In this document: positions 1 to 64,000 of the stretch, piece by piece
Layout of the letters: each line of letters starts with the position of its first letter
How positions within the stretch are numbered: position 1 is the stretch's first letter
Source of the DNA: Sphingomonadaceae bacterium
GTDB taxonomy: Bacteria > Chloroflexota > UBA6077
Direction of reading: 5' to 3'
NCBI GenBank assembly: GCA_050261575.1
Contig: JBLNDL010000025.1
Location: 15,115-79,114 of the forward strand
Length of the DNA: 64,000 bases
Program-made: the position numbers and the translations under genes
The notes under the pieces: model-generated
The model's input: the letters and a program-made list of their open reading frames with translations, nothing else
What the model was told of the DNA's origin: nothing
Databases searched by the model: none

Positions 1-417
1 GTTCCAATCCGGGACCAGTGCATCTTCTACGTCGGCCCGACTCCCGCGCCGCCGGGCAGGGTCATCGGCGCCGCCGGACCCACCACGAGCTACCGCATGG
101 ACAAGTACGCCCCGCTGTTGATGGACAGGGGTCTCCTGGGCATGGTCGGCAAGGGGCTGCGCAACCAGGAGGTGAAGGACGCCATCGTCCGAAACGGCGC
201 AGTCTACTTCGGGGCCACCGGCGGCAGTGGCGCTTTGCTCTCCAAGTGCATTAAGGCGGCACGCGTCGTCGCCTACCCCGATCTCGGCACCGAGGCCATC
301 AGGGAGATAGAGGTCGAGGACTTCCCAGTGATCGTCATCATCGACACCGAGGGCAACGACCTCTACCAGATCGGCCCGGCAAGGTACGCGAAGATCAAGT
401 CCGCCCCAGCCACCTGA
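1..417 (+). CDS. Fe-S hydro-lyase beta subunit (class I fumarate hydratase / L(+)-tartrate dehydratase beta type), 3' part; 5' end outside window
   Basis: Frame 1 is open from base 1. GPTTSYRMDKYAPLLMDRGLLGMVGKG..AVYFGATGGSGALL..YPDLGTEAIREIEVEDFPVIVIID resembles the beta-type catalytic domain of class I fumarase/TtdB (from memory). Confidence 0.75.
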   Translation, partial: VPIRDQCIFYVGPTPAPPGRVIGAAGPTTSYRMDKYAPLLMDRGLLGMVGKGLRNQEVKDAIVRNGAVYFGATGGSGALLSKCIKAARVVAYPDLGTEAIREIEVEDFPVIVIIDTEGNDLYQIGPARYAKIKSAPAT

Positions 418-483
418 GCAGGTGTCTCCAGATGGAGTACGCGTTTCCCACCAGTAAGGTTGACATGAACTAGAGATACCTGC
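418..483. repeat. 66-nt inverted-repeat element, copy A (arms GCAGGTGTCTCCAG / CTAGAGATACCTGC, 38-nt spacer)
   Basis: Starts right after the TGA at 415-417. Aligns without gaps to 11972-12037 and, more loosely, to 39179-39243. Confidence 0.7.
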
Positions 484-511
484 TAGGCAACCTCGGACCC
501 CATGTCCCTCC

Positions 512-538
512 GGGCGGGCCGGCCGGCCCGCCCGTTTC
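512..538 (+). terminator. intrinsic terminator-like hairpin after the hydro-lyase gene
   Basis: GGGCGGGCCGG/CCGGCCCGCCC palindrome followed by GTTTCGACTTT. Confidence 0.6.
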
Positions 539-551
539 GACTTTCCAATCC

Positions 552-580
552 TTGTTGCGGGCGCGCGACGGCGCTATACT
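552..580 (+). promoter_or_regulatory. sigma70-like promoter upstream of icd-like gene
   Basis: -35 TTGTTG, 17-nt spacer, -10 TATACT, about 105 nt before the ATG at 686. Confidence 0.5.
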
Positions 581-685
581 GGAGCCACTCGGCGGCGGGC
601 GGCGAGCCGATCGGCTGAAGCAGATGGTCAGGTTGCTCTTGCCGTCGAGCGGTCTCGAGGGTAGAGAGAGGGGAGGATACCTATC

Positions 686-1777
686 ATGGCGGCGTACCGA
701 GTGACCTTGATTCCCGGCGATGGCACCGGGCCTGAGATCGTCGAGGCGACGAGGCGTGTCCTCGAAGCGACTGGTGTGCAGTTCGACTGGGACCTGCAGG
801 AAGCCGGGGTCGACGTGCTCGAGAAGTACGGAACCCCATTGCCGGACCAGGTCATCGAGTCCATAAAGCGGAACAAGGTCGCCCTGAAGGGTCCCATCAC
901 TACCCCCATCGGCAAGGGCTTCCGCAGCGTCAACGTGGCGCTGCGCAAGAGCCTTGGCCTCTACGCCTGCCTGCGGCCGTGCAAGAGCTATAAGGGGGTT
1001 CGGAGCCGGTACGACAACGTCGACCTCGTCGTCGTCCGAGAGAACATGGAGGACCTCTACGCAGGTGTAGAGTTCCAGAAGGGCTCAGACGGCGCCAAGA
1101 GGCTGATCGCCCTGGCGGCGGAAACCGGCGCGGGCGTCATTCCGGAGGACTCGGGCATCAGCATCAAGTCGATCTCGGTTTCCGGCACCCGACGCATCGT
1201 CAAGTGGGCCTTCGAGTACGCGCGGGCGAACAAGCGGCGCAAGGTCACGGCAGTCCACAAGGCCAACATCCTCAAGTTCACCGACGGGCTCTTCCTCCAG
1301 GTCGCCTCCGAGGTGGCCAAGGAGTATCCGGACATCGAGTTCGACGACCGGATCGTCGACAACATGTGCATGCAACTGGTGCAGAAGCCCGAGCTTTACG
1401 ACGTGCTGGTCCTCCCGAATCTCTTCGGTGACATCGTCTCCGACCTCTGCGCCGGGCTCGTCGGCGGCCTGGGTGTGGCTCCGGGCGGGAACTTCGGCGA
1501 GGGCGACGTCGCCATCTTCGAGCCCACCCACGGCAGCGCTCCCAAGTACGCCGGCCTCAACAAGGTGAACCCGTCCGCCACCATCCTCTCCGGCATGCTG
1601 ATGCTGCGCCACCTCGGAGAGAAGGATGCGGCCGACCGCCTGGAGCGCGCATTCGCCAGCGTCGTCGCCGACGGCAAGTACGTCACCTACGACATGAAGC
1701 CGACCCCGGACGACCCGTCGGCGGTCGGGACTGCCCAGTTCGCCGACGCGATCATTCACCGGATGAAGGAGATGTAG
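686..1777 (+). CDS. icd: isocitrate dehydrogenase-like beta-decarboxylating dehydrogenase (NAD-IDH/IDH3-like; homoisocitrate or isopropylmalate DH not excluded)
   Basis: 363-aa [68 protein letters not shown] are typical family motifs. Confidence 0.8.
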
Positions 1778-1893
1778 GCGGAGCCTGGATTCCGGGTGCC
1801 GAGCCGCCCGCATGACGTGGGCAGGGGCATGTTCCCTGTCGCCCGTGCTGATAGCTGACATCTAATAGCTCGTAATGGAGTGGCCGACGACGG

Positions 1894-2361
1894 TTGCCCC
1901 GCATGCCCGTTGACGTTGATGGGCCTGGCAAACCCATTCTGGGCAACCGGAGGACAGCAATGGAGCTGGCGCGTGGGGTTGCTGGGTTAGTGAGGCTCGC
2001 AAGCCTCACCGGACTGCGAACTCAGTTCGATTTCGACGCCCCTGGCCTGGATCAGCGGGAGCAGTTGGTGCGCCTCCAATACGCCGCCGAGCAGGCAATC
2101 CAGCAGTGCGGAGACGATGCGGCCGCGGAGGAGCTTGCTTTCGCGCTAGCGGACTGCAGGATGCTCCTCGCGATGGAGTCGCTGGAGGGAGAGGTGGCTG
2201 TGGAAAACCGCGTCCCTCAGCGGCTGCTCCGGATTCGGCGAGTGGTCACCCACTACGAGGGCCGGCTCGCCCGCTGGAATCGCCGCTACTGGTGGGCGGC
2301 GTGCGCTGCTGGCCTGCTCGTCATGGTCGGCTGCTACATGCGGTACATCTGCAGCCTCTAA
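1894..2361 (+). CDS. hypothetical protein with C-terminal hydrophobic anchor
   Basis: 155-aa ORF not overlapped by a better gene. The C-terminal WWAACAAGLLVMVGCYM is TM-like. No recognisable motif. Confidence 0.35.
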   Translation: MPRMPVDVDGPGKPILGNRRTAMELARGVAGLVRLASLTGLRTQFDFDAPGLDQREQLVRLQYAAEQAIQQCGDDAAAEELAFALADCRMLLAMESLEGEVAVENRVPQRLLRIRRVVTHYEGRLARWNRRYWWAACAAGLLVMVGCYMRYICSL

Positions 2362-2655
2362 GCACCGCGGCTCCTGCATACGGTACGGCCAGCCCGCCCT
2401 TCCATTCCTCGAGGCGTGGGGCATTCTAGAAGCCGTCCAGTGCAGCGTGCTCGGCGCGGTGCGACCGTCGCCGAGGCCCTGCAACTTGGCAAAGGGGTCG
2501 CCACACCGGTTGCAGGCACTGCCGCGCACGCTATGTCCGACCGCGTGCGACCGTCACCCTATGGACCAACGCAGTCGCCCGCGCCCGGCTCGTGCAACGA
2601 GATTCCTAAGTGGCCACACCCTTCCGTGGAGGCACCGTAAAGGATCTCCAAGTGC

Positions 2656-2684
2656 TTGTGGCCAGGCCCGACCTTTGCTAGAAT
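2656..2684 (+). promoter_or_regulatory. sigma70-like promoter of tRNA-Thr
   Basis: -35 TTGTGG, 17-nt spacer, -10 TAGAAT. The tRNA starts 32 nt downstream of the -10. Confidence 0.6.
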
Positions 2685-2715
2685 CTAGGCAGCGGCGCGT
2701 GCGCGCTGCCATCTG

Positions 2716-2788
2716 GCCGACGTAGCTCAATTGGCAGAGCAGCGGTTTTGTAAACCGCCGGTTGCGGGTTCGAGTCCCATCGTCGGCT
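2716..2788 (+). tRNA. tRNA-Thr (anticodon TGT)
   Basis: Acceptor GCCGACG/CGTCGGC, D arm GCTC..GAGC, anticodon stem GCGGT/ACCGC with loop TT-TGT-AA, T loop TTCGAGT. One C-A mismatch in the T stem; CCA not encoded. Confidence 0.85.
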
Positions 2789-2795
2789 CCGTACC

Positions 2796-2826
2796 ACTGG
2801 CCTCCCGGGTTACCCGAGAGGCCAGT
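2796..2826. terminator. hairpin between convergent tRNA-Thr and rlmB (possible bidirectional terminator)
   Basis: ACTGGCCTC / GAGGCCAGT 9-bp stem with a 13-nt loop. Ends 2 nt before the rlmB stop codon. Confidence 0.5.
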
Positions 2827-2827
2827 C

Positions 2828-3823
2828 TCATCCACCCCGCTGTCTCAGCATCTCGTACAGCACGACCGAGCCGGCAACAGCCGCGTTCAGCGAACTCACA
2901 TGCCCCTTCATGGGCAGACGAATGAGGAAGTCGCAACTCTCCTTCATCAACTGCCCGATCCCCCGATCCTCGCCCCCTAGCACCAGCGCTGTGGGGCCGG
3001 TCATGTCCAGCTTCCAGTGCAGCCGGTCGCCCGCCATGTCGATTCCCGCCACCCAGATCCCGATTCCCTTCAGTTCCTCGGCCGCTCGCACGAGATTGGG
3101 TACCCGCGCGACCGCCATGTGCTCCACCGCGCCGGCCGACGAACGAACCACCGCGGGGGTGACATGGACCGACCGCCGCTTCGGCAGCACCACCGCATCG
3201 ACCCCAACCGCCTCGGAGGTCCGCAGCAGGCTTCCCAGGTTCTGCGGGTCCTGCAGCGTGTCCAGCAGCAGCACCACTGGGGGGTGGTCCGAGACACTCA
3301 ACCGCTCCAGCAGGTCGCCCCACCCCACGTACTCGAACGGAGCCACCACCGCAGCCATACCCTGGTGCTCCGGAGCCACCGCGTCCAACTGCTCCCGCCG
3401 CACCTCCTCCGTGACGACACCCGCCGCCGTCGCCAGCCGTATCGCTTCGCGCACCGGCTCCTCGCGCGTCGCCTCGCCGGACACGAGAAGGCGCCGCACC
3501 CGCTTCCCGGCACGCAGCGCCTCCATCACCGCGTTCCTCCCGTACAGAATCTCCTGCTCGGGAGCCATCCGAACGACCGGCCTCTCGACCGCTCGGCTCT
3601 CCGGCCGCCGCCCGCCCTCCTTGGCAGGGGCAGGCCCCCTCGCGCGTCCCCTGTCGGCCCTGGTGTCCGGCCCGGAATCTCGCTCGAGCGTACGTCCCCG
3701 ATGCGATGCTCGATTCTTCCCCTTAGCGCCACCCGTGGGTCGCCGCTCCCCACCCTCCGTCGACTGGGCCTTCCCCTTCCGGCGATCCGATTCCGGCCCG
3801 CTGCCTCTAACCATCTGCATCAC
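2828..3823 (-). CDS. rlmB: SpoU/TrmH-family 23S rRNA 2'-O-methyltransferase (RlmB-like) with Arg/Gly-rich N-terminal extension
   Basis: 331-aa ORF. ILYGRNAVMEAL, LDTLQDPQNLGSLLRTSEAVG, LVLGGEDRGI, RLPMKGHVSSLNAAVAGSVVLYE. Confidence 0.85.
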   Translation of the reverse strand: MMQMVRGSGPESDRRKGKAQSTEGGERRPTGGAKGKNRASHRGRTLERDSGPDTRADRGRARGPAPAKEGGRRPESRAVERPVVRMAPEQEILYGRNAVMEALRAGKRVRRLLVSGEATREEPVREAIRLATAAGVVTEEVRREQLDAVAPEHQGMAAVVAPFEYVGWGDLLERLSVSDHPPVVLLLDTLQDPQNLGSLLRTSEAVGVDAVVLPKRRSVHVTPAVVRSSAGAVEHMAVARVPNLVRAAEELKGIGIWVAGIDMAGDRLHWKLDMTGPTALVLGGEDRGIGQLMKESCDFLIRLPMKGHVSSLNAAVAGSVVLYEMLRQRGG

Positions 3824-3869
3824 CCGCCGTCGCGTTGTGGTCGCCTTAGCCCACGGGCGGCCCCTTTCG

Positions 3870-5309
3870 CTACGACTTCTCGCTGTATCGCCAGATCGTT
3901 CCTTCGGGCGTGTCCTCCAGGATAACCCCCAGGAGCTTCAGCCGATCCCTCACCTCGTCGGCCAGTGCCCACTGCTTACCCGCGCGCAGCTTCCCGCGCA
4001 GCTCCACGAGCAGATCGATGTAGGGATCCGCCGCGCGGCCCTCCCCGACATCCTCAGCCTCCAGCTCCAGGCCGAGCACACCTGCCAGCTCCACCAGCTT
4101 CGCCCTCGCCGGCCCCAACGCCTCGGCTGAGAAGCGCTCCTGCGTACGGAGTCGGTTGATCTCCCGCGCCAGATCGTACAGCGCTGCCAGACCCTGGGCC
4201 GTGTTGAAGTCCGAGTCCATCCCAGACTCGAACGCCTGCTGCGCCGTCTGCAACAGCCGCTCCACGGCCTCTCGCTCCGCAGCACTCGCAGGCCGCCCGG
4301 CCGCCGCCCCGCGCACCGGCTCCAGCGCCGACCGAAGCCGCGCCAACCCCTTCACCGCCACGTCGATGGACTCGTCGGTGTACGTCATCGGCGCCCGGTA
4401 CGGGGTGGATATGAGGTACAACCTCAGCGCCGCGGGCTCGTACCGATCCAGCATCTGCTGAATGGTGAGGAAGTTGTTGAGGGAGTGGGACATCTTCTCC
4501 CCACCGATGTTCAGCAGCCCGATGTGGATCCAGTACCGAACGAACGGCGAGCAATGGCAGTACGCCTCGCTCTGGGCAATCTCGTTCTCGTGGTGGGGGA
4601 AGATCAGGTCCCGGCCCCCCGCGTGGATGTCGATCTGCTCGCCCAGCGTCTCCTTGATCATCGTCGAGCACTCGATGTGCCATCCGGGCCGCCCCGGTCC
4701 CCACGGGCTGTCCCACGCAGGCTCCCCCGGCTTCGCCCGCTTCCACAGCGCGAAGTCCCTCGGGTCCCGCTTGCTCGCATCCACCTCGATGCGAGCCCCG
4801 GCCATAACCCCCTCTTCACTCCTCCCAGACAGCTTGCCGTACTCCGGAGACTTGGCCACCTCGAAGTAGACGTTGCCCTCCACCTCGTAGGCGTACCCCT
4901 CGGCGATCAGCTTCTCCACGAACTCGATGATCGCTGGAATCACCAGCGTCGCCTTGGGATAGTCGTCCGCGTGGAGCACGTTCAGCGCGTCCATCGACTC
5001 GAAGTAGGAGCGAGTGTACTTCTCCGCCACCTCGTGGGCCGGGATCCCCTCTTTGTTGGCCCGCGCGATGATCTTGTCGTCCACGTCCGTGAAGTTCTGT
5101 ACGTGATGCACCTGGTATCCCCTGTAACGGAGGTACCGCCTGATCACATCCATGGCAACGAAGAGACGGGCATGCCCAATGTGGGGATGGAACTTCGGGG
5201 TCATCCCGCAGACGTACATCTGCACCACGTCGCCCCGCGGCTGGAACTCCTCCTCCGTCCCCGAAATGGTGTTGAAGACTCTAAGCCCCAATCTGATCCT
5301 CCAGATCAT
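3870..5309 (-). CDS. cysS: cysteine--tRNA ligase
   Basis: YVCGMTPKFHPHIGHAR (HIGH), GWHIECS, KMSHSLNN (KMSKS-like). Start set at ATG 5309 (MIWR...); TTG at 5291 is an alternative. The upstream ORF extension to 5360 overlaps ispF. Confidence 0.9.
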   Translation of the reverse strand: MIWRIRLGLRVFNTISGTEEEFQPRGDVVQMYVCGMTPKFHPHIGHARLFVAMDVIRRYLRYRGYQVHHVQNFTDVDDKIIARANKEGIPAHEVAEKYTRSYFESMDALNVLHADDYPKATLVIPAIIEFVEKLIAEGYAYEVEGNVYFEVAKSPEYGKLSGRSEEGVMAGARIEVDASKRDPRDFALWKRAKPGEPAWDSPWGPGRPGWHIECSTMIKETLGEQIDIHAGGRDLIFPHHENEIAQSEAYCHCSPFVRYWIHIGLLNIGGEKMSHSLNNFLTIQQMLDRYEPAALRLYLISTPYRAPMTYTDESIDVAVKGLARLRSALEPVRGAAAGRPASAAEREAVERLLQTAQQAFESGMDSDFNTAQGLAALYDLAREINRLRTQERFSAEALGPARAKLVELAGVLGLELEAEDVGEGRAADPYIDLLVELRGKLRAGKQWALADEVRDRLKLLGVILEDTPEGTIWRYSEKS

Positions 5310-5799
5310 CCTCTTCACGTCGCGCGAGCAGGGCAACGGCCATCGCCGCGATGCCCTCACCCCGACCGACGAAGCCCAACCCCTCGTTGGTGGTGGCCTT
5401 TATCCCGATCTGCCCCACGCCGATGCCCAGCTCCTCCGCCATAGCGCGTTTCATCCTGTCCAAATGGGGCGAGAGCTTCGGCTCCTCCGCCAACACCGTG
5501 GCATCCACGTTGACCACACGCCAGCCCGAACGCTCCACCATGGAACGCACGGTCGCCAGCAGCTTCAGGCTGGAGGCATCGCGAAACCGCTCGTCGCCCG
5601 GCGGAAACTGGTGCCCGATATCCTCCATCCCGGCCGCCCCGAGCATCGCGTCCATCACGGCATGCAGCAGGGCGTCGGCATCGGAGTAGCCCTCGAGCCC
5701 GCGGGAGTACTCTATCCTCACCCCGCCCAGCACGAGGGCTCTCCCCTCCACCAGCCTATGAGCGTCGTAGCCCATGCCCACACGTATCTGCTGAGACAT
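5281..5799 (-). CDS. ispF: 2-C-methyl-D-erythritol 2,4-cyclodiphosphate synthase
   Basis: IRVGMGYDAHRL, GYSDADALLHAVMDAMLGA, DIGHQFP. Start at ATG 5799 (MSQQ) is preferred; the ORF is open to 5853. Confidence 0.88.
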   Translation of the reverse strand: MSQQIRVGMGYDAHRLVEGRALVLGGVRIEYSRGLEGYSDADALLHAVMDAMLGAAGMEDIGHQFPPGDERFRDASSLKLLATVRSMVERSGWRVVNVDATVLAEEPKLSPHLDRMKRAMAEELGIGVGQIGIKATTNEGLGFVGRGEGIAAMAVALLARREEDDLEDQIGA

Positions 5800-5924
5800 C
5801 CCCCAGCCCCTGCCCTCACCCAGCGCGGAGATTGTGGCCTCGCGCCTCTCCATCGGCGGGTGTGACGCACCCGCGGCTCTGACCTAGCCCGCGACGCACA
5901 GCACGCGGGAGACGGGCTGCGACG

Positions 5925-6671
5925 TTAGTCGGAACGGCACCCTTCCACCAGTGCGCTTGCGACCTCCAGATCCTCCGGCGTCGTCAGCTTGAAGTTGCGG
6001 GGGTCGCCGGGCACGATCCTGACGGGTCGGCCCAGCAGCTCCACCGCAGCCGCATCGTCGGTGACCTCCCGATCCAGCCTGGCGTACGCCTCTCGGATCA
6101 ACTCAGTCCGAAACACCTGAGGCGTCTGCACCGCCCACAGGTTCGACCGATCGACGGTCTCCACGACCCACAGATCGCTGCTCGCCCTCTTGAGCGTGTC
6201 CCTCACCGCGACCGCCGGAACGGCTGCTCCGTCCCTCTCCGCCGCGCGGTAGCACGCTTCGATAAGCGCCGGTGTCACCATCGGTCGAGCACCGTCGTGG
6301 ACCGCCACCAAACCCTCTTCAGGCAGCGCGTCCAGCCCGTTCCTCACCGAGTCCTGCCGGCGTTCGCCGCCCTCACACACGGTGGCATGGATCCCCAGCC
6401 GCGCAACCAGTTCCCGCCCTCGATCCATTCTCGCCGGAGCAACTACCAGGATCAGCCGTTCGACAGACGGACAGGTGGCGAAAGCTCTGAGGGAGTGGGC
6501 GACAACGGGCAGGCCGCCCAGCGGCAGCCACACCTTGTCCTCGCCCATCCGCGTCCCGCGCCCCGCCGCCACGATTATCGCTGCACGAGACGAGGACCGA
6601 GGACTGGGGACTGAGGACTGTGCAGATCCCTGATCACTCAGCCCTGAGTCCCCCGTCCTCAGCCCTCGCAT
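5925..6671 (-). CDS. ispD: 2-C-methyl-D-erythritol 4-phosphate cytidylyltransferase
   Basis: AIIVAAGRGTRMG, VAVHDGARP, VQTPQVF. The N-terminal ~30 aa are low complexity, so the start is uncertain. Confidence 0.85.
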   Translation of the reverse strand: MRGLRTGDSGLSDQGSAQSSVPSPRSSSRAAIIVAAGRGTRMGEDKVWLPLGGLPVVAHSLRAFATCPSVERLILVVAPARMDRGRELVARLGIHATVCEGGERRQDSVRNGLDALPEEGLVAVHDGARPMVTPALIEACYRAAERDGAAVPAVAVRDTLKRASSDLWVVETVDRSNLWAVQTPQVFRTELIREAYARLDREVTDDAAAVELLGRPVRIVPGDPRNFKLTTPEDLEVASALVEGCRSD

Positions 6672-6683
6672 CTATCTCCCCGT

Positions 6684-7736
6684 CTAGTTCTGGTGCGGCG
6701 CCTTGGGATGGGCGAAGATCATCCGCCCGGCGACCGTCTGCAGCACTCGAGTGACCACTATGTCGAGGTCGGCATTGATATGCCGGCGTCCGTTCTCGAC
6801 CACCACCATGGTGCCGTCGTCCAGGTAGGCAACACCCTGCCCGAACTCCTTGCCCTCCTGGATGATCCGCACCACCATCTCCTCCCCGGGGAACACCACC
6901 GACTTCACCGCGTTGGCCAGCTCGTTGATGTTGAGCACCTTCACGCCCTGCAGCTCGGCGACGCGGTTCAGGTTGTAGTCGTTGGTGATTATCGCACAGC
7001 GCATGTTCTTCGCCAGCCGAACCAGCTTCCCGTCCACGTCGGGGATGTTGTCCACGTCCACGTCCGAGATCTCGATCGGCGCCACGGATTCCTTCTGCAG
7101 CTTGTTCAGCATCTCCAATCCCCGCCGGCCCCGATTGCGCCTTACGGCGTCGGGCGAATCGGCAATCTGCTGCAACTCAGCCAGGACGAATCGCGGGATC
7201 ACCATCGTCCCGGCGATGAAGCCGGTGTGGCTGATGTCGGCCACCCGGCCATCGATGATGGCGCTCGTGTCCACCAGCACACGGCTGTGGTCCTGCCCTC
7301 CCTTTCCTCTCCCGGATTCCCTGGGCAAGCCGATCAACTGGAACACCTCTTTCCGATGGGTCACCATGATGGTGGCCCCGAAGTATCCGAGCACCAGACT
7401 CGCCACCACGGGCAGAAACCGCCCCAGATACGACGGAAGCATGGACAGGGGAAGGGCGAGCAGGGCCGCAGTGAGCAAGCCCCCGACCAGGCCCACCGCC
7501 CCGGCTACCACGTCCTGAGCGGGCATGGCGGTGGCTTTGGATCTCGCCCAATTGAAGGGCCTGGTCGTCACGTACGGGGTCACCAGCAACCCCAGTCCGA
7601 ACGAGGCAGCGGCGATGGTGAAGACGTAGAGTAGATGATTGGGAGATGAAGTATCAGCAAGAATAAGGCCGAACTGCCAGCCCAACATCGCCGCCACCAC
7701 TGCGCCGACAACGCGGATGGCCAACTCGATACTCAT
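6684..7736 (-). CDS. yacL: membrane-anchored PIN + TRAM domain protein (YacL family)
   Basis: Four N-terminal TM segments, then VLVDTSAIIDGRV..VIPRFVLAELQ (PIN) and a C-terminal TRAM-like GEEMVVRIIQEGKEFGQGVAYLDDGTMVVV. AAGGAG SD 7 nt upstream of the ATG. Confidence 0.8.
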   Translation of the reverse strand: MSIELAIRVVGAVVAAMLGWQFGLILADTSSPNHLLYVFTIAAASFGLGLLVTPYVTTRPFNWARSKATAMPAQDVVAGAVGLVGGLLTAALLALPLSMLPSYLGRFLPVVASLVLGYFGATIMVTHRKEVFQLIGLPRESGRGKGGQDHSRVLVDTSAIIDGRVADISHTGFIAGTMVIPRFVLAELQQIADSPDAVRRNRGRRGLEMLNKLQKESVAPIEISDVDVDNIPDVDGKLVRLAKNMRCAIITNDYNLNRVAELQGVKVLNINELANAVKSVVFPGEEMVVRIIQEGKEFGQGVAYLDDGTMVVVENGRRHINADLDIVVTRVLQTVAGRMIFAHPKAPHQN

Positions 7737-7799
7737 GTCACTTCTCCTTGTCCGTCCAGACGTCTATGCTCCGTCTACTTTGCTGCACCCCCTCAAACA

Positions 7800-7933
7800 G
7801 AACAAAAAATGTACTTGCCGCGGCTCAAGTACATTCGGCTCTACGCATCTATGCCGCTGAACGCATCAGCCGTTCCCTCGCCATGGAGCCAGACGGAAAC
7901 GCACGAGGGCACACAGGATCCCGATCTAGCTGA
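7800..7933 (-). ncRNA. candidate small RNA or cis-regulatory leader (unclassified), bounded by a consensus promoter and an intrinsic terminator
   Basis: Lies between the promoter at 7940-7969 and the hairpin/U-tract at 7804-7835. No ORF with an SD. Contains direct repeat GATGCGT x2 and local helices GCCCTCG/CGAGGG and GGCTC/GAGCC. The ends are estimates. Confidence 0.45.
7804..7835 (-). terminator. intrinsic terminator (hairpin + U tract) 65 nt upstream of yacL
   Basis: On the minus strand AATGTACTTG-AGCCGCGG-CAAGTACATT is followed by TTTTTTG. Confidence 0.7.
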
Positions 7934-7939
7934 GTCTCG

Positions 7940-7969
7940 ATACTAGCACAGCTAACGGTTTTGTGTCAA
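7940..7969 (-). promoter_or_regulatory. near-consensus sigma70 promoter with no protein gene directly downstream
   Basis: Minus strand: -35 TTGACA, 18-nt spacer, -10 TAGTAT. Same quality as the tRNA promoters in this window. Confidence 0.65.
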
Positions 7970-7990
7970 AGGCTGAAAGTAGCTGAAGAC

Positions 7991-8019
7991 AGTGGGGCGG
8001 GTCTGGGACCCGCCCCACT
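7991..8019 (-). terminator. terminator hairpin after the decarboxylase beta-subunit gene
   Basis: Perfect 13-bp stem AGTGGGGCGGGTC/GACCCGCCCCACT with a 3-nt loop, 50 nt downstream of the stop at 8070. Confidence 0.65.
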
Positions 8020-8069
8020 CTGTCCGCAGGCGAAGGGAGCCACTGCCGGTTCCCCGGGCATAATCACAT

Positions 8070-9191
8070 CTATCCGGCCAGAAGTGCCAGCACTGCGCCG
8101 CCCGCCATCACGGAGCCGATCTGGCCCGCCGTGTTGGAGCCCATCGCGTGCATGATCAAGAAGTTGTTGGGGTTCGCCTCCAAGCCGACCCGGTTCACCA
8201 CTCGAGCTGACATGGGGAAGGCGGAGATGCCGGAGGCGCCTATCAGCGGGTTCACCTTCCCGCGGGTAATCACGCTCAGCGCCTTCCCGAAGGAGAGGCC
8301 GGCCACCGTGTCGAGCATGAACGCCACCAGACCCATTCCGATGATCAGCAGGGTCTGCGTCGTTAGGAACTTCTCCGCCACCATGGTCGAGCCGATGGTG
8401 ATGCCCAGGAAGATGGTCACGATGTTGATCAGCTCGTTCTGGGCAGCGTTGGAGAGTCGCTCCACCACGCCGGCCTCTCGCAGCAGGTTCCCGAACATCA
8501 GCATGCCGATCAAGGGCGCGGACATGGGGGCGATCAGGCCGCACACGAGCGTCGTGACGATGGGGAAGAGGATCTTCGTCTGCTTGGAGACGGGCTTGCT
8601 GGTGTACGCCATGGGGATCGCCCGCTCCGACTCCGTCGTCAGCGCCCGCATGATGGGTGGCTGGATGATCGGCACCAGCGACATGTAGGAGTATGCCGCC
8701 ACCGCGATCGGAGCCAGCAGATGAGGCGCCAGGACCGAGGCCACGTAGATGGAGGTGGGGCCATCGGCGGATCCGATGATCCCGATGGAAGCAGCTTCGT
8801 TGATCTTGAAGCCCAGCAGGGTCGCCACCAAGAGGGTGCCGAAGATCCCGAACTGAGCCGCCGCCCCCAGGATAACCGTGTAGGGCCGTTCCAGCAGCGG
8901 GCCGAAGTCGGTCATCGCGCCGACGCCGATAAAGATAAGCAGAGGGAACAGCTCGTTCTTGATGCCAGCGTCGTAGAGCACGGTAAACAGCCCACCTGGC
9001 GCATTCAACTCCGTCGCCGGGATGTTCGCCAGGATAGCCCCCGCCCCGATGGGCAGCAGCAACACCGGCTCGTACTCCTTGGCTATGGCCAGGTAGATCA
9101 GGATCCCGCCCACCCCAATCATGACCAGGTGGCCCCACTGGAGATGGAGTAATCCCTCTACCAGCTTCACAGTCACGCCCGAGTCAATCAT
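8070..9191 (-). CDS. oadB: Na+-translocating decarboxylase beta subunit (OadB/GcdB/MmdB family)
   Basis: 373-aa polytopic membrane protein. GVGAMTDFGPLL, IGIIGSADGPTSIY, AAYSYMSLVPIIQPP are typical of the family. Confidence 0.85.
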   Translation of the reverse strand: MIDSGVTVKLVEGLLHLQWGHLVMIGVGGILIYLAIAKEYEPVLLLPIGAGAILANIPATELNAPGGLFTVLYDAGIKNELFPLLIFIGVGAMTDFGPLLERPYTVILGAAAQFGIFGTLLVATLLGFKINEAASIGIIGSADGPTSIYVASVLAPHLLAPIAVAAYSYMSLVPIIQPPIMRALTTESERAIPMAYTSKPVSKQTKILFPIVTTLVCGLIAPMSAPLIGMLMFGNLLREAGVVERLSNAAQNELINIVTIFLGITIGSTMVAEKFLTTQTLLIIGMGLVAFMLDTVAGLSFGKALSVITRGKVNPLIGASGISAFPMSARVVNRVGLEANPNNFLIMHAMGSNTAGQIGSVMAGGAVLALLAG

Positions 9192-9232
9192 CGTTGATCA
9201 CCTTCCAGCGCACTAAGCGGCAAGCCGCCTGG

Positions 9233-10363
9233 CTACTCCATCACGAACAGCGGGGCGCCAAACCCGACGGTCTGGCCCGGGGAAACCAGCACTTCCCTGA
9301 TGGTGCCGGCGCGCTGGGCCTTGATGCTGTTCCCCATCTTCATGGCCTCGATCACACACAACTCGTCGCCCTTGTTCACCGACTGTCCCACCTGCACGGC
9401 GACCGACAGGACCTTGCCAGGCAGTGGGGCGGTGATTCGTTCCGCACCCGAGGACGACGCGGGAGCTGCCGCGGCGGGGGAGGGTGCCGGAGCGGCGGCA
9501 GGTGCGGGTGTGGGAGCAGGTGCGGATGCCGGAGCAGGCGCTGCCTGGACGGGCACCACCTCCTCGACCTCTGCCTCCTCCACAGCACCCACAGCGAGGA
9601 CGACGAGAGCATCGCCGAAGCCGACGGTTTGGCCGGCGGAGACCAGCACTTCCTTGACGGTGCCGCCTCGCTGGGCCTTGATGCTGTTCCCCATCTTCAT
9701 GGCCTCGATCACACAGACCTCGTCGCCGGCATTGACGGTATCGCCCACCTGGACGGCCACCGACAGGATCTTGCCGGGCAGGGGTGCGGTGACCTGCTCG
9801 ACGCCGCCGGAGACCACCTTCTTCCGCTTCACCACCTTCGTCGCGGCAGCAGGGGCGGGAGCGGGGGCGACCTGTGCCTCGCGCGAGATCTGGATCGTCT
9901 GAGCCACTCCGTCGATCACCACGGAGGCCGTCTTGTCGGTGACTTCCTTGACCTCCAGGGTATGGGCCTTACCATTCACCGTGACGGTCTTCGCGTCGGC
10001 CTTGTTCCGCTCGATCCGGTAGCTCGTCCCGTCGATCGTCACGGTGACCGCCGACTCGGTGACGTCCTTCAGTTCCGCCCTGTACTGCTTTCCGCCAAAG
10101 CCCATCAACACGACCGTGGGCGCTGGCTGAGCCGCAGAGGCGGGCGCGGGGGCCGCCGCAACCGGGGCGGCGGGCGCAGCGCTAGCGGCTGCGGGACTGG
10201 GGGCCTCTCTCACCGCGTTGTTCGGGGCCTCCAGGAACCCCTTGCCGGTCGCCAGCGAGAATACCTTTCCCAGCACCATGATAGAGAACATGAGGACCAG
10301 TAACGCCAGGAAGACGATGCCCAGGCCGTAGATGGTGACGGTTAGGGCTTGCATGAAGTCCAA
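9233..10363 (-). CDS. OadG-like membrane anchor fused to two biotinyl-carrier domains
   Basis: N-terminal MDFMQALTVTIYGLGIVFLALLVLMFSIMVLGKVF (gamma-subunit-like TM). Two copies of ITAPLPGK.LSVAVQVG...CVIEAMKMGNSIKAQ separated by Ala/Pro linkers. Confidence 0.8.
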   Translation of the reverse strand: MDFMQALTVTIYGLGIVFLALLVLMFSIMVLGKVFSLATGKGFLEAPNNAVREAPSPAAASAAPAAPVAAAPAPASAAQPAPTVVLMGFGGKQYRAELKDVTESAVTVTIDGTSYRIERNKADAKTVTVNGKAHTLEVKEVTDKTASVVIDGVAQTIQISREAQVAPAPAPAAATKVVKRKKVVSGGVEQVTAPLPGKILSVAVQVGDTVNAGDEVCVIEAMKMGNSIKAQRGGTVKEVLVSAGQTVGFGDALVVLAVGAVEEAEVEEVVPVQAAPAPASAPAPTPAPAAAPAPSPAAAAPASSSGAERITAPLPGKVLSVAVQVGQSVNKGDELCVIEAMKMGNSIKAQRAGTIREVLVSPGQTVGFGAPLFVME

Positions 10364-10477
10364 CTTTGTCCCTCCGCGTTGGAAAGGTCGATTGCAGCAC
10401 CGACCTTCTCAAGGATTTCGACAGCCGGCGGGCGGCGCCGCCCGCCGGCTAGCACAGGCACCCAACTGCGGCGATCG

Positions 10478-11887
10478 CTACAGCCTCGTTCCGACCACCG
10501 CCGCAATTGCCGCCAACTGGTCCGCTGTCAGCCCCTCGTCCTTCTTCCCGCGCTTGGCCAGGAACTCCTTGGCCACCTGAGGGAAGAGCACGTAGGAGAT
10601 CACATCCTCCTCGCTCTTCGCGAGGTCTCCGACCTCTGCCTTGGCCTTCTCGAACTCCGGCTCCAGGAGGTCCGCCGGCCGGCAGTCGATGGCCTCCTCA
10701 TCTCCCAGGACTAGCTTCTTCACCTCGGGATCTATGGGGGCAGGGGTCTTGCCGTACATCCCCTTGACGACGTTCTTGACCTCTTTCGGCACCATCTTGT
10801 ACCGCTCGCCCAGTAGCACGTTCAAGACGGCCTGCGTACCCACGATCTGGCTGGAGGGAGTGACCAGCGGAGGATAACCCAACTCCGCCCGCACCCTCGG
10901 GACCTCTTTCAGCACCTCGGGGAGCCTCTCCTCCTGGCCCTGATCCCGCAACTGGTTCACGAGGTTCGAAATCATCCCGCCAGGGATCTGGAACTGCAGC
11001 ACGTCGGTATCGACGCCGAAGGACCCCATCTCCAGGTGAGCGTAGTTCTTTCGAACCTTGGCGAAGTACTTGCCGATCGCGGAGAGCTTCGCGAGGTCCA
11101 GCCCCGTCGCCCTGTCGGTGCAGGCGAGAGCGGCAACGATGGTCTCGGTGGGCGGCTGCGACGTGCCCAGCGACATGCTCGAGATGGCGCAGTCGACCAC
11201 GTCGATCCCCGCCTCCGCCGCCTTGAAGTAGGCCATCGAGGCCATGCCGCTGGTGTAGTGGCAATGGAGGGAGATCGGGACGTCGGTCTCGGCCTTCAGC
11301 CGCGACACCAGCTCGTAGGCGTCGCAAGGCGAGATGAGCCCCGCCATGTCCTTGATGCAGATGGAGTCGGCGCCGATCTGCAGCAGCTCCTTCGCCATCT
11401 GAACGAAGCCCTCGTTGCTGTGGACAGGGCTGAGAGTGTAGCAGACGGTCGCCTGGACGTGGCCACCGTACTTCTTGACCGCCCTCATGGCGGTCTCCAT
11501 GTTACGGATGTCGTTCAGCGCGTCGAAGATGCGGAAGATGTCCATTCCGTTGTCCACCGCCCTGGCCACGAACCGCTCCACGATGTCGTCGGCGTAGTGG
11601 CGGTAGCCCACGATGTTCTGGCCCCGAAGCAGCATCTGCAGCCGGGTCTTGGGCATGCGCTTCCGAATGATCCTGAGCCGCTCCCACGGGTCCTCGTTGA
11701 GAAACCGCATGCAGGAGTCGAAGGTTGCTCCACCCCAGACCTCAAGGGACCAGTAGCCAACCTCATCCAGCATCTCCATGGCGGGGATCATGTCGTCGAG
11801 GCGCATGCGTGTGGCCAGGAGTGACTGGTGACTGTCTCGAAGTACGGTGTCGGTGATACCGAGGGGCTTGGTCTGAACCTGAGCCAT
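10478..11887 (-). CDS. oadA: oxaloacetate decarboxylase alpha-type carboxyltransferase subunit (no C-terminal biotinyl domain)
   Basis: ITDTVLRDSHQSLLATRMR, EVWGGATFD, ICIKDMAGL, LHCHYTSGMA. Start at ATG 11887 (MAQVQ), preceded by GGAGGGAGGAC. The ORF is open to 11914. Confidence 0.85.
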   Translation of the reverse strand: MAQVQTKPLGITDTVLRDSHQSLLATRMRLDDMIPAMEMLDEVGYWSLEVWGGATFDSCMRFLNEDPWERLRIIRKRMPKTRLQMLLRGQNIVGYRHYADDIVERFVARAVDNGMDIFRIFDALNDIRNMETAMRAVKKYGGHVQATVCYTLSPVHSNEGFVQMAKELLQIGADSICIKDMAGLISPCDAYELVSRLKAETDVPISLHCHYTSGMASMAYFKAAEAGIDVVDCAISSMSLGTSQPPTETIVAALACTDRATGLDLAKLSAIGKYFAKVRKNYAHLEMGSFGVDTDVLQFQIPGGMISNLVNQLRDQGQEERLPEVLKEVPRVRAELGYPPLVTPSSQIVGTQAVLNVLLGERYKMVPKEVKNVVKGMYGKTPAPIDPEVKKLVLGDEEAIDCRPADLLEPEFEKAKAEVGDLAKSEEDVISYVLFPQVAKEFLAKRGKKDEGLTADQLAAIAAVVGTRL

Positions 11888-11971
11888 GTCCTCCCTCCGT
11901 CTAAGCAGCGGCATCGTAGCCGCTGGCAGCCATGGAATGTGGGGACTTTACTCCGCCGGCCCAGCCTCTGG

Positions 11972-12037
11972 CCAGGTATCTCTAGATAGAGCACACGTTG
12001 CCCGCTAAAGCAGCCGACATGAACTAGAGACACCTGC
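11972..12037. repeat. 66-nt inverted-repeat element, copy B (arms CCAGGTATCTCTAG / CTAGAGACACCTGC, 38-nt spacer)
   Basis: Gap-free alignment with copy A, including the shared internal GACATGAA. Lies between the radA stop and the oadA start. Confidence 0.7.
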
Positions 12038-12186
12038 TTAGTGCCGGCATCCATTCAGCTCGGTCCGCGCCGAAGCGAACGAACGGGAGACCATGCAGGT
12101 GGTGATCCGCCTACAACGCGGTCTTCGGCTCGGCGCTGAGCTTGGGTCAAAGTGTAGATCATGGCTAAGCACTAGTCAACTCGAGC

Positions 12187-13542
12187 TCAGCCCAGGGATA
12201 GCGCGATCGCCTCCTCCAGACTCCGAGCAACCAGTAGCTGCAGTTCGGGAACACGCGGTAGCCGCACTGCCTGGGGCACCAGGCAGCGCTTGAAACCGAG
12301 CTTCGCAGCCTCGCGCAGCCGCTGTTCCAGGTGGCCAACCCCGCGCAACTCGCCCGACAGTCCAACCTCTCCCACAACCGCCAGCTCGGGGTCGATGGGG
12401 CTGTCCTTCAAGCTGGACACGATGGCGAGGGCCACTCCCAGGTCGGCCGCCGGCTCGTCGATCCTCAACCCGCCGACGACGTTCACGTACACGTCCTGGT
12501 CGTACAGCTTCAGGCCAAGCCTCTTGCTCAGCACGGCGGTCAACAGGAGGACCCTGCTCAACTCGATGCCGTTGGCGTTCCGCCTGGGCATGTGGGAGGG
12601 TGAGTAGCTGGTCAGCGCCTGAATCTCCGCCAGCAGCGCCCGGCTGCCCTCGACGGTGACCACCACCGTCGAACCGCTGCGCATGAGGGTGCGGTCCGCA
12701 AGGAAGGCAACCGATGGGTTCGGGACCTCCAGCATTCCCTCCTCGTGCATCTCGAAGACGCCCACTTCGTGGGTCGACCCGAACCGGTTCTTCACGCTCC
12801 TCAGCAGGCGGTACGCGTGGAAACGCTCGCCTTCCAGGTAGAGTACAGCGTCCACCATGTGCTCCAGCAGCTTCGGCCCGGCGATTGCGCCTTCCTTGGT
12901 GACGTGCCCCACCAGGAACACCGGTATCCCGCTTCCCTTGGCCAGCATCAGGAGCCGTGCGGTGCACTCGCGCAACTGGTTCACGCTTCCCGCGGTGGAG
13001 GGCAGATCCTCGACGAAGACGCTCTGGATGGAGTCGATGACGACCAGGCCGGGTGAGAGTCGGCCGACGTGTTCAATGATCCGATCCAGATTGCACTCGG
13101 AGAGCAAGTAGAGCCCCTCGCTCTTCAGCCCCAGCCGCTCTGCCCTCATCTTGACCTGCTGAACCGATTCCTCACCCGATACGTACAGCGCGGTGCCCAA
13201 CTGGTCCGCCATGGCGGAGGAGAGCTGCAGCAGGAGGGTCGACTTGCCGATGCCGGGGTCACCTCCCACTAGCACCAGCGATCCGGGAACGATGCCCCCG
13301 CCCAGTACCCGATCCAACTCCCCTGTCGGCACCCGCACCCGGTCCAATCCGACCGAAGGCACCTCACTCAGTCGGGTGGGGGCGCCACCGCCCCCCGCGC
13401 GGACGATGGACCTGGTAGTGGCGGGCGATTCCGTCATCTCCACCAGGGTATTCCACTCACCGCACTCCGGGCAGCGCCCCATCCACTTGAGGCTCTCGGC
13501 GCCGCAGCGATCGCAGACGTACTTGGTTCGGTTCTTGGGCAT
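12187..13542 (-). CDS. radA: DNA repair protein RadA/Sms
   Basis: N-terminal zinc ribbon CDRCGAESLKWMGRCPECGEWNT, Walker A GGDPGIGKSTLLLQ, KNRFG motif, Lon-like C-terminus. Confidence 0.92.
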   Translation of the reverse strand: MPKNRTKYVCDRCGAESLKWMGRCPECGEWNTLVEMTESPATTRSIVRAGGGGAPTRLSEVPSVGLDRVRVPTGELDRVLGGGIVPGSLVLVGGDPGIGKSTLLLQLSSAMADQLGTALYVSGEESVQQVKMRAERLGLKSEGLYLLSECNLDRIIEHVGRLSPGLVVIDSIQSVFVEDLPSTAGSVNQLRECTARLLMLAKGSGIPVFLVGHVTKEGAIAGPKLLEHMVDAVLYLEGERFHAYRLLRSVKNRFGSTHEVGVFEMHEEGMLEVPNPSVAFLADRTLMRSGSTVVVTVEGSRALLAEIQALTSYSPSHMPRRNANGIELSRVLLLTAVLSKRLGLKLYDQDVYVNVVGGLRIDEPAADLGVALAIVSSLKDSPIDPELAVVGEVGLSGELRGVGHLEQRLREAAKLGFKRCLVPQAVRLPRVPELQLLVARSLEEAIALSLG

Positions 13543-13586
13543 GAAGCAACCCCGGAAGACGAACTATCGAGGGAAAGAAAACCAGA

Positions 13587-13610
13587 GGGGCGGGTCTTGC
13601 GACCCGCCCC
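13587..13610 (-). terminator. intrinsic terminator after clpC
   Basis: GGGGCGGGTC-TTGC-GACCCGCCCC starts 5 nt after the clpC stop. On the minus strand it is followed by TCTGGTTTTCTTTCC. Confidence 0.7.
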
Positions 13611-13614
13611 CCGC

Positions 13615-16083
13615 CTATGCCTGAGTCTCGACCAGTTCCTTCGACTTGGTCTCGTACACAAGCTCGCCATCGCGGCAATCTACCACCACGGTCGTCCCAC
13701 GCTGGAACTCGCCGTTCAGCAGCCCTTCGGCCAGCCGGTCCTCCACCAGGTTCTGTATGGTCCGCCGCAGCGGCCGGGCACCGAACTTCGGGTCGAACCC
13801 CTTCTCCACCATGTAGTCCTTGGCGGCGTCGGTGACCTCCAACTCGATCTGCTGCTCGGTGAGAGCGCCACGCACCCGACCCAGCATCAGATCGACGATC
13901 CTCCGGATCTCCATCAGAGTCAGGGCACGGAACACCACAGTGGCGTCGATACGGTTCAGGAACTCCGGCCGGAAGAGGTTCTTCATCTCCCCCAGCACCT
14001 TGTCCTTCATCCGCTCGTAAGCCTGCTCGGCACTCTTGATCTCGTCCTGGGTGACCGCGAAGCCCAGCACCGCATCCCGCCGCAGCAGGTCGGCACCAAC
14101 GTTCGAGGTCATGATCAGGATCGTGTTGCGGAAGTCCACCTTCCGGCCCTTTGCATCCGTCAGGTGGCCGTCGTCCATGATCTGGAGCAGGATGTTGAAC
14201 ACCTCGGGGTGGGCCTTTTCGATCTCGTCCAGCAACACCACGGAGTAGGGCTTCCGCCGAACCGCCTCGGTAAGCTGTCCGCCCTCCTCGTAGCCGATGT
14301 ATCCAGGAGGTGCGCCCACCAGTCGGGCCACGGAGTGCCTCTCCATGAACTCCGACATGTCGATGCGGATCATGGCGTCCTCGCTGCCGAACATGAACTC
14401 CGCCAGAGCCCGCACCAACTCGGTCTTGCCCACGCCCGTGGGGCCCAAGAAGATGAAGGAGCCGATCGGCCGCTTGGGATCCTTCAGACCGGCCCTCGCA
14501 CGACGCACCGCCTTTGAGACGACGGAGATCGGCTCGTCCTGGCCGATGATCCTCTTGTGCAGCTCCTCCTCCATCCGCAGCAGTCGGGACGTCTCCTCCT
14601 CGGCGATACGCATCACCGGGATGCCGGTCCACATGGAGACCACCTCGGCGATGTCCTCCACGCCGACCACCGGCTTCTCGGCGGCCTGCTGCTCGTGCCA
14701 GCCCGACTCCATGTTGTCGATCTTGGCCCTGAGCTTCGCCTCCCGATCCCGCAGTTCGGCAGCCAGCTCGTACTGCTGGGCGTTGATGGCAGACTCCTTC
14801 TCGGTCTGGATCGTCTCCAGGGTCCGGATCGCCTCCTTCAGGCTGGGAGGCGAGACCGCCCTTCGCAGACGCACGCGGGAGGAGGCCTCGTCCACCAGGT
14901 CGATGGCCTTGTCGGGCAGGAAGCGATCCGTGATGAACCGGCTGGCCAGCTCGGCCGCCGCCTGCAGGGCCTCGTCGGAGATGATCAGCTTGTGATGCTG
15001 CTCGTACCGCTCCTTGATGCCGCGCAGGATCTCCACGGTCTCTTCGACCGTCGGCTCCTCCACGATGACCGGCTGGAAACGCCGCTCGAGAGCAGCATCC
15101 CGCTCGATGTACTTCCTGTACTCGTCCAGGGTGGTCGCGCCGATGGTCTGCAACTCACCCCGAGAGAGGGAGGGCTTCAGGATGTTGGCGGCGTCCACGG
15201 CGCCCTCGGCGGCTCCCGCACCCACCAGAGTGTGGAGCTCGTCGATGAAGAGCACGGAGTTGCCGCTGCCCTTGACCTCTTCGATGATCTTCTTCAGCCG
15301 CTCCTCAAACTCGCCCCGGTACTTCGTGCCAGCGACCAGGGACCCGATGTCCAGAGTGAGCAGCCGCTTGCCCAGAAGGGTCTCCGGCACGTCGCCCGAA
15401 GCGATACGCTGGGCCAGACCCTCCACGATCGCTGTCTTGCCCACACCCGGCTCGCCGATCAAGGCAGGGTTGTTCTTGGTGCGACGGGAGAGTATCTGTA
15501 TCACCCGCTCGATCTCCCGCGCTCGGCCGATGACGGGATCGAGCTTGCCGGCCCTGGCAGCCGCCGTGAGGTCCATGCCCATCTGGTCGATGACCGGAGT
15601 ACGGCTCGTCTGCTTGGACTCTTGCTGGGAGTAGGGCTGGCTCTGGTTCAGGACGTGGATGATCTGATTGCGCACCTTGTCGAGGCTCACACCCAGGCTC
15701 TCCAGCACGCCCGCGGCGATGCCCTCGCCCTCGCGGACCAGACCGAGAAGCAGGTGCTCGGTGCCGATGTAGTGGTGGTTGAGGCGGCGAGCCTCGTCCA
15801 CGGCCAACTCGATCACCTTCTTGGCTCTGGGCGTGAGGCCAATATCCCCGGTTACCGTCCGGTCACCCCTCCCGATGATGAACTCGACGGCACTCCGTAC
15901 CTTGTTGAGTTCCACACCCAGATTCGCCAGCACCTTGGCCGCTACACCGTCTCCCTCGCGGACCAGGCCGAGGAGCAGGTGCTCGGTGCCGATGTAGTTA
16001 TGGTTAAAGCGCTGGGCCTCCTCCTGCGCCAGGGTGAGGACCTTCCGCGCCCGTTCAGTGAACTTGTCGAATCGATCGCTCAT
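13615..16083 (-). CDS. clpC: ATP-dependent Clp protease ATP-binding subunit ClpC
   Basis: 822 aa. Duplicated Clp_N repeats ([15 protein letters not shown] x2), two AAA+ modules ([20 protein letters not shown]), UVR-like [11 protein letters not shown]. Confidence 0.92.
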
Positions 16084-16107
16084 GCCAAAAACTCCAAGGG
16101 ATAAGTC

Positions 16108-17496
16108 CTACCCACCCAGCACCAAGGAAGCTGCGGCACCCGTGGAGTCGTCTTCCTCAGACTTTCCCTCCGCTTGGCCCGCGTCCGCGCAGTCTCCCTC
16201 GTCCTTCACTCGCCGGGAGCCAGGGTCCTGGGTACCCTCGCCCTCCTCACCGACGGTCCCTTCTTGCACTACGGTGGAGGGCACTTTGTGTGCCATCTCT
16301 CCGCCATCCGTCTGGGAAACGGCCGATTCGGCCCCCTCCTCGGCGACGGCCACCTCTTCCTTGGCCTGCCTCAGGCTCAGGCCAAGGCGGCGCCGGGCCG
16401 CGTCGATGCGGATTATCCGAAGCTGAACCTCGTCGCCCTCCTTGACCACACCCTTCGGATGGGCGATACGGTCGTCGCTCAGCTCGGAGATGTGGATCAG
16501 ACCCTCGACGCCCTCCTCGATTCGAGCGAAAGCGCCGAAGGACGCCAGCTTGGTGATCCTGGCGGAAACGATCTCACCCACATGGTAGCGCTCCGCTATC
16601 CCCTCCCAGGGCTCCGGCTGGAGTCGCTTCAGGCTTAGGGCGATCTTCTTGTTCTCTCGATCGACACCGACGACGACGGCATCGACCTCCTGGCCTACTT
16701 TCAGCACCTGCGACGGGTGTCCGACCTGGCCCCATGACAGCTCCGAGAGATGCACGAGGCCGTCGGCGCCGCCCAGGTCGATGAAAGCGCCAAAATCGCA
16801 AAGGCTGCTGACTCGACCGTGCCTGATCTCGCCTTCCTGCAATTCGGCCAGCAGCCTCTCCTTCTGAGCAGCGCGCCGCTCCTGTGCGGCTGCCCTCTCC
16901 GAGAGGATCAGGCGATTCCTGCGACGGTTGATCTCTATCACCTTCAGGAACATCCTCCGGCCCCTCATGGCCTTAAGACGCTCCTCGACGGATTCCTCTG
17001 TCCCTGCCACAGACCTCAGATCAACTATCTGCGAGAGCGGGACGAATCCGCGAACACCCTCGACGTTGGCGATGAGACCACCCTTGTTGTACTCGATGAT
17101 CTCCGCCTCGATGATCTGGCCCTCTTCGTACTGCTTCTGGGCAACCCGCCAACCCTTCTCCGCTTGAGCGCGGTTCAGGGACAACACCACGTGCCCGTCC
17201 TGGTTCTCAGGCTGCAGTACGTACACGAGGATGGCATCGCCCACGTGCAGGGTCTCCGTGGGGTTGCCATGGACGTCACGCATCTCGTGCGCCGGGATGA
17301 CACCCTCCGACTTGGAGCCGATGTCCACCAGCACCTCGTCCTTGTCGATGCGCACGACCACCCCTTCGATGATGTCGCCTCTCTTGAGGGTTCGGTAGCC
17401 GTGGCCGTGTGCCTCCAATAGGTCCTGCATGCCCTCGGATGCTTGCGCCTCCGGACTGCTGCTGACCATGTCCACCGACCGTACTTCTTGTTCCAT
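16108..17496 (-). CDS. rpsA: 30S ribosomal protein S1 (four S1 domains) with acidic C-terminal tail
   Basis: Repeated S1 OB-fold motifs (G.I..G.V......G..VD.G). 462-aa ORF. The exact start is uncertain. Confidence 0.85.
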   Translation of the reverse strand: MEQEVRSVDMVSSSPEAQASEGMQDLLEAHGHGYRTLKRGDIIEGVVVRIDKDEVLVDIGSKSEGVIPAHEMRDVHGNPTETLHVGDAILVYVLQPENQDGHVVLSLNRAQAEKGWRVAQKQYEEGQIIEAEIIEYNKGGLIANVEGVRGFVPLSQIVDLRSVAGTEESVEERLKAMRGRRMFLKVIEINRRRNRLILSERAAAQERRAAQKERLLAELQEGEIRHGRVSSLCDFGAFIDLGGADGLVHLSELSWGQVGHPSQVLKVGQEVDAVVVGVDRENKKIALSLKRLQPEPWEGIAERYHVGEIVSARITKLASFGAFARIEEGVEGLIHISELSDDRIAHPKGVVKEGDEVQLRIIRIDAARRRLGLSLRQAKEEVAVAEEGAESAVSQTDGGEMAHKVPSTVVQEGTVGEEGEGTQDPGSRRVKDEGDCADAGQAEGKSEEDDSTGAAASLVLGG

Positions 17497-17525
17497 CCTC
17501 CCCCCCCGCGGATAGTCGTGCCCAA

Positions 17526-17554
17526 ATTATACGGCAAGACCTATCAAAAATCAA
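17526..17554 (-). promoter_or_regulatory. sigma70-like promoter of rpsA
   Basis: Minus strand: -35 TTGATT, 17-nt spacer, -10 TATAAT, about 30 nt upstream of the rpsA ATG. Confidence 0.55.
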
Positions 17555-17911
17555 AATGCAGGCCCAAGATTCGACTCCCCGCTAAGCCCCGGCTAAGGAT
17601 TCCCATACGAAGGCCTCTGTTGCCCACCGTACCGCTGGGCACACCACGGGAGCCTCAACACCGCACTCCCTCGCATGGCATGCACTCGCCCGGGCAGAAG
17701 CACCCGTCCGCCCCCTCCTGCTTCGCCTCCACTGGAGCGAATAGGGCAGGGTGGTCAGCCACGTCACCCGGCCTTGGGCCATGCCGGGGGTGGCGACGTC
17801 CCCGCCCTACTCGGCAGGTTGGCTCCTCTGCACGAAGAGCGGTCCTCGTGGGCACGGGTTCGCACCATCGGCGGGCCGGACAGCGCCCTCCCGTGCATCC
17901 CGACTCCTACT

Positions 17912-18514
17912 TCATCCCATCGGCCTTCGACCTTCCAGCGCCCGCGCCAAGGTGAGTTCGTCCGCGTACTCGAGGTCTCCACCGGCCGGCAATCCTCTCG
18001 CCAGCCGAGTGACCTTGACCCCCGCGGACGCCAGCACTCGAGACAGATACGCCGCGGTGACGTCGCCCTCGGTGTTGGGGTTCGTGGCGATGATCACCTC
18101 GGCCACCGACCCTTCCCTCACCCTTGCCGCCAGCTCGGCTATCTTCAGCTTCTCCGGACCGATACCATCTATGGGAGAGATGGCTCCGTGGAGTACGTGG
18201 TAGCGTCCCTTGTACTCGCGCGTACGCTCCAGCGCCAGAACGTCCAGCGGCTCCTCGACCACGCAGATCACGCTCGGATCTCGGGTTTCATCGGCGCATA
18301 TGGCACACAGCGGTTCCTCCGAGATGTTGAAGCAGGTGCTGCAGAATCCAACCTTCTGCTTCATCCAGAGGATCGCCTCCGCCAGGCCGTTCGCTTCATC
18401 CTCCGTCGACCTCAGCAGGTGGTACGTCAGGCGCTGAGCCGTCTTAGGCCCGATGCCGGGCAGCTTGGCGAACTCCTCCATTAACCTGGCAACGGGCTCC
18501 GCAACAGGTAGCAT
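17912..18514 (-). CDS. recR: recombination protein RecR
   Basis: LPGIGPKTAQRL (HhH), C4 zinc finger CSTCFNISEEPLCAIC, Toprim VCVVEEPLDV. Confidence 0.92.
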   Translation of the reverse strand: MLPVAEPVARLMEEFAKLPGIGPKTAQRLTYHLLRSTEDEANGLAEAILWMKQKVGFCSTCFNISEEPLCAICADETRDPSVICVVEEPLDVLALERTREYKGRYHVLHGAISPIDGIGPEKLKIAELAARVREGSVAEVIIATNPNTEGDVTAAYLSRVLASAGVKVTRLARGLPAGGDLEYADELTLARALEGRRPMG

Positions 18515-18525
18515 TGAAATGACCC

Positions 18526-18825
18526 CTACATCAGACCAGGTATCTTTATCCCACCGGTAACCGATCCCAGCCGCTTCGACGCCAACTCGTGGGACTTGGC
18601 CACAGCCTCGTTCACCGCGGCCACCACGAGATCCTGCAACATCTCGACGTCCTCGGGATCGACGACCTCTGGATCGATGCTGACCGACTGCACCTTCTGG
18701 TGACCCGTCATCACGACCTTGACAGCACCGCCACCCGCGGTCCCCTCGACGGTCTCCTTCCCCAACTCCTCCTGAGCCTTCAGCAGCCGCTCCTGCATCT
18801 GCTGAAGAAGTCGCATGTTCTGCAT
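18526..18825 (-). CDS. ybaB: nucleoid-associated protein YbaB/EbfC
   Basis: MQNMRLLQQMQERLLKAQEEL...GGGAVKVVMTGHQKV. Start at ATG 18825 with GGAG 5 nt upstream. The longer ORF to 18915 overlaps dnaX. Confidence 0.85.
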   Translation of the reverse strand: MQNMRLLQQMQERLLKAQEELGKETVEGTAGGGAVKVVMTGHQKVQSVSIDPEVVDPEDVEMLQDLVVAAVNEAVAKSHELASKRLGSVTGGIKIPGLM

Positions 18826-18844
18826 GTTTCTCCGCCCTTCCATG

Positions 18845-20560
18845 CTAATCGTCGATCGGCTCGACCCGGGAGATCTCGAATCCCAGTTCCCGCACGGCCG
18901 CGTCGACCACGGCATCGCGCCCCGTACGGTTCGCCCCCCCTCCGTCCTTTACCCCGAACTTGAGCCGCACGGTGACCTTGGTCCCGAACACCCTCCCCAG
19001 GCCCTCCTCGACCATGTCGCGCACACCGGGCCGCTCCAGGGTCCGCCGCCAACCGTCTCCTTTGAACCCAAGCGTCAGGCTGTTGCCCGCCAACTCCATC
19101 GGGGTACACCCAGCGAGGGCCATGCCGATCACCTGACCGCCCGAGGCGGTCAACTCCTCGATGATCCGCGGCCACTCCCTTCGGATGCTGGCGAGTTCCA
19201 GCGCAGGGGCGGGCTTGGGCTCCGCCACCTTCGGCTCGCCCGCCTCCGGCCCACCCTGCTCGACGCCTCGCGCCGCCCCCTCGGCCAAGGTCCCCGCCAC
19301 CTGGACGGGACCGGCCCCCACGGTCGGATCCGCGGCACGGGGCTCCGATTGCGCCGTCTGCTGCCGGACCCCCTGGGGCTGATCGGGCACCGGCGCCGCC
19401 GGCGTCCCGGGGCTTTGCAGATTGGCATCCACCGCGGCCCCGGAGCCGGAGCCAGCGGCCCTCATGGCGGCCTCCATGAAGGCTATCTCCAACTGCAACT
19501 GGCTGAACGCCTCCTGCCGCATCCTGCCCTCAAGGTCGCTGAAGGCACGAAGCGCCGAGAGAAGCTGCCAATAAGCCCACTCTGCCGCAGTAGACCGCAG
19601 TCGCTCGAGCTCCTCGGCTCGGTACTCTCGCACCGCGCCGGTCTCGGCGCCACTCTTGGCGATGACGAGCGCCCTGAGATAGTCTATCAGCTCCCTCGAG
19701 AAATGCCGCAGATCCGCCCCTGTGTTGGCCGCCTGGTCTATCAGCCGCAACCCGCGCGCCAGGTCCGCGCAGCGCACCGCCTCTGCGAACTCAGGGACTG
19801 TCTCCTCACCGGTTAGCCCCAGCACCTCCCGCGCCGCCTCGAGCCCGATCTCGTCCCCGCAGTAGGCCACCAACTGATCGAGCAGGCTCTCGGCGTCCCG
19901 GAGGCTCCCCCTGGCCATCCGGGCCACACGGTCCAGCACCCCCCGCTCCACCTTTAGCCCCTCGCGCTCACAGATCATCCCGAGTTGCTGTGCGATGGCC
20001 TGCAGCGGGATCCGACGGAAGTCGAACCTCTGGCACCGAGAGGAGATGGTGGGGAGGATCTTGTGGGCCTCGGTGGTGGCAAGGATCAGGATCGCGTGCT
20101 CGGGAGGCTCCTCCAGCGTCTTCAGCAGAGCGTTGGAAGCCTCGGAGGTGAGCATGTGGGCTTCGTCGATTATGTAGACCTTGTAGCGCGCCTCCGCCGG
20201 AGAGTACTTGATCTTCTCCCTCAGATCGCGCGCGTCGTCGATACCACGGTTGGATGCGGCGTCGATCTCGATGAGGTCTATCGCCCGACCATCGTTGACG
20301 GCACGGCAGGAGGCGCAGCGGTTGCACGGCTCCCCCTGCTGGGGATCGAGGCAGTTGACGGCCTTGGCCAGGATGCGGGCTGTGCTGGTCTTGCCCGTGC
20401 CGCGTGGCCCACAGAAGAGGTAGGCATGAACGATCCGCCCACTCGCCACAGCGTTCTTCAGCGTGCGGGTCACGTGCTCCTGGGCAACGACCTCCGAGAA
20501 GCTGCGCGAACGCCACCGGTGGTAGAGGGACCGTCCATCGCTCTGTGATTGGTGCGGCAT
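18845..20560 (-). CDS. dnaX: DNA polymerase III subunit gamma/tau
   Basis: HAYLFCGPRGTGKTSTARILAK, zinc module CNRCASC, YIIDEAHMLT, SRCQRF. Confidence 0.9.
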   Translation of the reverse strand: MPHQSQSDGRSLYHRWRSRSFSEVVAQEHVTRTLKNAVASGRIVHAYLFCGPRGTGKTSTARILAKAVNCLDPQQGEPCNRCASCRAVNDGRAIDLIEIDAASNRGIDDARDLREKIKYSPAEARYKVYIIDEAHMLTSEASNALLKTLEEPPEHAILILATTEAHKILPTISSRCQRFDFRRIPLQAIAQQLGMICEREGLKVERGVLDRVARMARGSLRDAESLLDQLVAYCGDEIGLEAAREVLGLTGEETVPEFAEAVRCADLARGLRLIDQAANTGADLRHFSRELIDYLRALVIAKSGAETGAVREYRAEELERLRSTAAEWAYWQLLSALRAFSDLEGRMRQEAFSQLQLEIAFMEAAMRAAGSGSGAAVDANLQSPGTPAAPVPDQPQGVRQQTAQSEPRAADPTVGAGPVQVAGTLAEGAARGVEQGGPEAGEPKVAEPKPAPALELASIRREWPRIIEELTASGGQVIGMALAGCTPMELAGNSLTLGFKGDGWRRTLERPGVRDMVEEGLGRVFGTKVTVRLKFGVKDGGGANRTGRDAVVDAAVRELGFEISRVEPIDD

Positions 20561-20703
20561 GCTTACAGCCTTCAGCTATCAGTTGGCTGCCGAGCGGTCC
20601 TCGCCAGAAGTGCCTGCCAGCGGCAACCACCTCCGTCCGAAGACGGCCCTTTCAGCCGCCAGGAGCCTCTCCGCCTCGCCAGTCGTTCGGTCTGCTGGCT
20701 AGA

Positions 20704-20729
20704 GGGCGCGGACGGAACCGTCCGCGCCC
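20704..20729 (-). terminator. strong GC hairpin downstream of the Cys/His-motif gene (possible terminator, no U tract)
   Basis: GGGCGCGGAC-GGAACC-GTCCGCGCCC, a 10-bp perfect stem, 86 nt after the stop at 20815. Confidence 0.45.
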
Positions 20730-20814
20730 ACACTTCCACCCCAGATTCGGGGTGCGTCGTGCTGCAAATGCCTATCCGAGGCGGGCCATGGCGGCTGCAC
20801 CCTATTATAGCCGA

Positions 20815-21444
20815 TTACGGCTGGGCTTTCGCTTCCTCTTCCAGCAGCTTGGCAGCCCTCACCTGGTTGAAGATGCCGCAGGGACAGAAGAGAGCCAACT
20901 CCTTCGCCGCTTGCTCCGGGCTCTTGCGTCCCTTCCGGACCGCCTCCACCTGCTTACGCACGAACTGCGGCGAGATCTGGTGGTGGCCACACATCGTCGT
21001 CACCGCCAGAGTCTCCTCGCTCGGCAGCAACTCCTTCTTGCCCCACACGCCCAGCGAGTAGTTGATGGTGTGCGGCACCACCCCCGCCTCCTTGCAGGCC
21101 GGCAGCACCTCGTCCAGCAGGCCGCTGATCACGATGGAGAGTCCGGTGTCCTTCTGCTTCATGATCTTGAGAAAGTCCACCACCTGCTTGCGGGTCGTGA
21201 ACACGCCACGCAGCCTGGACTTGTCCGTGACCTTCGCCTTGATCTCATCCACCGGATACTCGAGGATCGATCCGGACTTCACGTCGCCCCAGTTCTCGGA
21301 TCCAACGGCCTCCGCCGCCGCAATGAACTCCATCGCCTTGGGAGCTATGTCCTTGTCGTTCACCCCCTTGGCCTGGTACATGAACCACACGTAATCCCCT
21401 CGCAGGGACTCGGGAGTCCCCGATCGATGCAATGAGTGCGTCAT
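20815..21444 (-). CDS. uncharacterised conserved protein, Cys/His motif family (paralog of 22340-22975)
   Basis: 209 aa. Shares MTHSLHR.GT.ESL, ISG..D.V, IN.SLGV.G, TTMCGH and C.CG.FN with the paralog. No family recognised. Confidence 0.7.
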   Translation of the reverse strand: MTHSLHRSGTPESLRGDYVWFMYQAKGVNDKDIAPKAMEFIAAAEAVGSENWGDVKSGSILEYPVDEIKAKVTDKSRLRGVFTTRKQVVDFLKIMKQKDTGLSIVISGLLDEVLPACKEAGVVPHTINYSLGVWGKKELLPSEETLAVTTMCGHHQISPQFVRKQVEAVRKGRKSPEQAAKELALFCPCGIFNQVRAAKLLEEEAKAQP

Positions 21445-21519
21445 CTCTATCCCCTTCCAAAGCTGGGTCCTGGGAAGATCATTACCCAGGACGCAGCACT
21501 CAGGACTCAGTCCTCCGGC

Positions 21520-22245
21520 TTAGTCCAGGCACAGCGGTCTGCCCAACCCCACGTTCACCTTCCCCCGAATCGGCCTGGGCAGCCCCAGCTTCTCGATTTC
21601 GGCCATCACCGGTGAGTTCCCATCGGCATCCACCCGACTGATGACGCCCAAGGAGAACACAGTGTCTATCTTCCCTTCCACATCCCTCAGGGCCTCTATG
21701 ATCCGTGGGAAACCCTCGACCGGACAGTTCCCCTCCACGATGATCGACAGCAGGTGTACGTCCAGATACTCCGGCTTCAGCTTGCCCGTCTTCTTGTCGA
21801 CCATGATCTCGGTAAGCGGGGAGGCGTCCTCGAACTCGAGTCCCGCTGCAGCCACGGCCATAGCCACCTTCTCGGCGTCCCTCAGCTTCAGCCCGACCCC
21901 GGGCCGCCCCATGTCGATGGCTATGCCCACCTGACCTATCTTCGTCCGGCCGGTCACGTCGTTGGTCTTAGACTCCTCTGTCCCCCGCCCGGGAACCCCA
22001 GTGGTCGCCTTCGTCTCCGTGGGATCGCTCAGGAAGTGGCTGAAGTTGCGCAGGCTCCCCTCCAGGTCCACCCTCTCGATGGCACCATGGGGACACACCT
22101 CCTTGCGGACGCACACGTAGCACTCCACGCACTTGTCCCGATCGATGGCCACCTTCTTTTTGCTTACGACCACGAAGGCGTCCACCGGACAGTAGGGCAC
22201 ACAGAGCCGGCACCCTTTGCACTTCTCCTCGTTGATGACTGGCAT
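21520..22245 (-). CDS. 2x[4Fe-4S] ferredoxin-domain protein with uncharacterised C-terminal domain (paralog of 23074-23808)
   Basis: CKGCRLCVPYCP and CVECYVCVRKEVCP cluster motifs. The conserved block GRGTEESKTNDVTGR...GRPGVG...VNVGLGRPL is shared with the paralog. Confidence 0.8.
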   Translation of the reverse strand: MPVINEEKCKGCRLCVPYCPVDAFVVVSKKKVAIDRDKCVECYVCVRKEVCPHGAIERVDLEGSLRNFSHFLSDPTETKATTGVPGRGTEESKTNDVTGRTKIGQVGIAIDMGRPGVGLKLRDAEKVAMAVAAAGLEFEDASPLTEIMVDKKTGKLKPEYLDVHLLSIIVEGNCPVEGFPRIIEALRDVEGKIDTVFSLGVISRVDADGNSPVMAEIEKLGLPRPIRGKVNVGLGRPLCLD

Positions 22246-22339
22246 CGCTCTCCTCTTTCCAGTGGAGTTATGAGGTGCGGGTAGGAGCGAGCTGCCCTAC
22301 CCCCACGACTGCGCGACTCCGGCGCACGGCCCCAGGCCG

Positions 22340-22975
22340 TCAGCCCTCCGTCGACAGTCGCGCAAGTATGGCCTCCGCCCTGTCAAGGTTGAAGAGGCCG
22401 CACGCGCAGGGCAATCCCACCATGACGGAGCCGTCGCGGGCGCTCATCCGGCCGCACCGTACGTCGTCGATGCCCTTCTGGGCCAGCGCCGACGCCACCA
22501 AGCCATGGCCACACATGGTGGTTAGCTCCCGAACCTGCTCGTCCGGCAAGACCGCCGTGTTCCCGTGAACCCCCAGAGACAGGTTGATCGAGTGGGGCTC
22601 CAGCCCCAGGTCATCGCACATCGCGAAGACGTCGTCTATGATCCCGCTGATGGTAACCGAGATGCCCAGGTCCTCTTCCTTGAACCGCCGCAGAACCTCC
22701 TTCAGCTTCTCGCCGCTGGAGAAGGAGCAGCGGATACCGGAGGTATCGTTCATCTGGGAGATCACCTTCTTCAGATCCATCCCCAGAGGCATGAGGTCAC
22801 CGGTCTCCAACACCCCCAGGTTGGCTGGCCCCACCTCGAAGATGATCTCCAGCATTCGGCCGATCTTTGCACCGGCCCCTTTCTCGTTGAAGCCGATGGC
22901 GGGCCTGGCGATCAGTACGAAGTCGTCCTTCAGGGATTCGGCGGTCCCGACGCGATGCAGAGAGTGAGTCATCAC
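22340..22975 (-). CDS. uncharacterised conserved protein, Cys/His motif family (paralog of 20815-21444)
   Basis: 211 aa. MMTHSLHRVGTAESL, TTMCGHG, CACGLFN. Confidence 0.7.
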   Translation of the reverse strand: MMTHSLHRVGTAESLKDDFVLIARPAIGFNEKGAGAKIGRMLEIIFEVGPANLGVLETGDLMPLGMDLKKVISQMNDTSGIRCSFSSGEKLKEVLRRFKEEDLGISVTISGIIDDVFAMCDDLGLEPHSINLSLGVHGNTAVLPDEQVRELTTMCGHGLVASALAQKGIDDVRCGRMSARDGSVMVGLPCACGLFNLDRAEAILARLSTEG

Positions 22976-23073
22976 AGTCTCCCATCTCAGTTCTGCGTTC
23001 TGAGGGCAAGGTTCTGTGTCCTGGGTCTGGTCGCTAGGAACCCGGAACCCAGAATCACTCGGTTGCTCGTCGT

Positions 23074-23808
23074 TCAGTCGGCGGCTAGGGGGCGCCCCAG
23101 TCCGACGTTGATCTTGGCATTGATGCGAGGCTCAAGACCCAACTCCCGCAGTTGGCCCATTATGGGGATGCTCTTGCCGGGGCCGAGCCTGGTGATCGCG
23201 CACCAGGAGAAGACCCCCTTGATCTCCTTCGAGACCCGGCGGACCACGGGCACGATCTCCGCCAGTTTGGCAGGCTCGGTCTCGAACTCAACGATCGCGG
23301 AGAGCACCCTCTCACCCTTCACGTCGTCTCGGATTCTCCCCGTGGCGGTGTCCACCATCAGGAAGGTGAGGGGGTTGTTCGGTTCGAAGTTGACCCCGAT
23401 CTTCGCCAGCGCCATCGTCATCTTCTCGACGTCGTCGAAATCGGTCCCGACGCCCGGCCGGCCGAACTCCATCGCCATGCCGATGCGTCCCCGCTTCACT
23501 CTACCGGTCACGTCGTTGGTCTTGACTTCCTCCGTGCCGCGGCCTCGAACACCGGTCTCCTTGTGGGGCACCAACGGGTCGCTGAATGCCGTCCGAACCG
23601 AACGAGGCCACTGGAAGGCCTCCGGCGGCCGGTAGATCGCCTGCGCGGGGCAAGGGGCGACCCGCATGCAGGTTCCACACTCCACGCACCCGTCCTGATC
23701 GATGGCCACGATGCCGTCCAGGGGAACGATGGCACCGACGGGGCAATAGGGCACACACTGCTCGCAGCCGGTGCACGATACCTCGTCTATCCGCATACCT
23801 TCCTCCAC
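23074..23808 (-). CDS. 2x[4Fe-4S] ferredoxin-domain protein with uncharacterised C-terminal domain (paralog of 21520-22245)
   Basis: CTGCEQCVPYCP and CVECGTCMRVAPCP; GRGTEEVKTNDVTGR; INVGLGRPL. The start could be ATG 23796. Confidence 0.8.
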   Translation of the reverse strand: MEEGMRIDEVSCTGCEQCVPYCPVGAIVPLDGIVAIDQDGCVECGTCMRVAPCPAQAIYRPPEAFQWPRSVRTAFSDPLVPHKETGVRGRGTEEVKTNDVTGRVKRGRIGMAMEFGRPGVGTDFDDVEKMTMALAKIGVNFEPNNPLTFLMVDTATGRIRDDVKGERVLSAIVEFETEPAKLAEIVPVVRRVSKEIKGVFSWCAITRLGPGKSIPIMGQLRELGLEPRINAKINVGLGRPLAAD

Positions 23809-23885
23809 TGCCGGCCCTGCCGGGCGGCCTCTCGCTAGGGGTGACTGACTCGGGGAGGCTCGACGGGAAGCACCTCAAAAGCCGA

Positions 23886-24674
23886 TCATGCACTCGCGCC
23901 ACGGTAGCCCAGTTGGCGCGAGACGGTGAGGGTGGTCTCACGGAGATACGGCAGCAGCTCCAGCAACTTGGCCTCGGTGAGCCGCACCGTCGGTCCGGAG
24001 ATGTTGATGGCCGCGACGACCTGCCCCTCCTGATCCCTGACCGGACAGGAGACCGAGGCGATGCCGGGCGAGTGCTCCCCCACAGAGATGGCGTAGCCCT
24101 GCCTTCGGATCTCCTCCAACTCCTGCCGAAGCCGTTTGGGATCAGTAATGGTGATGGGGGTGAAAGGCTGCAGCCCTGTCTCACCGATGACCTTCTCGAT
24201 CTCTTCCGAAGGCAGGTAGGACAGCAGAAGCTTGCCCGGGGAGCCGGCGTACAGCGGCAAAGCCTTGCCGATGTCTCGATAGGTTCGGCGCAGATCGTGG
24301 GTGCTCTCAACCTGCTGGACAACCACTCGCTGGTTGCCGTTCATCAGCAGGTGTAGCGCGACGGTCTCGTTGACACGATCCCGCAACAACCTCATCGGCA
24401 CTTGCGCGATGGAGCCGATGGAAAGCTGCGACTGGAGAATGTAGGCGAGATGAAGGACCTTGGGGCCAAGCGTGTACTTCTGTGTGGTGGAGACCTGCCT
24501 GAGGATCCCGCCCGCCTCCAGCGTCACCAACGCGCGGTGCACCGTGCTGCGCTTCAGACCGAGGATTCTCGCAACTTCGGCGACGCCCAACTCAGGACGA
24601 TCGACGCTGAAAGCATCGAGTATCCTGATGGCCCTCTCGATAGCCTCGACCGAGGCTGTGGACTTGTCCCTCAC
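23886..24674 (-). CDS. IclR-family transcriptional regulator
   Basis: N-terminal wHTH SVEAIERAIRILDAF..LGVAEVARILGLKRSTVHRALVTL, followed by an IclR effector domain. Confidence 0.88.
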   Translation of the reverse strand: MRDKSTASVEAIERAIRILDAFSVDRPELGVAEVARILGLKRSTVHRALVTLEAGGILRQVSTTQKYTLGPKVLHLAYILQSQLSIGSIAQVPMRLLRDRVNETVALHLLMNGNQRVVVQQVESTHDLRRTYRDIGKALPLYAGSPGKLLLSYLPSEEIEKVIGETGLQPFTPITITDPKRLRQELEEIRRQGYAISVGEHSPGIASVSCPVRDQEGQVVAAINISGPTVRLTEAKLLELLPYLRETTLTVSRQLGYRGASA

Positions 24675-24738
24675 TGCGGGATACCATCCCTCATTGGATG
24701 AACGTCAGTATAGCCCCACCTACTAGGATGGTCAAGAC

Positions 24739-26034
24739 CTATCCCACCTGCCGAGACTCCTTCGAGATCGACACCAGTGCAGTGGAGAGCGCCGCGCTGA
24801 CGAGGCAGAACAGAAACGCCGCGGAGTAGGCGGAGACGGGGTAGCCCCCTCCGGTCTTCTCGAACAGCCCGATCACAACCCCCATGGCCTGCTGGTAGAC
24901 CGCACCACCGAGTGTGGATGAGAAGTTCACCACGGCCAATGCCGTTCCAGCCAGCGCGACGGGGTACATCTCCTTCGTCTGAGCGAAGACGGTCAGCCAG
25001 AAGGAACTGCCACAGCCCATTCCAATCACCAGCAGGTACAGCACAGGCACGGGCACGCTGTCGGTCGCGAACGCCAAAGGAACCCAGACAACGGTATAGA
25101 GGGAGAATCCAAGTACCGAGAAGCGCTTGCGGGATGTGAACACCTTGTCCGAAAGATACCCGACGATGGGACCCGAGAGGGCTACCGCGAGGGACATGAC
25201 CATCAGCAGGAGGCCGACCTCCGCGCTGTCGAGCCCGTGCACGTCGGTCATGTAGGGTCCTCCCCACAGGCTCTGGAACCCAAAGCGAGTCCCGACGAAG
25301 GGTAGCATGGCGGCGGACAGCAGCCAGATCTCCCTGTTGCATAGCACCAAACGGAGGTTTCCAGTGATGGAGGGCAACGCCCTCCCCACAGCCGATCCCG
25401 CCTTCTGCGGTGGCCGAGGAGCTCCACCATGGGGTTGGTCCCTGACAACCACCACGCAGAGAGCCGCCATGGACAGGAGTATCCCCCCGACGAGCGCGAA
25501 CGCGGGCCGCCAGCCCAAGGCCGCAGCGACGACCGCCAGAGGCATCGACGCGGTCAACCCACCCAGGTTCCCGACGGCGTTCATCAGTCCGTTGATCGTG
25601 GCGAACTGGCGCGGGTGATACCAGCAAACGAACAGTCGCTGTGCGGCGAGCCAGACCGCTGAAGCACCTATGCCCACCAGCAGTCTGCCCGCCAGCGCCT
25701 CCTCGAAGCTGCCGGCCCAGGCGAAGAGCAGGGAACCGACCCCTGCGGCCCCCACGAAGAGGGTCAGTATCCAGCGTGCCCCTAGCGCATCCACCAGGAC
25801 ACCCACGGGGATCTGCATGAGGGCGTAAGGATAGAAGTAGGCGGCGCCAAGCAGCCCGAGCGCCACGGCCGACAGGCCGAAGGTCGCCTCCAGTTGGGGA
25901 ATGACCACCGGAAGCCCCATCCGCTGGAAGTAGACCCAGAAGAAGGACACGAACAGCACGGCGGTGAGGACGAGGCGATGAAGGGTGAACCAGTGGGATC
26001 GGACCGAAGGGAGGATCGGAAGGCCGGCTCTCAA
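24739..26034 (-). CDS. MFS transporter
   Basis: 431 aa, about 12 TM segments, MFS-like loop motifs. Apparent TTG start overlapping the upstream stop (TTGA); the start is uncertain. Confidence 0.85.
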   Translation of the reverse strand: MRAGLPILPSVRSHWFTLHRLVLTAVLFVSFFWVYFQRMGLPVVIPQLEATFGLSAVALGLLGAAYFYPYALMQIPVGVLVDALGARWILTLFVGAAGVGSLLFAWAGSFEEALAGRLLVGIGASAVWLAAQRLFVCWYHPRQFATINGLMNAVGNLGGLTASMPLAVVAAALGWRPAFALVGGILLSMAALCVVVVRDQPHGGAPRPPQKAGSAVGRALPSITGNLRLVLCNREIWLLSAAMLPFVGTRFGFQSLWGGPYMTDVHGLDSAEVGLLLMVMSLAVALSGPIVGYLSDKVFTSRKRFSVLGFSLYTVVWVPLAFATDSVPVPVLYLLVIGMGCGSSFWLTVFAQTKEMYPVALAGTALAVVNFSSTLGGAVYQQAMGVVIGLFEKTGGGYPVSAYSAAFLFCLVSAALSTALVSISKESRQVG

Positions 26035-26912
26035 CGCCCCTTCTCCAGAGCTTCTCTCAGATCCGGATACCGCTCCAGCAAGGATCTCGGGATCTCCTTC
26101 TCGACCGGCTGCCCCAGCTCCAGCCGCATCTGCAGTGCGTTCACCACCGCCTTGCCGCCGAAGTGGTTGTTGTAGAAGACGTAGGTCTCTTCTGCGCGCT
26201 CTCCCACCTCTCTCACCTCGCTAGTGAGGGAAGCAAGCTCCTGCGGGGAGTACAGGTAGTCGTAGCGGGTCTCGCGGTCCCCAGTCCACCACTCCCTGGC
26301 GTTGCGCCCATGGAATCGAAAGTAGGCGAGCCGGCTCGTGAGGGGGCCCTCACCCACCGAGGTCTGGAACTTGGGCTCGTCGATCATGCACCATGCCACC
26401 CCGTGCGACTCGAGCAGGCGGAACGCCTCCCGCCCCTCTGTCCAACTGCGGTGCCGGAGTTCGACGGCGAGCGGATAGTCCTGGAAGCGCCGGAGCAGGT
26501 CCTCCAGGTACGTTAGCGTTTCGTCGTCCCGCTTGAAGCTGGGTGGGAACTGAGCGAGCAGCGCTCCCAGCTTCCCCTCCTCCACCAGGGGATCCACCCC
26601 TGCCCGGAAGCGATCGAAGTCCTCCGGTCCGATCTCCGCCTCCTGGCCGGTGGCCTCCTTGAACATCTTGGGGTGAGTGAACTTCTGGTACAGCTTCGCG
26701 GTGAAACGGAAGGTGGGGGAGGTCTTCTTCGCCCAACTTCTGGCCACGTTGGGTTGGATGGGACGATAGAAAGAGCTGTTGATCTCCACCGCCTCGAAGT
26801 ACTCGTCGTAGAACCGGAGATGATCGACGCTCTTACCTTTGGGATAGAAGACGCCATCCCAGCGCCCTTCGCCGGTAGGGTAGGACCAGCCACTGGTACC
26901 GACGCGGATCAT
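26031..26912 (-). CDS. DUF72 (UPF0759) family protein
   Basis: MIRVGTSGWSY..FYP...L.FY...F.AVEINSSFYR is typical of DUF72. Start at ATG 26912; the longer ORF to 27212 is Arg-rich and implausible. Confidence 0.85.
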   Translation of the reverse strand: MIRVGTSGWSYPTGEGRWDGVFYPKGKSVDHLRFYDEYFEAVEINSSFYRPIQPNVARSWAKKTSPTFRFTAKLYQKFTHPKMFKEATGQEAEIGPEDFDRFRAGVDPLVEEGKLGALLAQFPPSFKRDDETLTYLEDLLRRFQDYPLAVELRHRSWTEGREAFRLLESHGVAWCMIDEPKFQTSVGEGPLTSRLAYFRFHGRNAREWWTGDRETRYDYLYSPQELASLTSEVREVGERAEETYVFYNNHFGGKAVVNALQMRLELGQPVEKEIPRSLLERYPDLREALEKGR

Positions 26913-27022
26913 CCACCCATCCCCCTTTCCAGACACACGGAGACAGCGTGAGCGCAGATTAGCAGCCCCCGTCTCGGGGTGCAACAACATGCCTGCGGAT
27001 CGCCGTCTTCTGGTCTGAGCTG

Positions 27023-27074
27023 CCCGACACGACGAGGAAGGCCGCCTTGAGGCGGCCTCCTTCGTCGTGTCGGG
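27023..27074 (-). terminator. long imperfect hairpin after the zinc-ribbon gene
   Basis: CCCGACACGACGAGGAAGGCCGCC-TTGA-GGCGGCCTCCTTCGTCGTGTCGGG, about 24 bp with two mismatches. Confidence 0.5.
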
Positions 27075-27099
27075 GCTACTGTCGGGGCACTCGGGTCGA

Positions 27100-27438
27100 T
27101 TAGCTCTCGGCCCTAGCCTGCCCGCGAATCTGGTCGAAGCAGCTGCTGCAATACACCGGCCGGTCGTTCCTCGGCACAAAGGGCACAGTTGCCTCAGCCC
27201 CACACTGCGCACAGATCACCGTGTGCATCTCACGGGGATCGCGTCCTGCTCGCTCGCGCCGTCGGGCAGCCCGGCAGCTTGGACATCGCTGCGGCTCATT
27301 CATGAGCCCCTTCTCTGCAAAGAACTCCTGCTCACCCACCGTGAACACGAAGTCCTGCCCGCAGTCGCGGCAATGCAAGGTCTTGTCCGCAAAGCTCACG
27401 TTCCCTGACCCCTTTCGCTGGTGGAGAAGTGTGGTCAC
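27100..27438 (-). CDS. zinc-ribbon protein (two CxxC...CxxC modules)
   Basis: LHCRDCGQDFVFTVGEQEFFAEKGL..PQRCPSC and VICAQCGAEATVPF.P...PVYCSSC resemble the zf-trcl type of probable zinc ribbon. Confidence 0.6.
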   Translation of the reverse strand: MTTLLHQRKGSGNVSFADKTLHCRDCGQDFVFTVGEQEFFAEKGLMNEPQRCPSCRAARRRERAGRDPREMHTVICAQCGAEATVPFVPRNDRPVYCSSCFDQIRGQARAES

Positions 27439-27582
27439 AGTTTAGTCTCTGCGCTAGATCCGCATGCGGGATGCCTTGCCGAGGAACCAGGACGAAGGTC
27501 CGCCGGGTCGCGTTGCTAAACGTGCCGGGCGCTACAATATCAGATTGTGAAGGGGCATGCAAGCGATTCCACATGCTACCGT

Positions 27583-27611
27583 TTGACACCCGATATGTCC
27601 GAATGTAAGCT
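27583..27611 (+). promoter_or_regulatory. sigma70-like promoter of the M16 peptidase gene
   Basis: -35 TTGACA, 17-nt spacer, -10 TAAGCT, 38 nt before the start at 27649. Confidence 0.5.
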
Positions 27612-27648
27612 AACACTGTGAAGCCAAGCTAATGAATAAGGGGGCACC

Positions 27649-28914
27649 TTGGAGCATTCCCTCAGCGTACTCGACAACGGCCTGCGGCTGGTAACGACCA
27701 CGATGCCGCATACCAGGTCGGCTAGCATCTCCATCTTCGTCAACGCAGGCTCGCGGTACGAGGAGCATAGGATCGCCGGCATCTCGCACTTCGTCGAGCA
27801 TATGCTATTCAAGGGCACCAGCAGGCGATCGACCCCAAAAGAGATCTCAGAGGCCATAGAAGGGGTGGGCGGCGTTCTCAACGCTGCCACCGACAAGGAA
27901 CTCACCATCTACTGGGCGAAGGTCCCTTCCCAGCACTTCGAGCTCGCCCTGGATGTCCTCTCCGACATCCTCCTCAACTCCAAGCTCGACCCCATCGACA
28001 TCGAGCGCGAGCGAGACGTGATCTTGGAAGAGCTGAACATGATCTACGACAGCCCCACCGACCTGGTCAACACGATGATCGACGAGGTCGTCTGGCCCGA
28101 CCAACCTCTGGGACGGGACACCGCGGGCACGAGGGAATCGGTGGCTCGGATCTCCCGGGAAGACCTGCAGCAGTACATGGCCGCTCACTACGGCCCTCTC
28201 GCCACCGTCGTCGCCATCGCAGGGCAGGTCACGGTAGAGCAGGCGGAGAAGGTGGCCGATCGGCACTTCGGCCGCTGGTCCAGCCAGGCCACTGGCTCTT
28301 GGTTCCCGGCCATCGACGGTCAGAGCGGCCCAAGGGTCAGCCTGAAGCCGAAGCGAACCGAGCAGGCCAACCTCTGCCTCGCGGTGCAGGGTCTGCCATC
28401 GGAGCATCCGGATCGCTACGCTCAAGACGTGATGAACACCATTCTCGGCGAGGGCATGAGCTCGCGGCTCTTCCTGCAGATTCGGGAGAGGCTGGGCCTC
28501 GCCTACGATGTCCACTCTTACGTCAACCATTTCCGAGACACCGGCTCCCACGTGGTGTTCGCCGGAGTGGACACGAAGAAGGCCAACCAGACGGTCCAGG
28601 CCATCCTGGCGGAACTCGCCCAGATCCGGGATGGAGTCCCCGACGAGGAACTCTCCCGTGCGAAGGAATCGATGAAGGGCCGGTTGCTGCTTCGGCTCGA
28701 GGATACCCGAGCGGTGGCCTCGTGGACGGGCGCGCAGGAGTTGCTGCGCAACACCATCATGAGCGTCGACGAGGCGATTCAGCACATCGACTCCGTCACC
28801 TCCCAGGACATCCAGCGGGTGGCTCGCCGCCTGTTCGCGAAGGACCGCCTGAACCTGGCCATCGTCGGGCCCTACCGCAGCGAGGATCGCTTCCTCAACC
28901 TGCTCGATCTGTAA
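27649..28914 (+). CDS. M16-family (pitrilysin/insulinase-like) zinc peptidase
   Basis: Inverted zinc motif HFVEH followed by MLFKGT. 421 aa. TTG start with an AAGGGGG SD. Confidence 0.88.
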   Translation: MEHSLSVLDNGLRLVTTTMPHTRSASISIFVNAGSRYEEHRIAGISHFVEHMLFKGTSRRSTPKEISEAIEGVGGVLNAATDKELTIYWAKVPSQHFELALDVLSDILLNSKLDPIDIERERDVILEELNMIYDSPTDLVNTMIDEVVWPDQPLGRDTAGTRESVARISREDLQQYMAAHYGPLATVVAIAGQVTVEQAEKVADRHFGRWSSQATGSWFPAIDGQSGPRVSLKPKRTEQANLCLAVQGLPSEHPDRYAQDVMNTILGEGMSSRLFLQIRERLGLAYDVHSYVNHFRDTGSHVVFAGVDTKKANQTVQAILAELAQIRDGVPDEELSRAKESMKGRLLLRLEDTRAVASWTGAQELLRNTIMSVDEAIQHIDSVTSQDIQRVARRLFAKDRLNLAIVGPYRSEDRFLNLLDL

Positions 28915-28939
28915 CCGACATCTGCCTCGTGAGGAAAGG

Positions 28940-28956
28940 ACGCGCCCGCGGCGCGT
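28940..28956 (+). terminator. short hairpin after the M16 peptidase gene
   Basis: ACGCGCC-CGC-GGCGCGT followed by ATTCC. Confidence 0.35.
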
Positions 28957-29025
28957 ATTCCGAGGTTGGCCTGTCCAACCACCGGCCGAGGTCCTCAGGC
29001 CGAGGCCGATCCACCGCCGCCGTCG

Positions 29026-29631
29026 TCACTCGTCACTGGCATCGGCAAACAGGTACCGCTCCGCCAGATCCACCACCACGTGCTCCAGGGCCAGGTGGGC
29101 CTCCTGGATGAACTGGGTGTTGGCGCTCGGTACGGTGAGGGCCACGTCGGCCATGGCTGCCAACGGCCCGCCACTGCCGGTCAGGACGATCGTTCGCAGC
29201 CCCATCGCCCCGGCCATCTTCACCGCTCGCATGACGTTGACGGAGCTGCCGCTGGTGCTGATCCCGATCAGCACGTCCCCCGGCCTTCCCAGCGCCTGCA
29301 CCTGCCTCTCGAAGACCCCCTCGAAGCTGTAGTCGTTAGCGAAGGCGGTCAGGAAGGAGGAATCGGTGGTCAGCGCCAGCGCGGGAAGGCCGGGCCGTTC
29401 GAAATCGGCCGTGAGCCTGCTGACGAACTCGGCGGCCACGTGCTGGCAGTCGGCGGCGCTTCCCCCGTTGCCGCACAGCAGTAGCTTCCCGCCTGCCCGC
29501 AGACTGTCCGCGATGGTGCGCGCGGCCACCAGGACACCGTCAATCGACAGTTCGGCAAGGAGCCGCTTCACCTCTGCGCTTTCCAACAGGTGAGTCCGCG
29601 CCCGGGCCCGCAGATGATCGATCGTAGCCAC
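29026..29631 (-). CDS. gmhA: SIS-domain D-sedoheptulose-7-phosphate isomerase (GmhA/DiaA-like)
   Basis: LLLCGNGGSAADCQHVAAEFVSR, GISTSGSSVNV, EAHLALEH. Confidence 0.85.
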   Translation of the reverse strand: MATIDHLRARARTHLLESAEVKRLLAELSIDGVLVAARTIADSLRAGGKLLLCGNGGSAADCQHVAAEFVSRLTADFERPGLPALALTTDSSFLTAFANDYSFEGVFERQVQALGRPGDVLIGISTSGSSVNVMRAVKMAGAMGLRTIVLTGSGGPLAAMADVALTVPSANTQFIQEAHLALEHVVVDLAERYLFADASDE

Positions 29632-29662
29632 CCCCTTCCTCCTCGTACACCCGGTCGCTCCT

Positions 29663-29711
29663 TCATATCACGAGCCGTGCCGATCGCATAACCTGCCTAA
29701 TCGTGATATGA
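29663..29711. promoter_or_regulatory. perfect 11-bp inverted repeat in the divergent gmhA / ROK-kinase intergenic region (candidate operator)
   Basis: TCATATCACGA (29663-29673) and TCGTGATATGA (29701-29711), 27-nt spacer. Confidence 0.4.
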
Positions 29712-29753
29712 TTTCTTTGCTTGCCTTACACTCCTCATCGAGGACATGCTGCA

Positions 29754-30752
29754 ATGCAGAAGCTCCAAAGTTGCAGGCGTGCCGTGGCCGTCGACCTCGG
29801 CGGGACCCGATTCCGAGTGGCAGTCGGGACCGACGACGGCGCTATCGAATGGCGAGTCTCCCGTCTAACCCGCACCCACAGAGGCGTCCAACCCGTCCTC
29901 GGCGATCTCTACGACGCCGTGTCCGACGCCCTGTCCACAGTCGAAGACCGAGATAGCGTGCAAGGCATAGGAATCGCCGCCCCCGGGCCGCTGGATCCGT
30001 GGACCGGGGTGATCTTCAACCCACCCAACATGCCGGGGTGGCACCGGGTGCCCTTGAAGCAACTGTTCGAAGACCGATTCGGTCTACCCGTTCGAGTCGC
30101 CAACGACGCGAACCTTGCTGCGGTGGGAGAGCACCGATACGGGGCCGGCAAGGGGTTCCGGAACGTGGTCTTCGTGACAGTCAGCACAGGCATCGGTGGT
30201 GGGGTGATCGTCGACGACAGGCTGCTGCTCGGAGCGAGCGGGTTCGCGGGAGAGGTGGGCCACATGACTGTCGACATCCATGGCCAGAGGTGTGTCTGTG
30301 GCAACGTGGGATGCCTCGAGTGGGTCGCCTCGGGAACGTCCATTAGCCGGCAAGCGCGGCAGTTGGTGCGGTCTGGCGCCCGCACGGCGCTTCGAGCCCT
30401 GGAGCTGGATCGGATCACCGCGCAGACGGTTTCGGAGATGGCTTACCAGGGGGACCCACTCGCGCGGCGGTTGCTGCGTGACGCCGGAGTCGCCATGGGG
30501 GTAGGGATCGTGAACCTCGCCCACCTGTTCAATCCCCAGAGGGTCGTACTGGGTGGAGGGGTGAGCCTGAACGCAGGCCCGCTGTGGTGGGACGCCATTC
30601 GCGTCACCGTCAAGGCCAGGGCGATGGGCCCCTGTCTCGACAACCTGGAGATCGTTCCGGCCGCCCTCAGCGACGATGCAGGGCTGTTGGGAGGTGTGGC
30701 GATCGCTGCCCTCGACACCCAGCGAGGCGGCGAGCTAGCAACCACCGCATGA
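29754..30752 (+). CDS. ROK-family sugar kinase (glucokinase-like, no N-terminal HTH)
   Basis: AVDLGGTRFRV, ANDANLAAVGE, zinc motif GHMTVDIHGQRCVCGNVGCLE. ATG 29754 has a GAGGA SD; the ORF is open from TTG 29721. Confidence 0.85.
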   Translation: MQKLQSCRRAVAVDLGGTRFRVAVGTDDGAIEWRVSRLTRTHRGVQPVLGDLYDAVSDALSTVEDRDSVQGIGIAAPGPLDPWTGVIFNPPNMPGWHRVPLKQLFEDRFGLPVRVANDANLAAVGEHRYGAGKGFRNVVFVTVSTGIGGGVIVDDRLLLGASGFAGEVGHMTVDIHGQRCVCGNVGCLEWVASGTSISRQARQLVRSGARTALRALELDRITAQTVSEMAYQGDPLARRLLRDAGVAMGVGIVNLAHLFNPQRVVLGGGVSLNAGPLWWDAIRVTVKARAMGPCLDNLEIVPAALSDDAGLLGGVAIAALDTQRGGELATTA

Positions 30753-31154
30753 CGGCGTCGCCGCGCGGCAATCCGCTCCTCCTCGGCAGCCTGGAGGCGG
30801 TCCTCAACGGTCTGTCCGCCGCCATGACGGCACCATTCGTGGCCCCCCGTGATACCCTCGGGGCCGGCGGGAGCCGCAGCCGGATTGGTGGCCGCCCTGC
30901 CCCTTCCGGCGGCAACCCGGCCCAGATCCCCGCCTCCGGGGGGTGCCTGCTCCCGCCATCCGCGGCGCTACCTGTTGCTGGCCGGAGGGCTCAGCCGGTT
31001 CGCCTGGATATCGGTCTTCCAGGCCCCGCGGCCTTCACCGCGGCCCTGATCGAAGGCTTCCTCGCGGATCGGTTCGACCTTCCGCCCGTCTTCGCCGTCT
31101 CGGTCGCTACCCGCCTGGCCGAGTGGAGAGTCTTCCAGTTGGGCTTCCCGGAGG

Positions 31155-32078
31155 CTACTCCCTCGGGAGAGACTTCACCCTTCCCTGGGCGGCACGCCTC
31201 CACAGGTAGAGATACTCCTGCGCCCAGCCCGCGAAGCGGCCGTATCGCTGCCGGAACAGCCCCGCGACGGCCTCGTAGGTGGTGGGGGTGATCGTCTTCG
31301 TCGGCACCCTGGCATCGAAGATCTCATTCGCCAGAGCCCAGATATGGGTGTCAACAGGCACCGCCTCGTCCTTGCCCAACGAGAAGAGACAGACGCAGTC
31401 CGCGATCTTCGCCCCGATGCCCCGAAGCTCCATCAGGCTGGCCTTGGCCTCCCGGTAGGGTAGGGCGCGTAGCTGCTCGGGCCACCCCTCCGGCTTCCCC
31501 GCCAGATCCGCGGCGACACGCTTCAGGTTGGCCCCACGCCATCCCAGACCGGTCCCGCGCGATAGATCCTCCTCGGGAGCCGCCGCCAGGGCCTCCACAG
31601 TGGGGAAGGCGTAGAAGTCCGTTCCATCTATGGTGGCGATGAGGCGCCCGTACCGTCTGGAGATTTCCTCCACCGCCTTCGAGATGCGGGGGACCGAGTT
31701 TGCCGTGGAGCAGACGTAGGAGAGGAGGGTCTCCTGGGGCTCCTGGTCGAGGACCCTTAGACCCGGGTATCCGGCCACAGCCTCCACTATCCAGGGATCG
31801 GCCGAGGCGAACTCGCGGTAGACGGACTCGAGATCCACATCCAGCCGCAGATAGGAGGCGAGAAACGCGTCAGCCTCGGGAAGCGCCGGGTAGACCTGGC
31901 CAAGCACTCCGCCACCCTCCCTGCGCAGCCGCACCGCGTGCCCCCGCACCACCCCGACCCACCAGCCATCGCGGAGACGCCAGCGGAAGGCCTGGCCACA
32001 GTCCAGGGTGTACGCGAGGTCGAGCAACTCGTGGCCGGCGCCGAGGTAGACTTGCGATCCCTCGGCCCAGTCGGTCAT
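31155..32078 (-). CDS. HhH-GPD superfamily DNA glycosylase (8-oxoguanine glycosylase-like)
   Basis: LDCGQAFRW, LMELRGIGAKIADCVCLFSLGKDEAVPVDTHI. Start at ATG 32078 (MTDW). Confidence 0.8.
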   Translation of the reverse strand: MTDWAEGSQVYLGAGHELLDLAYTLDCGQAFRWRLRDGWWVGVVRGHAVRLRREGGGVLGQVYPALPEADAFLASYLRLDVDLESVYREFASADPWIVEAVAGYPGLRVLDQEPQETLLSYVCSTANSVPRISKAVEEISRRYGRLIATIDGTDFYAFPTVEALAAAPEEDLSRGTGLGWRGANLKRVAADLAGKPEGWPEQLRALPYREAKASLMELRGIGAKIADCVCLFSLGKDEAVPVDTHIWALANEIFDARVPTKTITPTTYEAVAGLFRQRYGRFAGWAQEYLYLWRRAAQGRVKSLPRE

Positions 32079-32124
32079 CTGCTTCCTCCAACCAGGGGCA
32101 GGTCCTCCGCCTCGGCCGCCGCCC

Positions 32125-35040
32125 TCATTGGGGCAACCGCCCCATCTCATTCCAGTTGTACCCCAGCTTCACGTCCGCCACCAGCGGCACCTGCATCGCC
32201 ATGGCCGACTCCATGATCCGCTTCACCTCTGGTGCCAGCAGCTCGACCTCTTCCCGAGGGCAGTCGAACAGCAACTCGTCGTGCACCTGCAGGATCATCT
32301 TGGCCTTGAGCCCCATCTCGCGAAGCCGGTGGTGCAGGTTGATCATCGCGATCTTCATGATGTCCGCGGCCGTGCCCTGGATCGGCATGTTGATCGCCAT
32401 CCGTTCTGCCGCCTGGCGGAGCCCCTTGTGGGCCGTCCGGATCTCCGGAATGTACCTTCGGCGCCCCAGCAGGGTGCTTACGTACCCCTTCTGCTCCGCG
32501 TCCTGCTTGATCCTGTCGAAGAACTCTCCCACGAGCGCGTAGCGATTGAAGTAGCTCTCGATGAATGCGGCCGCTTCTTTGCGGCTGAGTCCGGTGTCAC
32601 GAGCCAGCCCGTAGTCGCTCATTCCGTACAGTACACCGAAATTCACGGTCTTGGCGATCCGCCTCTCGTTGGGCGTGACGTCGGAGATCGGGATCCCGTA
32701 CACCTGGGCGGCGGTGGCCGCGTGGATATCCTCGCCGCGCTGGAATGCGCTCACCAGCGCCGGGTCTCCAGTCATGTGGGCGAGAACACGCAGCTCGATC
32801 TGGCTGTAATCGGCCGAAAGCAGCGCCCAATCCTCCTGGCTGGCCACGAACGCCTTCCGCACGCGCCGGCCCATCTCGGTACGGATCGGGATGTTCTGGA
32901 GGTTCGGGTCGCTGGACGATAGCCGCCCAGTGGAGGTCGCCGTCTGGTTGAAGGAAGTGTGGACCCGTCCAGTGCGCGGGTTCACCAACAGGGGCAGCGC
33001 GTCCACGTAGGTGGACTTCAGCTTGGTCATCTGCCGGTGCTCCAGGATCAGATCCACGATCGGATGGGTGCCCCTCAACTCCTCCAGCACGTCGGCGTCC
33101 GTCGAGTAGCCGGTCTTGGTTCGCCGCGTCGGCGTGAGCTTCAGCTCCCCGAAGAGGACCGTCGAGAGTTGCTGGGTAGACGCCACGTTGAAGCTGTGCC
33201 CTGCCGCCTCTGCGATGCTGGCCTCCAGCTCCCGGATCCGCTGGTACAGCTCGCGGCTGAACTCCATCAGATAGGCGACGTCCACCGCCACCCCGTTACG
33301 CTCCATATCGACGAGCACAGGCACCAGGGGCATCTCGACGCGCTCGAAGAGGTCCTCCAGACCCGTGGATCGCAGTTCCGGCCCCAGATCCAGCTTCAGC
33401 CGCAGCGTCATGTCGGCGTCGGCACAGGCGTAGTCGGCCACCTGCCGGATCGGCAGGCGATCGAGCGTGAGGGCGTTCTTCCCCTTGCCCACGAGCGACT
33501 GGTAGCTCTGCATCTCTGCCTTCAGGCGAGACCATGCGAGGTCCTTGAGACCCAGGGACCGCTGGGTGCTCTCCAGCAGGTAGGCCGCGATCATGGTGTC
33601 GAACTGCATGCCCCGCACTTCGATCCCGTATCGAGAGAGCACCAGCATGTCGTACTTGCCATTGTGGGCGCACTTGGGGATCGTGGGGTCTTCCAGCACC
33701 GGCTTCAACTGCTCCAGAACCCAGTTCAGGGGAAGCTGCTCGAAGGTCTCGTCCTCCGCCTCCGTGCCTTCCGACACCAGAAGCCCGAGCCCCCGCGACG
33801 AAGGCGCCAGGTGGCCCACGGGGACGTAATAGGCGACGCCGGGAGTGGTGGCGAAGGACAGGCCAACCAACTCCGCCTGCATCTCGTCCTTGCCAGTGGT
33901 CTCTAGGTCGAACGCGAAGATAGCGGAGTCCCGCAGGGTAGCGACCAGCAGCTTTAGCGCATCCCGATCGGCCACGACCTCGTAGCGGGGCTCGGGTATG
34001 GCCTCGGGACCTCCCGAGGCCGTACCCTCCGGCGAGCCCTCGGGCGAGAAGCCCGAGCCTGCGGAAGGTCCCGATGGCTCGCCCGGGCCAGTGGAGTCCC
34101 GAGGCTCCTCCAGAGAGAAAAGCGCCATCTGGGGAGCCTGCAGCTCCACGGCGGCGTCCCCGCCATTCCTGTCGACCCAGTCCTTGGGCAATCTGTCGAC
34201 CAGGCTCTTGAAGCCCAGCTCCCGGAAGAAGTCCACCAGTCGTGCACGGTCGTAGCTGCCGAGGCGGCACCTCTCCAGGTCCAACTCCGCGGGCACCTCG
34301 GTTACGATCTGGGCGAGCCGCCTGGAGAAGTATGCCTGTTCGCGGTTCTCTTCGAGCTGCCGGCGCAGCTTGTCCGGCAACCGGTCCAGGTTCGCATAGA
34401 TGCCGTCCAACCCGCCGTGCTCGCGGATCAGCTTGGAGGCAGTCTTCTCCCCTATGCCCGGCACCCCGGGAATGTTGTCCGATGCATCCCCCTTCAGGGC
34501 CTTCAGATCGACGAGTTGAGTCGGCTCCACACCGTACCGCTCCCTCACGCCCTCGACGTCGTACAGCACGGTATCGGTGAACCCCCTCCTGGAGGTGAGC
34601 ACGCTCACCCCTGGCGCGACCAGTTGCAGGGCATCGGTGTCCCCGGTGACGATCACCACCTCGACACCCCGCTCCCGGGCTTGCTTCGCCAGAGTCCCCA
34701 GCAGGTCGTCGGCCTCGAAGCCGTCAACCCGGAAGATGGAGATCTCCATGTCCTCCATCAACTCGTAGACTCGGTGGAACTGCTCGTGGAGCCCCTCGGG
34801 GGCGGGACCCCTCTGCGCCTTGTAGCCGTCGTATGCCTCGTGCCGGAAGGTCGGAACCGCGGTGTCGAAAGCGGCGGCTGCGTACTGGGGACGCATCTCC
34901 TGCAGCACCTTGAGCAGCATCGTGGCGACACCGTAGACAGCGTTCACCAACTCGCCCTTGGGGCTCGTGAGGGGAGGAAGGGCGTGGAAGGCGCGATGCA
35001 CCAGCGCGTTTCCATCTATCAGGATCAGTCTCTCTGCCAT
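32125..35040 (-). CDS. polA: DNA polymerase I
   Basis: 971 aa. 5' nuclease LILIDGNALVHRAFHA, 3'-5' exo region, polymerase motifs DYSQIELRVLAH, RRIAKTVNFGVLYG, QVHDEL. Confidence 0.95.
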   Translation of the reverse strand: MAERLILIDGNALVHRAFHALPPLTSPKGELVNAVYGVATMLLKVLQEMRPQYAAAAFDTAVPTFRHEAYDGYKAQRGPAPEGLHEQFHRVYELMEDMEISIFRVDGFEADDLLGTLAKQARERGVEVVIVTGDTDALQLVAPGVSVLTSRRGFTDTVLYDVEGVRERYGVEPTQLVDLKALKGDASDNIPGVPGIGEKTASKLIREHGGLDGIYANLDRLPDKLRRQLEENREQAYFSRRLAQIVTEVPAELDLERCRLGSYDRARLVDFFRELGFKSLVDRLPKDWVDRNGGDAAVELQAPQMALFSLEEPRDSTGPGEPSGPSAGSGFSPEGSPEGTASGGPEAIPEPRYEVVADRDALKLLVATLRDSAIFAFDLETTGKDEMQAELVGLSFATTPGVAYYVPVGHLAPSSRGLGLLVSEGTEAEDETFEQLPLNWVLEQLKPVLEDPTIPKCAHNGKYDMLVLSRYGIEVRGMQFDTMIAAYLLESTQRSLGLKDLAWSRLKAEMQSYQSLVGKGKNALTLDRLPIRQVADYACADADMTLRLKLDLGPELRSTGLEDLFERVEMPLVPVLVDMERNGVAVDVAYLMEFSRELYQRIRELEASIAEAAGHSFNVASTQQLSTVLFGELKLTPTRRTKTGYSTDADVLEELRGTHPIVDLILEHRQMTKLKSTYVDALPLLVNPRTGRVHTSFNQTATSTGRLSSSDPNLQNIPIRTEMGRRVRKAFVASQEDWALLSADYSQIELRVLAHMTGDPALVSAFQRGEDIHAATAAQVYGIPISDVTPNERRIAKTVNFGVLYGMSDYGLARDTGLSRKEAAAFIESYFNRYALVGEFFDRIKQDAEQKGYVSTLLGRRRYIPEIRTAHKGLRQAAERMAINMPIQGTAADIMKIAMINLHHRLREMGLKAKMILQVHDELLFDCPREEVELLAPEVKRIMESAMAMQVPLVADVKLGYNWNEMGRLPQ

Positions 35041-35117
35041 GCCGCCTCCTCGAAGGCCCCCGAGGCGAGGTTTTGGCCCGTTCGGGCCACGAGGAACGTC
35101 TCACGGGGGTTAGGCAA

Positions 35118-35126
35118 ATTGTACCA
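35118..35126 (-). promoter_or_regulatory. extended -10 element (TGGTACAAT) upstream of polA
   Basis: Minus-strand TGGTACAAT about 78 nt upstream of the polA ATG. No good -35. Confidence 0.4.
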
Positions 35127-35395
35127 CACGGGGCGATCGGGGCCTGAGGCGGAGAGTAGACGTACCCAATCGCGTGGGCCTGAAGCGACACGCCGGGGTA
35201 GGGGTTGTCCTCTCCTGCGGCCGGAGGCACCTTCGCCCGCGTTAGAGTGCGGCTCGGGCGAGCAGGGCGCTGCGCCCGGCTCCGTGGCATTGGGGGACGC
35301 CGACTGTAGCCGCACCCTGCACCGGGCGATGCACGATGCCGAGCGGCGCATGCACAGACAGCGGACGGTCGTAGGGGCGGGTGACCCTGGCCGCT

Positions 35396-36097
35396 CTAGG
35401 CCAGGATCCCTCTAGCCCGCAGCTTGGCCTCCATCTTCGGGGATCGCATTCGCTCTATCAACGCCGCCCGGTGCTCTCGCACCATCTGCTGGAAACCCGG
35501 GGACCCTAGGGGATCCGACCACATGATCAGGGCGTCCTCGTTGTTGTCGCTGTAGTAGCGACGGCGGACGCCTGCCTCTTTGAAACCGTATTTGCGATAG
35601 AGGTTTTGGGCCAGCGTGTTGCTGACCCTCACTTCCAGCGTCACGTACTGGGCACCGATCTCGAGGGAGAGATCGATCAAGGCCAGGAAGAGCAGTTCGC
35701 CTACCCCGAGTCCGCGGTAGGCAGGAGCCACTGCGATGGAGGTCACGTGCGACTCGTCCACCATCAGCCAGAGCCCGGCGTAGCCCACCACCCTCCTGGC
35801 CGGTTCGTCAAGCTCCTCGCTCGCCTCTCCGGACCCGCCCAGGGCATCGATCAGCCGGTCCAGCAATCCCTTCAGCCCCGCCGCGCCACGCCCAGTCTGC
35901 TCCGCGGATGCCACCTCCGACTGGACGGTCCCATCGGACCCGGCCACCGGAAAGGCGCGCCGTGCCACGACGTAACGCGCGAGGCGATTCTCCTTCAATT
36001 CGCGCCGGTAGGCGTGGCTCGGCCACGGCATGGTGAAGGACTCGCGCTCCACGGCCATCACCGCGGGGATATCCTCCACTCGCATCGGCTCCACCAC
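35396..36097 (-). CDS. rimI: ribosomal-protein-alanine N-acetyltransferase (RimI-like GNAT) with an internal insertion
   Basis: IAVAPAYRGLGVGELL, LEVRVSN..A..LY.K.GF, YY.D..EDA. Sits in the tsaE-tsaB-rimI context. Confidence 0.8.
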   Translation of the reverse strand: MVEPMRVEDIPAVMAVERESFTMPWPSHAYRRELKENRLARYVVARRAFPVAGSDGTVQSEVASAEQTGRGAAGLKGLLDRLIDALGGSGEASEELDEPARRVVGYAGLWLMVDESHVTSIAVAPAYRGLGVGELLFLALIDLSLEIGAQYVTLEVRVSNTLAQNLYRKYGFKEAGVRRRYYSDNNEDALIMWSDPLGSPGFQQMVREHRAALIERMRSPKMEAKLRARGILA

Positions 36098-36205
36098 GAA
36101 GGGAAGCTGCTGCTCGGAGCTGATCGCCAGATCTCCTCTAAAGAAATGTTCGTGGCTCTCGGGGTCACCGAAGGCAACGCCACGGGCCGCGCGCCGGCCA
36201 CCCGC

Positions 36206-36862
36206 TCAGCTTTCCTCTCTCGCGAGATAGAATGCCTCCACCTGCTCGGCGTCCTGAACGTCGCCCTGCCTGAAGCGCCTCCACCCTATCTCAGCCAGGT
36301 AGCCAGCCCTCCGTAGGGATGCCGCTGGGCTCGCGATTTCCACGAGATCGCCGGCCTCGCCTTCCCCCGCCGTTGCCAGTTCCCCGAGGTCGCCGCACAG
36401 CAGGGTTCTCTCTCGGATCGCTTCCACTATCTCACCGAGTCGTTTGCCCTCGATGGGGCCGACCCTCTTCATCTCCCCATCCTGCCTGCGGTAAAGCGCG
36501 GTGGCGTATCGGTGCCGTCCGGCATCCAGCAGGGGCCTGACCGGGATACACGCCGACTGCTGGGCCTCTGCCAGGATGTCCAGGGTGCAGACCCCGATCA
36601 TCGGGATGCCCAGGGCCAGGCAGAGACCCTTTCCAGCGGCCAACCCCACGCGCAAGCCGGTGTAGGATCCGGGCCCCGTGGCCACGGCTATGGCGGTCAA
36701 CTGCTTCGGTTCCACCCGGCGCAGCCGCAGCAACTGCTGCGTCTGAACCATTAGCTCCACCGAGTGCCCCCGCCCGGATCTCCAGGTCACCTCTCCGGAG
36801 ACGGCGCCATCGTACAGCGCGACGCTGGCGATGGCGGTAGACGTGTCGAGAGCCAGGATCAC
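36206..36862 (-). CDS. tsaB: tRNA t6A biosynthesis protein TsaB
   Basis: MILALDTSTAIASVAL, VATGPGSYTGLRVGLAAGKGL. Confidence 0.85.
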   Translation of the reverse strand: MILALDTSTAIASVALYDGAVSGEVTWRSGRGHSVELMVQTQQLLRLRRVEPKQLTAIAVATGPGSYTGLRVGLAAGKGLCLALGIPMIGVCTLDILAEAQQSACIPVRPLLDAGRHRYATALYRRQDGEMKRVGPIEGKRLGEIVEAIRERTLLCGDLGELATAGEGEAGDLVEIASPAASLRRAGYLAEIGWRRFRQGDVQDAEQVEAFYLAREES

Positions 36863-36864
36863 CC

Positions 36865-37377
36865 TTACTCAGCCTCCAGGCCTTCGCCCCGAATCGCAGC
36901 CTCCATCATGGCCACCAGCTCGTCGGTGCTCCAGCGAGAGCCTTCCGCGTGGACCAGCAGGCTCCGCTCGTCGTCGCCCAGCACCTCCATGTCGATCCGG
37001 AGGGCACCCTCCCTCAGGTCCATGGGGAGAAGATCGGGCCACTCGATCACGGTCACCCCGTCGCCAGATTCGCAGTCCTCGATGGCCTGCTCCATTTCGG
37101 GATCCAGTGCCGTTAGTCGGAACAGGTCGATGTGATACAGTGGGAGCCGTCCGCGGTACTCGTTGATCAGGGTGAAGGAAGGGCTGGTGACCCGCCCCTC
37201 CGCCCCGATCCCCGCGGCGAGGCCCTGTACCAGCGTGGTTTTTCCGGCCCCAAAGGGGCCGTGCAGCAGGATAACATCGCCCGGCGCCAGCCGGCGCCCC
37301 AACTGGACCCCAAACTCCTTCGTCTGCTCCGCGCTGCGACTGACGAAGCCCACATGCCTAGCTGGTGGCTCTGTCAT
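36865..37377 (-). CDS. tsaE: tRNA t6A biosynthesis ATPase TsaE
   Basis: [38 protein letters not shown]. Confidence 0.85.
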
Positions 37378-38428
37378 CTGCAGTGAAGTGCTCCCATCCC
37401 AAGCGATTGGTCAGATAGGCGCGACCCTGCGCGTCGACCAGCATCACCGGTGGCTCCTCGGCGCGGGGCTCGAGGATTCGTCCTACCACGGTGAGGCTCT
37501 TCCCGGCCGAGTGCAGCAATAACTGGGCCCGCGCGACGGCATCCTCGGGTGCGACGCACAGCAGCTCGTAGTCCTCTCCCCCAGACACGGCCAGGTCGAG
37601 AGCCTTGGGGCCGAAGCGTTCCCGCAGTAGCGGGTGCATCGGGATCTCTTCTACCTCGACCCGTGCCGACACGCCGCTCGCCCGGCACACCCGGGTGAGG
37701 TCCCCCATCAGACCGTCGCTGAGATCCATGCCACATCGGATGCCGGCCTGCACCAACTGCTGCCCCTCCTCGACCCGCGGCATCGGCCGGCGGTGGGCCT
37801 CCACCAGCGGTGCATACTCCTCGGGAACATCACCCTCGTACTGAAGAAGCAACTCCAGTCCTGCGGCCGACGACCCCAGTTGCCCGGTTACGGCGATCAG
37901 ATCGCCCGGGCGCGCCTCGGACCGACTGAGGATGGGAAGGGAGCCGTCGGGACGTTTCCCTCCGATGGTCTCGCCGATGAGGGTCACGCTGACCATGGTG
38001 AGAGCCGAGGAGACTGTGTCCCCGCCAGCGATCGCCGCGCCGAACCGGCCCGCCACGTCTGCCATACCCCGGCAGATCTCCAGCACGCTCTCCACTTCCA
38101 TGTCTCCGCTCGCTCCCAGCACCGCCAGGGCGTAGCGAGGGATGCCTCCCATACCGGCGATGTCGCTCAAGTTGGAGGCCATCGCCTTCCAACCGAGGTC
38201 GTACCAGTGGGTAGTCGTTCGAGTGAAATGGACTCCTTCCACCATGGCGTCGGTCGTCGCTATGGTGTACCTGCCGGCGGAGTCCTCCCACACCGCAGCA
38301 TCATCGCCGATGCCGAGGGACAGGCGCGAAAACGCGGCTGCGGCCTTGGCCACAACCGCGCCCTCCTGCCGAAAGATGCGAGCCATCCGCTCGATGAGTT
38401 CGAATTCGCCGATCTCCCGAAGCTTCAT
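37358..38428 (-). CDS. thiL: thiamine-monophosphate kinase
   Basis: [39 protein letters not shown]. Start at ATG 38428; the upstream ORF extension is Ser/Cys/Arg-rich. Confidence 0.88.
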
Positions 38429-38435
38429 GGCCGTG

Positions 38436-38444
38436 ATTATAGCA
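38436..38444 (-). promoter_or_regulatory. extended -10 (TGCTATAAT) placed 7 nt from the thiL ATG, suggesting a leaderless mRNA
   Basis: Minus strand TGCTATAAT-CACGGCC-ATG. No SD fits in between. Confidence 0.5.
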
Positions 38445-38531
38445 CAGGTCGTGGCGCAGAGCTTGCTCCATCCCCTGGCAGGGGTTCCCCTTCCGTGACC
38501 CGAGTCGGAGACACCGGCCGAGGAAGCCGCC

Positions 38532-39017
38532 TTGCAGGAAGCCGCAGCAGACCGCAAACAACTGCAACTCCTTCGAGAAGTGGATGACCTCGTCCGCACC
38601 GCCCAAACCCCGGATCAGGGGTTGGCATGCGTGGCGCGGCTGCTGCGCGACCGAGTCCGCCGCTACACGTGGATTGGCTTCTATCGGCTGAACGGCGACC
38701 GGCTGGAGTTGGGACCCCATACGGATCCAGATCACCCGCCCCATCCTGCCGCAGTCCCTCCTCACGCAGGACCGCGTGGGCTGGCCGCTGCATCTGGAGC
38801 CACGGTGCTGGTGCCCGATCTTCGGCGAGATCCTCGATGGCTGGCCTGTCCCGCCTCTGCCCGCGCGGAAATCGTCGTCCCCATCCAGGACGGTGGCTTC
38901 GTGCGCGGCGAGATCGACGTGGACTCGAAGCGGGTCAACGGATTCACTCGGCACGACCGCCGCTTTCTCGAGACACTGGCGGAGCGGCTGCTACCGCTCT
39001 TTCGGCACTGGGGTTAG
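38532..39017 (+). CDS. GAF-domain protein (free Met-(R)-sulfoxide reductase-like fold)
   Basis: 161 aa. WIGFYRL.GD.L.LGP, AEIVVPI..GG...GEIDVDS resembles single-GAF proteins. Confidence 0.7.
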   Translation: MQEAAADRKQLQLLREVDDLVRTAQTPDQGLACVARLLRDRVRRYTWIGFYRLNGDRLELGPHTDPDHPPHPAAVPPHAGPRGLAAASGATVLVPDLRRDPRWLACPASARAEIVVPIQDGGFVRGEIDVDSKRVNGFTRHDRRFLETLAERLLPLFRHWG

Positions 39018-39094
39018 CCCCGACTTGGAAGCAGTCGCCTGCTGCCAAAGAGACCATCACCCTGGATAAACGATCAAATCTACAGACATAGCTC

Positions 39095-39124
39095 TTGTGG
39101 AGTACACATACAACCTGGTAAAAT
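39095..39124 (+). promoter_or_regulatory. sigma70-like promoter with extended -10, about 490 nt upstream of the next CDS
   Basis: -35 TTGTGG, 18-nt spacer, TGGTAAAAT. Confidence 0.5.
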
Positions 39125-39178
39125 GACATCAGCGGTTGACGCGCCATGTGGACCGCGTGCTCTGGGCAGTGGCCCTAC

Positions 39179-39243
39179 GCAGGTATCTCCAGATCGTGCC
39201 AGCCCCTCGGCGGGGAGTGAGTACCCTATCCACAGATGCCTGC
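39179..39243. repeat. inverted-repeat element, diverged copy C (arms GCAGGTATCTCCAG / CCACAGATGCCTGC)
   Basis: The left arm differs from copy A by 1 nt. The right arm matches 11/14. Spacing is the same (37 vs 38 nt). Confidence 0.55.
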
Positions 39244-39615
39244 TGGATCCTTGGCGATGAACGGGTGGATCGCACACGGTCCCCCTCGCCCGGGGCCGAT
39301 TCTGCTGTCTCCGGCTCTTTCTCGCTCCCGTCATTCCGACAGAACCAGCGATCGACCAGGAGACTCTGGCCGGCCCTCCGCGACCCGCAGGGGGCACGCA
39401 AGGTGTGTTGTGGCGTTCAGACACCAGACTCGCCGCGCTCAGTCCATGCCGAACAGGTTGGTCCAACAATTGCAGAAGGTGACGGGTGCAAGGTCTGTAT
39501 GGGTACGGTTTTCTTGTCCCCTTTGCTCCAGCCGAGCGTACTAGTCCCATCGTGCATGGGCCTATCCCTGGATCCATACCAGCCGTCGCTGCAATCCTGA
39601 TACGAGGAGAGTGAA

Positions 39616-40053
39616 GTGATTTCACGCCGCGGTGCCTATCGAAGGGACACCGGCACAACGAGGAGTGACGAAGGCTCCGCCAACAAGGTCGACCCCGAGA
39701 CTCTGGTGTTCATCCAGAAGTACCTCACTTCCTACACTAAGTGGGAGATGCTCAAGTACTTCGCCGAGAACCCAGACGCCGCGGAGACTGCGAGGGGATT
39801 CGCCCGCCGACTGAACAAGGACGTTCGTCAGATCTCAGAGGCGCTCGAGAGCCTGGCACGAACCGGCATCATCACCAACGGCAACAGCCGAAATCCCGAC
39901 GAGGGCGCATACACGCTGACCGCTGACGAGACCTTGAGATCCAGCCTTCTGAGGATTGGCGAGATGGCTCGGACCAACAACCGCTTCCGGCTGCTGGTCA
40001 ACTACCACATTACCAAGGCAAGCCTGGCCAAGTACAAATCGAACAGCTTCTGA
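39616..40053 (+). CDS. hypothetical winged-helix-like protein
   Basis: GTG start with a GAGGAG SD 5-6 nt upstream. ARGFARRLNKDVRQISEALESLARTGII resembles a wHTH recognition region. GC is visibly lower than in neighbouring genes. Confidence 0.5.
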   Translation: MISRRGAYRRDTGTTRSDEGSANKVDPETLVFIQKYLTSYTKWEMLKYFAENPDAAETARGFARRLNKDVRQISEALESLARTGIITNGNSRNPDEGAYTLTADETLRSSLLRIGEMARTNNRFRLLVNYHITKASLAKYKSNSF

Positions 40054-40246
40054 ATCGCCGCCAGCGGGGGCTTCGCGGCCTGAGACGCACCCAGCTTGCC
40101 GTGTCGCCTCGGGTTCGTCCGATGCAGACGCAGTTCCTTGGCCCTTCACACCAGCGATGCTTCTGCACTCCAAGGATACGACGGTGGGACGAACCCCTGC
40201 CCTACGTCAAGAAGCCTGCGGACTCGGCGGATCGACCACCCGGTGC

Positions 40247-41482
40247 TCAATAGGGAAGATGAAGCCGCACCCCCGGCTTGACCTCCCGGGAACGCTTTCC
40301 CACGGCCGACGCGACGGCCACTTCCAGGTTCCACTCTACCAGACCGCGCACGAAGGGATGGTTCTGCAGCGACCGCTCGGGGGGCTCCAAAGCCAGTGCG
40401 GCGGCCACCGCGATGCGCGCCCGGTCCTCGCGGCCAAGCTTCCACAGCAAGTACGAAGTCTCCTCCAGCCGCCGCTTGAACAGGGCACGCACTCGCGCAT
40501 CGAACAGCGCCTGAATCGCCCTGTCCACCAGCGAGCGCTCTTGAGCCTCGCGGCTGACGGCGGCCAGCACCAGCCCACTCTGCTCAGCCGCCACTCTCTC
40601 CCGAACAAACGGCCCCAACGCCTCCTGGTCCAGAAGCCAGATGCGGAACATCTCCAGCCCCAGCAGTTCTGCGGATCGCTCGAGGTAGCGAGGGTCCCAC
40701 CGCACTTCCGCAGGGTTGATAACACTGTAGACCAGAGGTCGCTCGTACGATTGAAGCGGTCTACCGATTCGGTCTCGCCATACCAGATACTCGAACGGTA
40801 GGTGGGTCCCGCTGGCGGCGTTCAGGGCGTGAGCCTCCTCGATCAGATGGCGGGCGTAGTCGACGGGGACCTCGACCCAGGGCAAATCCTCGTCCGAGGC
40901 GAGCCGAGCGGCCTCTCGGTCGAAGCGGGAGCGCGCCATCTCGGCAGTGAAAACGTCGAGGATCCCCTTCTCCTCGTTCCACACGAGCCCTAGCAGAGCA
41001 GCGTCCGAGCCCCGAGGGAAATCCAGCCACATGGCTCGATTGCCTGCACCGTCGAAGGGGCTGACCAGCGCCCTCGCCAAGTACCAGCCCCGCACCTGCT
41101 CCTCCGCTGGAGCGGCGGCCGCCACCGAGGGGTGCACCCCCAGACTGGCCAGCCGATGGAGACCGCGGCGAACCGCCTTCCGTAGGTCCCCGCTCGCCCC
41201 GGCAGCCAGCACCTGCAGGCAGGAGGCAGCGGCGACATCCCGAATGGAAGATAGGGCTTCGACGACAGCCAATGCCAACGGCCCCGTCGCCACCGTGGCC
41301 AATCCCTGAAGAAGGGGTACGGCTTCCGCCCCCTTCTTCTTTGCCAGTCGCGTCAGCACCTCGCGTGCACCGGCGTCGGGCAAGCGGGCCAGTTCGTGAA
41401 GAAGGCCAGCCCTATCGTACCCCTCACCCGCCTCCACGGCGGCCTCGAGCATCTCCGCGACCCGCTCCGGCAACTCACTCAC
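40247..41482 (-). CDS. hypothetical protein (helical-repeat-like N-terminus)
   Basis: 411-aa ORF with protein-like composition and no recognisable catalytic motif. Confidence 0.6.
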   Translation of the reverse strand: MSELPERVAEMLEAAVEAGEGYDRAGLLHELARLPDAGAREVLTRLAKKKGAEAVPLLQGLATVATGPLALAVVEALSSIRDVAAASCLQVLAAGASGDLRKAVRRGLHRLASLGVHPSVAAAAPAEEQVRGWYLARALVSPFDGAGNRAMWLDFPRGSDAALLGLVWNEEKGILDVFTAEMARSRFDREAARLASDEDLPWVEVPVDYARHLIEEAHALNAASGTHLPFEYLVWRDRIGRPLQSYERPLVYSVINPAEVRWDPRYLERSAELLGLEMFRIWLLDQEALGPFVRERVAAEQSGLVLAAVSREAQERSLVDRAIQALFDARVRALFKRRLEETSYLLWKLGREDRARIAVAAALALEPPERSLQNHPFVRGLVEWNLEVAVASAVGKRSREVKPGVRLHLPY

Positions 41483-41517
41483 TTACGACACTCCCTACGC
41501 ACCATGCGCGATCCCTC

Positions 41518-42036
41518 TCACGGGAGGCGCCTCGTGTCGAAGAAATCGGCCACCGAGGCGAACTGCGAGGGAAGGAAAGACAGCACGGCGGGCACGGTCT
41601 CCAGGATCTCGAAGGCCACCTCGGAGCCTTTCACGGCCTTGTCGAGCCCCATGACCGGAAACCTGATGGCAAGTATCAGCAGGAGCGCGGCCACGATGGC
41701 CCCCTGTCCGGCACCGAACACCGCGCCCCCCAGCCGATCCAGCCATCCCACCAGGAAAACCCTCATCAGACGCTGGATCAGCACCGTCAGCAGGGTCGCC
41801 AGCCCCAACACCGCGAGCACCACGGACAGATACGACAGGGCGTTGAGGAGGCGGCCTCCACCGATGAAAGGCTCCAGCACCTCGGCGACCTGCTCGTCCC
41901 ACTCGGCAGCCAGGATCAAGCCCGCGGCAAGCCCGCCGAAGGCCATACCTTCACGAATCAGGCCTCGCTGGTAGCCCCTGAGGGCACCAGCACCAACCAC
42001 CAGCAGTATCGCAACGTCCATCCAGGTCGGATTCAT
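41518..42036 (-). CDS. cvpA: CvpA-family membrane protein
   Basis: MNPTWMDVAILLVVGAGALRGYQRGLIRE is a typical CvpA N-terminus; 4 TM segments. Start at ATG 42036. Confidence 0.8.
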   Translation of the reverse strand: MNPTWMDVAILLVVGAGALRGYQRGLIREGMAFGGLAAGLILAAEWDEQVAEVLEPFIGGGRLLNALSYLSVVLAVLGLATLLTVLIQRLMRVFLVGWLDRLGGAVFGAGQGAIVAALLLILAIRFPVMGLDKAVKGSEVAFEILETVPAVLSFLPSQFASVADFFDTRRLP

Positions 42037-42324
42037 GATACCTCGCCGCGGAGAGTGCCTCCCTCCCGCCACCGCCCTTTGAGTTCGACTCTGTGGAAGA
42101 TCCCAGGGTCGTCTCCACCAGGGGAGTGTTATAGCACGTCGCGCCCCCTCTGGAAAGTCGCCACCACACCTCCCGACGACCTGTTGGCCACGGGGAGGAC
42201 GCAGTCCTTTCCGCATCCTTCGCGCCTGCCGAGCAGATTGGAGACGATGGCCTGCGGTGGTGGGCCGGTACCCCTAACCGCCCGCGGCCGCTGCACGTGC
42301 CGCGCGGCAATAGAATCGAGCGTT

Positions 42325-44679
42325 TTACGCCAGAGGAAGGGTGAAGCTGAAGGTACTGCCCTTTCCTGCCTCGCTCTCCACCGAGATCTGCCCGCCCATT
42401 GCCTCGACCAGCATCCGGGTGATGTACAGCCCCAGTCCCAGACCCTCGGTCCTGCGGGTCCTGTCCACCCGATAGAAGCGTTGGAAGAGCCGGGCCTGAT
42501 CTTCGCGGGAGATGCCCACACCCCGATCTACAACCGAGACCGTCACGTGTCCATCGTACTGCTGCGCCCGGAGCAACACAGGGGAATCCTCCAGGGAGTA
42601 CTTCAGGGCATTGCTGAGCAGGTTGGTCAGGACACGCTCCAGACGGTTTGGATCCGCCAACACCGGCCACAACTCCTCCGCGATATCCACCTGGATACGG
42701 TCGGTCCGGATCGCACTGCCCAACCGCTCCTTCAGGTCCAGAACGAAGGCCCGCAGGTCCATGGGTATCGGATCAAGTCGCAGGTGCCCGGACTCCAGCC
42801 GCGCGGAGTCGACCAGATCCTGTATCATCGCGTTCATCCGCTGGGCCGCCGTGACTATCGCCTCGGTGCTCCGCCTGGCCCGCTGGTTCTCCTGGGCCGT
42901 GTACCGCTGAAGCATCTGGGCGTGCCCCTGGATGACCGTGAGCGGCGTTCGCAGGTCGTGGGAGACTGTGTGAACGAACTCCTCCCGTTCGGCTTGCAGG
43001 TCGTGCATCGGCGTTATGTCGACGAAGACAGCCACAGCCCCAACCAGCTTCCCGGCCGAGTCGCGGATCGGCGCACCGCTGCTGGATATCCAGCGGGTCT
43101 TCCCGCCAACGTGGGTCAACATTAGTTGGCCCACCACCGTCTCACCTCGCAGTGCACGCAGAGAGGCGGTGTCTTCCAGTGCCATCGGCTGCCCGTCCGG
43201 AGTCTCCAGGCCCAGGGTCCGGAAGCGCTCAGCGGGCGGCAGCCTCACCACCTCAGGGGTGTAGCCCATCATCGACAGCGCAGCGGGGTTGATCCTCACG
43301 ATCCCGCCCGCTGGATCGTAGATCACCACACCATCGGTCATGGCCGCGAAGGTGGCCTCGAGTTCGGCGAGCAGTCGCTCTCGCTCGATCTCGGCCTCCT
43401 TCCGACGGCTGATGTCCTCCACCACGGCGATGATGTGGGCTGGTTCACCCTTGCTGTCCCGTACCAGAGACCCGGTCACGTTGACCCACACCACAGAACC
43501 TTCCTTCCGGATCAAACGCTTCTCCAAGGAGTAGGTCTGCATCGTTCCGTCCAGCAGCAGCGGGACCCGTGCCAAATCTGCCTCCAGGTCCTCCGGGTGG
43601 GCGATGTCCTGTAAGGTTCTGGTGGACAGCTCTTCCCGGGTGTATCCGAGGATGTGGCACAGCTTCTCGTTGACCCGGAGCCACCGCCCATCCAACCCCA
43701 CGTGAGCCATCCCCACGGCAGCCTGCTCGAAGGTCGCTCGGAACCGCTCCTCGCTCTCCCTGAGCGCTTCCTCGGTCCGGCGTCGCTCGGCGATCTCCCT
43801 CTCCATCGCGCGGTTGGCCGACTCCAACTCGGCAGTTCGCTCGACGACGCGTCGCTCCAGCCCCTCGTTCAGCCTCTGGACCTCCCAGTATGGGGCCTTC
43901 AGCCCTCGCACGACGATGGCCTCGAAGACCAGGTAGTAGGCCAGCAACTTGAAGAGGTGGCCAACCAGGTTCATCAGCCCGTACACGTCGGTGTAGAGGG
44001 TGAAGCTCAGCTCCGCTAGGATGGTCACCCCCATGGCTGCCATCATCATCCTGTAGACGGTCGGGTCCAGCCGCCCTCTGTTGCGCCGAAGGCGGACCAT
44101 GGAGCCTGCCAGGATGAGGCAGATGGCGTACTCACTGACCACCTTGAAGGCAGTCAGCCCCTGACCCGGCACGAAGGCCGCTGGGAAGACCCCAAACACC
44201 ATGATCGATGCGATCAGGCCGGCGGTCACCAGGCTGTAGCCCCACAGGAAGGCGGTTCGTGGGAAGGGACGACCAATCAAGAACGTGGCCACGAGCAGAG
44301 AGGCGGCGTCCAGATAGCGGCCGGCGATCCACAACTGCGTGGGGGTATCCGGACCGAGTCCCGGAAAGATGCCCATACCCTGGTAGGTCATCGTGTGGAA
44401 GAAGTCCAGGATCGCCACGAAGAGGTAGGCGTTCCCGAGGAAAAGCAGGAAGTCGTCGCCGGAGTGGTCGCGGGTCTGGGTGCCAACCACGTAGATGAGC
44501 AGCGCGACGACCAGTGCGAACCCTTCGGCCACGGTGTGAAACAGCAGATAGTTGCTCTGCGCCACCACGAACAGCACCAGGGCCGCCAGCAGCCCGATGG
44601 CCACCATCCGTGGGGTCGGCAGCGCCACCCCCTGCTTTCGCCAAGCCTCCATCGTCACCTCGTCGCGCGGTTCGGCCAT
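42325..44679 (-). CDS. membrane sensor histidine kinase with multiple PAS domains
   Basis: About 7 N-terminal TM segments, PAS repeats, H-box HDLRTPLTVIQGH, N/G boxes NLLSNALKY and GLGLGLYI. Confidence 0.88.
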   Translation of the reverse strand: MAEPRDEVTMEAWRKQGVALPTPRMVAIGLLAALVLFVVAQSNYLLFHTVAEGFALVVALLIYVVGTQTRDHSGDDFLLFLGNAYLFVAILDFFHTMTYQGMGIFPGLGPDTPTQLWIAGRYLDAASLLVATFLIGRPFPRTAFLWGYSLVTAGLIASIMVFGVFPAAFVPGQGLTAFKVVSEYAICLILAGSMVRLRRNRGRLDPTVYRMMMAAMGVTILAELSFTLYTDVYGLMNLVGHLFKLLAYYLVFEAIVVRGLKAPYWEVQRLNEGLERRVVERTAELESANRAMEREIAERRRTEEALRESEERFRATFEQAAVGMAHVGLDGRWLRVNEKLCHILGYTREELSTRTLQDIAHPEDLEADLARVPLLLDGTMQTYSLEKRLIRKEGSVVWVNVTGSLVRDSKGEPAHIIAVVEDISRRKEAEIERERLLAELEATFAAMTDGVVIYDPAGGIVRINPAALSMMGYTPEVVRLPPAERFRTLGLETPDGQPMALEDTASLRALRGETVVGQLMLTHVGGKTRWISSSGAPIRDSAGKLVGAVAVFVDITPMHDLQAEREEFVHTVSHDLRTPLTVIQGHAQMLQRYTAQENQRARRSTEAIVTAAQRMNAMIQDLVDSARLESGHLRLDPIPMDLRAFVLDLKERLGSAIRTDRIQVDIAEELWPVLADPNRLERVLTNLLSNALKYSLEDSPVLLRAQQYDGHVTVSVVDRGVGISREDQARLFQRFYRVDRTRRTEGLGLGLYITRMLVEAMGGQISVESEAGKGSTFSFTLPLA

Positions 44680-44735
44680 CTCGAGCCCGTCCGAGAAATG
44701 CCTTTTGATTATAACGTAATTGACAATCTGACCAT

Positions 44736-46928
44736 TCAGAAGCCGTCCTCTTCGTCGGGGTCCTGCCCCGATTCCCCGGCGGACTCCAGCAGCCCGTTCT
44801 TCTCCAGGGCCGCCCTAAGCCGCTTGGCTCGCGCGTAGCCGATCCGCAGCTTCCGCTGGATGAAGGAGACGGAGAGCCTGCCGTCGTGCTCCACGGCCAG
44901 CTCCTCCGCCTTCTCGTACAGCTCGTCGGCCTCGTCGTCCTCGATCGCCTCGAAGGCGACCGCGCCCTCGTATCGCGGCTCTCCCCAGAAAGGCCGTGCG
45001 GACTTCCAGTACTCGACCACGGCTCGGATCTCCGCATCGGAGGTGTAGGCCCCCTGGAGGCGCAGGGGCTTGGCCGAGTCGGCAGCGAGGTAAAGGGCGT
45101 CGCCGCGCCCGACCAGCTTCTCGGCGCCCATTTGGTCCAGGATGGTACGGGAATCCACCTGGGATGTGACGGCGAACGCGATCCGGGTGGGGAAGTTGGC
45201 CTTTATCAGCCCCGTCACCACGTCCACGGAGGGGCGCTGGGTGGCGATGACCAGGTGGATGCCCGTGGCCCGGGCGAGCTGAGCCAGGCGGCACAGGATC
45301 CGCTCCACTTCGTCGCTGGCCGTCATCATCAGGTCCGCCAACTCGTCCACCACCACCACTATGTAGGTCATCGCAAACCCTCCCCTCTTCTCCGGGGAGG
45401 CCTTGTTGAAGCCCTCGATGTTCCGGAAGCCCTTGGCGGCGAAGACGCGGTACCGCCGCTCCATCTCCTTCACCACCCACCTCAGGGAGGGGACCACCTG
45501 CTCCATCTCGGTGATCACGGGGCTGAGGAGGTGGGGCACGCCGTCGTAGGGGGTCATCTCGACCTTCTTCGGGTCGATCAGCACCAGTTGCAGATCGTCG
45601 GGCGAGTACTGGAGCAGCAACGCCAGGATGATCCCATTCAGGCAGACACTCTTGCCCGAGCCGGTGGCTCCCGCGATCAGCAGGTGGGGCATCTTGGCCA
45701 AGTCTGCCACCACAGGCTTGCCAGCGACATCGCGACCCAGGGCTATCTTCAGCCGGTCCGTGCGCGCCGCGTAGGCTGGAGTCTCCATGAGTCCACGGAG
45801 AGAGACCGTCTCCGTCACCGCGTTCGGCACCTCGATCCCGACCACGCACTCCCCGGGGACTGGAGCCTCCATCCGAAGAGGGGCCACGCCCAACCGGAGG
45901 GCGATGTCGTTGCTCAGGGCCAGTATCCTGGCAACCTTGACCCCTGGCGCCGGGCTGATCCCGAATCTGGTGACCGCCGGCCCGTGCCGGACGTTCACCA
46001 CCCTGGCGTCGACGCCGAAGCTCTTGAAGGTCTCGTCGATTATCCGAGCCCGCCGCTCTAGTTCCGCGGTCCCCGCGCACTCTGGTGCTGAGACCGTCTC
46101 GAGCAGGTCGAGGGAGGGCAGGGGCCAGCGACCCGCCCTGCGGACGGGGTGCTGCTTGCCGGAGGGCGACTCCAGCCGGCGCTCCTCGGACTGCGTCGAG
46201 GCCGGATCCCCCGCCAGCCCTACCGGCATCGCGGGTGCCTCCGCGGCATCGGTGTGGTGAGACCGCGGTGGGAGGGCGGGCGGGCCGCCCGCTCCGGCCC
46301 GCCCGCCTTCGGCCACCCGCGAGCCAGGTGCCATCGGTTCCGGCGCCATCGCCGCGTCGGCAGGCCCCTCCCGAGGACCCTCCGGCGAGAGGCCGCCCAC
46401 CGTGTCGGCTCGGGAGGCAACTCCCGGCGTCGACGCCGCACTGCGCTCGGCCTTGCGCGACGATCGGGTGGATCGAGTCTGCCGAGGCCGGGGTCGCGGC
46501 TGGACGTTGGTGGCGCCGAGCGGGATCAGCCTCTCCACCCCGACCAGAAGCAGCAGCCCGGCCACTGCTCCCGCAAGCAGCGCCAGGAGGGCGGCAACCG
46601 GGGGCAGGGTTTCGAGCAGGAGGGACACGACCAGGTGACCCAGCGGGCCTCCACCGTCTCCTGGAATCCTCCTGTGGGGTCCCTCGGCCTCGTGGCCGGA
46701 AAGGAAGGATAGTGTGCCCAGGGCGGACAGGAGCAGCAGGACGATGCCCGCCCCCTCCCTCCTGGCGAGACGTCGAACAGTGCGAACCAGGCGAGTGTAA
46801 CCCTTCCTGGCGAGGCGCCGCGCGTGGCGCCGGGCGGTCCGGGCGGCGGACCGCTCGAGCTTGAGAAGCGAGATGCTGGGACGAGCGCGTCGAGAGGCAC
46901 GGGGCCTTCTCTTGGAAGAAGCAACCAC
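44736..46928 (-). CDS. ftsK: DNA translocase FtsK/SpoIIIE
   Basis: PHLLIAGATGSGKSVCLN, VVVVDELADLMM, HLVIATQRPSVDV, C-terminal gamma wHTH SFIQRKLRIGYARA. Confidence 0.9.
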   Translation of the reverse strand: MVASSKRRPRASRRARPSISLLKLERSAARTARRHARRLARKGYTRLVRTVRRLARREGAGIVLLLLSALGTLSFLSGHEAEGPHRRIPGDGGGPLGHLVVSLLLETLPPVAALLALLAGAVAGLLLLVGVERLIPLGATNVQPRPRPRQTRSTRSSRKAERSAASTPGVASRADTVGGLSPEGPREGPADAAMAPEPMAPGSRVAEGGRAGAGGPPALPPRSHHTDAAEAPAMPVGLAGDPASTQSEERRLESPSGKQHPVRRAGRWPLPSLDLLETVSAPECAGTAELERRARIIDETFKSFGVDARVVNVRHGPAVTRFGISPAPGVKVARILALSNDIALRLGVAPLRMEAPVPGECVVGIEVPNAVTETVSLRGLMETPAYAARTDRLKIALGRDVAGKPVVADLAKMPHLLIAGATGSGKSVCLNGIILALLLQYSPDDLQLVLIDPKKVEMTPYDGVPHLLSPVITEMEQVVPSLRWVVKEMERRYRVFAAKGFRNIEGFNKASPEKRGGFAMTYIVVVVDELADLMMTASDEVERILCRLAQLARATGIHLVIATQRPSVDVVTGLIKANFPTRIAFAVTSQVDSRTILDQMGAEKLVGRGDALYLAADSAKPLRLQGAYTSDAEIRAVVEYWKSARPFWGEPRYEGAVAFEAIEDDEADELYEKAEELAVEHDGRLSVSFIQRKLRIGYARAKRLRAALEKNGLLESAGESGQDPDEEDGF

Positions 46929-47210
46929 GGTTCTCCTCGTGCGGGTCGAGTCTCACCGGGGCAGCGACGGGCGGGAGCGGGACGCCTGTGGTACGCCCAG
47001 GTGGAGCGGGATCGGACGGCGGCCGCCGCGGGGTCCGCCCCGAACCGATCCGGGTGGGGGAGACGCGAGAGGCTCTGCCGATGCATTCGTCGGGTGGCGG
47101 GGTCAACTCGTGGGCCGGCACCTTGGCCGCCCGACGGGGAACGGCCACCGGCATGCACGCCATCTTCCACGACGCCGCCATTATAGTGGGAGGCGGGGGA
47201 GGGAATCCAG

Positions 47211-47990
47211 ATGGCTCTGGCCTCGCTGGGCCTCGTGGAGCAACCTGCTCGGTACCTCGATGGCAGCGAAGTGTGTGAAATCCTCTCCCCTACGCAGGCG
47301 CCACCAATAGAGGTCCAGCAACTTGACCGTGGAGGCGGCACCATGTCGATCGGGGCGTTCGATCGTGTGTGGGAGCGGAACCGTACGGCGCTCCTCATCT
47401 ACTGCTGCGGTCTGATGCTCGTGAGCTGGTTTGGCACCGTCATCGTCCACGAACTGGGCCACGCCGTGGCAGCAACGCTGCTCGGCATCCCGGTCCGGGG
47501 GATAGCCATCAGCCCCTTCGGGTGGGGCCGGGTCTGGTTCGAGGCCCAGCCGGGGGACCCGGCCAGCGTCGAGTGGGGGATGGTCGCCGCCGCAGGAATC
47601 GGAAGCTGCTTGCTGGTGGGTTACGCCATCCTTCTGGCGAGGCGCCTGTGGCACAGGGGGCGCCCTCTGGTGCAGCCGCTGCTGGCCATGGCCGCCGCCT
47701 GGCTGATCATAGTAAACCCGGCCTACCTCGCGCTGGCCTTCTTCGGGGTTGGCGATGGGGTAGGTGTTGCGAGCGGACTGGGACTCTCGTCGTCCACCGT
47801 AGGGTTCCTCGCCATCGGACTGGTGATGGCGGGGCGGCGGCTTGGGCGCGACCTCTTCCGGCTCGCGTTTCGACCGTTTCAGCAAGTGGGCTCCGACAAC
47901 CTCAAATGGGTGTGGCGGCGGTGGTTGCTCTGGGTTGCCATCTTCTTCGTCTACCAGATGGTGGGCATGGCGGCGTTCGGGATCGAGTAA
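47211..47990 (+). CDS. polytopic membrane protein with HExxH motif (putative zinc metalloprotease)
   Basis: VIVHELGHAVAATLLGIP plus several TM segments. Family not assigned. Confidence 0.6.
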   Translation: MALASLGLVEQPARYLDGSEVCEILSPTQAPPIEVQQLDRGGGTMSIGAFDRVWERNRTALLIYCCGLMLVSWFGTVIVHELGHAVAATLLGIPVRGIAISPFGWGRVWFEAQPGDPASVEWGMVAAAGIGSCLLVGYAILLARRLWHRGRPLVQPLLAMAAAWLIIVNPAYLALAFFGVGDGVGVASGLGLSSSTVGFLAIGLVMAGRRLGRDLFRLAFRPFQQVGSDNLKWVWRRWLLWVAIFFVYQMVGMAAFGIE

Positions 47991-48376
47991 CGGCCCAGCC
48001 TTTGACTCAGGAGTGCGGCGGGAAGAGGGCGCCGTAAGGGGGACGCCGGTCGAGCAGGCCGAGCAAGCCCAGCAGCGTGCAGGTAGCTGCAAGAGGCCAC
48101 ATAACGCCGAAGCCCCGGCCCCGGCTCACGACGCCAAACCCCGCCGACCCCAGGGAAGATCCCCCCGTCGAAGCCAGCGAAGTAGGTGCTGAAGGTAGTA
48201 TCCCTGGGAGTCGTTGCCTCAAAATCTGTCTTACTCTCTTTGGAGGCTGGGGGCTGGGAGTGAGGCGCCAGAGCAAGCACGAGTTGGCCGCGGGGTGGCA
48301 GGAGCGACACTGGAAGGCTTCCAGAGAGGCTCAAGGCACAAAACACGGAGCCTGGATAAGCTCCAGGCCCCAAATC

Positions 48377-48421
48377 TTGGAGGCGACGAGCGGATTCGAA
48401 CCGCTGATAGAGGTTTTGCAG
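48377..48421 (-). repeat. displaced 3' half of tRNA-Cys (att-like direct repeat, left copy)
   Basis: 45 nt identical to 61008-61052 (TTGGAGGCGACGAGCGGATTCGAACCGCTGATAGAGGTTTTGCAG). The 5' half of the tRNA is absent here. Confidence 0.85.
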
Positions 48422-48849
48422 TTCTGCCCGGAGCGGGCAACCGCTGCCAAGTGCTGCCAACGCGTGCCTACTCTACAGGTATCTACGATCAACCAGTACC
48501 CTTCCGGGAGGTCAGTCCCAGGGGGTTTGTTAGCAGTATGTTTGTAGATCTCGGCACCATTGGAGGAAGCATCACGCGAATGCCGGAGGCGGTGTTCCGA
48601 ACGTCCGCAGGGTCTGCCCAAAGGGGATGCCCACCCGTTCCCCCAGGTTCCAACTTGGGGTCGGACAGCTCCGGACCTCGCGGAAGCTGGATGCTGGAGA
48701 CTCCCACGATGTCCGAAGGCTGCGCGGCAAGACCTGGGCACGCCGCTGCCTTCACACCGGCATCACCAGCAGGACCTTCGGCTAGTACACCAGATCCCCC
48801 GGTAGGCCTCAGGGAGACTCCTCTCAGCATCCCTTGCTCGTGCTGCTCT

Positions 48850-50031
48850 TCATTCGGTTATCCTGGCGATTCCGGCAGGACGCCACCCACCGTTCTCCTT
48901 GATGACCTCTGTCATAGTGTTGACGATCAACTCCGTGGCCGCGGAGTTGCTGGCGATCACCACTTGCCTGGCATTCCACAGAGACCCCAGCGCCTCTTCC
49001 AGTTGGCCAAGAGCCCTCTCGCACATCGCCTTCTGGTACCAGCACTCCCATAACCACCGGTTTGCCTCGACAGCACTGTTCGACGCCTCCAGCGCCTCCT
49101 GATAGCGACCCAGTTTGCACAACTCGGCCGACAGGAAGTCCCAGCCTCTGGCGTTTTCCGGGTCCAACCGGACCACCTGTCTGAACGACTCTGAGGCCTC
49201 ATCCTGCCTGTCGAGGAGGCCCTCGGCGCCGCCTCGGTAGTACCAGGCCACGCTGTGCTCGGGGCACTCCTCCACCACCGCTCTTAGGAGCTCTAGGGCC
49301 TTCTCGCCCTCCCCGGCGTCTCCCAGCCTCATTGCCTCCTGCATCAGCGGGAACACCACAGGGCCTTCCAGTTCGCTGAGCCGTTTCTCGGCGTGCTCCC
49401 GTATCGACTCCTCACCGGCCTTCGCCAGCCGCACGGCCCACCGGTAGGAGCGGATGGCATCGCTCCTCCTACCGAGGGATTCCTCCACTCGCCCCCTATT
49501 GTCCCAGGGGACTGCGCTGTCCGGATCGGACTGACTGGCGAACCCGTAGGCCTCGACTGCCTTCTCGTTTTCGTCCAGCATCACCATCAGGCGACCCAGG
49601 TTGATCCAGGCAGGCGCGTAGCGCTGGTCGATCTCTATGGCCCTCTGGTAGCAGTCGATCGCGGTTGCAGGCTGGTCCAGGTCCACCGCGCACAGCCCCG
49701 CGCAGACCCAGGCCGCCTTGTTCTGGGGATCGATCTCAACGGCTCTGGTGTGGCATTGGATCGCTTCTCTGGCTCTGCCGAGATCCTGTAGCCGGTTGCC
49801 TTTGCTCATCCAGAATCCCGAGTTATTCGGGTCGAGTTGTATCGCCCGGTCGTAGAGGTCGAGCGCTCTCTCCGGTTCTCCCATGAGCGCCACACAGGTT
49901 GCTTTGTCCGCCCAGGCGCCAGCTCTTCTCGGATCGATCGCCAATACCTTGTCGAAAAGCTCAATCGCTTCGGTGTATCTCCCCTGTGAGGATAGGGTGC
50001 TGGCGAGGATGTGACCGGCCTCAACCTCCAT
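48850..50031 (-). CDS. TPR-repeat protein
   Basis: 393 aa from ATG 50031. Repeated A..Y..AL..DP....AW motifs throughout. The upstream part of the 845-aa ORF overlaps the helicase gene in another frame and is rejected. Confidence 0.75.
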   Translation of the reverse strand: MEVEAGHILASTLSSQGRYTEAIELFDKVLAIDPRRAGAWADKATCVALMGEPERALDLYDRAIQLDPNNSGFWMSKGNRLQDLGRAREAIQCHTRAVEIDPQNKAAWVCAGLCAVDLDQPATAIDCYQRAIEIDQRYAPAWINLGRLMVMLDENEKAVEAYGFASQSDPDSAVPWDNRGRVEESLGRRSDAIRSYRWAVRLAKAGEESIREHAEKRLSELEGPVVFPLMQEAMRLGDAGEGEKALELLRAVVEECPEHSVAWYYRGGAEGLLDRQDEASESFRQVVRLDPENARGWDFLSAELCKLGRYQEALEASNSAVEANRWLWECWYQKAMCERALGQLEEALGSLWNARQVVIASNSAATELIVNTMTEVIKENGGWRPAGIARITE

Positions 50032-50090
50032 GTTCTGGGAAGTGATCTTGGGTGGCTGCCCCGAGGAGTGAGATCTGGGCAGGAACCTTT

Positions 50091-53000
50091 TCAGATCCAC
50101 TTCTCGCTCCTCTCTCTCATGATCTCGAGCACCCCCCAGCGTGGGTCCTGGAGGGCGGCGTCCAGCTCGGTGAAAGACTGCCTCGCCTTGATCTGGCCGG
50201 GTGTGAGCTGCTCCGCAAAGGCCGCCAGGCGGGCCTGAAGCTCTGGCGACCACACGGGGTAACCGCCCAGCTTTTCCAGACACTGCTTCATCCTCTGGCC
50301 CGCGGCGCCTCGGCGCTTCAACACCTGGATCAACACCTCGTTGGGATCGCCTGCGCCAGGCCCTATGGTGACCAGGTACCGCCCCAACTCCATCTTCAGA
50401 CGCTCCCTCGCGGCTGCAACCTGTTGCTCCAGCCCCTCCCGCTCTCGCTGGGCCGCGGTAGCCTCCATGGCCGCTACCTCTGCCTCCGCCAGCTTTCTTG
50501 CCTTCTCCCGAGCCGCGGCGAGCGCCGAGGCGTCGGCTCCGGTTCCGTCCCAGTTGTTCACCAGGGAGGTAAGCTGCGACATCGAGGTGACCGGTCGGCA
50601 CCCAGCCCCGTCGACCCACAGCGCGACCGAGCGCCGGAAGGAGCCGTGGCTGTGGCTCTCCACCACCAGCGGCAACCTCTCCCCTGCCCTGGTCAGTCCC
50701 TTGGCAAGTTCCTTGAACCTCGGGTCCAGCGGCGAGAGGGGAAGGACCCGGGGGTCGCGCTCGAGTTCCTGGAGAGTGCCCGAGTAGACGGCCCGCTTCA
50801 TCCCGGGCACCGTGACCGTCCACAGGCTGCGCTTCTTGTCCTTCTTCGCCGTCGGCCCGAACTCGCCGGTGAGCATTCCTAGCGCGGCTTCGATCTCTGC
50901 CATCGAGAGCCCGGCAACCTCGTCTCCCGGTACGACCGCCTCGCTCTGGAGATAGCTCTCGGTAGCCAGGGCGTCGCCCTCGACCGCGGCCGCTGCTTTC
51001 TCGAGCGCGTCGGGGTCCACGGGCACCTGGCCCAGCAGCATCTTCCTCGCGATCGCCAGTACAGGCTGCATCGGACCGACGAAGTGCTCGAAGAGCCCGC
51101 ACCGCCGCCTGAGCGCGTTGTATACTAGCTCGTCGACGCTCTTCTCCAGGAAAAAGTTCACGACCCGGACTTCTTTCTGCTTCTGGCCGATCCTGTCGAT
51201 GCGGCCGATCCGCTGCTCCACCTTGCTCGGGTTCCACGGCAGGTCGTAGTTGATCACCGCCCCCGCGGACTGGAGGTTGAGGCCCTCGCTCGCGGCGTCG
51301 GTGCACACCAGGATGCGCAGCTTGCCATCCCTGAGATCCCTGGTGATGGCGTCCTTGGTAACCGGCTTCCAATCCTTGCCGTCCCACTTCTCTCCGCCCT
51401 CTCCGCAGTAGCAGCCGAGCGCCTCTCCGTAGTGGGCTACAAGGTTCTGCCGGAGGTAGACCATCGTGTCCGAGTACTCGGTGAAGATCAGCACGGGGCG
51501 ACCGTCCTCGGTCACTCGCCGTAGCTGGTCGTAGAACTGCTCCAGCTTGCTGTCCTTGGCTCCGAGGTCCGCCAGTTCCCGAAGGAGGTGGTTCACCTCC
51601 TCCAACTCCGCCCTGGCAATGTCGGGGCTCGTGGGGTAGGCGGCGGAGACCTTCAGCACGTCATCTCCCACCCCCGCGTCCGGCAGATCGCGGGCATCCG
51701 GCGCGTCCTCCGGCTCTATGTCCCAGTCCAGGGCCTGCTGGGCGGCCACGCGCTCCAGGCCGCGCCTTCGCCGGTTAAGGCTCTCGTAGAGCGCCCTGGG
51801 CGAGCTGGACGCCCTCCGCCGGTATATCGTCATCACGAAGCCCTTACCGGCCTTCTCCTTCTCCAACTCCTCGAAGCGGCGCTTGATGTAGGTCTCGATC
51901 CCCTCGTAGACGTGGCGCTCCCGTTCATCGGTGAAGTCGTAGCGAACGTCTTCGACCCGGCGGTCCGGAGGCGCGGTGTCGAGCAAGCCCATCCTGTAGT
52001 AGTGCCTGAGGGTATCGCGCGTGTTACGGTGCATCCTGCGGCCTAGAGGCGAGCCACGCCTCATCCAGCCCGCCACGCTCGCCCGCTCCGAGGACTTGCA
52101 GAAACGCAGCCGCCGGGCGATGTCCGACACGCCGCCCTTCCAGGCTTCGGCTCCATCGGGGGCAGGGAAGTGAGGGTCGCTGGAGATGAGGCTCGCGGCG
52201 CTGATGGCCGTCTCCTGGTCGCATCGTCCGCCTGCCACGGCGGAGATCGCCTGGTAGTAATCGCGTACCCTCCCGAACTCCGCCAGCCACTCGCCCCCCT
52301 CGCCGAGCACGGACAGGAGGTCCCATGGCTCCCATGGCTGGGTCTGCATCGGAGTCGCGCTGAGGAGAAGGATCCCCCTGGCCTTCCCTGCGTACTGGAG
52401 CTTCCGCAGCAGGCTCAGGAGGAGGTTGGCGCCGTTGAACTCGCCCTCGACAGGCCTGGCCCTCCTGGCCGCGTGCGCCTCGTCCATCAGCACGAGATCC
52501 CAGGTGGGCCCCGCGAGGATCTTCTGGACGTTGGCGTCCAGCCTCGCCAGCTCGCGGCTCAAGATCAGCGAGTCCTCCTCCAACGCGGCTGCGAGGTCGA
52601 CGTTCGACCGGGTCGAGCCGTCGGGCCAGATCAGCGAGGCGCCCTCCAACCTCGGAAAGACGAGCCCGCCCTTCTCCCGTAGCTCCCCCTGCCACTGGCG
52701 GAGCAGACCTGCCGGAGGCAGGACCAGCACCCGCTTCACCCCGCGCCCTGCCATCAGGCGCCGCATCACCAGGATCGCTTCCACCGTCTTCCCCAGGCCG
52801 ACCTCGTCGCACAGCAGCCGGCCCATCGGCCAGGCCGAGGCGGTTTCCTCCACGACACGGCGCTGGTGGGGCCAGGTGGATACCATGGCCGTCGCGTCGC
52901 AGGACGCGCCGCCGCCGGAGAGAAACGGCGCCTCGGTGATGAAGCGCCAGACCATGGCGGCCCTCTGCCTGGGGAGCGCGTCCGTCGGTTCCTGGGTCGG

Positions 53001-53762
53001 CGGCTTCGGGGGCGCCAGCTTCACCAGACGGAGCCTGAGCGCCTCAGGAAGATCGACGGTGTGGACATCAGGATGGGTGTCGCTCCAGAGCAGTTCGAAC
53101 TGCGTCGTCATCTCCTGATGTCGCTCGAGATCCTCCCACGACGTCGAGACCTCGAATTGCTCGTAGTTGCCCGCGAGCCCCTGGGCCGATTCGTTGCCGG
53201 AGCCCGCGAATACCACCGCGTCGCCGGCCCCGTCCGTGACGATGCCGAACTTGCCGTGGACTATCCCCTCCCCACGGCGCATCACTCCCACCCTCACCGC
53301 GAGAAGCCCCTCTTTGACGAGCCAGGCGAGCATCTTCAGGCGGGCCTTCTCAAGTGCCTGCTGAGGGTTCTTGAAGCGCCGCCTGAGGTGGGCCTCCAGC
53401 GCCTTCGTATCGCCAGTCTCGGTGAGCGCGTCCACGTCCTCGGCGGACAGCTCCTCGTTGACGAGGAGACGTACGGCGGGCCTGGGAGCAGCGTCCCCCA
53501 TTGCCGTGAGCCGCTCGATGAGGGGCCCGAAGCCCCGCGCCGCCGCGGAGAGGACGGAGCTGGAGAAGTAGGCACAGCAGCGATCGTACCTGACCGCCTC
53601 CCTCAGCGCTGGCACGTACAGTTCCTCCAGCAGAGCCTGGTCCGGCCCCCGCAGGAAGCGCCGCCACGCGCGGGACCGGAGGCCGCCGGAAAGCGAAATG
53701 TGGCTGGCTGCGACGCCGGCCGGCTGGGCGGTCAACCTACTCACCGTCTCCCTCCTCTTCAT
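50091..53762 (-). CDS. PLD-type (HKD) nuclease domain fused to SNF2-family helicase
   Basis: HKD HGKFGIVTD..FAGSGNES. Helicase motifs DEVGLGKT (I), LMDEAHAAR (II), LLSATP (III), QRIGRIDRIGQ (VI). Start at ATG 53762, or GTG 53744. Confidence 0.85.
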   Translation of the reverse strand: MKRRETVSRLTAQPAGVAASHISLSGGLRSRAWRRFLRGPDQALLEELYVPALREAVRYDRCCAYFSSSVLSAAARGFGPLIERLTAMGDAAPRPAVRLLVNEELSAEDVDALTETGDTKALEAHLRRRFKNPQQALEKARLKMLAWLVKEGLLAVRVGVMRRGEGIVHGKFGIVTDGAGDAVVFAGSGNESAQGLAGNYEQFEVSTSWEDLERHQEMTTQFELLWSDTHPDVHTVDLPEALRLRLVKLAPPKPPTQEPTDALPRQRAAMVWRFITEAPFLSGGGASCDATAMVSTWPHQRRVVEETASAWPMGRLLCDEVGLGKTVEAILVMRRLMAGRGVKRVLVLPPAGLLRQWQGELREKGGLVFPRLEGASLIWPDGSTRSNVDLAAALEEDSLILSRELARLDANVQKILAGPTWDLVLMDEAHAARRARPVEGEFNGANLLLSLLRKLQYAGKARGILLLSATPMQTQPWEPWDLLSVLGEGGEWLAEFGRVRDYYQAISAVAGGRCDQETAISAASLISSDPHFPAPDGAEAWKGGVSDIARRLRFCKSSERASVAGWMRRGSPLGRRMHRNTRDTLRHYYRMGLLDTAPPDRRVEDVRYDFTDERERHVYEGIETYIKRRFEELEKEKAGKGFVMTIYRRRASSSPRALYESLNRRRRGLERVAAQQALDWDIEPEDAPDARDLPDAGVGDDVLKVSAAYPTSPDIARAELEEVNHLLRELADLGAKDSKLEQFYDQLRRVTEDGRPVLIFTEYSDTMVYLRQNLVAHYGEALGCYCGEGGEKWDGKDWKPVTKDAITRDLRDGKLRILVCTDAASEGLNLQSAGAVINYDLPWNPSKVEQRIGRIDRIGQKQKEVRVVNFFLEKSVDELVYNALRRRCGLFEHFVGPMQPVLAIARKMLLGQVPVDPDALEKAAAAVEGDALATESYLQSEAVVPGDEVAGLSMAEIEAALGMLTGEFGPTAKKDKKRSLWTVTVPGMKRAVYSGTLQELERDPRVLPLSPLDPRFKELAKGLTRAGERLPLVVESHSHGSFRRSVALWVDGAGCRPVTSMSQLTSLVNNWDGTGADASALAAAREKARKLAEAEVAAMEATAAQREREGLEQQVAAARERLKMELGRYLVTIGPGAGDPNEVLIQVLKRRGAAGQRMKQCLEKLGGYPVWSPELQARLAAFAEQLTPGQIKARQSFTELDAALQDPRWGVLEIMRERSEKWI

Positions 53763-56721
53763 CCTCGCCGGACTCCAGGCTCTCCTCCAGTTGCGTCCAG
53801 ACCATCTGCGGAGAGGTCCTTTCCGTCCAGTCCGGCGGCTCGATCCCGAAAACGGGTTTGAGTAGGGCGTGCCAGGCGCGGAACTCGGGGAAGATGGAGG
53901 CAACGGAGAGCTTACCGGTGTCGTGTCGAACGGCCTCGGGCGCGGCGAGGACCAGCGCCTCCATCAGCTTAGCCACGGGGCTTTCCCTCGTCCATCGCTG
54001 CTGGTTCGCGACCGCCTTGGCCGCGCCGACTCCACCCCCGCCGCTCCCCGCCTCGATGTACGCGAGAGCGAGGGCATGGCAGCCGTCCATGGCAGACCGG
54101 AAGCGCGGGTCGTTGGGGTGGACCTTCAGCGCTTGCTTCTTCGAGACCTTCTTCTTTCCCTTCGCCACGGTGCCGAACAGCGTCTCCTCGTACTCCTCCG
54201 GCTTCAGCGCCTGGTCGCGGCGCCGCTCCCTGGCGGGCACCATGCGGATGCTGTCGCCGCTCTTCGTGACGAGCCCAGCGGCAACGAGAGAGTCCACGCT
54301 CATCCCCACCGCGTGGCCTAGCAGCTTCGCTTCGTTGAAGCGGAACTCGGCCGCCCCCAACACGTCCCAGCAGAGCAGTGCGAAGCGTCCCTCCGCCTCG
54401 ACTCCCTCCAGGCCTCGTCTGGCAAGCTGCTCTACGCGCCACTCGCTGACGGCGTCGGCGGCCTCGTCGATGGCGGCCGCGACGGCCACCGGCTCCCCCG
54501 TGTCGGTCCGCACTTCTGAGTACCGGCTGTACACCTCCATAGCGGGGCCGAAGGATCCGACGAGCTGGTCGACCGCGTTGAGGCCCTCCTGCTTTAACTG
54601 GTTCGCCTTCGCCCGGGCCCTCTCGCGGATCTCCTCCCTGATGGCGTCGAAGTAGCCGACCCCCGCCCCGGGACGGCGCTTGCGCGCCACCAGCAGCACG
54701 GTGCTCTGGGCGGCGTTCTTGCGGGCCTGGTGGAGCGAGTGCTGGCTCTCGGTCTTCACCGGCCAAGTGGCGGTGATGGTGAAGCCGGCCTTGATCAGCG
54801 AGGAGAACAGCGCCTCCCAGGCCTCCTGCTTCTTGTGGGTGAACATCACGGTAAGGACCCCGTCGTCGCGCAGGATGCGCCGGCACTCCGCGAACACGTC
54901 GCCCATGAGCCGCTGGTAGAAAGCGTTGGCCTCGGCCCGTGCCTCGGCGGCGGTCAGCTCGCCGCCCTTTCGGTGGCGCTCCACGTTGACGACCGCCTCC
55001 TCGGTGTGGTCGCACAGGTAGGTGGAGAACCACTCGGGCCGGCGGTGCCCCTGGGTGCGCTTCAGCCAGACGTAGAAGAAGTCCGCCAACTCCGAGTACT
55101 GGACGTTATCCGCGTAAGGAGGATCCACCACCACAGCGGTGATGCTCCCGTCCTCGATCTGGGGCATGCTGGTGGCCGAGCCGAAGAAGACGGTGGCGGG
55201 GTTAGCAGCGGGGCGACGAGGGAGTCTGCAGATGTCCTCATAGGCGCTCAAGACGTTGTCGATCGCCCAGGCGAGACCTTCCCCACTCCCACATGGGGCC
55301 ATCTCGGAGAAGGTAGACTTGAACGCAAAGTCATGGCGATCGAAGACGCTTCTGATCACCTGCCTGGGAGCATGCCACGATGCCAGGATCGAGTTGTAGT
55401 TGGCCCATTTGTCCAGGACGAAGGCGAGAAGGTGCTCGACTGCCCTTCCGACCTCCTCACCTTCGGCCTCGATAATCTCTGGGCGGAGCTTCCGAAGCTC
55501 CTCCACCATCACGCCGAGGCCAAGCAACTGCCGCGGGGAGAACATGTCCGCCCACCGCGGCATGCCGTAGACCCTCGGGCGCTCGTCGCTTGTCACCTCG
55601 GGATACAACTCAGTCGGGATGATCCCATCCCGCTCCCAGGCCGGTCGCAGCCGCGCCAACTCCTTCTCCGCGGCAGCCAGAGCGCGCAGGTCCTCCTGCT
55701 CGGGCGGCTGGAAGGTGAGCCCTTGAGGGGTTTTCACTCCCACGGCGTACAACGCACTGCCCATCTCCCCTGCCTGGGCCTTCGCCTTGATGTACTCCGA
55801 CGGAATCTGGTGCCCGCTGAAGATGGAGACGCCCTTTCCGTCGGCGTAAGTAGGAGCCGGGGGCATCTTGAGCTGCCCCGCCATGCGCCCAATCTCCCTG
55901 ATCCTGACAGTCCACGTGCCCCGCCGCGAATCCACGATCGGCTCGGCCACGATTCTCTTGCCGGAGGACGGTCTGAGGAGATGCCAGTCCGGCACCAGGG
56001 GTGTGTGCGGGTTGCCGGGCGTGTCGGGGCACGGCACCGTGCGGGCGAAGATGTAAGCGTGCACCGAGGAGAAGGGGTGCTTAGGGAAGTACTTCCCGAC
56101 CCTCTCCTCAACTCGATTCAACCAGACCTCGCTCCATGCTCGAGCCTTAGCTGCTATTGAGGCACCATGGCGAAACGGGTAGTCGATCGTGGCCTCGAGT
56201 GCTGAGCAGGCGACCGGGTTGTACTCGTTGGCAATGGTCTGGATGCCCAGCCGTGCGCTTTCCAGCGGTATGGAGCCACCACCCGCCATGGGGTCAATCA
56301 CCGTGACACTGCCCCAGAGCGCAAGTACCGCATCGTGGACCTTCCGGAGATCATCCTCGCGGAGCACATGCTTGAAGGCACGGTCGCAGCCGAAACCGCC
56401 GGGCACCTGGTAGCCAGTGTCCATCAACTGCCTTACTTGTACGATCTCCTCGCCCGGCCTGCCGAACCCCAGCAAACGCTCAAAGACGTCCCTGGGGAAG
56501 TCGGCAGGGAGCAAGGACGCCAGCACCGCAGCACGCGAAGCGGTAAGCGGCCGTCGCGCCCACCACACGTGCAGAAACGTCGTGGGAGCGAGTGCGCTGG
56601 CGCTTCCCCGTTCTCTCATGCACTCAACCCCGATGGCCGCGGCCGGGAGCCACTCCTCGATCAGCAGCCGCGGGGGCTCACTGCCCCTGCTTACCTCTCC
56701 CTTCGACAGAGTCTCGGTCAT
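53737..56721 (-). CDS. DUF1156-type DNA amino-methyltransferase (N6-A or N4-C)
   Basis: N-terminal FLHVWWARRPLTASRA, SAM motif I VIDPMAGGGSIP, motif IV VVDPPYADNV about 390 aa later. 994 aa. Confidence 0.85.
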   Translation of the reverse strand: MTETLSKGEVSRGSEPPRLLIEEWLPAAAIGVECMRERGSASALAPTTFLHVWWARRPLTASRAAVLASLLPADFPRDVFERLLGFGRPGEEIVQVRQLMDTGYQVPGGFGCDRAFKHVLREDDLRKVHDAVLALWGSVTVIDPMAGGGSIPLESARLGIQTIANEYNPVACSALEATIDYPFRHGASIAAKARAWSEVWLNRVEERVGKYFPKHPFSSVHAYIFARTVPCPDTPGNPHTPLVPDWHLLRPSSGKRIVAEPIVDSRRGTWTVRIREIGRMAGQLKMPPAPTYADGKGVSIFSGHQIPSEYIKAKAQAGEMGSALYAVGVKTPQGLTFQPPEQEDLRALAAAEKELARLRPAWERDGIIPTELYPEVTSDERPRVYGMPRWADMFSPRQLLGLGVMVEELRKLRPEIIEAEGEEVGRAVEHLLAFVLDKWANYNSILASWHAPRQVIRSVFDRHDFAFKSTFSEMAPCGSGEGLAWAIDNVLSAYEDICRLPRRPAANPATVFFGSATSMPQIEDGSITAVVVDPPYADNVQYSELADFFYVWLKRTQGHRRPEWFSTYLCDHTEEAVVNVERHRKGGELTAAEARAEANAFYQRLMGDVFAECRRILRDDGVLTVMFTHKKQEAWEALFSSLIKAGFTITATWPVKTESQHSLHQARKNAAQSTVLLVARKRRPGAGVGYFDAIREEIRERARAKANQLKQEGLNAVDQLVGSFGPAMEVYSRYSEVRTDTGEPVAVAAAIDEAADAVSEWRVEQLARRGLEGVEAEGRFALLCWDVLGAAEFRFNEAKLLGHAVGMSVDSLVAAGLVTKSGDSIRMVPARERRRDQALKPEEYEETLFGTVAKGKKKVSKKQALKVHPNDPRFRSAMDGCHALALAYIEAGSGGGGVGAAKAVANQQRWTRESPVAKLMEALVLAAPEAVRHDTGKLSVASIFPEFRAWHALLKPVFGIEPPDWTERTSPQMVWTQLEESLESGEDEEEGDGE

Positions 56722-57146
56722 TCAACGGCCTCCGTCAGGATCCTCAGCGCACGCACCGCCCTGGAGCGGGCGCCGCCGTCGGTCAGCCCGAGCCACCAGG
56801 CAGCCTCAGCCCCGTCCAGCCTCCTCAGCGCCTCTCCCGACCGGAAGAGCCGCTCGGCGTCCCTCAGGCCGGTCGAAATCAGGGCATACAATGCCGTCCG
56901 AGCGCCCCAATCCTCGTCTAAAGGTAGGAACGGCCCGGGCGCGAGCCTCGTCCCGTTGCCCCCGGATGCCCTGGCGGCCTCCCGCAACAGGGGTCCCCCT
57001 GACAAGAAGGCCAGGGCCGAGATGGCGGCCATCTTCCGCAGCCTGTCCCTGCCCCCGTCGACAAGCCTGCGCCTGTACACTATTGCCGCGTCGCCCTCGC
57101 GGCGGCGGACTACCCTCAGGGCAAAGGGCGCCTCTCTGAGCTTCAT
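56718..57146 (-). CDS. small hypothetical protein embedded in the cassette
   Basis: 142 aa from ATG 57146. ATGA overlaps at both ends (57143-57146 and 56718-56721). No motif recognised. Confidence 0.55.
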   Translation of the reverse strand: MKLREAPFALRVVRRREGDAAIVYRRRLVDGGRDRLRKMAAISALAFLSGGPLLREAARASGGNGTRLAPGPFLPLDEDWGARTALYALISTGLRDAERLFRSGEALRRLDGAEAAWWLGLTDGGARSRAVRALRILTEAVE

Positions 57147-60097
57147 CTCGCACCTCCCTTCGCCTCGGAGGTCTTGCCGAATGTGGCTGTGGGGGAGATC
57201 GCCTCTCCCGCCTTCTCCGCGGCCTGCTCGATGGTGTGAGCCATCCCAGATCTTCCACTGCCGAAGCTCAGCGTTAGGACCGCCTCGTAGGCGGCGCCTT
57301 CCGCCAGCGCGTTGAACAGCGTTCTCGCTGTCTCGAGCGGCCTCGCGGGGTGGTTGAGGCTTACCTCGCACGCCTTGAAGGAGAGGGTGCCTCCCTGCTT
57401 CGCGCTCCCGTCCACGTCGACGTCCAGTGTCACGCTCTCCGCACCGAAAGGCTGCGCCACCGCCGCGAGAAGCGCCGCATCGGCGGGCTTCCCGGCGGTC
57501 AGCCTCAGGGAGAGGAGCGGGCGCCCGCTCGCGTACTCCAGCGCCTTCGCCCAGGTAGTCGCGGTCACCTTCGGTGGATCGGGCGGGGTCCATATCCCCC
57601 CTCCACCATCGGGCAAACCGCCCCCACCGGTTCCGGTGCTGTCGTCTTCCTTCGGTGCCTCCTCTACGTCCTCGCGCATCCACTCCACGGCCTCGGCGCT
57701 GTCGGCGCGAGACAGGAGCGTCGCGTCGTCCAGATCAATCGTGGTGAGCATTCCTTCGCTCTTCCGGCGCTCCCCGAGGTCGCCGGTAGTCCGGTAGCCG
57801 CCGCAGTAGGCAGAGCCGTCCTCCAGCCGTACCGCCAGAAGGCCCTTCTCGACAGCCTTCAGGATGGTCTGGGAAACCACACTCGAGTTGGGGAGGAGGC
57901 GAAGGCCCTTCATGGAGAGGAAGCGCTCGTGGACCGCCCTTGCGCTGTACACTTCCTGTTTGCCCGCCTCCGGGACGGCGCCCGGCAGGACCTCCTTCAT
58001 GAGCCGGTCGAGATCCAGCGTGTCCCCTGGCTGGTAGATCAGCTTCTTCTCGTCCAGGAACTTCTTCACGATCGCCTGGCCCTTGACCTGGCGGAGCAGA
58101 TCGTCGTCGCTCGTCTGGAGCGGCTCCTCCAACCTGTAGACTGTCCCGCTTGCGAGCACCACCCGGTCGAACGCCCTCATCGTGTCCAGGCGGAAGCGCT
58201 TGACCAGCCCCGGCCGTACCCTGCCGAGCTGCTCCTTGACCAGCTTCCCCTGCTCGCCCTTCGCCTCCTCCTCGATCCTCGTCGCCGCTATCAGCCGCTG
58301 GGCCCTCTCCACGGCGATGTTGAATGCAGGGATGTTCGGCGCGACCGCGAGGATGGAGTTCAAGAAGCGCCGCGGCATAGGGGCTTCCGGCACCGAGTCG
58401 TCCTCGTACCTGCACACCCGCTTCGCCATCGCCTCGTCCTCGGCCAGGACCAACTGCAGCTCGCGGCTCTCGGGCACCTGGCGTGGGCTCGCGGGCAAGG
58501 AGACGAGCTTGAACACCGGGCCCTGGAAGTAGGCCTGCGCCTCGGCCATCACCCAGCCGCGAGCGTCCTCCAACGGCACCTTTGCCATCTGCTCCTCGAT
58601 CTGCTTCAGCACGTTCGGCTCGTATCGGAACTGGTACCCGTCTCCCCCAGCCATCGGGTAGAGGTGCCAGCACACCCCGGCCAGGCGGTCCATGGCGTCC
58701 ACGGGCTCGGGGCCGGCTTCATCCGGCCGCAGCACTGCCAGCGTGACCTGCTGCCGGTCCAGGCCGGCATTCGGAGCCATCTGGATGCTTTCCAGCAGTA
58801 TGGCCGAGGCCACACGGCGGTGGATCCCCCTCGGTTCCTCGCCGTCCAACTCTCCGGCATGGGTGATCACGTCTGCCTCCACGGCGGCGATGAAGCGGTC
58901 CCTGTCCAGCCGCTGAAGGAGGTCGGCCTTGATCCGGTCACTCGACCAATCCACGTCCCCCGCGCTGATCACCTCCAAGTCGCGCCCCGACTCCCAGACG
59001 TCTCGGATGATCCTGGCGAAGAGTCGGAGCACCCCGCGGCTCTTCTGGAAGGCTCCCAGGGCGGAGAGCCGTTCCTGGGCGGTTTCCAGCAGACGCGGAT
59101 GGAACGGATAGCATTCCAGCAGCAGGCGGTCGTACTCTGGGGTCTTTGCCGCAACGGGCAGCAGGCCGGGATAGGCCTGGGAAACGCGCTGGTAGAGGTC
59201 GTGGTAGAGGGCGGAGGCGGCCTGCGCCGCTCCTGTGTCGACGTGCTCGAAGAGCCGACGGACGATGACCCTCGCCGACTCCCCGCCGATCGGGTCGAAC
59301 TCGCTGGCCTTCCTGCCGAAGATGTCGTCCAACTTCGCTCCGGCGCCGGGCAGCGCCCTGGCGAGCCTGTCGGCTTCCCCCGCGTACGCCCGCTGCTCCC
59401 TCGGGTCCGTGACCACGAGGGCGGCCTGATGTCGGGCTCCCACCACCCCGGCAAGGGTCGTGATGAAGCCGAGCAGGTTCCCCTGGCCTCGCTCGGAGAG
59501 CTTCGCCATGTAGATCACCAGCTCGTCCAGGAGGAACAAGGCCGGCTCGGCCGGCATCACGTCCCTGATCTGCCCCTCGTGGGGAGAGGCCTCGGGATCG
59601 TCCGCCTCGCCCAGGATCTTGAGGCCATCCCTGCCGGCCAGTTGATAGAAGATTTCCCCCCACAGGCTGTGGATCTGGATCCCCTCATGAACATCGAAGA
59701 CCGGCACCCCGGCCTTGCCGGCATCGACGGCGACAACCTTGACGCTCTTGGGCCTCCCCGCATGGGGGAGCAGCTCTGTGCCCAGGGTCGCGTCGGCGAT
59801 GTTCTTCGCCAGGTGCCACATCGCGATGAGGGTGTGGGTCTTGCCCCCACCGAAGCCGGTGCTCAGCCCCACTGTGATGCCGGCCTCGGTGGTGCTCGCC
59901 AGCCGCCCGAAGACCGCGGAGATCACCTTCCTCAGCCGCTCGGCCGGGTGGGTGTTGCGGAAGAAGAGTGCGGGGTTGCCGTAAACCGGGGGCGCCTCCC
60001 CCGTGATGACGTGGTAGAAGTCCGCGGCGAAGATTGCGTCGTCGAGGTCGCCTTTGAGCACTTCTGGTCGAGGCTTGCAGCCTGTGAGAACTCCCAT
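57143..60097 (-). CDS. large P-loop ATPase, DUF499 / BrxC(PglY)-like
   Basis: Walker A STGFGGGKTHTL, Walker B ALFLLDELVIY. 984 aa from ATG 60097, preceded by an AAGGAG SD. Confidence 0.8.
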   Translation of the reverse strand: MGVLTGCKPRPEVLKGDLDDAIFAADFYHVITGEAPPVYGNPALFFRNTHPAERLRKVISAVFGRLASTTEAGITVGLSTGFGGGKTHTLIAMWHLAKNIADATLGTELLPHAGRPKSVKVVAVDAGKAGVPVFDVHEGIQIHSLWGEIFYQLAGRDGLKILGEADDPEASPHEGQIRDVMPAEPALFLLDELVIYMAKLSERGQGNLLGFITTLAGVVGARHQAALVVTDPREQRAYAGEADRLARALPGAGAKLDDIFGRKASEFDPIGGESARVIVRRLFEHVDTGAAQAASALYHDLYQRVSQAYPGLLPVAAKTPEYDRLLLECYPFHPRLLETAQERLSALGAFQKSRGVLRLFARIIRDVWESGRDLEVISAGDVDWSSDRIKADLLQRLDRDRFIAAVEADVITHAGELDGEEPRGIHRRVASAILLESIQMAPNAGLDRQQVTLAVLRPDEAGPEPVDAMDRLAGVCWHLYPMAGGDGYQFRYEPNVLKQIEEQMAKVPLEDARGWVMAEAQAYFQGPVFKLVSLPASPRQVPESRELQLVLAEDEAMAKRVCRYEDDSVPEAPMPRRFLNSILAVAPNIPAFNIAVERAQRLIAATRIEEEAKGEQGKLVKEQLGRVRPGLVKRFRLDTMRAFDRVVLASGTVYRLEEPLQTSDDDLLRQVKGQAIVKKFLDEKKLIYQPGDTLDLDRLMKEVLPGAVPEAGKQEVYSARAVHERFLSMKGLRLLPNSSVVSQTILKAVEKGLLAVRLEDGSAYCGGYRTTGDLGERRKSEGMLTTIDLDDATLLSRADSAEAVEWMREDVEEAPKEDDSTGTGGGGLPDGGGGIWTPPDPPKVTATTWAKALEYASGRPLLSLRLTAGKPADAALLAAVAQPFGAESVTLDVDVDGSAKQGGTLSFKACEVSLNHPARPLETARTLFNALAEGAAYEAVLTLSFGSGRSGMAHTIEQAAEKAGEAISPTATFGKTSEAKGGAR

Positions 60098-60354
60098 GAG
60101 TGAACGCTCCTTTGCGGAATTCAGGAGGTCGGCAGCAAACGAGGAAACCGGAGCAGGAGCGGGACCGCGCGGTTGCGCCCGGCAGGGACCGCTCAGGTGC
60201 ATCAGCTACTACCAGAGAACACCACGGTTTGCAATCCCCCAAAAGCTCATGCCACCGCAGGCGATAGATGTACCGTCCGGCATCCGCCCTGGGTTAGAAG
60301 GGGTCTCCCAACATTGTACAGACAACTTGCAATCAGGCACGGTACACTGCCGGC

Positions 60355-60732
60355 ATGGGAAGAACAGCGAGGTACACCAAGGAGAAGCAGACCGAGGCCG
60401 TGGCCCTCGCGGTGGTCTCGGGTTCCGCTCGGGGAGCCGCCAGGGAGTACGGGATTCCGGCTCGCACCGTACAGAGGTGGGTCCGGGAGGCCGAAGCCGA
60501 TCCGGACCTGGCAGATGTTATCGCGTCCAAGAGACTCAAGATAGCCGCCGCGCTGGCCGACGCGGCCGAAAGCGCCATGCTCGAGATACTCGCCACGCTG
60601 GAGAGGTGGCGGGAGAGTCCCCTGGAGTGGACCACCTTGGATATCCAGAGCGTGCCCGTGACGTGCTGCATCATGCTGGACAAGCTGGATCTGCTGCTGA
60701 AGCAGGGCGACTTCCACCGCTACTCCAGGTAG
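60355..60732 (+). CDS. small helix-turn-helix protein (transposase/terminase-small-subunit-like HTH)
   Basis: 125 aa. GSARGAAREYGIPARTVQRWV is a classic HTH. Divergent from the ATPase gene. Confidence 0.6.
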   Translation: MGRTARYTKEKQTEAVALAVVSGSARGAAREYGIPARTVQRWVREAEADPDLADVIASKRLKIAAALADAAESAMLEILATLERWRESPLEWTTLDIQSVPVTCCIMLDKLDLLLKQGDFHRYSR

Positions 60733-60976
60733 GACCGGCGCCGCTCCTTCCTGACACGCCCCCTCTGCCCTCCCGACTTACCTGTAGCGGTCGCGATGAC
60801 CATACCGTCCGCCAGCAGGGGCGGTTGTCGATGGTCGGGGCTCCGCTTCTACGGGTCCAGATCACGGTTCCGGCCCCAAGACCCTAGTGATAGTGGCGCA
60901 CGCACGTCGCACGAAAGCAGAATGTTTGCAGCGGCACCTGGAGCGCCCGGGCCTGGAAGGCGAAGACACAGGATAT

Positions 60977-61001
60977 GGGCTCTGGAGCGGCTCCAGAGCC
61001 C
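60977..61001 (-). terminator. hairpin immediately downstream of tRNA-Cys, inside the island-derived flank
   Basis: GGGCTCTGGAGC-G-GCTCCAGAGCCC, 8 nt after the tRNA 3' end. Confidence 0.55.
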
Positions 61002-61008
61002 AACATAT

Positions 61009-61082
61009 TGGAGGCGACGAGCGGATTCGAACCGCTGATAGAGGTTTTGCAGACCTCCGCCTTGCCACTTGGCCACGTCGCC
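61009..61082 (-). tRNA. tRNA-Cys (anticodon GCA), CCA encoded
   Basis: Acceptor GGCGACG/CGTCGCC, anticodon stem GAGGT/ACCTC with loop CT-GCA-AA, T arm AGCGG-TTCGAAT-CCGCT, discriminator U, CCA. Confidence 0.92.
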
Positions 61083-61146
61083 GATCACCGCCGTTCAGCC
61101 CGAAGAGGCTGCGAGGCACGCCCGCAGCCTCCGACTGCTCAACGGG

Positions 61147-61218
61147 AGCGGAAGACGAGATTCGAACTCGCGACCCTCTCCTTGGCAAGGAGATGCTCTA
61201 CCACTGAGCCACTTCCGC
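61147..61218 (-). tRNA. tRNA-Gly (anticodon GCC)
   Basis: Acceptor GCGGAAG/CTTCCGC, anticodon stem TCTCC/GGAGA with loop TT-GCC-AA, T loop TTCGAAT. Confidence 0.9.
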
Positions 61219-61227
61219 GCGAACCGG

Positions 61228-61300
61228 TGCCGAGGATCAGAATCGAACTGATGACACCGCGATTTTCAGTCGCGTGCTCTACCAACTGAGCTACCTCGGC
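61228..61300 (-). tRNA. tRNA-Phe (anticodon GAA)
   Basis: Acceptor GCCGAGG/CCTCGGC, anticodon stem CGCGA/TCGCG with loop CT-GAA-AA, T loop TTCGATT. Confidence 0.9.
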
Positions 61301-61316
61301 TCTCAAGGTCAATCAG

Positions 61317-61346
61317 ATTCTAGCCCACCCCGCCCAAGGGTGTCAA
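61317..61346 (-). promoter_or_regulatory. near-consensus sigma70 promoter of the tRNA-Phe-Gly-Cys unit
   Basis: Minus strand: -35 TTGACA, 18-nt spacer, -10 TAGAAT. tRNA-Phe starts 16 nt after the -10. Confidence 0.7.
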
Positions 61347-61666
61347 GGCTGCGCATTGCCTCACGACTAGCCAGACCCGAGGCTGGATCGTTGCCTCACA
61401 ATCCATCGCTGTCAGCTATCCGTGCGCCTTGGACATGCTGGACATCGCAACGGGCTGGAGAGAGTGTCAGGGGATCGTAGACAAGAGCCAGGAGGCTGTC
61501 TTGGCCGCTCGGGAGGAGTTGCGGGCTCGGCCGCCCTTCCCCCTGCTGGGTATCGACTCCACCGATGGAGTGGAACACCCGCTACCCCCGCCCTGCCAGA
61601 CACGCAGCGCGCCCAGCCACCTGGCGAAATAACAGCCCCGCACCAACTGCGGAGCCAGAATCTCAG

Positions 61667-61740
61667 TGGGCGAAACAGGGCTCGAACCTGTGACCTCCCG
61701 GGTGTAAACCGGACGCTCTGACCGGCTGAGCTATTCGCCC
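61667..61740 (-). tRNA. tRNA-Val (anticodon TAC)
   Basis: Acceptor GGGCGAA/TTCGCCC, anticodon stem TCCGG/CCGGG with loop TT-TAC-AC, T loop TTCGAGC. Confidence 0.9.
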
Positions 61741-61768
61741 AAAACGAAAACCTTCGCCGACGGCGAAG
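61741..61768 (-). terminator. terminator-like hairpin + U tract between tRNA-Leu and tRNA-Val
   Basis: Minus strand CTTCGCC-GTC-GGCGAAG followed by GTTTTCGTTTT, which runs directly into the tRNA-Val 5' end. Confidence 0.5.
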
Positions 61769-61788
61769 ATCTCCGGATGCTCTCTGGG

Positions 61789-61871
61789 TGCCCCCGACTG
61801 GACTCGAACCAGCACGTCCTTACGGACACAGGCCCTCAACCTGCCGCGTATACCTATTCCGCCACGGGGGC
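61789..61871 (-). tRNA. tRNA-Leu (anticodon GAG), long variable arm
   Basis: Acceptor GCCCCCG/CGGGGGC, anticodon stem GCAGG/CCTGT with loop TT-GAG-GG, variable arm GTCCGTAAGGACGT, T loop TTCGAGT. Confidence 0.88.
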
Positions 61872-61896
61872 GCGCGGACGCACGGCTAACAGCACA

Positions 61897-61924
61897 ATTA
61901 TAGCACTGGGGCCACCGGTGTCAA
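61897..61924 (-). promoter_or_regulatory. consensus sigma70 promoter of tRNA-Leu
   Basis: Minus strand: -35 TTGACA, 16-nt spacer, -10 TATAAT. tRNA-Leu starts 25 nt after the -10. Confidence 0.7.
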
Positions 61925-61938
61925 CCTGCCGGCCCCGA

Positions 61939-63270
61939 TCAGGATGCGGAGCCGCTGTCGGTCGCTCCGACCCAGATCCTCACCCTGTACGCGCGCATCG
62001 CCATGGACCCGAGCAGGAACATCACCACGGCGAGCAGGATCAGCACCCGCGACACCCCCAGCAGGTCCGCCAGCCCCCCGACGAACACCAGCGGCAGCAC
62101 CGACGCCAGATTCCCCATCGTGATCTGCACGGCGAAGATCCGCCCCCGGCTCTCCACCGGCGCCTGCTCCTGCAGCAGAGTCTGCGAGGGGATCAGCACC
62201 ATGGAGAGGGCGAATCCCATCACCCCGGTCACCATCATCACCACCGTGACCAGGCTGACTATCCTCGGCAGTCTCTCAGGGTCCACCAGCAGCGCCAGGA
62301 TCTGGAAGATGAGTCCCCAGAGCGGCGTCACCAGCGCCAGCAGCAGCAGCCCGAACGCGACGACGCCCATGCCCACCACGATCAGGAGCTCCTTCGGCAG
62401 CAAACGGGCAAGCCGGCCCATCACCACGGCGCCAACGGCCATCCCGAAGCCCGCGGGTGCCAGGACGTAGACGGTGTCGTCCGCACGTATCCCCACCACG
62501 GATACCATGAACCTCGGAGCCAGCATCGCGGTTATCAGACTGAGGGTCGCGCCGCTGGTCAGCACAACCATCGCCATGGTGGCAACCCGATCGGAGAGAA
62601 CGAAGCGCCACGTCTCCTGCAGGTCGGCGAGGAAGCGGCGAATGGCCCGGACCTCCTCCTCCGCCACGCCAACCCCTTCGCGCCTCCTCCGCCCCGGCAG
62701 CGGAAGCACCAGGAACCCGCACACCACGAAGAGGACGGCGATCAGCGCGAAGAGGCTGCCCGTCCCGAAGAACTTGATGACGATGGGCGCCATCAGGACG
62801 ATGCCCACCAACTGCGAGATGGTGAAGGTCAGGTTGAACAGGGAGTTGGCCGTCATCAGCCTTTCCCGACCCACCAGCGTGGGGATCATGGCCGATTCGG
62901 CCGGAAGGAAGAACTGGCTGATGATGGAGAAGACGAAGGTCACGGCGTAGACCGTGGCCACCGACTCGCTGAAGAAGATGTAGCCGAGCACCGTGACGGC
63001 GCGCAGCCAGTTGGTGAGCACCAGCACCGCCCGCCTGTCGACACGGTCCACCAGCACGCCAGCCGGCACGGTGAAGATCACGGAAGGCAGCACGTAGGAG
63101 ACGATGGCTATCCCTATCTGGGTGGTCGAGCGAGTGGCCTCCTCGATCAGCACCATCAGGGCGAACCAGATGGCGTTCTGCGCCGTCTGAGAGATGGCCT
63201 GGGCAGACCAAAGCAGCATGAAGGGCCGGTTACCCCAGATGGAGTCCACCGGCGGCCTTTGCAGTGTCAC
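61939..63270 (-). CDS. MFS transporter (EntS/MFS_3-like)
   Basis: About 12 TM segments. FMLLWSAQAISQTAQNAIWFAL..VDRVDRR. Start uncertain: GTG 63270 or ATG 63219. The ORF extension to 63540 overlaps the DUF951 gene. Confidence 0.8.
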   Translation of the reverse strand: MTLQRPPVDSIWGNRPFMLLWSAQAISQTAQNAIWFALMVLIEEATRSTTQIGIAIVSYVLPSVIFTVPAGVLVDRVDRRAVLVLTNWLRAVTVLGYIFFSESVATVYAVTFVFSIISQFFLPAESAMIPTLVGRERLMTANSLFNLTFTISQLVGIVLMAPIVIKFFGTGSLFALIAVLFVVCGFLVLPLPGRRRREGVGVAEEEVRAIRRFLADLQETWRFVLSDRVATMAMVVLTSGATLSLITAMLAPRFMVSVVGIRADDTVYVLAPAGFGMAVGAVVMGRLARLLPKELLIVVGMGVVAFGLLLLALVTPLWGLIFQILALLVDPERLPRIVSLVTVVMMVTGVMGFALSMVLIPSQTLLQEQAPVESRGRIFAVQITMGNLASVLPLVFVGGLADLLGVSRVLILLAVVMFLLGSMAMRAYRVRIWVGATDSGSAS

Positions 63271-63281
63271 CGCCTCGCCGC

Positions 63282-63524
63282 TCAAGCCTGTTTCCGGCTG
63301 GCTAGGGTGTGCAGGTCCACCGGGGCGCTGGCCCGGGAGACGAACTGCTTCATCCGTCGCTCCAGGACGGCGCGATCCAGCAGCACCTTGTGCTCGCACT
63401 TCAGGCAGCGAAGCCCTATGTCCGCGCCCAGCCGCACCACCACCCAGTCGGTTCCACCGCAGGGGTGCGGCTTCCGCAGTCTGATGACATCGCCCAGTCG
63501 AATCTCCATAACCATCCCAGGCAC
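63282..63524 (-). CDS. DUF951-family small protein
   Basis: LGDVIRLRKPHPCGGTDWVVVRLGADIGLRCLKCEHKVLL matches the DUF951 pattern from memory. ATG 63509 is an alternative start. Confidence 0.75.
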   Translation of the reverse strand: MPGMVMEIRLGDVIRLRKPHPCGGTDWVVVRLGADIGLRCLKCEHKVLLDRAVLERRMKQFVSRASAPVDLHTLASRKQA

Positions 63525-63573
63525 GACCTCCGCACCTCACTCCAGAGCGGGCGCAGATGAGACTACGCGCCTA

Positions 63574-64000
63574 TTATACCCCCTCCCGTCTCCTATAGCT
63601 GTTGATGGCATCACGAAGGGCCGCCGCCTCCCGGCGGGCGGCATCACGCCAGTCGGGCCCAGAGGAGGCGAAGATGATCCCCCGTGACGAGTTGATCACG
63701 GCCAGTTCCCCCGCGTCGTCGGTGCCGTTCAGCACCGTCCGCTCCAGGTCGCCGGCCTGCGCGCCCACACCGGGGATGAGCAGCGGCAGCTCGGGAGCCA
63801 GTCCCCGCACCGCGCCGAGCTGCTCCGGGTAGGTAGCACCCACCACCAGCCCCACGTTCCCGTACTGGTTCCATCGTCGCGCCTGCAGCGCAACCACCTG
63901 ATAGAGCGGCAGCGACCCTTCCAGCGCTGAGCAGGTCAGATCCTGGAAGTCCCCAGACCCCGGATTGGAGGTCCTGCACAGTAGGAACACACCCCTGTCC
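63574..64000 (-). CDS. pyrF: orotidine 5'-phosphate decarboxylase (type 2), C-terminal part; 5' end outside window
   Basis: FLLCRTSNPG, GLVVGATYP, LLIPGVGAQAGD, VINSSRGIIFA. The frame is open to the window edge. Confidence 0.85.
   Translation of the reverse strand, partial: DRGVFLLCRTSNPGSGDFQDLTCSALEGSLPLYQVVALQARRWNQYGNVGLVVGATYPEQLGAVRGLAPELPLLIPGVGAQAGDLERTVLNGTDDAGELAVINSSRGIIFASSGPDWRDAARREAAALRDAINSYRRREGV

Follow-up and report, generated by a model that had tools for sequence, protein, structure and literature searches.

A conserved promoter, 18-nt core and terminator hairpin 5' of a PIN/TRAM-ispD-ispF-cysS-rlmB operon in one Chloroflexota family: a candidate default-terminating leader

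The closest described relatives of the locus analysed here are attenuation leaders, in which the deciding element is a riboswitch, a T-box, a protein-binding site or a leader peptide. Leader-peptide attenuators and short regulatory upstream ORFs are represented by trpL, pyrL and the erm and cat leaders. Elements preceding ribonuclease genes are also known, both as the leaders of autoregulated ribonucleases (the 5' UTRs of rne, rnc and pnp) and as the type III toxin-antitoxin locus ToxIN, which consists of a promoter, an RNA, a terminator and an endoRNase gene. The HMP-PP riboswitch (thiS motif) looks like a plain terminator, is unusually conserved and employs the left shoulder of the terminator in its competing structure (PMC6478431).

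Our locus lies on the minus strand of the window (the whole stretch of 64,000 nucleotides that was analysed, to which all positions refer). It shares with attenuation leaders a promoter, a leader of ~130 nt, a hairpin with a U tract and the first gene of an operon, as well as conserved sequence beside and within the terminator; unlike them, it matches no curated family, has no demonstrable antiterminator or aptamer fold and occurs in one Chloroflexota family. The likeness to the HMP-PP riboswitch is that the element is terminator-like and unusually conserved and that models show only the terminator (PMC6478431), whereas here the arms rather than the loop are conserved, an additional 18-nt core lies 42–44 nt 5', and there is neither a link to thiamin genes nor a match to the Rfam model. 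As in leader-peptide attenuators, an SD-like sequence, an ATG and an ORF of 4–13 codons stand just 5' of the terminator; unlike in those systems, the ORF has no operon-related codon run and its end is inconsistent relative to the stem. Finally, a conserved RNA element and a terminator before the gene for a predicted endoribonuclease (PIN) recall the RNase leaders and ToxIN, but the PIN/TRAM gene is widely conserved, of housekeeping type and followed by isoprenoid and translation genes. A type III toxin-antitoxin layout was rejected, as tandem repeats are absent from the leader (Tandem Repeats Finder, 0 rows), with one imperfect 17-nt direct repeat in this genome.

We read the unit as a default-terminating 5' leader, or attenuator, of the yacL(PIN/TRAM)-ispD-ispF-cysS-rlmB operon, with read-through set via the core, and give this reading about an even chance of being right. 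The unit belongs to no described family, yet is of a well-known kind. If its hairpin is a conditional terminator, the leader gates two essential enzymes of the MEP pathway, a cysteinyl-tRNA synthetase and an rRNA methylase. No leader, riboswitch or regulator for the yacL/ispD gene set is described in the open-access literature that we searched. The reach of these statements is for now limited to that of the element itself, of which there are six sequences, all from a single family of uncultured soil Chloroflexota.

Layout of the locus and its promoter

The locus comprises the following features, listed in the direction of transcription.

7991 to 8019, minus strand: GC-rich hairpin 3' of the gene for the beta subunit of a Na+-pump decarboxylase (stop codon 8072-8070), without a clear U tract
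7940 to 7969, minus strand: sigma-70-type promoter, TTGACA, 18-nt gap, TAGTAT (consensus scan 10/12, same layout in relatives)
7933 to 7937, minus strand: predicted transcription start, placed from the -10 position
7880 to 7932, minus strand: 5' leader segment, variable in sequence and of constant length to the core (distances and identity in six sequences)
7859 to 7876, minus strand: invariant 18-nt core GGAACGGCTGATGCGTTC, family consensus GGAACGGGTGATGCGTTC (alignments, identity, single copy)
7849 to 7866, minus strand: mini-ORF ATG CGT TCA GCG GCA TAG (MRSAA, then stop), with SD-like GAGGGA at 7879-7874
7836 to 7858, minus strand: spacer between core and terminator, variable in sequence (identity 0.45; distances and identity)
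7804 to 7835, minus strand: intrinsic terminator, 10-bp stem AATGTACTTG/CAAGTACATT, 8-nt loop, T6 (inverted-repeat search, folding, six-sequence alignment)
7788 to 7803, minus strand: GTTC straight after the T tract, then an orphan SD-like GAGGGGG without a start codon (read from six loci)
6684 to 7736, minus strand: gene for a PIN/TRAM ('yacL'-like) membrane protein of 350 aa, SD AAGGAG at 7749-7744 (domain search)
5925 to 6671, minus strand: ispD
5281 to 5853, minus strand: ispF
3870 to 5360, minus strand: cysS
2828 to 3823, minus strand: SpoU-type, rlmB-like methylase gene

The promoter is made up of a -35 hexamer TTGACA (7969-7964) and a -10 hexamer TAGTAT (7945-7940) on the minus strand, with a TG one base 5' of the latter, and lies where a preliminary description had put a TTGACA-18-TAGTAT promoter (7969-7940). 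That description had also judged it equal to the tRNA promoters of the window, which overstates it slightly: the two tRNA promoters score 12/12 and 11/12, indicating that the organism uses canonical promoters, compared with 10/12 here. Near-consensus sites number four in 20 kb against 1.9 expected in the promoter scan, so that any single site is weak evidence when taken alone. The layout TTGACA-18-TA[GC]nAT is, however, kept in all six sequences, that is, in the five genomes of the family and in a metagenome locus (L041).

In other families of the order, TTGAC[ACG]-17-TAGAGT is found 107–175 nt 5' of the PIN/TRAM gene at 7 of 18 loci (6 of 17 if L024, from the unpublished genome G037, is left out). 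These seven loci are free of terminators between the promoter and the PIN/TRAM ATG, and three 'terminator' predictions among the sister-family loci fall at or 5' of the -35 box. The sister-family promoters appear to drive yacL directly, and the promoter at 7969 thus corresponds in position to a promoter that belongs to the gene itself. When the upstream regions of the relatives were read, no conserved second promoter was seen in the stretch of ~65 nt that separates the T tract from the ATG.

Most other elements of the preliminary description were recovered as well, including the 10-bp hairpin with T6 at 7835-7804, the hairpin after oadB at 8019-7991 (which follows the decarboxylase beta-subunit gene) and the SD AAGGAG and ATG of yacL at 7749-7744 and 7736. 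The names ispD, ispF, cysS and rlmB-like hold; 'yacL' holds in part, with the PIN domain at 29 bits, above its cut-off, and the TRAM domain at a weak 17.1 bits, below the 21-bit cut-off. The statement that ~130 nt are without an SD-led ORF turned out to be wrong, since the mini-ORF at 7866-7849 was found there and has counterparts of 4–13 codons across the six sequences. The gap between yacL and ispD is 12 nt. As the operon contains ispD, ispF and cysS, which we take to be essential, it seems to rely on polymerase reading through the hairpin. On the plus strand, ORFs of 45, 61 and 73 aa across the region are not preserved in relatives, and a coding region on that strand was rejected, the similarities there tracking nucleotide conservation and the antisense of the yacL coding part.

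Conservation, distribution and linkage to the PIN/TRAM gene

BLAST matched the 211-nt unit in 3 of 41 related genomes. A search of the order with the PIN/TRAM gene gave matches in 23 of 39 genomes at E <= 1e-20. Reading of upstream regions revealed diverged copies of the unit upstream of the PIN/TRAM gene in the remaining two genomes of the family. A covariance model built from five sequences and spanning core to terminator (90 positions) matched 5 of 66 genomes of the class, which are the five genomes of the window's family with one copy each, and the unit was not found in the 61 other class genomes searched. Among 151 genomes sampled from the phylum, the model matched two, both of the window's family, and the unit was not found in the other 149. 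What was searched is a sample of species representatives that includes incomplete genomes, and absence here means not found in those searched.

Within the window's own genome, the covariance model gives one real match and one further match at E = 9.7. A fuzzy search returned a next-best core match with 3 mismatches and found the exact hairpin arms nowhere else in this genome; neither search revealed second copies or a regulon there. The strict pattern GAGGGAACNGNTGATGCGTTCAG recovered only the two close relatives among genome contigs and had no match in metagenome contigs. With a looser pattern we obtained 15 metagenome loci, of which 14 are chance matches (13.6 bits or less) and one, L041, is real (67.7 bits); the PIN/TRAM protein of L041 is 91% identical to that of the window. 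The two genome-contig matches score exactly like G004 and G002 and were counted as the same, giving a total of six distinct sequences. DNA contigs from four sequencing runs did not cover the leader and yielded no variants.

At all six loci the unit adjoins the PIN/TRAM gene, co-oriented and directly 5' of it, and in G002 it still does so although the upstream neighbour gene differs. Conservation upstream of yacL in relatives, a point raised by the preliminary description, thus extends to the five genomes of the family and one metagenome contig. The conservation is unevenly distributed. Mean pairwise identity among the six sequences is 0.93 in the core and 0.91 and 0.90 in the terminator arms, as against 0.34–0.45 in flanks, spacer and loop (loop 0.45), and column identity is 66% over the leader versus 91% in a stretch of the yacL coding region. 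The 5' segment shows no excess likeness (pairwise identity 0.56, versus 0.54 with one partner shuffled). Distances are held nonetheless: the predicted start lies 54–62 nt from the core and the start of the core 42–44 nt from the stem in all six sequences, and the distance from predicted start to ATG is 193–198 nt in five, with 315 nt in L041. The core of the window itself deviates from GGAACGGGTGATGCGTTC by a C at position eight. Conserved islands at fixed spacing within randomised sequence argue for a functional unit rather than a chance pairing of promoter and terminator, and conservation of promoter, core and hairpin at all six related loci goes beyond chance. Judged by these comparisons, the promoter-core-terminator unit is under selection.

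The preliminary description had offered a small RNA or a riboswitch or attenuator leader as explanations. Selection and the linkage to yacL at all six loci bear out its general sense, and the folding controls presented below do not support a metabolite riboswitch. The small-RNA version would make the unit a stand-alone, trans-acting RNA of ~130 nt, with the core as a seed for targets elsewhere and yacL expression as incidental leakage. Such an RNA would have its own near-consensus promoter and good terminator, both of which are present, and the succession of a variable 5' part, a short conserved motif and a conserved terminator is a typical sRNA pattern; the terminator arm is also free, as in a constitutive terminator. 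Several observations nevertheless make this version unlikely. The unit always adjoins yacL (6/6) at a distance fixed in five of six; there is no space for a conserved promoter further 3', nor any trace of one, and the equivalent promoter of the sister families drives yacL directly. Moreover, the core is G-rich and does not resemble an anti-SD sequence, and it is predicted to be mostly paired (P(unpaired) 0.29–0.43), so that an accessible seed would be lacking. We prefer a leader with an attenuator over a free-standing sRNA on the strength of the adjacency at all six loci, the sister-family promoter, the lack of a second promoter in the region read and the need for read-through.

Terminator hairpin and pairing tests

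The terminator arms (7835-7826 and 7817-7808) form a perfect 10-bp inverted repeat, followed by T6 at 7809-7804 on the minus strand. The hairpin has a predicted energy of -11.6 kcal/mol in the window and of -7.6 to -12.4 kcal/mol across the six sequences, and the composition of its stem is modest, with 3 G-C pairs among 10 in a genome of 65.4% G+C. In the six-sequence alignment 91.7% of stem cells are paired, 7 of the 10 pairs are the same throughout, and covariation (AU<->GC) is seen at one. When the full leader is folded, the stem has a pairing probability of 0.74–1.00 across the six sequences. The combination of stable hairpin and U-rich tract that defines an intrinsic terminator is present, the hairpin being kept in six of six and the U-rich tail in five. 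In G002 the U tract is eroded (TTTCTAG) and the hairpin is intact, a hint that something other than termination may maintain the hairpin.

In nascent RNAs lacking the 3' arm, the 5' arm of the terminator is paired with mean probabilities of 0.38, 0.22, 0.15, 0.61, 0.70 and 0.55, compared with shuffle means of 0.45–0.64. Sequestration of this arm was never significant relative to shuffles in the six nascent RNAs, and in two of them the arm was notably free. Thermodynamic folding thus yielded no antiterminator beyond chance. With the 5' arm free and the stem paired at 0.74–1.00, thermodynamics predicts termination by default, and we counted an arm that is at least as free as in shuffles in favour of the attenuator reading, since it fits default termination.

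The same result would suit an unregulated partial terminator, in which a leaky hairpin damps a strong promoter to a low, fixed level and the core serves RNA stability or processing. The lack of an antiterminator beyond chance in the folding tests, a modest hairpin (3 of its 10 pairs are G-C, the genome being 65% GC), and a U tract that is interrupted in one relative are all in keeping with such a device. A damping terminator, however, needs neither invariant arms and an invariant 18-mer amid randomised surroundings nor constant spacing between them, and we consider it decidedly unlikely.

We also compared the leader with known regulatory RNAs. At gathering threshold, Rfam reported only tRNAs in the window; with E up to 10 it gave nothing plausible either in 7650-8100 or in the leaders of five relatives, the ykkC and c-di-AMP families being among those without a match. 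The absence of a T-box or known riboswitch core noted in the preliminary description therefore stands up in an Rfam scan with E up to 10, T-box models included, and reading of the six leaders showed no UGGN-containing bulge of the T-box kind. Within the power of covariance models, the Rfam results exclude the thiS motif, T-boxes and the known classes of riboswitch. The suggestion that the class may be new accords with the lack of an Rfam match; against it, there are only six sequences, from one family, with one copy per genome.

Global folding provided little further structure. The whole leader is no more stable than its shuffles (MFE z = 0.25), RNAalifold on three sequences gave a positive, that is unfavourable, covariation term, and a multi-helix aptamer with covariation was not found in the six sequences, in which only the 18 nt and the hairpin are conserved. 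Almost every pair of each candidate helix is invariant among the six. Several candidate helices were tried and rejected. A P1-like helix between the 5' segment and the core is at shuffle level in five of six sequences (z from -0.8 to +1.3), with G003 alone standing out (z = -2.8). A hairpin within the core, GAACG/CGUUC, is 93% paired with zero covariation, and two different sequences each break one pair. Pairing of CGGGUG in the core with UACUUG in the arm is 97.2% paired and invariant, fits five sequences and is broken in the window's own. Pairings of the core with the terminator 3' arm and U tract, and of the flank with the terminator loop, seen by eye or with RNAduplex, fall in registers that differ among the sequences.

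One further pairing involves the 3' half of the core, UGCGUUC, and the base of the terminator 5' arm, GAAUGUA. It is 85.7% paired over 42 cells, compared with 14–55% when the segments are slid against each other; a compensatory change (CG<->UA) occurs once, and on three occasions a one-sided change leaves the pair intact. The helix comprises 6–7 bp with two G-U pairs, is far weaker than the terminator and does not exceed an ensemble probability of 0.01 in any of the six nascent RNAs. Among the helices counted, it is the best candidate for a competing structure, with a basis of six sequences and short of being statistically established. Were it to form, the terminator would keep no more than its tip, a state that resembles the ON state of the HMP-PP riboswitch (PMC6478431).

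This pairing also bears on the possibility of a compact metabolite riboswitch, whose aptamer would largely lie within the terminator or beside it, as in HMP-PP/thiS, and whose ligand would be tied to the operon, for instance an isoprenoid-pathway intermediate or cysteine. The unusual sequence conservation of the stem, the invariant motif at a fixed distance from it, and a core pairing with the left terminator shoulder that is compatible with all six sequences are what such a device might look like, and HMP-PP elements can resemble plain terminators in thermodynamic models (PMC6478431). On the other hand, searches at E up to 10 give no match to any Rfam riboswitch model, a conserved multi-stem fold was not found in the leaders, and the loop, unlike that of thiS, is unconserved (identity 0.45). 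The element is also present in one copy per genome in one family only, and the operon mixes unrelated pathways and suggests no ligand. We regard a metabolite riboswitch as quite improbable. It is highly improbable that the two blocks are DNA operators (GAACG-N7-CGTTC and GTACTTG...CAAGTAC) bound by a dimeric repressor that blocks elongation, for although both conserved blocks are inverted repeats and symmetric arm conservation would be expected of a dimeric DNA-binding protein, five of six sequences retain the T tract 3' of the hairpin, neither palindrome recurs in the genome, the sites lie 60–125 bp 3' of the predicted start, and the first palindrome carries single-arm substitutions in three of six.

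The mini-ORF and a proposed mode of read-through

The mini-ORF overlaps the core. In all six sequences its ATG lies inside the core and after an SD-like purine run (at 7866, 9 nt after GAGG), and all six thus have the SD, the start codon and the short conserved ORF that a leader peptide would require. The encoded peptides are MRSAA, MRSEQ, MRSEP, MRSEA, MHSR and MRLRHIGDEWKCT, and none of the six contains a codon run related to the operon products. The stop is located at the same alignment columns in four of six sequences (UAG in three, UGA in one). Two changes count in favour of translation: in L041 UGA replaces UAG, a double change that preserves the stop, and G003, which has gained one base by insertion, also has a new UAG in frame. 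Two amino-acid differences fall in the core region, and as non-synonymous changes they count against a peptide-coding constraint. Furthermore, the core codons are invariant at their third positions while neutral sites are saturated, which points to a constraint at the level of the RNA and against one on the peptide.

In five sequences the mini-ORF stops 14–19 nt short of the stem; that of G001 ends within the stem. Neither regulatory codons nor a ribosome position that is consistent with respect to the hairpins, both of which are expected of a leader peptide, were found in the six sequences. With the ORF ending differently in G001, a ribosome would act in opposite ways across species, and a single ribosome-based logic misfits the six. 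Ribosome sensing is hence one possible form of the attenuator reading and not our main claim.

Returning to the attenuator reading, the comparisons show the anatomy of the unit, its conservation, its single-copy state and its link to the gene; we infer both that termination occurs at the hairpin and that it is conditional, and propose the following manner. RNA polymerase would initiate at the near-consensus promoter, at a predicted start of ~7935, and after ~130 nt would encounter an unobstructed hairpin and U6, with most transcripts ending near 7804. The terminated product would be a leader RNA with a predicted length of ~130 nt, and operon expression would come solely from the transcripts that pass the hairpin. 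Read-through would be set through the invariant 18-nt core, 42–44 nt 5' of the stem. In the most economical pairing model, UGCGUU in the 3' half of the core would pair with AAUGUA at the base of the 5' arm, and a bound factor holding this pairing would leave the terminator hairpin incomplete. The factor might be a protein, with the PIN/TRAM RNase as one possibility, or a ribosome engaged on the mini-ORF. A macromolecular effector seems to us more likely than a small metabolite, given that little of the RNA is conserved and that no multi-helix fold is shared.

A more ambitious version of this proposal takes the core and the invariant terminator together as a new compact sensing element, either a terminator-embedded riboswitch or a site for a dedicated antiterminator, by which one signal would couple the early steps of isoprenoid synthesis to the charging of Cys-tRNA and the methylation of 23S rRNA. 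The membrane PIN/TRAM RNase, encoded just 3' of the element, might supply this signal by acting on its own leader. We consider this version speculative and rather unlikely.

Further likenesses, namely to a LexA box, cre, boxA, ops, tRNA or anticodon mimicry, ANTAR, and the fluoride and ZTP riboswitches, were dropped as unsupported. Two minor sequence features accompany the unit. In the window's genome, the spacer between core and terminator contains a direct repeat of the 3' half of the core, matching at 13 of 17 positions. Beyond the hairpin, GTTC follows the T tract in five of the six sequences, and a GGAGG-like run without a start codon is present in all six.

A purine run downstream of the terminator

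Each of the six family sequences (the window, loci L011–L014 and the metagenome contig L041) has a GGAGG-like purine run that is not followed by a start codon; it lies about 10 nt 3′ of the terminator of the yacL leader, at a matching relative place in every locus. Its position in the window is:

7788–7794, minus strand: Shine-Dalgarno-like (GGAGG-like) purine run without a following start codon

In a different family of the order, the yacL leaders (L020, L026, L029, and L030) carry a similar AAGGAGGCCC near their 5′ end. The run resembles the STAB-SD elements that stabilize mRNA in Bacillus.

Repeat and possible long-range pairing in the leader

In the stretch 3′ of the terminator, nucleotides 7770–7776 are perfectly complementary over 7 nt to 7891–7897, near the beginning of the leader in its 5′ part. 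A transcript that reads through could thus form a long-range helix enclosing both the core and the terminator hairpin. Judged by eye, the relatives possess CU-rich tracts 5′ of the core that could pair similarly with their GGAGG runs. In the window's genome, the spacer also holds a direct repeat of the core 3′ half plus 10 nt (7833–7867; 13 of 17 positions identical), which was not seen in the relatives.

In the relative L012 (genome G002, about 1660–1680), the hairpin is intact and the U tract is interrupted (TTTCTAG); either termination is weak there or the hairpin is retained for another reason. In L041 (about 1290–1470, minus strand), roughly 120 extra nucleotides separate the terminator from the yacL start, and the leader measures 315 nt compared with 193–198 nt.

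Promoter usage and gene neighborhood

Near-perfect or perfect consensus promoters are located directly 5′ of tRNA genes in the window:

61317–61346, minus strand: promoter matching the sigma-70 consensus hexamers at 11/12 positions
61897–61924, minus strand: promoter matching at 12/12 positions

These matches show that the window's lineage employs canonical sigma-70 hexamers.

Elsewhere in the order, several families have what looks like a radA gene directly 5′ of the PIN/TRAM gene, judged by eye on the terminal part of the preceding coding sequence (L016, L019, L021, L022, L023, L025, L030, and L031); in the window's family, a decarboxylase operon occupies this place instead. If the upstream gene is indeed radA, those families would display the order radA-yacL-ispD-ispF known from Firmicutes. 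At L032 (genome G018), the region 5′ of the PIN/TRAM gene contains three tandem copies of a GC-rich unit of about 60 nt, each including the palindrome CCCTCTCCCAG(A/G)GGGAGAGGG, and has the appearance of a REP-like repeat array.

What the first reader, a model, noticed from the sequence alone, without database searches (positions are those of the whole stretch)
48377..61052. 12.6-kb island inserted in tRNA-Cys, bounded by perfect 45-bp direct repeats, with no integrase
Seen in sequence: TTGGAGGCGACGAGCGGATTCGAACCGCTGATAGAGGTTTTGCAG occurs at 48377-48421 and at 61008-61052. The right copy is the 3' portion (anticodon loop to CCA) of an intact tRNA-Cys(GCA). The left copy lacks the 5' half, so it is a displaced att-type remnant. 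Imperfect similarity continues about 20 nt beyond the CCA on both copies (GCTCCAG-GCCCCAAATC vs GCTCCAGAGCCCAACATA). Established knowledge: tyrosine-integrase islands typically duplicate the 3' part of a tRNA gene. Unusually, none of the six frames between the repeats shows an integrase, recombinase or transposase. Only a 125-aa HTH protein lies next to the tRNA, so the island appears immobilised or trans-mobilised.
Basis: partly seen in the sequence, partly recalled or inferred. Interest (0 to 1): 0.7.

Follow-up and report, generated by a model that had tools for sequence, protein, structure and literature searches.

The report
Integrase-less defence island in tRNA-Cys
A 12.6-kb block of anti-phage genes sits in the end of a tRNA-Cys gene in an uncultured Chloroflexota bacterium; it keeps both attachment sites of an integrating element but has lost the integrase, which is a well-known kind of decayed mobile island.

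Summary
A perfect 45-bp direct repeat lies at 48377-48421 and 61008-61052. The right copy is the 3' part of an intact tRNA-Cys(GCA). The 12.6 kb between the copies encodes no integrase, recombinase or transposase.

The cargo is one operon: a DUF499 ATPase, DUF7680, a DUF1156 methylase and a PLD-SNF2 helicase (an Hma / BREX-related defence system), plus a TPR protein. A rare 125-aa HTH protein lies beside it.

A near-identical strain (99.75% flank identity) has the empty site, with the flank joined directly to tRNA-Cys and tRNA-Gly. Four related elements from other metagenomes carry a tyrosine integrase directly beside the same tRNA-Cys. Their integrase-to-tRNA arm is homologous to 60913-61007 here. 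A conserved 18-nt motif from that arm occurs exactly twice in the window, once in each island arm.

The island is best read as a decayed tyrosine-integrase element that kept attL and attR, like a CIME (cis-mobilizable element). Such islands are already described, including in Chloroflexi (Dehalococcoides ssrA islands). I could not decide whether a helper integrase still moves it or whether only homologous recombination does. It is a new member of a known kind, of modest interest.

The parts
48346..48372 (-). Native terminator-like hairpin of tRNA-Cys (11-bp stem plus a T-rich tail). It belongs to the chromosomal flank, outside the island.
   Evidence: Terminator scan; fold -26.1 kcal/mol, z = -4.4. 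In the empty-site contig L089 it directly follows the tRNA.
48377..48421 (-). tRNA-distal att copy: a 45-bp duplicate of tRNA-Cys positions 31-74 plus 1 nt, with no 5' half.
   Evidence: Metagenome contig L085 carries the same partial copy, plus 6 more bases identical to the island side and 1 to the flank side (52 nt in all, 48376-48427).
48422..48849 (.). Non-coding distal arm of the island (428 bp).
   Evidence: No ORF with the host's codon-position GC pattern. No Pfam hit in any of the six frames. No Rfam family.
48529..48546 (+). Distal copy of the conserved 18-nt motif GWWWGCARWATGTTTGYA (GTTAGCAGTATGTTTGTA), 107 nt from the core. Candidate arm-type binding site.
   Evidence: One of only two hits in 64 kb, with 0 expected even at 2 mismatches. 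The motif is the only conserved block in the arm alignment.
48850..50031 (-). TPR-repeat protein, 393 aa, the last gene of the cargo operon.
   Evidence: Pfam TPR families. The exact product is called on Logan contigs L096 and L097.
50091..53762 (-). PLD (HKD) nuclease fused to an SNF2 helicase, 1223 aa (HmaA-like / BR helicase-nuclease).
   Evidence: Pfam PLDc_2, SNF2-rel_dom, Helicase_C. PADLOC PLD_Helicase 2.6e-70. NCBIfam NF042964, 3e-101, below its cutoff. Gene call.
53737..56721 (-). DUF1156 N6-adenine DNA methyltransferase, 994 aa (HmaB-like). Its central part is hypervariable between strains.
   Evidence: Pfam DUF1156. PADLOC HmaB 1e-83. NF042963. Divergence of 4.5-25% against the second island allele.
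56718..57146 (-). Small DUF7680 protein, 142 aa.
   Evidence: Pfam DUF7680, 31 bits. Gene calls.
57143..60202 (-). DUF499 AAA+ ATPase, 1019 aa (HmaC-like).
   Evidence: Pfam DUF499. PADLOC HmaC 1.5e-69. NF042962.
60355..60732 (+). 125-aa stand-alone HTH protein with a transposase/Fis-type HTH. It occupies the position and orientation that the integrase has in related elements.
   Evidence: HTH_Tnp_1, 24.7 bits, borderline. Only 58 relatives at E<=1e-3 among 1.84 billion representatives. A 34%-identical homologue lies on a phage-like contig with a terminase domain.
60733..61007 (.). Non-coding tRNA-proximal arm. The stretch 60913-61007 is homologous to the integrase-to-tRNA spacer of related elements.
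   Evidence: blastn: L084 83.5% over 170 nt (window 60916-61082), L093 82%. Alignment. No protein fragment found.
60913..60930 (+). Proximal copy of the 18-nt motif (GAAAGCAGAATGTTTGCA), 77 nt from the core.
   Evidence: The same motif lies at most ~20 nt beyond the integrase stop (overlapping the ORF end in L084) and 77-78 nt from the tRNA in L084, L093, L094 and L095.
60976..61001 (-). Island-supplied replacement hairpin directly after the tRNA-Cys 3' end.
   Evidence: Fold -23.7 kcal/mol, z = -4.65. Homologous hairpins in L084 and L093.
61008..61052 (-). tRNA-proximal att copy, which is the 3' part of the functional tRNA-Cys.
61009..61082 (-). Intact tRNA-Cys(GCA), first gene of a Cys-Gly-Phe-Val-Leu tRNA cluster.
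   Evidence: ARAGORN. Rfam tRNA, 66.3 bits.

Best explanation
This is the remnant of a tRNA-Cys-specific integrating element of the tyrosine-integrase type.

How it formed (inferred). The element's attP carried a copy of the tRNA 3' half (45 bp, probably 51 bp) plus a replacement terminator hairpin. Recombination with the chromosomal tRNA-Cys placed the element between the tRNA and its native terminator. This rebuilt the tRNA and left a partial copy at the far end.

What has changed since (inferred). The integrase gene, which in relatives sits directly beside the tRNA-proximal arm, is gone, along with any other core genes. The break lies within a few bases of the conserved arm motif. An unrelated phage-type HTH gene now occupies that position.

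What remains (shown). Both att sites are present, each arm keeps a copy of the conserved 18-nt motif, and there is a single cargo operon. The operon encodes a DUF499-centred BREX-related (Hma) restriction-modification-like defence system plus a TPR protein.

Current behaviour (inferred). The island cannot move by itself. It persists as a strain-variable defence island. It can be gained or lost by homologous recombination in the flanks, or in principle by a helper integrase from an incoming relative, as with a CIME.
For: Boundaries and target site:
- Perfect 45-bp repeat, with the tRNA rebuilt.
- An empty site in a strain with a 99.75%-identical flank, whose contig continues into tRNA-Cys and tRNA-Gly.
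- A second island allele in another sample ends in the same repeats on both sides.

Relatives with integrases:
- In four contigs from other metagenomes (L084, L093, L094, L095; integrases 71-96% identical to that of L084) the order is integrase stop, 18-nt motif, 77-78 nt containing a hairpin, then the tRNA-Cys 3' end.
- The window has this same arm at 60913-61007, at 82-84% identity to L084 and L093 over stretches that include the tRNA.
- L093 lies at the same Cys-Gly-Phe tRNA cluster and carries phage-like genes.

Other support:
- The motif occurs only twice in 64 kb, once in each arm and in the same orientation.
- No integrase is present anywhere in the window.
- The cargo is identified and in PMC12839542 and PMC11232893.
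- Homologous recombination near the site is suggested by two patterns. Eight of the 11 differences between the empty-site strain and the window lie in the last 190 nt before the att site. Divergence between the two island alleles is mosaic.
Against: - GC content and codon-position GC of the island genes match the host, so there is no compositional sign of foreign origin. This fits an old insertion or a closely related donor.
- Integrase loss is inferred from relatives. No pseudogene fragment documents it, so the element may never have had its own integrase.
- Only 64 kb of a 117,855-bp contig was visible. A cognate integrase elsewhere in the genome cannot be excluded.
- The empty-site evidence comes from k=31 unitig-type contigs of metagenomes. 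L089 is convincing, because it carries its own SNPs and shows no branch. L090 may be chimeric.
- The motif's role as an arm-type site is inference only. L093 shows just one copy.
Confidence: 0.8

Rival explanations
1. The island is an active helper-dependent hitchhiker. It is maintained as an att-only element. A cognate tRNA-Cys integrase, supplied by a co-resident or incoming phage-like relative, excises it and integrates it in trans, or in cis after tandem accretion. The defence operon spreads between strains in this way.
For: - Both 45-bp cores are identical, and both arms keep the conserved 18-nt motif at the family-typical spacing.
- Homology to the integrase-bearing relatives stops exactly at the motif, so the full arm was retained while the integrase ORF was removed.
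- The island is present or absent among strains that differ by about 0.2%.
- The right half of the island diverges about 1.7% between strains, against about 0.2% for the flanks.
- The integrase family that targets this site is common in metagenomes.
Against: - No helper integrase was found in the window. None could be tied to the same samples: the closest integrases come from other runs.
- There is no tandem array and no third att copy.
- The left 5 kb of the island is as similar between strains as the flanks are. This fits a single ancestral insertion followed by recombination, not repeated transfers.
- The SNP cluster beside the att site in the empty-site strain points to homologous recombination.
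- An excised circle cannot be detected from k=31 unitigs.
Confidence: 0.3
2. No site-specific recombination was involved. Either the defence operon inserted by the 'long target duplication' route described for restriction-modification units, or a segmental duplication of the tRNA 3' half was later filled with unrelated DNA.
For: - RM-type gene units flanked by long direct repeats and lacking mobility genes have been reported (PMC2853133, seen by title and abstract only).
- The cargo is RM-like.
- No recombinase is present.
Against: - The duplicated segment is the classic tRNA 3'-half target.
- The sequence next to the intact tRNA is not a copy of the native trailer. It is the homologue of the integrase-proximal arm of four integrase-bearing elements, with the same motif and spacing.
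- An independent contig, L085, shows the same partial copy plus 6 extra identical bases on the island side.
Confidence: 0.05
3. The structure is an assembly artefact. The true genome has an empty tRNA-Cys site plus a separate 12.6-kb circular molecule carrying the 45-mer, and the assembler threaded the circle into the chromosome through the repeat.
For: In the k=31 Logan graphs the flank contig and the island contig both stop 30 nt into the repeat. That pattern is compatible with either topology.
Against: - The window contig (from a 117,855-bp record) spans both junctions. A 45-bp repeat is shorter than normal reads and shorter than the final k-mers of common metagenome assemblers (general knowledge, not tested here).
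- The island has no replication or partition gene.
- The same arrangement recurs in a second allele from another sample.
Confidence: 0.04

Closest known systems
CIMEs (cis-mobilizable elements), first described in Streptococcus thermophilus; 235 are catalogued in ICEberg 2.0 (PMC6323972, PMC5704250)
   Same: By definition these are elements that lost their integration and transfer genes but kept attL and attR. They often lie at the 3' end of tRNA or other conserved genes, carry adaptive cargo, and can be moved after a related element integrates into one of their att sites.
   Different: Known CIMEs derive from ICEs or IMEs of Firmicutes and move with conjugative helpers. Here the integrase-bearing relatives look phage-like or satellite-like: primase, Xis-type HTH, tape-measure and head-closure genes in L093. 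No helper, accretion or transfer has been shown.
Dehalococcoides ssrA genomic islands without an integration module (PMC3146451)
   Same: Same phylum (Chloroflexota). These islands are bounded by the target gene and a direct repeat of its 3' end. Fifteen of them lack the integration module, and the authors suggested they are cis-mobilizable or fixed.
   Different: The target there is the tmRNA gene, with a 20-bp repeat. The recombinase family is serine (CcrB-like DsiB), the islands form tandem arrays, and the cargo is reductive dehalogenases. Here the target is tRNA-Cys with a 45-bp repeat, the family is tyrosine integrase, there is a single island, and the cargo is a defence system.
tRNA-targeting tyrosine-integrase islands and prophages (P4-like and similar; general knowledge)
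   Same: Insertion into the 3' half of a tRNA gene. The element supplies an identical 3' half, so the tRNA stays intact. A partial copy is left at the far end, and arm-type repeats flank the core.
   Different: The defining integrase, which sits next to the tRNA in relatives L084, L093, L094 and L095, is absent here.
DUF499-centred BREX-related (BR) / Hma defence systems (PMC12839542; HmaA tested in PMC11232893)
   Same: The cargo has the tripartite core: a DUF499 ATPase, a DUF1156 N6-methyltransferase with a variable nested TRD, and a helicase-nuclease. The HKD/PLD nuclease fusion plus a small stand-alone gene inside the operon resembles the described Type-2 BR layout.
   Different: The small gene is DUF7680 rather than DUF3780. 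An extra TPR gene follows the helicase. All NCBIfam hits are far below the curated cutoffs, so this is a distant variant. Anti-phage activity of this variant is untested.

Membership tests
tRNA-targeting tyrosine-integrase integrative element (genomic island) | Inserted in the 3' part of a tRNA gene, with a direct repeat that rebuilds the tRNA | tested here: met
   The 45/45 repeat covers tRNA-Cys positions 31-74, and the tRNA is intact.
tRNA-targeting tyrosine-integrase integrative element (genomic island) | An unoccupied target site exists in close relatives | tested here: met
   L089: flank 99.75% identical, continuing straight into tRNA-Cys and tRNA-Gly. L090 is a weaker second case.
tRNA-targeting tyrosine-integrase integrative element (genomic island) | Encodes its own integrase, usually next to the tRNA | tested here: not met
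   Pfam on genes and on six-frame intergenic DNA, tblastn, and a profile HMM of 120 homologues were all negative.
tRNA-targeting tyrosine-integrase integrative element (genomic island) | att arms homologous to those of integrase-encoding members of the family | tested here: met
   The stretch 60913-61007 aligns to the integrase-to-tRNA spacer of L084, L093, L094 and L095, with the same motif and 77-78 nt spacing.
CIME (cis-mobilizable element) | Retains attL and attR | tested here: met
   The cores are identical and a conserved motif is present in both arms. This is sequence-level evidence only; function was not tested.
CIME (cis-mobilizable element) | Lacks integration/excision genes and transfer genes | tested here: met
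   The six genes are an ATPase, DUF7680, a methyltransferase, a helicase-nuclease, a TPR protein and an HTH protein. No recombinase, relaxase or T4SS gene is present.
CIME (cis-mobilizable element) | Derived by decay of an ICE or IME | tested here: inconclusive
   The relatives that carry integrases have phage-like or satellite-like genes, not conjugation genes. The ancestor of this island is not known.
CIME (cis-mobilizable element) | Mobilised after accretion with a helper element | not testable with these tools
   No tandem att copy in the window. Read-level or experimental data are needed.
DUF499-centred BR / Hma defence system | DUF499 AAA+ ATPase, DUF1156 N6-methyltransferase and helicase-nuclease together in one operon | tested here: met
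   PADLOC HmaC 1.5e-69, HmaB 1e-83, PLD_Helicase 2.6e-70, HmaA 3.8e-53. Pfam. The genes are co-directional and overlapping.
DUF499-centred BR / Hma defence system | [quoted passage not shown] | tested here: not met
   The small gene in that position matches DUF7680, not DUF3780. The subtype is therefore only 'Type-2-like'.
DUF499-centred BR / Hma defence system | Confers phage resistance | not testable with these tools
   Only HmaA of Halomonas has been tested (PMC11232893).
Insertion sequence / transposon (suggested by the HTH_Tnp_1 hit) | Catalytic transposase domain and terminal inverted repeats | tested here: not met
   The HTH protein has 125 aa and no DDE/rve domain. Nothing lies downstream of it. 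No inverted repeat pairs the island ends.
Prophage or phage satellite | Integrase plus replication, packaging or structural genes | tested here: not met
   None are present in the island. There is no match to 50,697 phage records or to IMG/VR for the att site.

The most novel reading that the evidence does not exclude
The island is not a dead remnant. It is a selected, att-only 'defence hitchhiker' of Chloroflexota. It has shed every mobility gene yet keeps complete core and arm sites, so that tRNA-Cys-specific integrases of phage-like elements excise and re-integrate it. This lets a BREX-related system travel between strains at the expense of the very elements it may restrict.
Probability: 0.25. 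Interest if true: 0.5.

Novelty: new member of a known kind. Interest (0 to 1): 0.3.

Why it matters
The finding gives a clean, fully delimited example of how a defence system becomes strain-variable in an uncultured Chloroflexota lineage. Three things are available together:
- the occupied site;
- an empty site in a near-identical strain;
- integrase-bearing relatives that use the same tRNA-Cys.

The conserved 18-nt motif in both arms is a concrete candidate binding site for this integrase family. The hypervariable methyltransferase segment shows specificity turnover inside an otherwise near-identical island. None of this changes current concepts. It mainly serves as an annotated case and as a warning that integrase-based island finders will miss such loci.

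Tried and rejected
- **GTDB representative genomes, FtsK query.** I was looking for syntenic empty sites.
- **Exact att 43-mer in IMG/VR.** No match.
- **Whole island against phage and plasmid records.** No phage match. The plasmid hits were only short, 71-82% matches inside the DUF1156 and helicase genes.
- **Decayed integrase in the arms.** Six-frame Pfam at E<=1, tblastn and the profile HMM all found nothing.
- **The HTH protein as an IS3/IS481 OrfA remnant.** Rejected, because there is no catalytic domain, no downstream fragment and no inverted repeats.
- **The HTH protein as an identifiable excisionase.** There is no support. It belongs to a rare uncharacterised family. One homologue lies on a phage-like contig. 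P0141 was not on record.
- **Compositional test for foreignness.** The island does not differ from the host.
- **Higher island divergence as proof of independent acquisitions.** Rejected, because the divergence is mosaic and the left 5 kb matches the flank level.
- **Distal repeat of the L093 element.** Not found in 11 kb.
- **Literature search for the sample accessions.** Nothing found.

Full report
**1. The observation**

The 45-mer TTGGAGGCGACGAGCGGATTCGAACCGCTGATAGAGGTTTTGCAG occurs at 48377-48421 and 61008-61052. It occurs nowhere else in the window, even with three mismatches, and none are expected by chance. ARAGORN and Rfam find an intact tRNA-Cys(GCA) at 61009-61082 on the minus strand. 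It is the first gene of a Cys-Gly-Phe-Val-Leu tRNA cluster. The right repeat is therefore tRNA positions 31-74 plus one base. The left copy has no 5' half.

Similarity continues past the CCA: 55 nt at 95% identity. Beyond that, both copies are followed by an 11-bp hairpin. The one at 48346-48372 has a T-rich tail and is the native terminator-like element. The one at 60976-61001 lies inside the island.

**2. What lies between the repeats**

Gene calls from public assemblies of the same sequence, combined with family scans, give six genes:

| Coordinates | Strand | Product |
|---|---|---|
| 48850-50031 | - | TPR protein |
| 50091-53762 | - | PLD/HKD-SNF2 helicase |
| 53737-56721 | - | DUF1156 methyltransferase |
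| 56718-57146 | - | DUF7680 protein |
| 57143-60202 | - | DUF499 ATPase |
| 60355-60732 | + | 125-aa HTH protein |

The five minus-strand genes overlap or nearly abut, so they form one operon. This operon is the DUF499-centred BREX-related system, also called Hma (PADLOC HmaC 1.5e-69, HmaB 1e-83). PMC12839542 describes it as a restriction-modification-like module. PMC11232893 showed anti-phage activity for one HmaA helicase. The HKD nuclease fusion and the small internal gene make this locus Type-2-like, although the small gene is DUF7680 rather than DUF3780.

The coding density leaves only three gaps, of 428, 152 and 275 bp. An integrase was sought in four ways and not found:
- Pfam on the genes.
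- Pfam on six-frame translations of the gaps at E<=1.
- tblastn with a related element's integrase over all 64 kb.
- A profile HMM of 120 integrase homologues, with positive controls at E about 1e-180 and a best window score of E = 3.7.

**3. Is it an insertion?**

The left flank is core chromosome: FtsK at 45036-46928 and an M50B peptidase at 47211-47990. The source is a Chloroflexota MAG contig of 117,855 bp with no close relative among GTDB representatives.

Exact-protein look-ups of the peptidase gave contigs from sister samples. L089 (SRR24035587) is 99.75% identical to 43984-48421. It then continues directly into the tRNA-Cys 5' half, the spacer and tRNA-Gly, identical to 61053-61174. 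This is the empty site. L089 carries its own SNPs at the junction, and its contig does not break in the repeat, so no island end is present in that sample's assembly graph.

L090 also reads through, into a variant tRNA-Cys with a compensatory anticodon-stem change. It shares only a 35-mer with other tRNA-Cys genes, so it could be chimeric, and I treat it as weak evidence.

L001, L091 and L092 stop exactly 30 nt into the repeat, as expected for k=31 unitigs of an occupied site. The island unitig of 12,646 bp has exactly the length predicted for a segment bounded by the repeats.

A second island allele exists in SRR24035588, as L083 plus L097. It ends in the same repeats on both sides.

**4. What kind of element?**

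The exact 45-mer occurs in just two JGI metagenome contigs.
- L085 holds a partial copy, with no tRNA. On the side that is island in the window it has six further bases identical to 48422-48427.
- L084 holds a complete tRNA-Cys, then about 100 nt, then a 400-aa tyrosine integrase (PF14659 + PF00589) whose 3' end faces the tRNA.

Homologues of that integrase led to three more loci. L094 is 96% identical, L093 73% and L095 71%. L093 sits at a Cys-Gly-Phe tRNA cluster. It carries an HTH_17 Xis-like gene, a D5_N/DUF5906 primase, and tape-measure and head-closure genes.

In all four loci the order is: integrase stop, an 18-nt motif beginning at most about 20 nt beyond it (in L084 the motif overlaps the ORF's 3' end), 77-78 nt containing CACAAAATATGGG and a hairpin, then the tRNA-Cys 3' end. 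The window has the same arm at 60913-61007 (82-84% identity to L084 and L093 over stretches that include the tRNA). Homology stops within a few bases to the left of the motif, exactly where the integrase gene would end. The HTH gene now occupies the integrase's place and orientation.

**5. The motif**

GWWWGCARWATGTTTGYA is a tandem 7-mer with 11-nt phasing. It has two hits in the window, at 60913-60930 and 48529-48546, both on the + strand. None are expected, even allowing two mismatches. In a circularised element the two copies would flank the core at 77 and 107 nt. That is the layout of arm-type integrase sites; this interpretation is inference.

I derived the pattern from the window, L084 and L093. 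L095, and less independently L094, confirm it. L093 has only the proximal copy.

**6. Mechanism and current state**

Shown:
- the insertion, with a rebuilt tRNA;
- the empty site;
- the absence of any recombinase;
- arm homology to integrase-bearing elements.

Inferred:
- integration by a tyrosine integrase of the L084/L093 family;
- later loss or replacement of the integrase module.

I could not resolve whether the island still moves. Two observations argue that homologous recombination shapes the polymorphism. First, eight of the 11 differences between L089 and the window lie in 48193-48379, directly next to the att site. Second, divergence between the two island alleles is mosaic: about 0.2% over 48.4-53.4 kb (the same as the flanks), 4.5-25% in the methyltransferase, and about 1.7% from 56.8 to 61.0 kb. 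Intact cores and arms keep helper-mediated excision possible. No helper was found in the window or tied to the same samples. A k=31 graph cannot reveal an attP junction.

Composition gives no signal.

**7. The HTH protein**

The HTH_Tnp_1 hit is borderline. There are weak hits to the terminase small subunit and to the N-termini of IS3 and IS481 transposases. Only 58 relatives were found among 1.84 billion representatives. The full-length relatives are stand-alone proteins of 145-165 aa with no annotation. One of them lies on a phage-like contig with a terminase domain.

The protein is most likely a leftover phage-type DNA-binding protein. A role in regulation or in recombination directionality is possible but unsupported.

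**8. Comparison with what is known**

[quoted passage not shown] The same situation was reported in Chloroflexi: 15 Dehalococcoides ssrA islands lack the integration module (PMC3146451).

The island meets the sequence-level CIME criteria. Its relatives are phage-like rather than conjugative, and mobilisation is untested. The cargo belongs to a described defence family.

The island is a new member of a known kind, with an interest score of about 0.3.

Noticed in passing
window 53892-56800 (DUF1156 methyltransferase) versus loci L083 and L097: The two island alleles are about 0.2% divergent over the TPR and helicase genes but 4.5-25% divergent inside the methyltransferase. About 380 nt (roughly 56056-56439) did not align by megablast. 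This looks like replacement of the target-recognition region, and so a change of methylation specificity, by recombination.
   Followed up: partly
window 48193-48379 versus L089: Eight of the 11 differences between the empty-site strain and the window cluster in the 190 nt next to the att site. They include an indel and two substitutions in the 9 nt spanning the tRNA 3' end. This may be a recombination-tract boundary or a footprint of earlier att-site turnover.
   Followed up: partly
L089 4395-4405 versus window 48371-48379: In the empty-site strain the tRNA-Cys gene ends in ...GCCTCTAAGG, so it does not encode CCA. Both copies in the island-bearing strain read ...GCCTCCAAG/T and do encode CCA.
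   Followed up: no
L090 3808-3883: A flank 99.8% identical to the window is joined to a tRNA-Cys allele with a compensatory anticodon-stem change (A-U to G-C) and a different D-arm. This is either a real third haplotype or a chimeric unitig formed through a shared 35-mer.
   Followed up: no
L093 1-11308 (JGI TOLCLC_10005268): An element of about 11 kb lies at the same tRNA-Cys-Gly-Phe cluster. It carries an integrase, an HTH_17 gene, a D5_N/DUF5906 primase, and tape-measure and head-closure genes, so it looks like a small prophage or phage satellite. No distal tRNA-derived repeat or second motif copy was detectable in the stretch held.
   Followed up: partly
window 61301-61665: A 365-bp gap between tRNA-Phe and tRNA-Val has no Pfam hit in any frame and no Rfam family. 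This is unusually long for the inside of a tRNA cluster.
   Followed up: partly
window 60355-60732; L098 516-977: The 125-aa HTH protein belongs to a very rare family: 58 hits among 1.84 billion representatives, most of them only to the HTH. A 34%-identical full-length homologue lies on a phage-like contig upstream of a Terminase_6C gene.
   Followed up: partly
window 1-48000: The rest of the window is ordinary core genome (by eye, not family-scanned): icd, cysS, ispDF, radA, clpC, dnaX, polA, tsaBE, thiL and ftsK. The organism has no close relative among 185,579 GTDB species representatives; the best FtsK match is 58% identical, in Chloroflexota.
   Followed up: no

Follow-up and report, generated by a model that had tools for sequence, protein, structure and literature searches.

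A MANTIS-like four-gene cassette with a DUF7680 small protein in a tRNA-Cys island of a Chloroflexota genome

A four-gene cassette in a Chloroflexota genome probably encodes a methylation-based anti-phage system of the BR type-2/MANTIS architecture and represents a separate DUF7680 sub-lineage. We place the probability of this reading at about 0.8. The cassette lies in the window, by which we mean the whole 64-kb stretch of DNA that was analyzed. The analysis shows which genes the cassette has and in what order, that they are translationally coupled with their catalytic motifs intact, that the four strictly co-occur in different phyla, and that they lie in a mobile island.

The open reading frame listing of the window contains four intact, overlapping genes in the same orientation on the minus strand (Table 1), all of them where an earlier note on this DNA, made from the sequence alone, had placed them. 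At 57143-57146 and 56718-56721 the sequence itself reads ATGA, which confirms both overlaps. The methyltransferase gene ends with TAG at 53737-53739, and its overlap with the helicase gene, previously given as 8 to 26 nt, is 26 nt from ATG 53762 and 8 nt from GTG 53744. Independent gene calls on record place the helicase start at 53762, yielding 1223 aa, and we retain both starts because homologues align only from about residue 25-30. The ATPase start at 60097 agrees with the gene call on record and is preceded, 9 nt upstream, by AAGGAG. The four genes have a GC3 of 0.83-0.87 with a coding-type position pattern, and each has strong family matches and hundreds of homologues, which rules out chance open reading frames of a GC-rich genome. 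A plus-strand frame of 917 aa (57350-60103) is the antisense shadow of the ATPase gene. A consensus scan, which is weak evidence in Chloroflexota, found no sigma-70-like promoter, and the same scan returned terminator-like sites at chance level only.

Table 1. Cassette genes, neighboring genes and island boundaries, in positions of the window.
Feature	Position	Strand	Basis or remark
Left island boundary: displaced copy of tRNA-Cys 3' half	48367..48421		att-like direct repeat
TPR-repeat protein	48850..50031	-	Pfam TPR families; 59 nt downstream of helicase
MtsD-like PLD(HKD)/Snf2 helicase fusion, 1223 aa	50091..53762	-	PADLOC PLD_Helicase; start 53762 or 53744
MtsC/HmaB-like DUF1156 N6-adenine DNA methyltransferase, 994 aa	53737..56721	-	Pfam, PADLOC, motifs
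DUF7680 small protein, 142 aa	56718..57146	-	Pfam PF24728
MtsA/HmaC-like DUF499 AAA+ ATPase, 984 aa	57143..60097	-	Pfam, PADLOC, motifs
Small HTH protein, HTH_Tnp_1-like, 125 aa	60355..60732	+	Pfam; divergent from ATPase gene
Right island boundary: matching repeat inside intact tRNA-Cys(GCA) gene	60998..61052		

Pfam, PADLOC and NCBIfam bore out the domains previously called in the three large proteins (DUF499, DUF1156, PLD and SNF2 helicase), and every motif claimed for them was located in the translations. The ATPase matches Pfam DUF499 (E 2.5e-18) and carries Walker A (GFGGGKTHTL, aa 81-90) and Walker B (FLLDELVIY, aa 188-196) motifs. Across the lineage its N-terminal region is about 60% identical and its C-terminal region about 40%; the C-terminal third evolves fast. 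The methyltransferase matches Pfam DUF1156 (E 9e-17) and N6_N4_Mtase, with HVWWARRPL at aa 51-59, VIDPMAGGGSIP at aa 141-152, motif I, (M)AGGG, at aa 146-150 and motif IV, DPPY, at aa 533-536. A hypervariable target-recognition segment was considered for this protein and rejected, as sliding-window identity gave mild dips only.

The helicase has an N-terminal PLD with a single HKD (HGKFGIVTD, aa 169-177; GSGNES, aa 187-192), and its Swi2/Snf2 core motifs I, II, III and VI are intact (DEVGLGKT, 319-326; MDEAH, 426-430; SAT, 467-471; QRIGRIDRIGQ, 850-860). Residues H169, K171, G187, S188, N190 and E191 are invariant in six homologues, B. cereus MtsD of the MANTIS system included. Pfam reports SNF2-rel_dom and Helicase_C, with PLDc_2 under its cut-off. 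The sequence-level Pfam scan reported no family N-terminal of the PLD match, which bears on the presence of a TUDOR domain. The C-terminal region is 26-49% identical among homologues, and the C-terminal extension evolves fast. When the PDB was searched by sequence, the helicase matched generic Snf2 proteins only, RapA first, and the ATPase and methyltransferase had zero matches.

The earlier note implied that this gene combination was novel, but the architecture has already been catalogued, as Hma (Payne et al. 2021, PMC8565338) and as a "Type-2 DUF499-centred BREX-related system" (BR type-2) with the same gene order (Rakesh & Krishnan, NAR 2026; PMC12839542). NCBIfam holds four "anti-phage-associated" models for the MANTIS architecture (NF042961-64). 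The note also held that assignment to a known system by PADLOC would count against its proposal, and PADLOC largely makes such an assignment: the ATPase matches HmaC (1.5e-69; also DUF499, 3.9e-24), the methyltransferase HmaB (1e-83) and the helicase PLD_Helicase (2.2e-70). Its statement that no experimental characterization was known does not stand either. According to Shaw et al. (bioRxiv 10.64898/2026.09.23.753747, September 2026), MANTIS is the Gao_29/Gao_RL system tested by Gao et al. 2020, and the same preprint describes its mechanism.

Like MANTIS, the cassette combines a small protein with three large ones, namely a DUF499 AAA+ ATPase, an alpha-type DUF1156 methyltransferase (xAGGG, DPPY) and a PLD-SF2/Snf2 effector, in the order A-B-C-D in one operon as in the B. 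cereus locus, and PglZ is absent from both. In MANTIS the ATPase is of the ORC/Cdc6 type, and a target-recognition domain lies between motif I (FxGxG-like) and motif IV of the methyltransferase. The two differ in that the three large cassette proteins score far under the NCBIfam equivalog cut-offs: 118 bits for the ATPase (DUF499_antiphage, NF042962, cut-off 1200), 193 for the methyltransferase (DUF1156_antiphage, cut-off 1000) and 340 for the helicase (phospholipD_antiphage, cut-off 1100), for which NF042964 is the top NCBIfam match. At 24% identity to B. cereus MtsA, the ATPase is only distantly related to its canonical counterpart, and the methyltransferase is only 22-24% identical to MtsC. 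Furthermore, the cassette helicase extends about 320 aa further at its C-terminus (1223 vs 905 aa), and the cassette has no Arc/CopG MtsR gene.

Similar likenesses tie the cassette to BR type-2 (PMC12839542), which has the same ATPase/methyltransferase/helicase core with an HKD nuclease substituted for the TUDOR domain at the N-terminus, a small, standalone alpha+beta protein within the locus, a fast-evolving ATPase C-terminus and a long helicase form with extra C-terminal domains. That paper names DUF3780 (98% of taxa) and never DUF7680, although its label may cover DUF7680 loci. Thus, of the components that mark MANTIS and BR type-2, the cassette has the ATPase, the methyltransferase, the effector and the gene order, but not the DUF3780 small protein.

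The 142-aa small protein, in which the earlier note saw no motif, matches Pfam DUF7680 over its full length (PF24728, E 4e-8). It has 603 homologues of nearly fixed length, and its conserved motifs are DxDWG, ExxWW and RxxRALRIL. When 1.84 billion representatives were searched with a DUF7680 profile, 115 matched at E <= 0.001, mostly of 36-170 aa. In the AlphaFold2 model (pLDDT 89.7), three N-terminal strands and a short fourth strand are predicted to pack together, along with six helices, and the model has no structural neighbor in the PDB at E < 0.1. DUF7680 is unmentioned in the 8.3 million papers that we searched, and a search of the BR paper's supplement (PMC12839542) for the family name and for its sequence motifs found nothing.

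Between ATPase and methyltransferase, MANTIS has MtsB (DUF3780, about 196 aa), whereas the cassette has DUF7680. The small protein does not match Pfam DUF3780 even at E 10, nor does it match NF042961. Profile-profile comparison of DUF7680 with DUF3780 in hhalign gave a probability of 0.2-0.3% in all three versions that we ran (one sequence against an alignment, a pair of narrow alignments, and a DUF7680 alignment that had been diversified). Because there is no significant similarity between the families, giving DUF7680 the role of MtsB is an assumption. With a pLDDT of 48, the model of DUF3780 is poor, and structural comparison was therefore confined to the order of secondary-structure elements. 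In this order and in two short motifs the families are alike, so DUF7680 and DUF3780 may be very remotely homologous.

We investigated how the DUF7680-type cassette is conserved. Among species-representative genomes, DUF7680 loci occur in at least 80 species-level genomes from many bacterial phyla. In 65/65 loci the gene directly upstream encodes a DUF499 ATPase; the distance is usually no more than about 140 nt, and the two genes often overlap. The methyltransferase followed by PLD-Snf2 lies downstream in 31 of 33. Metagenome contigs and haloarchaeal and cyanobacterial plasmids have the same gene order. Integrases are common neighbors, and the loci carry embedded toxin or defense-type genes; in about half of them, genes are inserted between DUF7680 and the methyltransferase. 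These data indicate that the DUF7680 protein is a conserved, system-specific component.

Conservation of the small gene also bears on whether the cassette is instead an Hma (BR type-1) system whose helicase exchanged a C-terminal PD-(D/E)xK domain for an N-terminal PLD, with the small gene as an "embedded" passenger. Among the PADLOC models, HmaC fits the ATPase best and HmaB the methyltransferase; these two proteins score 210 and 323 bits against Fervidibacter Hma vs 99 and 116 bits against B. cereus MANTIS. Hma also has a Snf2 helicase fused to a nuclease as its effector, which protects against T4 (Liu et al. 2024, PMC11232893), and its loci are known to host embedded defense genes. However, HmaA carries its nuclease, a PD-(D/E)xK (NOV_C/DUF3883) domain, at the C-terminus and a TUDOR domain at the N-terminus (PMC8565338, PMC11232893). 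Fervidibacter HmaA matches NOV_C at E 2.7e-22, whereas a Pfam scan of the cassette helicase found no NOV_C/PD-(D/E)xK domain. Hma is ordered helicase-first and has no dedicated small subunit, whereas the cassette follows the MANTIS order of ATPase, small protein, methyltransferase and helicase. Moreover, the length of DUF7680 and its position in 65/65 loci are fixed, as expected of a subunit and not of a variable passenger, and the genes that do vary come after DUF7680 and before the methyltransferase. The cassette has proteins that match HmaB and HmaC but lacks HmaA, and we regard an altered Hma system as unlikely.

The cassette sits in a 12.6-kb island at a tRNA-Cys gene, a setting that the earlier note missed. 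The direct repeat at the island boundaries is 55 nt long and 95% identical, with a long exact core, and a terminator-like hairpin (48346-48372) accompanies the left copy. A cluster of five tRNA genes begins with the intact tRNA-Cys(GCA) gene, which lies on the minus strand (61009-61082). The island contains the four cassette genes, the TPR protein and the small HTH protein, and nothing else; no integrase is present in it. Just one related locus (L080) has a TPR homologue after the helicase, and the HTH protein is missing from all 80 related loci. We therefore rejected the two neighbors as fifth and sixth components of the system because they are not conserved, and consider the TPR protein island cargo. 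The HTH protein could be what is left of a transposase, or it could regulate the island; in another sample, a 98%-identical variant retains its gene beside the cassette.

The island raises two further alternatives to an anti-phage system. Restriction-modification-like modules stabilize mobile elements, and the cassette is nearly all that this small, integrase-free island carries, as would fit a module that mainly serves island addiction or stabilization, or an epigenetic regulator. Against this, the homologous MANTIS architecture restricts phages and plasmids (bioRxiv 10.64898/2026.09.23.753747), related loci host embedded defense genes, and stabilizing and anti-phage roles are mutually compatible, making a mainly non-defensive role very unlikely. 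The lack of an integrase, with only a short HTH_Tnp_1-like frame left beside the tRNA, could also mean that the cassette is an inactive remnant in a decayed island. We consider this extremely unlikely: the four reading frames are full length compared with homologues, their catalytic motifs are intact, GC by codon position is normal, and the 98%-identical variant keeps the same genes intact.

We also compared the cassette with better-known systems. As the earlier note had reported, none of the island genes is PglZ, DrmA or DrmB, or a type I-III partner. BREX type 3 (BrxC, PglXI, BrxHII, PglZ and others) has a homologous ATPase/methyltransferase/Snf2-helicase triad and methylation-based self-marking, but the cassette lacks PglZ, BrxA, BrxB/BrxF and BrxL, and its effector is a PLD-helicase fusion. 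BREX of types 1-6 was rejected because PglZ is absent from the identified coding frames of the island. DISARM was rejected as well, since the helicase fits the DrmD/DrmA models only via its Snf2 core and the island has no DUF1998 gene. Classical type I-III restriction-modification was rejected because its defining genes are missing. The PLD-helicase restriction enzyme SauUSI, to which the MANTIS authors find MtsD structurally similar (bioRxiv 10.64898/2026.09.23.753747), resembles the effector in its architecture of a dimeric HKD nuclease with an SF2 motor. SauUSI, however, is autonomous and attacks modified DNA via its own recognition domain, whereas in the cassette the ATPase, small protein and methyltransferase would be expected to do the targeting, with unmodified DNA as the target.

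How the cassette would work can be proposed by analogy with the Pseudomonas MANTIS system. Shaw et al. (bioRxiv 10.64898/2026.09.23.753747) describe MANTIS as follows: loading of the methyltransferase is the task of the ATPase, hemimethylation of an asymmetric 6-bp site is activated by the small protein, and unmodified DNA is restricted by the PLD-helicase, which is a dimer. Hemimethylation, a defining feature of that system, needs A, B and C together with ATP, and restriction needs all four proteins. Nuclease activity of MtsD is unreconstituted in vitro even for MANTIS (bioRxiv 10.64898/2026.09.23.753747). The earlier note had suggested that the system tells self from non-self by methylation, with the helicase-nuclease fusion as its effector and the ATPase as a sensor or loader, in agreement with what Shaw et al. 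describe for the same four-gene architecture.

By this analogy, the cassette would recognize a short asymmetric site, onto which the DUF499 AAA+ ATPase would load the DUF1156 methyltransferase. The small protein would act as co-activator, one strand of host sites would be methylated at N6-adenine, and ATP hydrolysis would permit turnover. On unmodified incoming DNA, the site-bound complex would license a PLD-Snf2 dimer, in which two HKD halves would form one nuclease site. The dimer would then translocate and cut the DNA, presumably best between inverted sites.

The main value of these results lies in filing: an apparent orphan, "BREX without PglZ", is moved into a family already named, surveyed and provided with a first mechanism. 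Its real difference from MANTIS is the family of the small subunit, DUF7680 vs DUF3780. Its ATPase and methyltransferase also lie nearer to those of Hma (BR type-1) than to the canonical MANTIS proteins. The role of MtsB is the least understood step in MANTIS, and DUF7680, in the same slot, is a natural comparison for learning the function of that subunit. The interval between DUF7680 and the methyltransferase could also be mined for further candidate defense genes. We tentatively raise, as a possibility we hold to be somewhat short of an even chance, that DUF7680 cassettes form a distinct MANTIS/BR subtype that combines an Hma-like ATPase and methyltransferase, a MANTIS-like PLD-Snf2 and a small co-activator unrelated to, or extremely diverged from, MtsB. 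If so, activation of methylation or reading of the site may differ between the subtypes, and PLD-type effectors would generally need a small adaptor, one that would have been recruited more than once.

The cassette was called as four ORFs, confirming the earlier note's reading of overlapping minus-strand genes. The first three ORFs are coupled by overlapping stop and start codons (ATGA at 57143-57146 and again at 56718-56721), read from the sequence. The methyltransferase stop is a TAG at 53737-53739, and the helicase ORF overlaps by 8 nt if it starts at GTG 53744 or by 26 nt if it starts at ATG 53762. In all four ORFs GC3 (0.83-0.87) exceeds GC2 (0.46-0.59), a coding-typical pattern in this 65% GC genome. 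Called genes on a 117,855-bp NCBI contig encode the exact ATPase, small-protein and methyltransferase products, and gene calls on a Logan assembly contig give the 1223-aa helicase product. The view that the locus is a dead remnant is disfavored, since the genes are intact. A long plus-strand ORF (57350-60103) was rejected as an antisense shadow of the ATPase gene.

Features of the cassette and its island, in window positions
Feature	Position	Strand	Description	Pfam	PADLOC
Four cassette ORFs	50091-60097	minus	984, 142, 994 and 1223 aa; ORF calling
ATPase				DUF499 (E 2.5e-18)	HmaC (1.5e-69)
Small ORF				DUF7680, PF24728 (E 4e-8, full length)	no match
Methyltransferase				DUF1156 and N6_N4_Mtase	HmaB (1e-83)
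Fusion protein				PLDc_2 (below cut-off), SNF2-rel_dom, Helicase_C	PLD_Helicase (2.2e-70); HmaA (3.3e-53)
Direct repeat	48367-48421 and 60998-61052		55 nt, 95% identical; duplicates 3' half of tRNA-Cys(GCA)
tRNA-Cys(GCA)	61009-61082	minus	first of five clustered tRNA genes
TPR protein	48850-50031		island gene outside cassette
HTH_Tnp_1-like ORF	60355-60732	divergent	island gene outside cassette

Pfam supported the DUF499, DUF1156 and SNF2/Helicase_C domains proposed from sequence; for the PLD nuclease the PADLOC fusion model gave the match. Each motif quoted earlier was located at its expected place in the proteins. PADLOC matched three of the genes, its generic DUF499 and DUF1156_MTase models matching as well, and left the small ORF unassigned. 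In an alignment with five homologues, including a Bacillus cereus protein, the HKD residues H169, K171, G187, S188, N190 and E191 are invariant. There is one HKD motif per chain, and the nuclease should therefore act as a dimer. Across the DUF7680 lineage, conservation falls from ~60-75% in the catalytic parts of the ATPase and helicase to ~30-45% in their C-terminal parts, in agreement with the published proposal that sensor or adaptor domains evolve fast. The ATPase also carries a Gly/Pro-rich low-complexity linker at aa ~811-840 (window 59600-57650; …TGTGGGGLPDGGGGIWTPPDPP…). This linker varies most and has the most gaps across the lineage, and it lies between the conserved body and the final C-terminal domain.

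The small ORF, previously described as lacking any motif, is a full-length DUF7680 protein with 603 homologues (E <= 1e-3), nearly all of 141-145 aa and ~60% identical across distant phyla. A DUF7680 profile searched against 1.84 billion representative proteins gave 115 matches (E <= 0.001), mostly of 36-170 aa. Scanning species-representative genomes, we found 80 DUF7680 loci in Acidobacteriota, Planctomycetota, Chloroflexota, Pseudomonadota, Verrucomicrobiota, Armatimonadota, Gemmatimonadota and others. Where 3 kb or more of upstream sequence was available (65 loci), the DUF499 ATPase in every case lies directly upstream on the same strand. Of the 33 loci with 9 kb or more downstream, 31 continue with the methyltransferase and then the PLD-Snf2 helicase. 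Among the 80 loci, the ATPase and DUF7680 genes almost never have anything inserted between them; between DUF7680 and the methyltransferase, 16 of the 31 complete loci hold 0.8-3.8 kb of extra genes (10 kb in one, L028). In other loci, examples of such genes are a Polbeta nucleotidyltransferase, NYN, a MazF toxin-antitoxin pair and a ThiF plus multiubiquitin set. The identical four-gene order occurs on metagenome contigs, adjoining integrases, and on plasmids of haloarchaea and cyanobacteria; in these plasmid loci the small protein matches DUF7680 at 1.7e-37 to 5e-48. On a Pseudanabaena plasmid (L008), a 207-aa ORF without a Pfam match (16283-16906) separates the methyltransferase from a shorter (1053 aa) PLD-helicase. 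These data show that the small ORF is a genuine gene specific to the system.

The helicase, methylase and ATPase trio was named Hma by Payne et al. 2021 (PMC8565338), and later work of that group found embedded defense genes often inside Hma loci. Protection against T4 was shown for HmaA, which joins a Snf2 helicase to a PD-(D/E)xK nuclease at its C terminus (Liu et al. 2024, PMC11232893). The BREX-related (BR) Type-2 systems, reported from 1120 taxa, comprise a DUF499 ATPase, a standalone small 'DUF3780' protein, a DUF1156 N6-methyltransferase and a helicase with an HKD nuclease replacing the TUDOR domain at the N terminus (PMC12839542). Shaw et al. (bioRxiv, 24 September 2026, 10.64898/2026.09.23.753747) renamed Type-2 MANTIS, formerly Gao_RL or Gao_29, and state that its phage restriction was tested by Gao et al. 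2020. The earlier note knew of no experimental characterization; the architecture is already published and partly characterized. NCBI 'anti-phage-associated' equivalog models NF042961-64 name the four MANTIS genes, as on a B. cereus plasmid.

The cassette follows MANTIS in gene order and in the make-up of its effector, and has neither the helicase-first order nor the C-terminal nuclease of Hma. However, its ATPase, methyltransferase and helicase score only 118, 193 and 340 bits against NCBIfam cut-offs of 1200, 1000 and 1100 for canonical MANTIS, and the B. cereus ATPase and methyltransferase share 22-24% BLASTP identity with the window proteins. The window ATPase and methyltransferase are closer to Fervidibacter Hma (210 and 323 bits) than to B. 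cereus MANTIS (99 and 116), while the helicase is closer to MtsD (216 bits) than to its Hma counterpart (160 bits); the PADLOC scores repeat this pattern. DUF7680 is conserved and keeps a fixed position, which nonetheless disfavors an Hma system with a passenger small gene. B. cereus MtsD is ~320 aa shorter than the window helicase, whose extra length fits the BR Type-2 'long form' with additional C-terminal domains (PMC12839542). We conclude that the cassette is a BR Type-2/MANTIS-like system of a sub-lineage with a DUF7680 small subunit.

MANTIS is defined by a DUF3780 small subunit, and neither the Pfam nor the NCBIfam DUF3780 model matched the window protein. Aligned by hhalign, the two families reached a probability of 0.2-0.3%, also when the DUF7680 profile was diversified. 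In the best, non-significant alignment PLDEDWG lies opposite KLDRFLG, and AEAAWW opposite PEERWW, motifs highly conserved in their respective families. A confident AlphaFold2 model of DUF7680 (pLDDT 89.7) shows six helices and four strands, three of them N-terminal and the fourth short; searching the PDB with it found no similar structure. It fits the published 'DUF3780' fold of four antiparallel strands and five helices (PMC12839542), and secondary-structure order is alike in our models of both families, of which the DUF3780 model is unreliable (pLDDT 48). Neither the model matches nor hhalign showed DUF7680 to be a diverged DUF3780; these three weaker signs point towards homology. We found no mention of DUF7680 in our literature search or in the BR supplements (PMC12839542); the published Type-2 set may already cover such loci under the DUF3780 label. 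DUF3780 proteins are themselves ~80% identical between Bacillus, Desulfosporosinus, Pseudomonas and E. coli, unusually high for a defense-system subunit, which points either to strong constraint or to horizontal spread that was recent and wide.

The cassette sits in a 12.6-kb island bounded by the tRNA-Cys repeat, with similar hairpins after both copies. Beyond the four genes it holds only the TPR protein and the HTH_Tnp_1-like ORF, and no integrase gene was found in it. Both genes were rejected as system partners, neither being conserved in related loci. In one unrelated DUF7680-type locus (L080:12454-14421) a TPR-repeat protein likewise comes directly after the helicase, probably by coincidence. 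In run SRR24035586 the island assembled as a separate 12,646-bp contig, nearly exactly its length, which could mean that the assembly broke at the repeat or that the island was excised as a circle; run SRR24035588 holds a 98%-identical cassette variant that keeps the upstream HTH gene. The window outside the island is ordinary chromosome, with genes for cysteinyl-tRNA synthetase, RadA-like, ClpC-like ATPase, S1-domain and DnaX-like proteins, FtsK, a MASE3 histidine kinase, MFS transporters, OMP decarboxylase and DNA polymerase I. The nearest named homologues of the DNA polymerase I come from uncultured Chloroflexota. Elsewhere lie a 411-aa ORF with coding-type GC3 and no Pfam match (40247-41482, minus) and, near it, a 145-aa ORF (39616-40053, plus) with a sub-threshold match to the HVO_A0114 family.

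In MANTIS, the MtsA ATPase loads the MtsC methyltransferase on DNA, the small dimer MtsB stimulates methylation, and an asymmetric 6-bp site is hemimethylated. Restriction requires all four proteins and both ATPase activities and is best at inverted unmodified sites; MtsD is a dimer like SauUSI and has a single PLD active site (10.64898/2026.09.23.753747). What our analysis shows for the cassette itself is its set of parts, with catalytic motifs intact, the translational coupling and strict co-inheritance of its genes, and its mobility. An addiction module is disfavored because restriction phenotypes are published for this architecture. The logic that the earlier note inferred for this defense system agrees with the MANTIS mechanism, and we consider an ATP-dependent, restriction-modification-like system probable (about 0.8). 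By analogy with MANTIS, and with less confidence, above all in the role of DUF7680, loading of the methyltransferase at an asymmetric site would fall to the ATPase, activation of methylation to the small DUF7680 protein, and restriction of unmodified DNA, with inverted sites preferred, to a PLD-Snf2 dimer.
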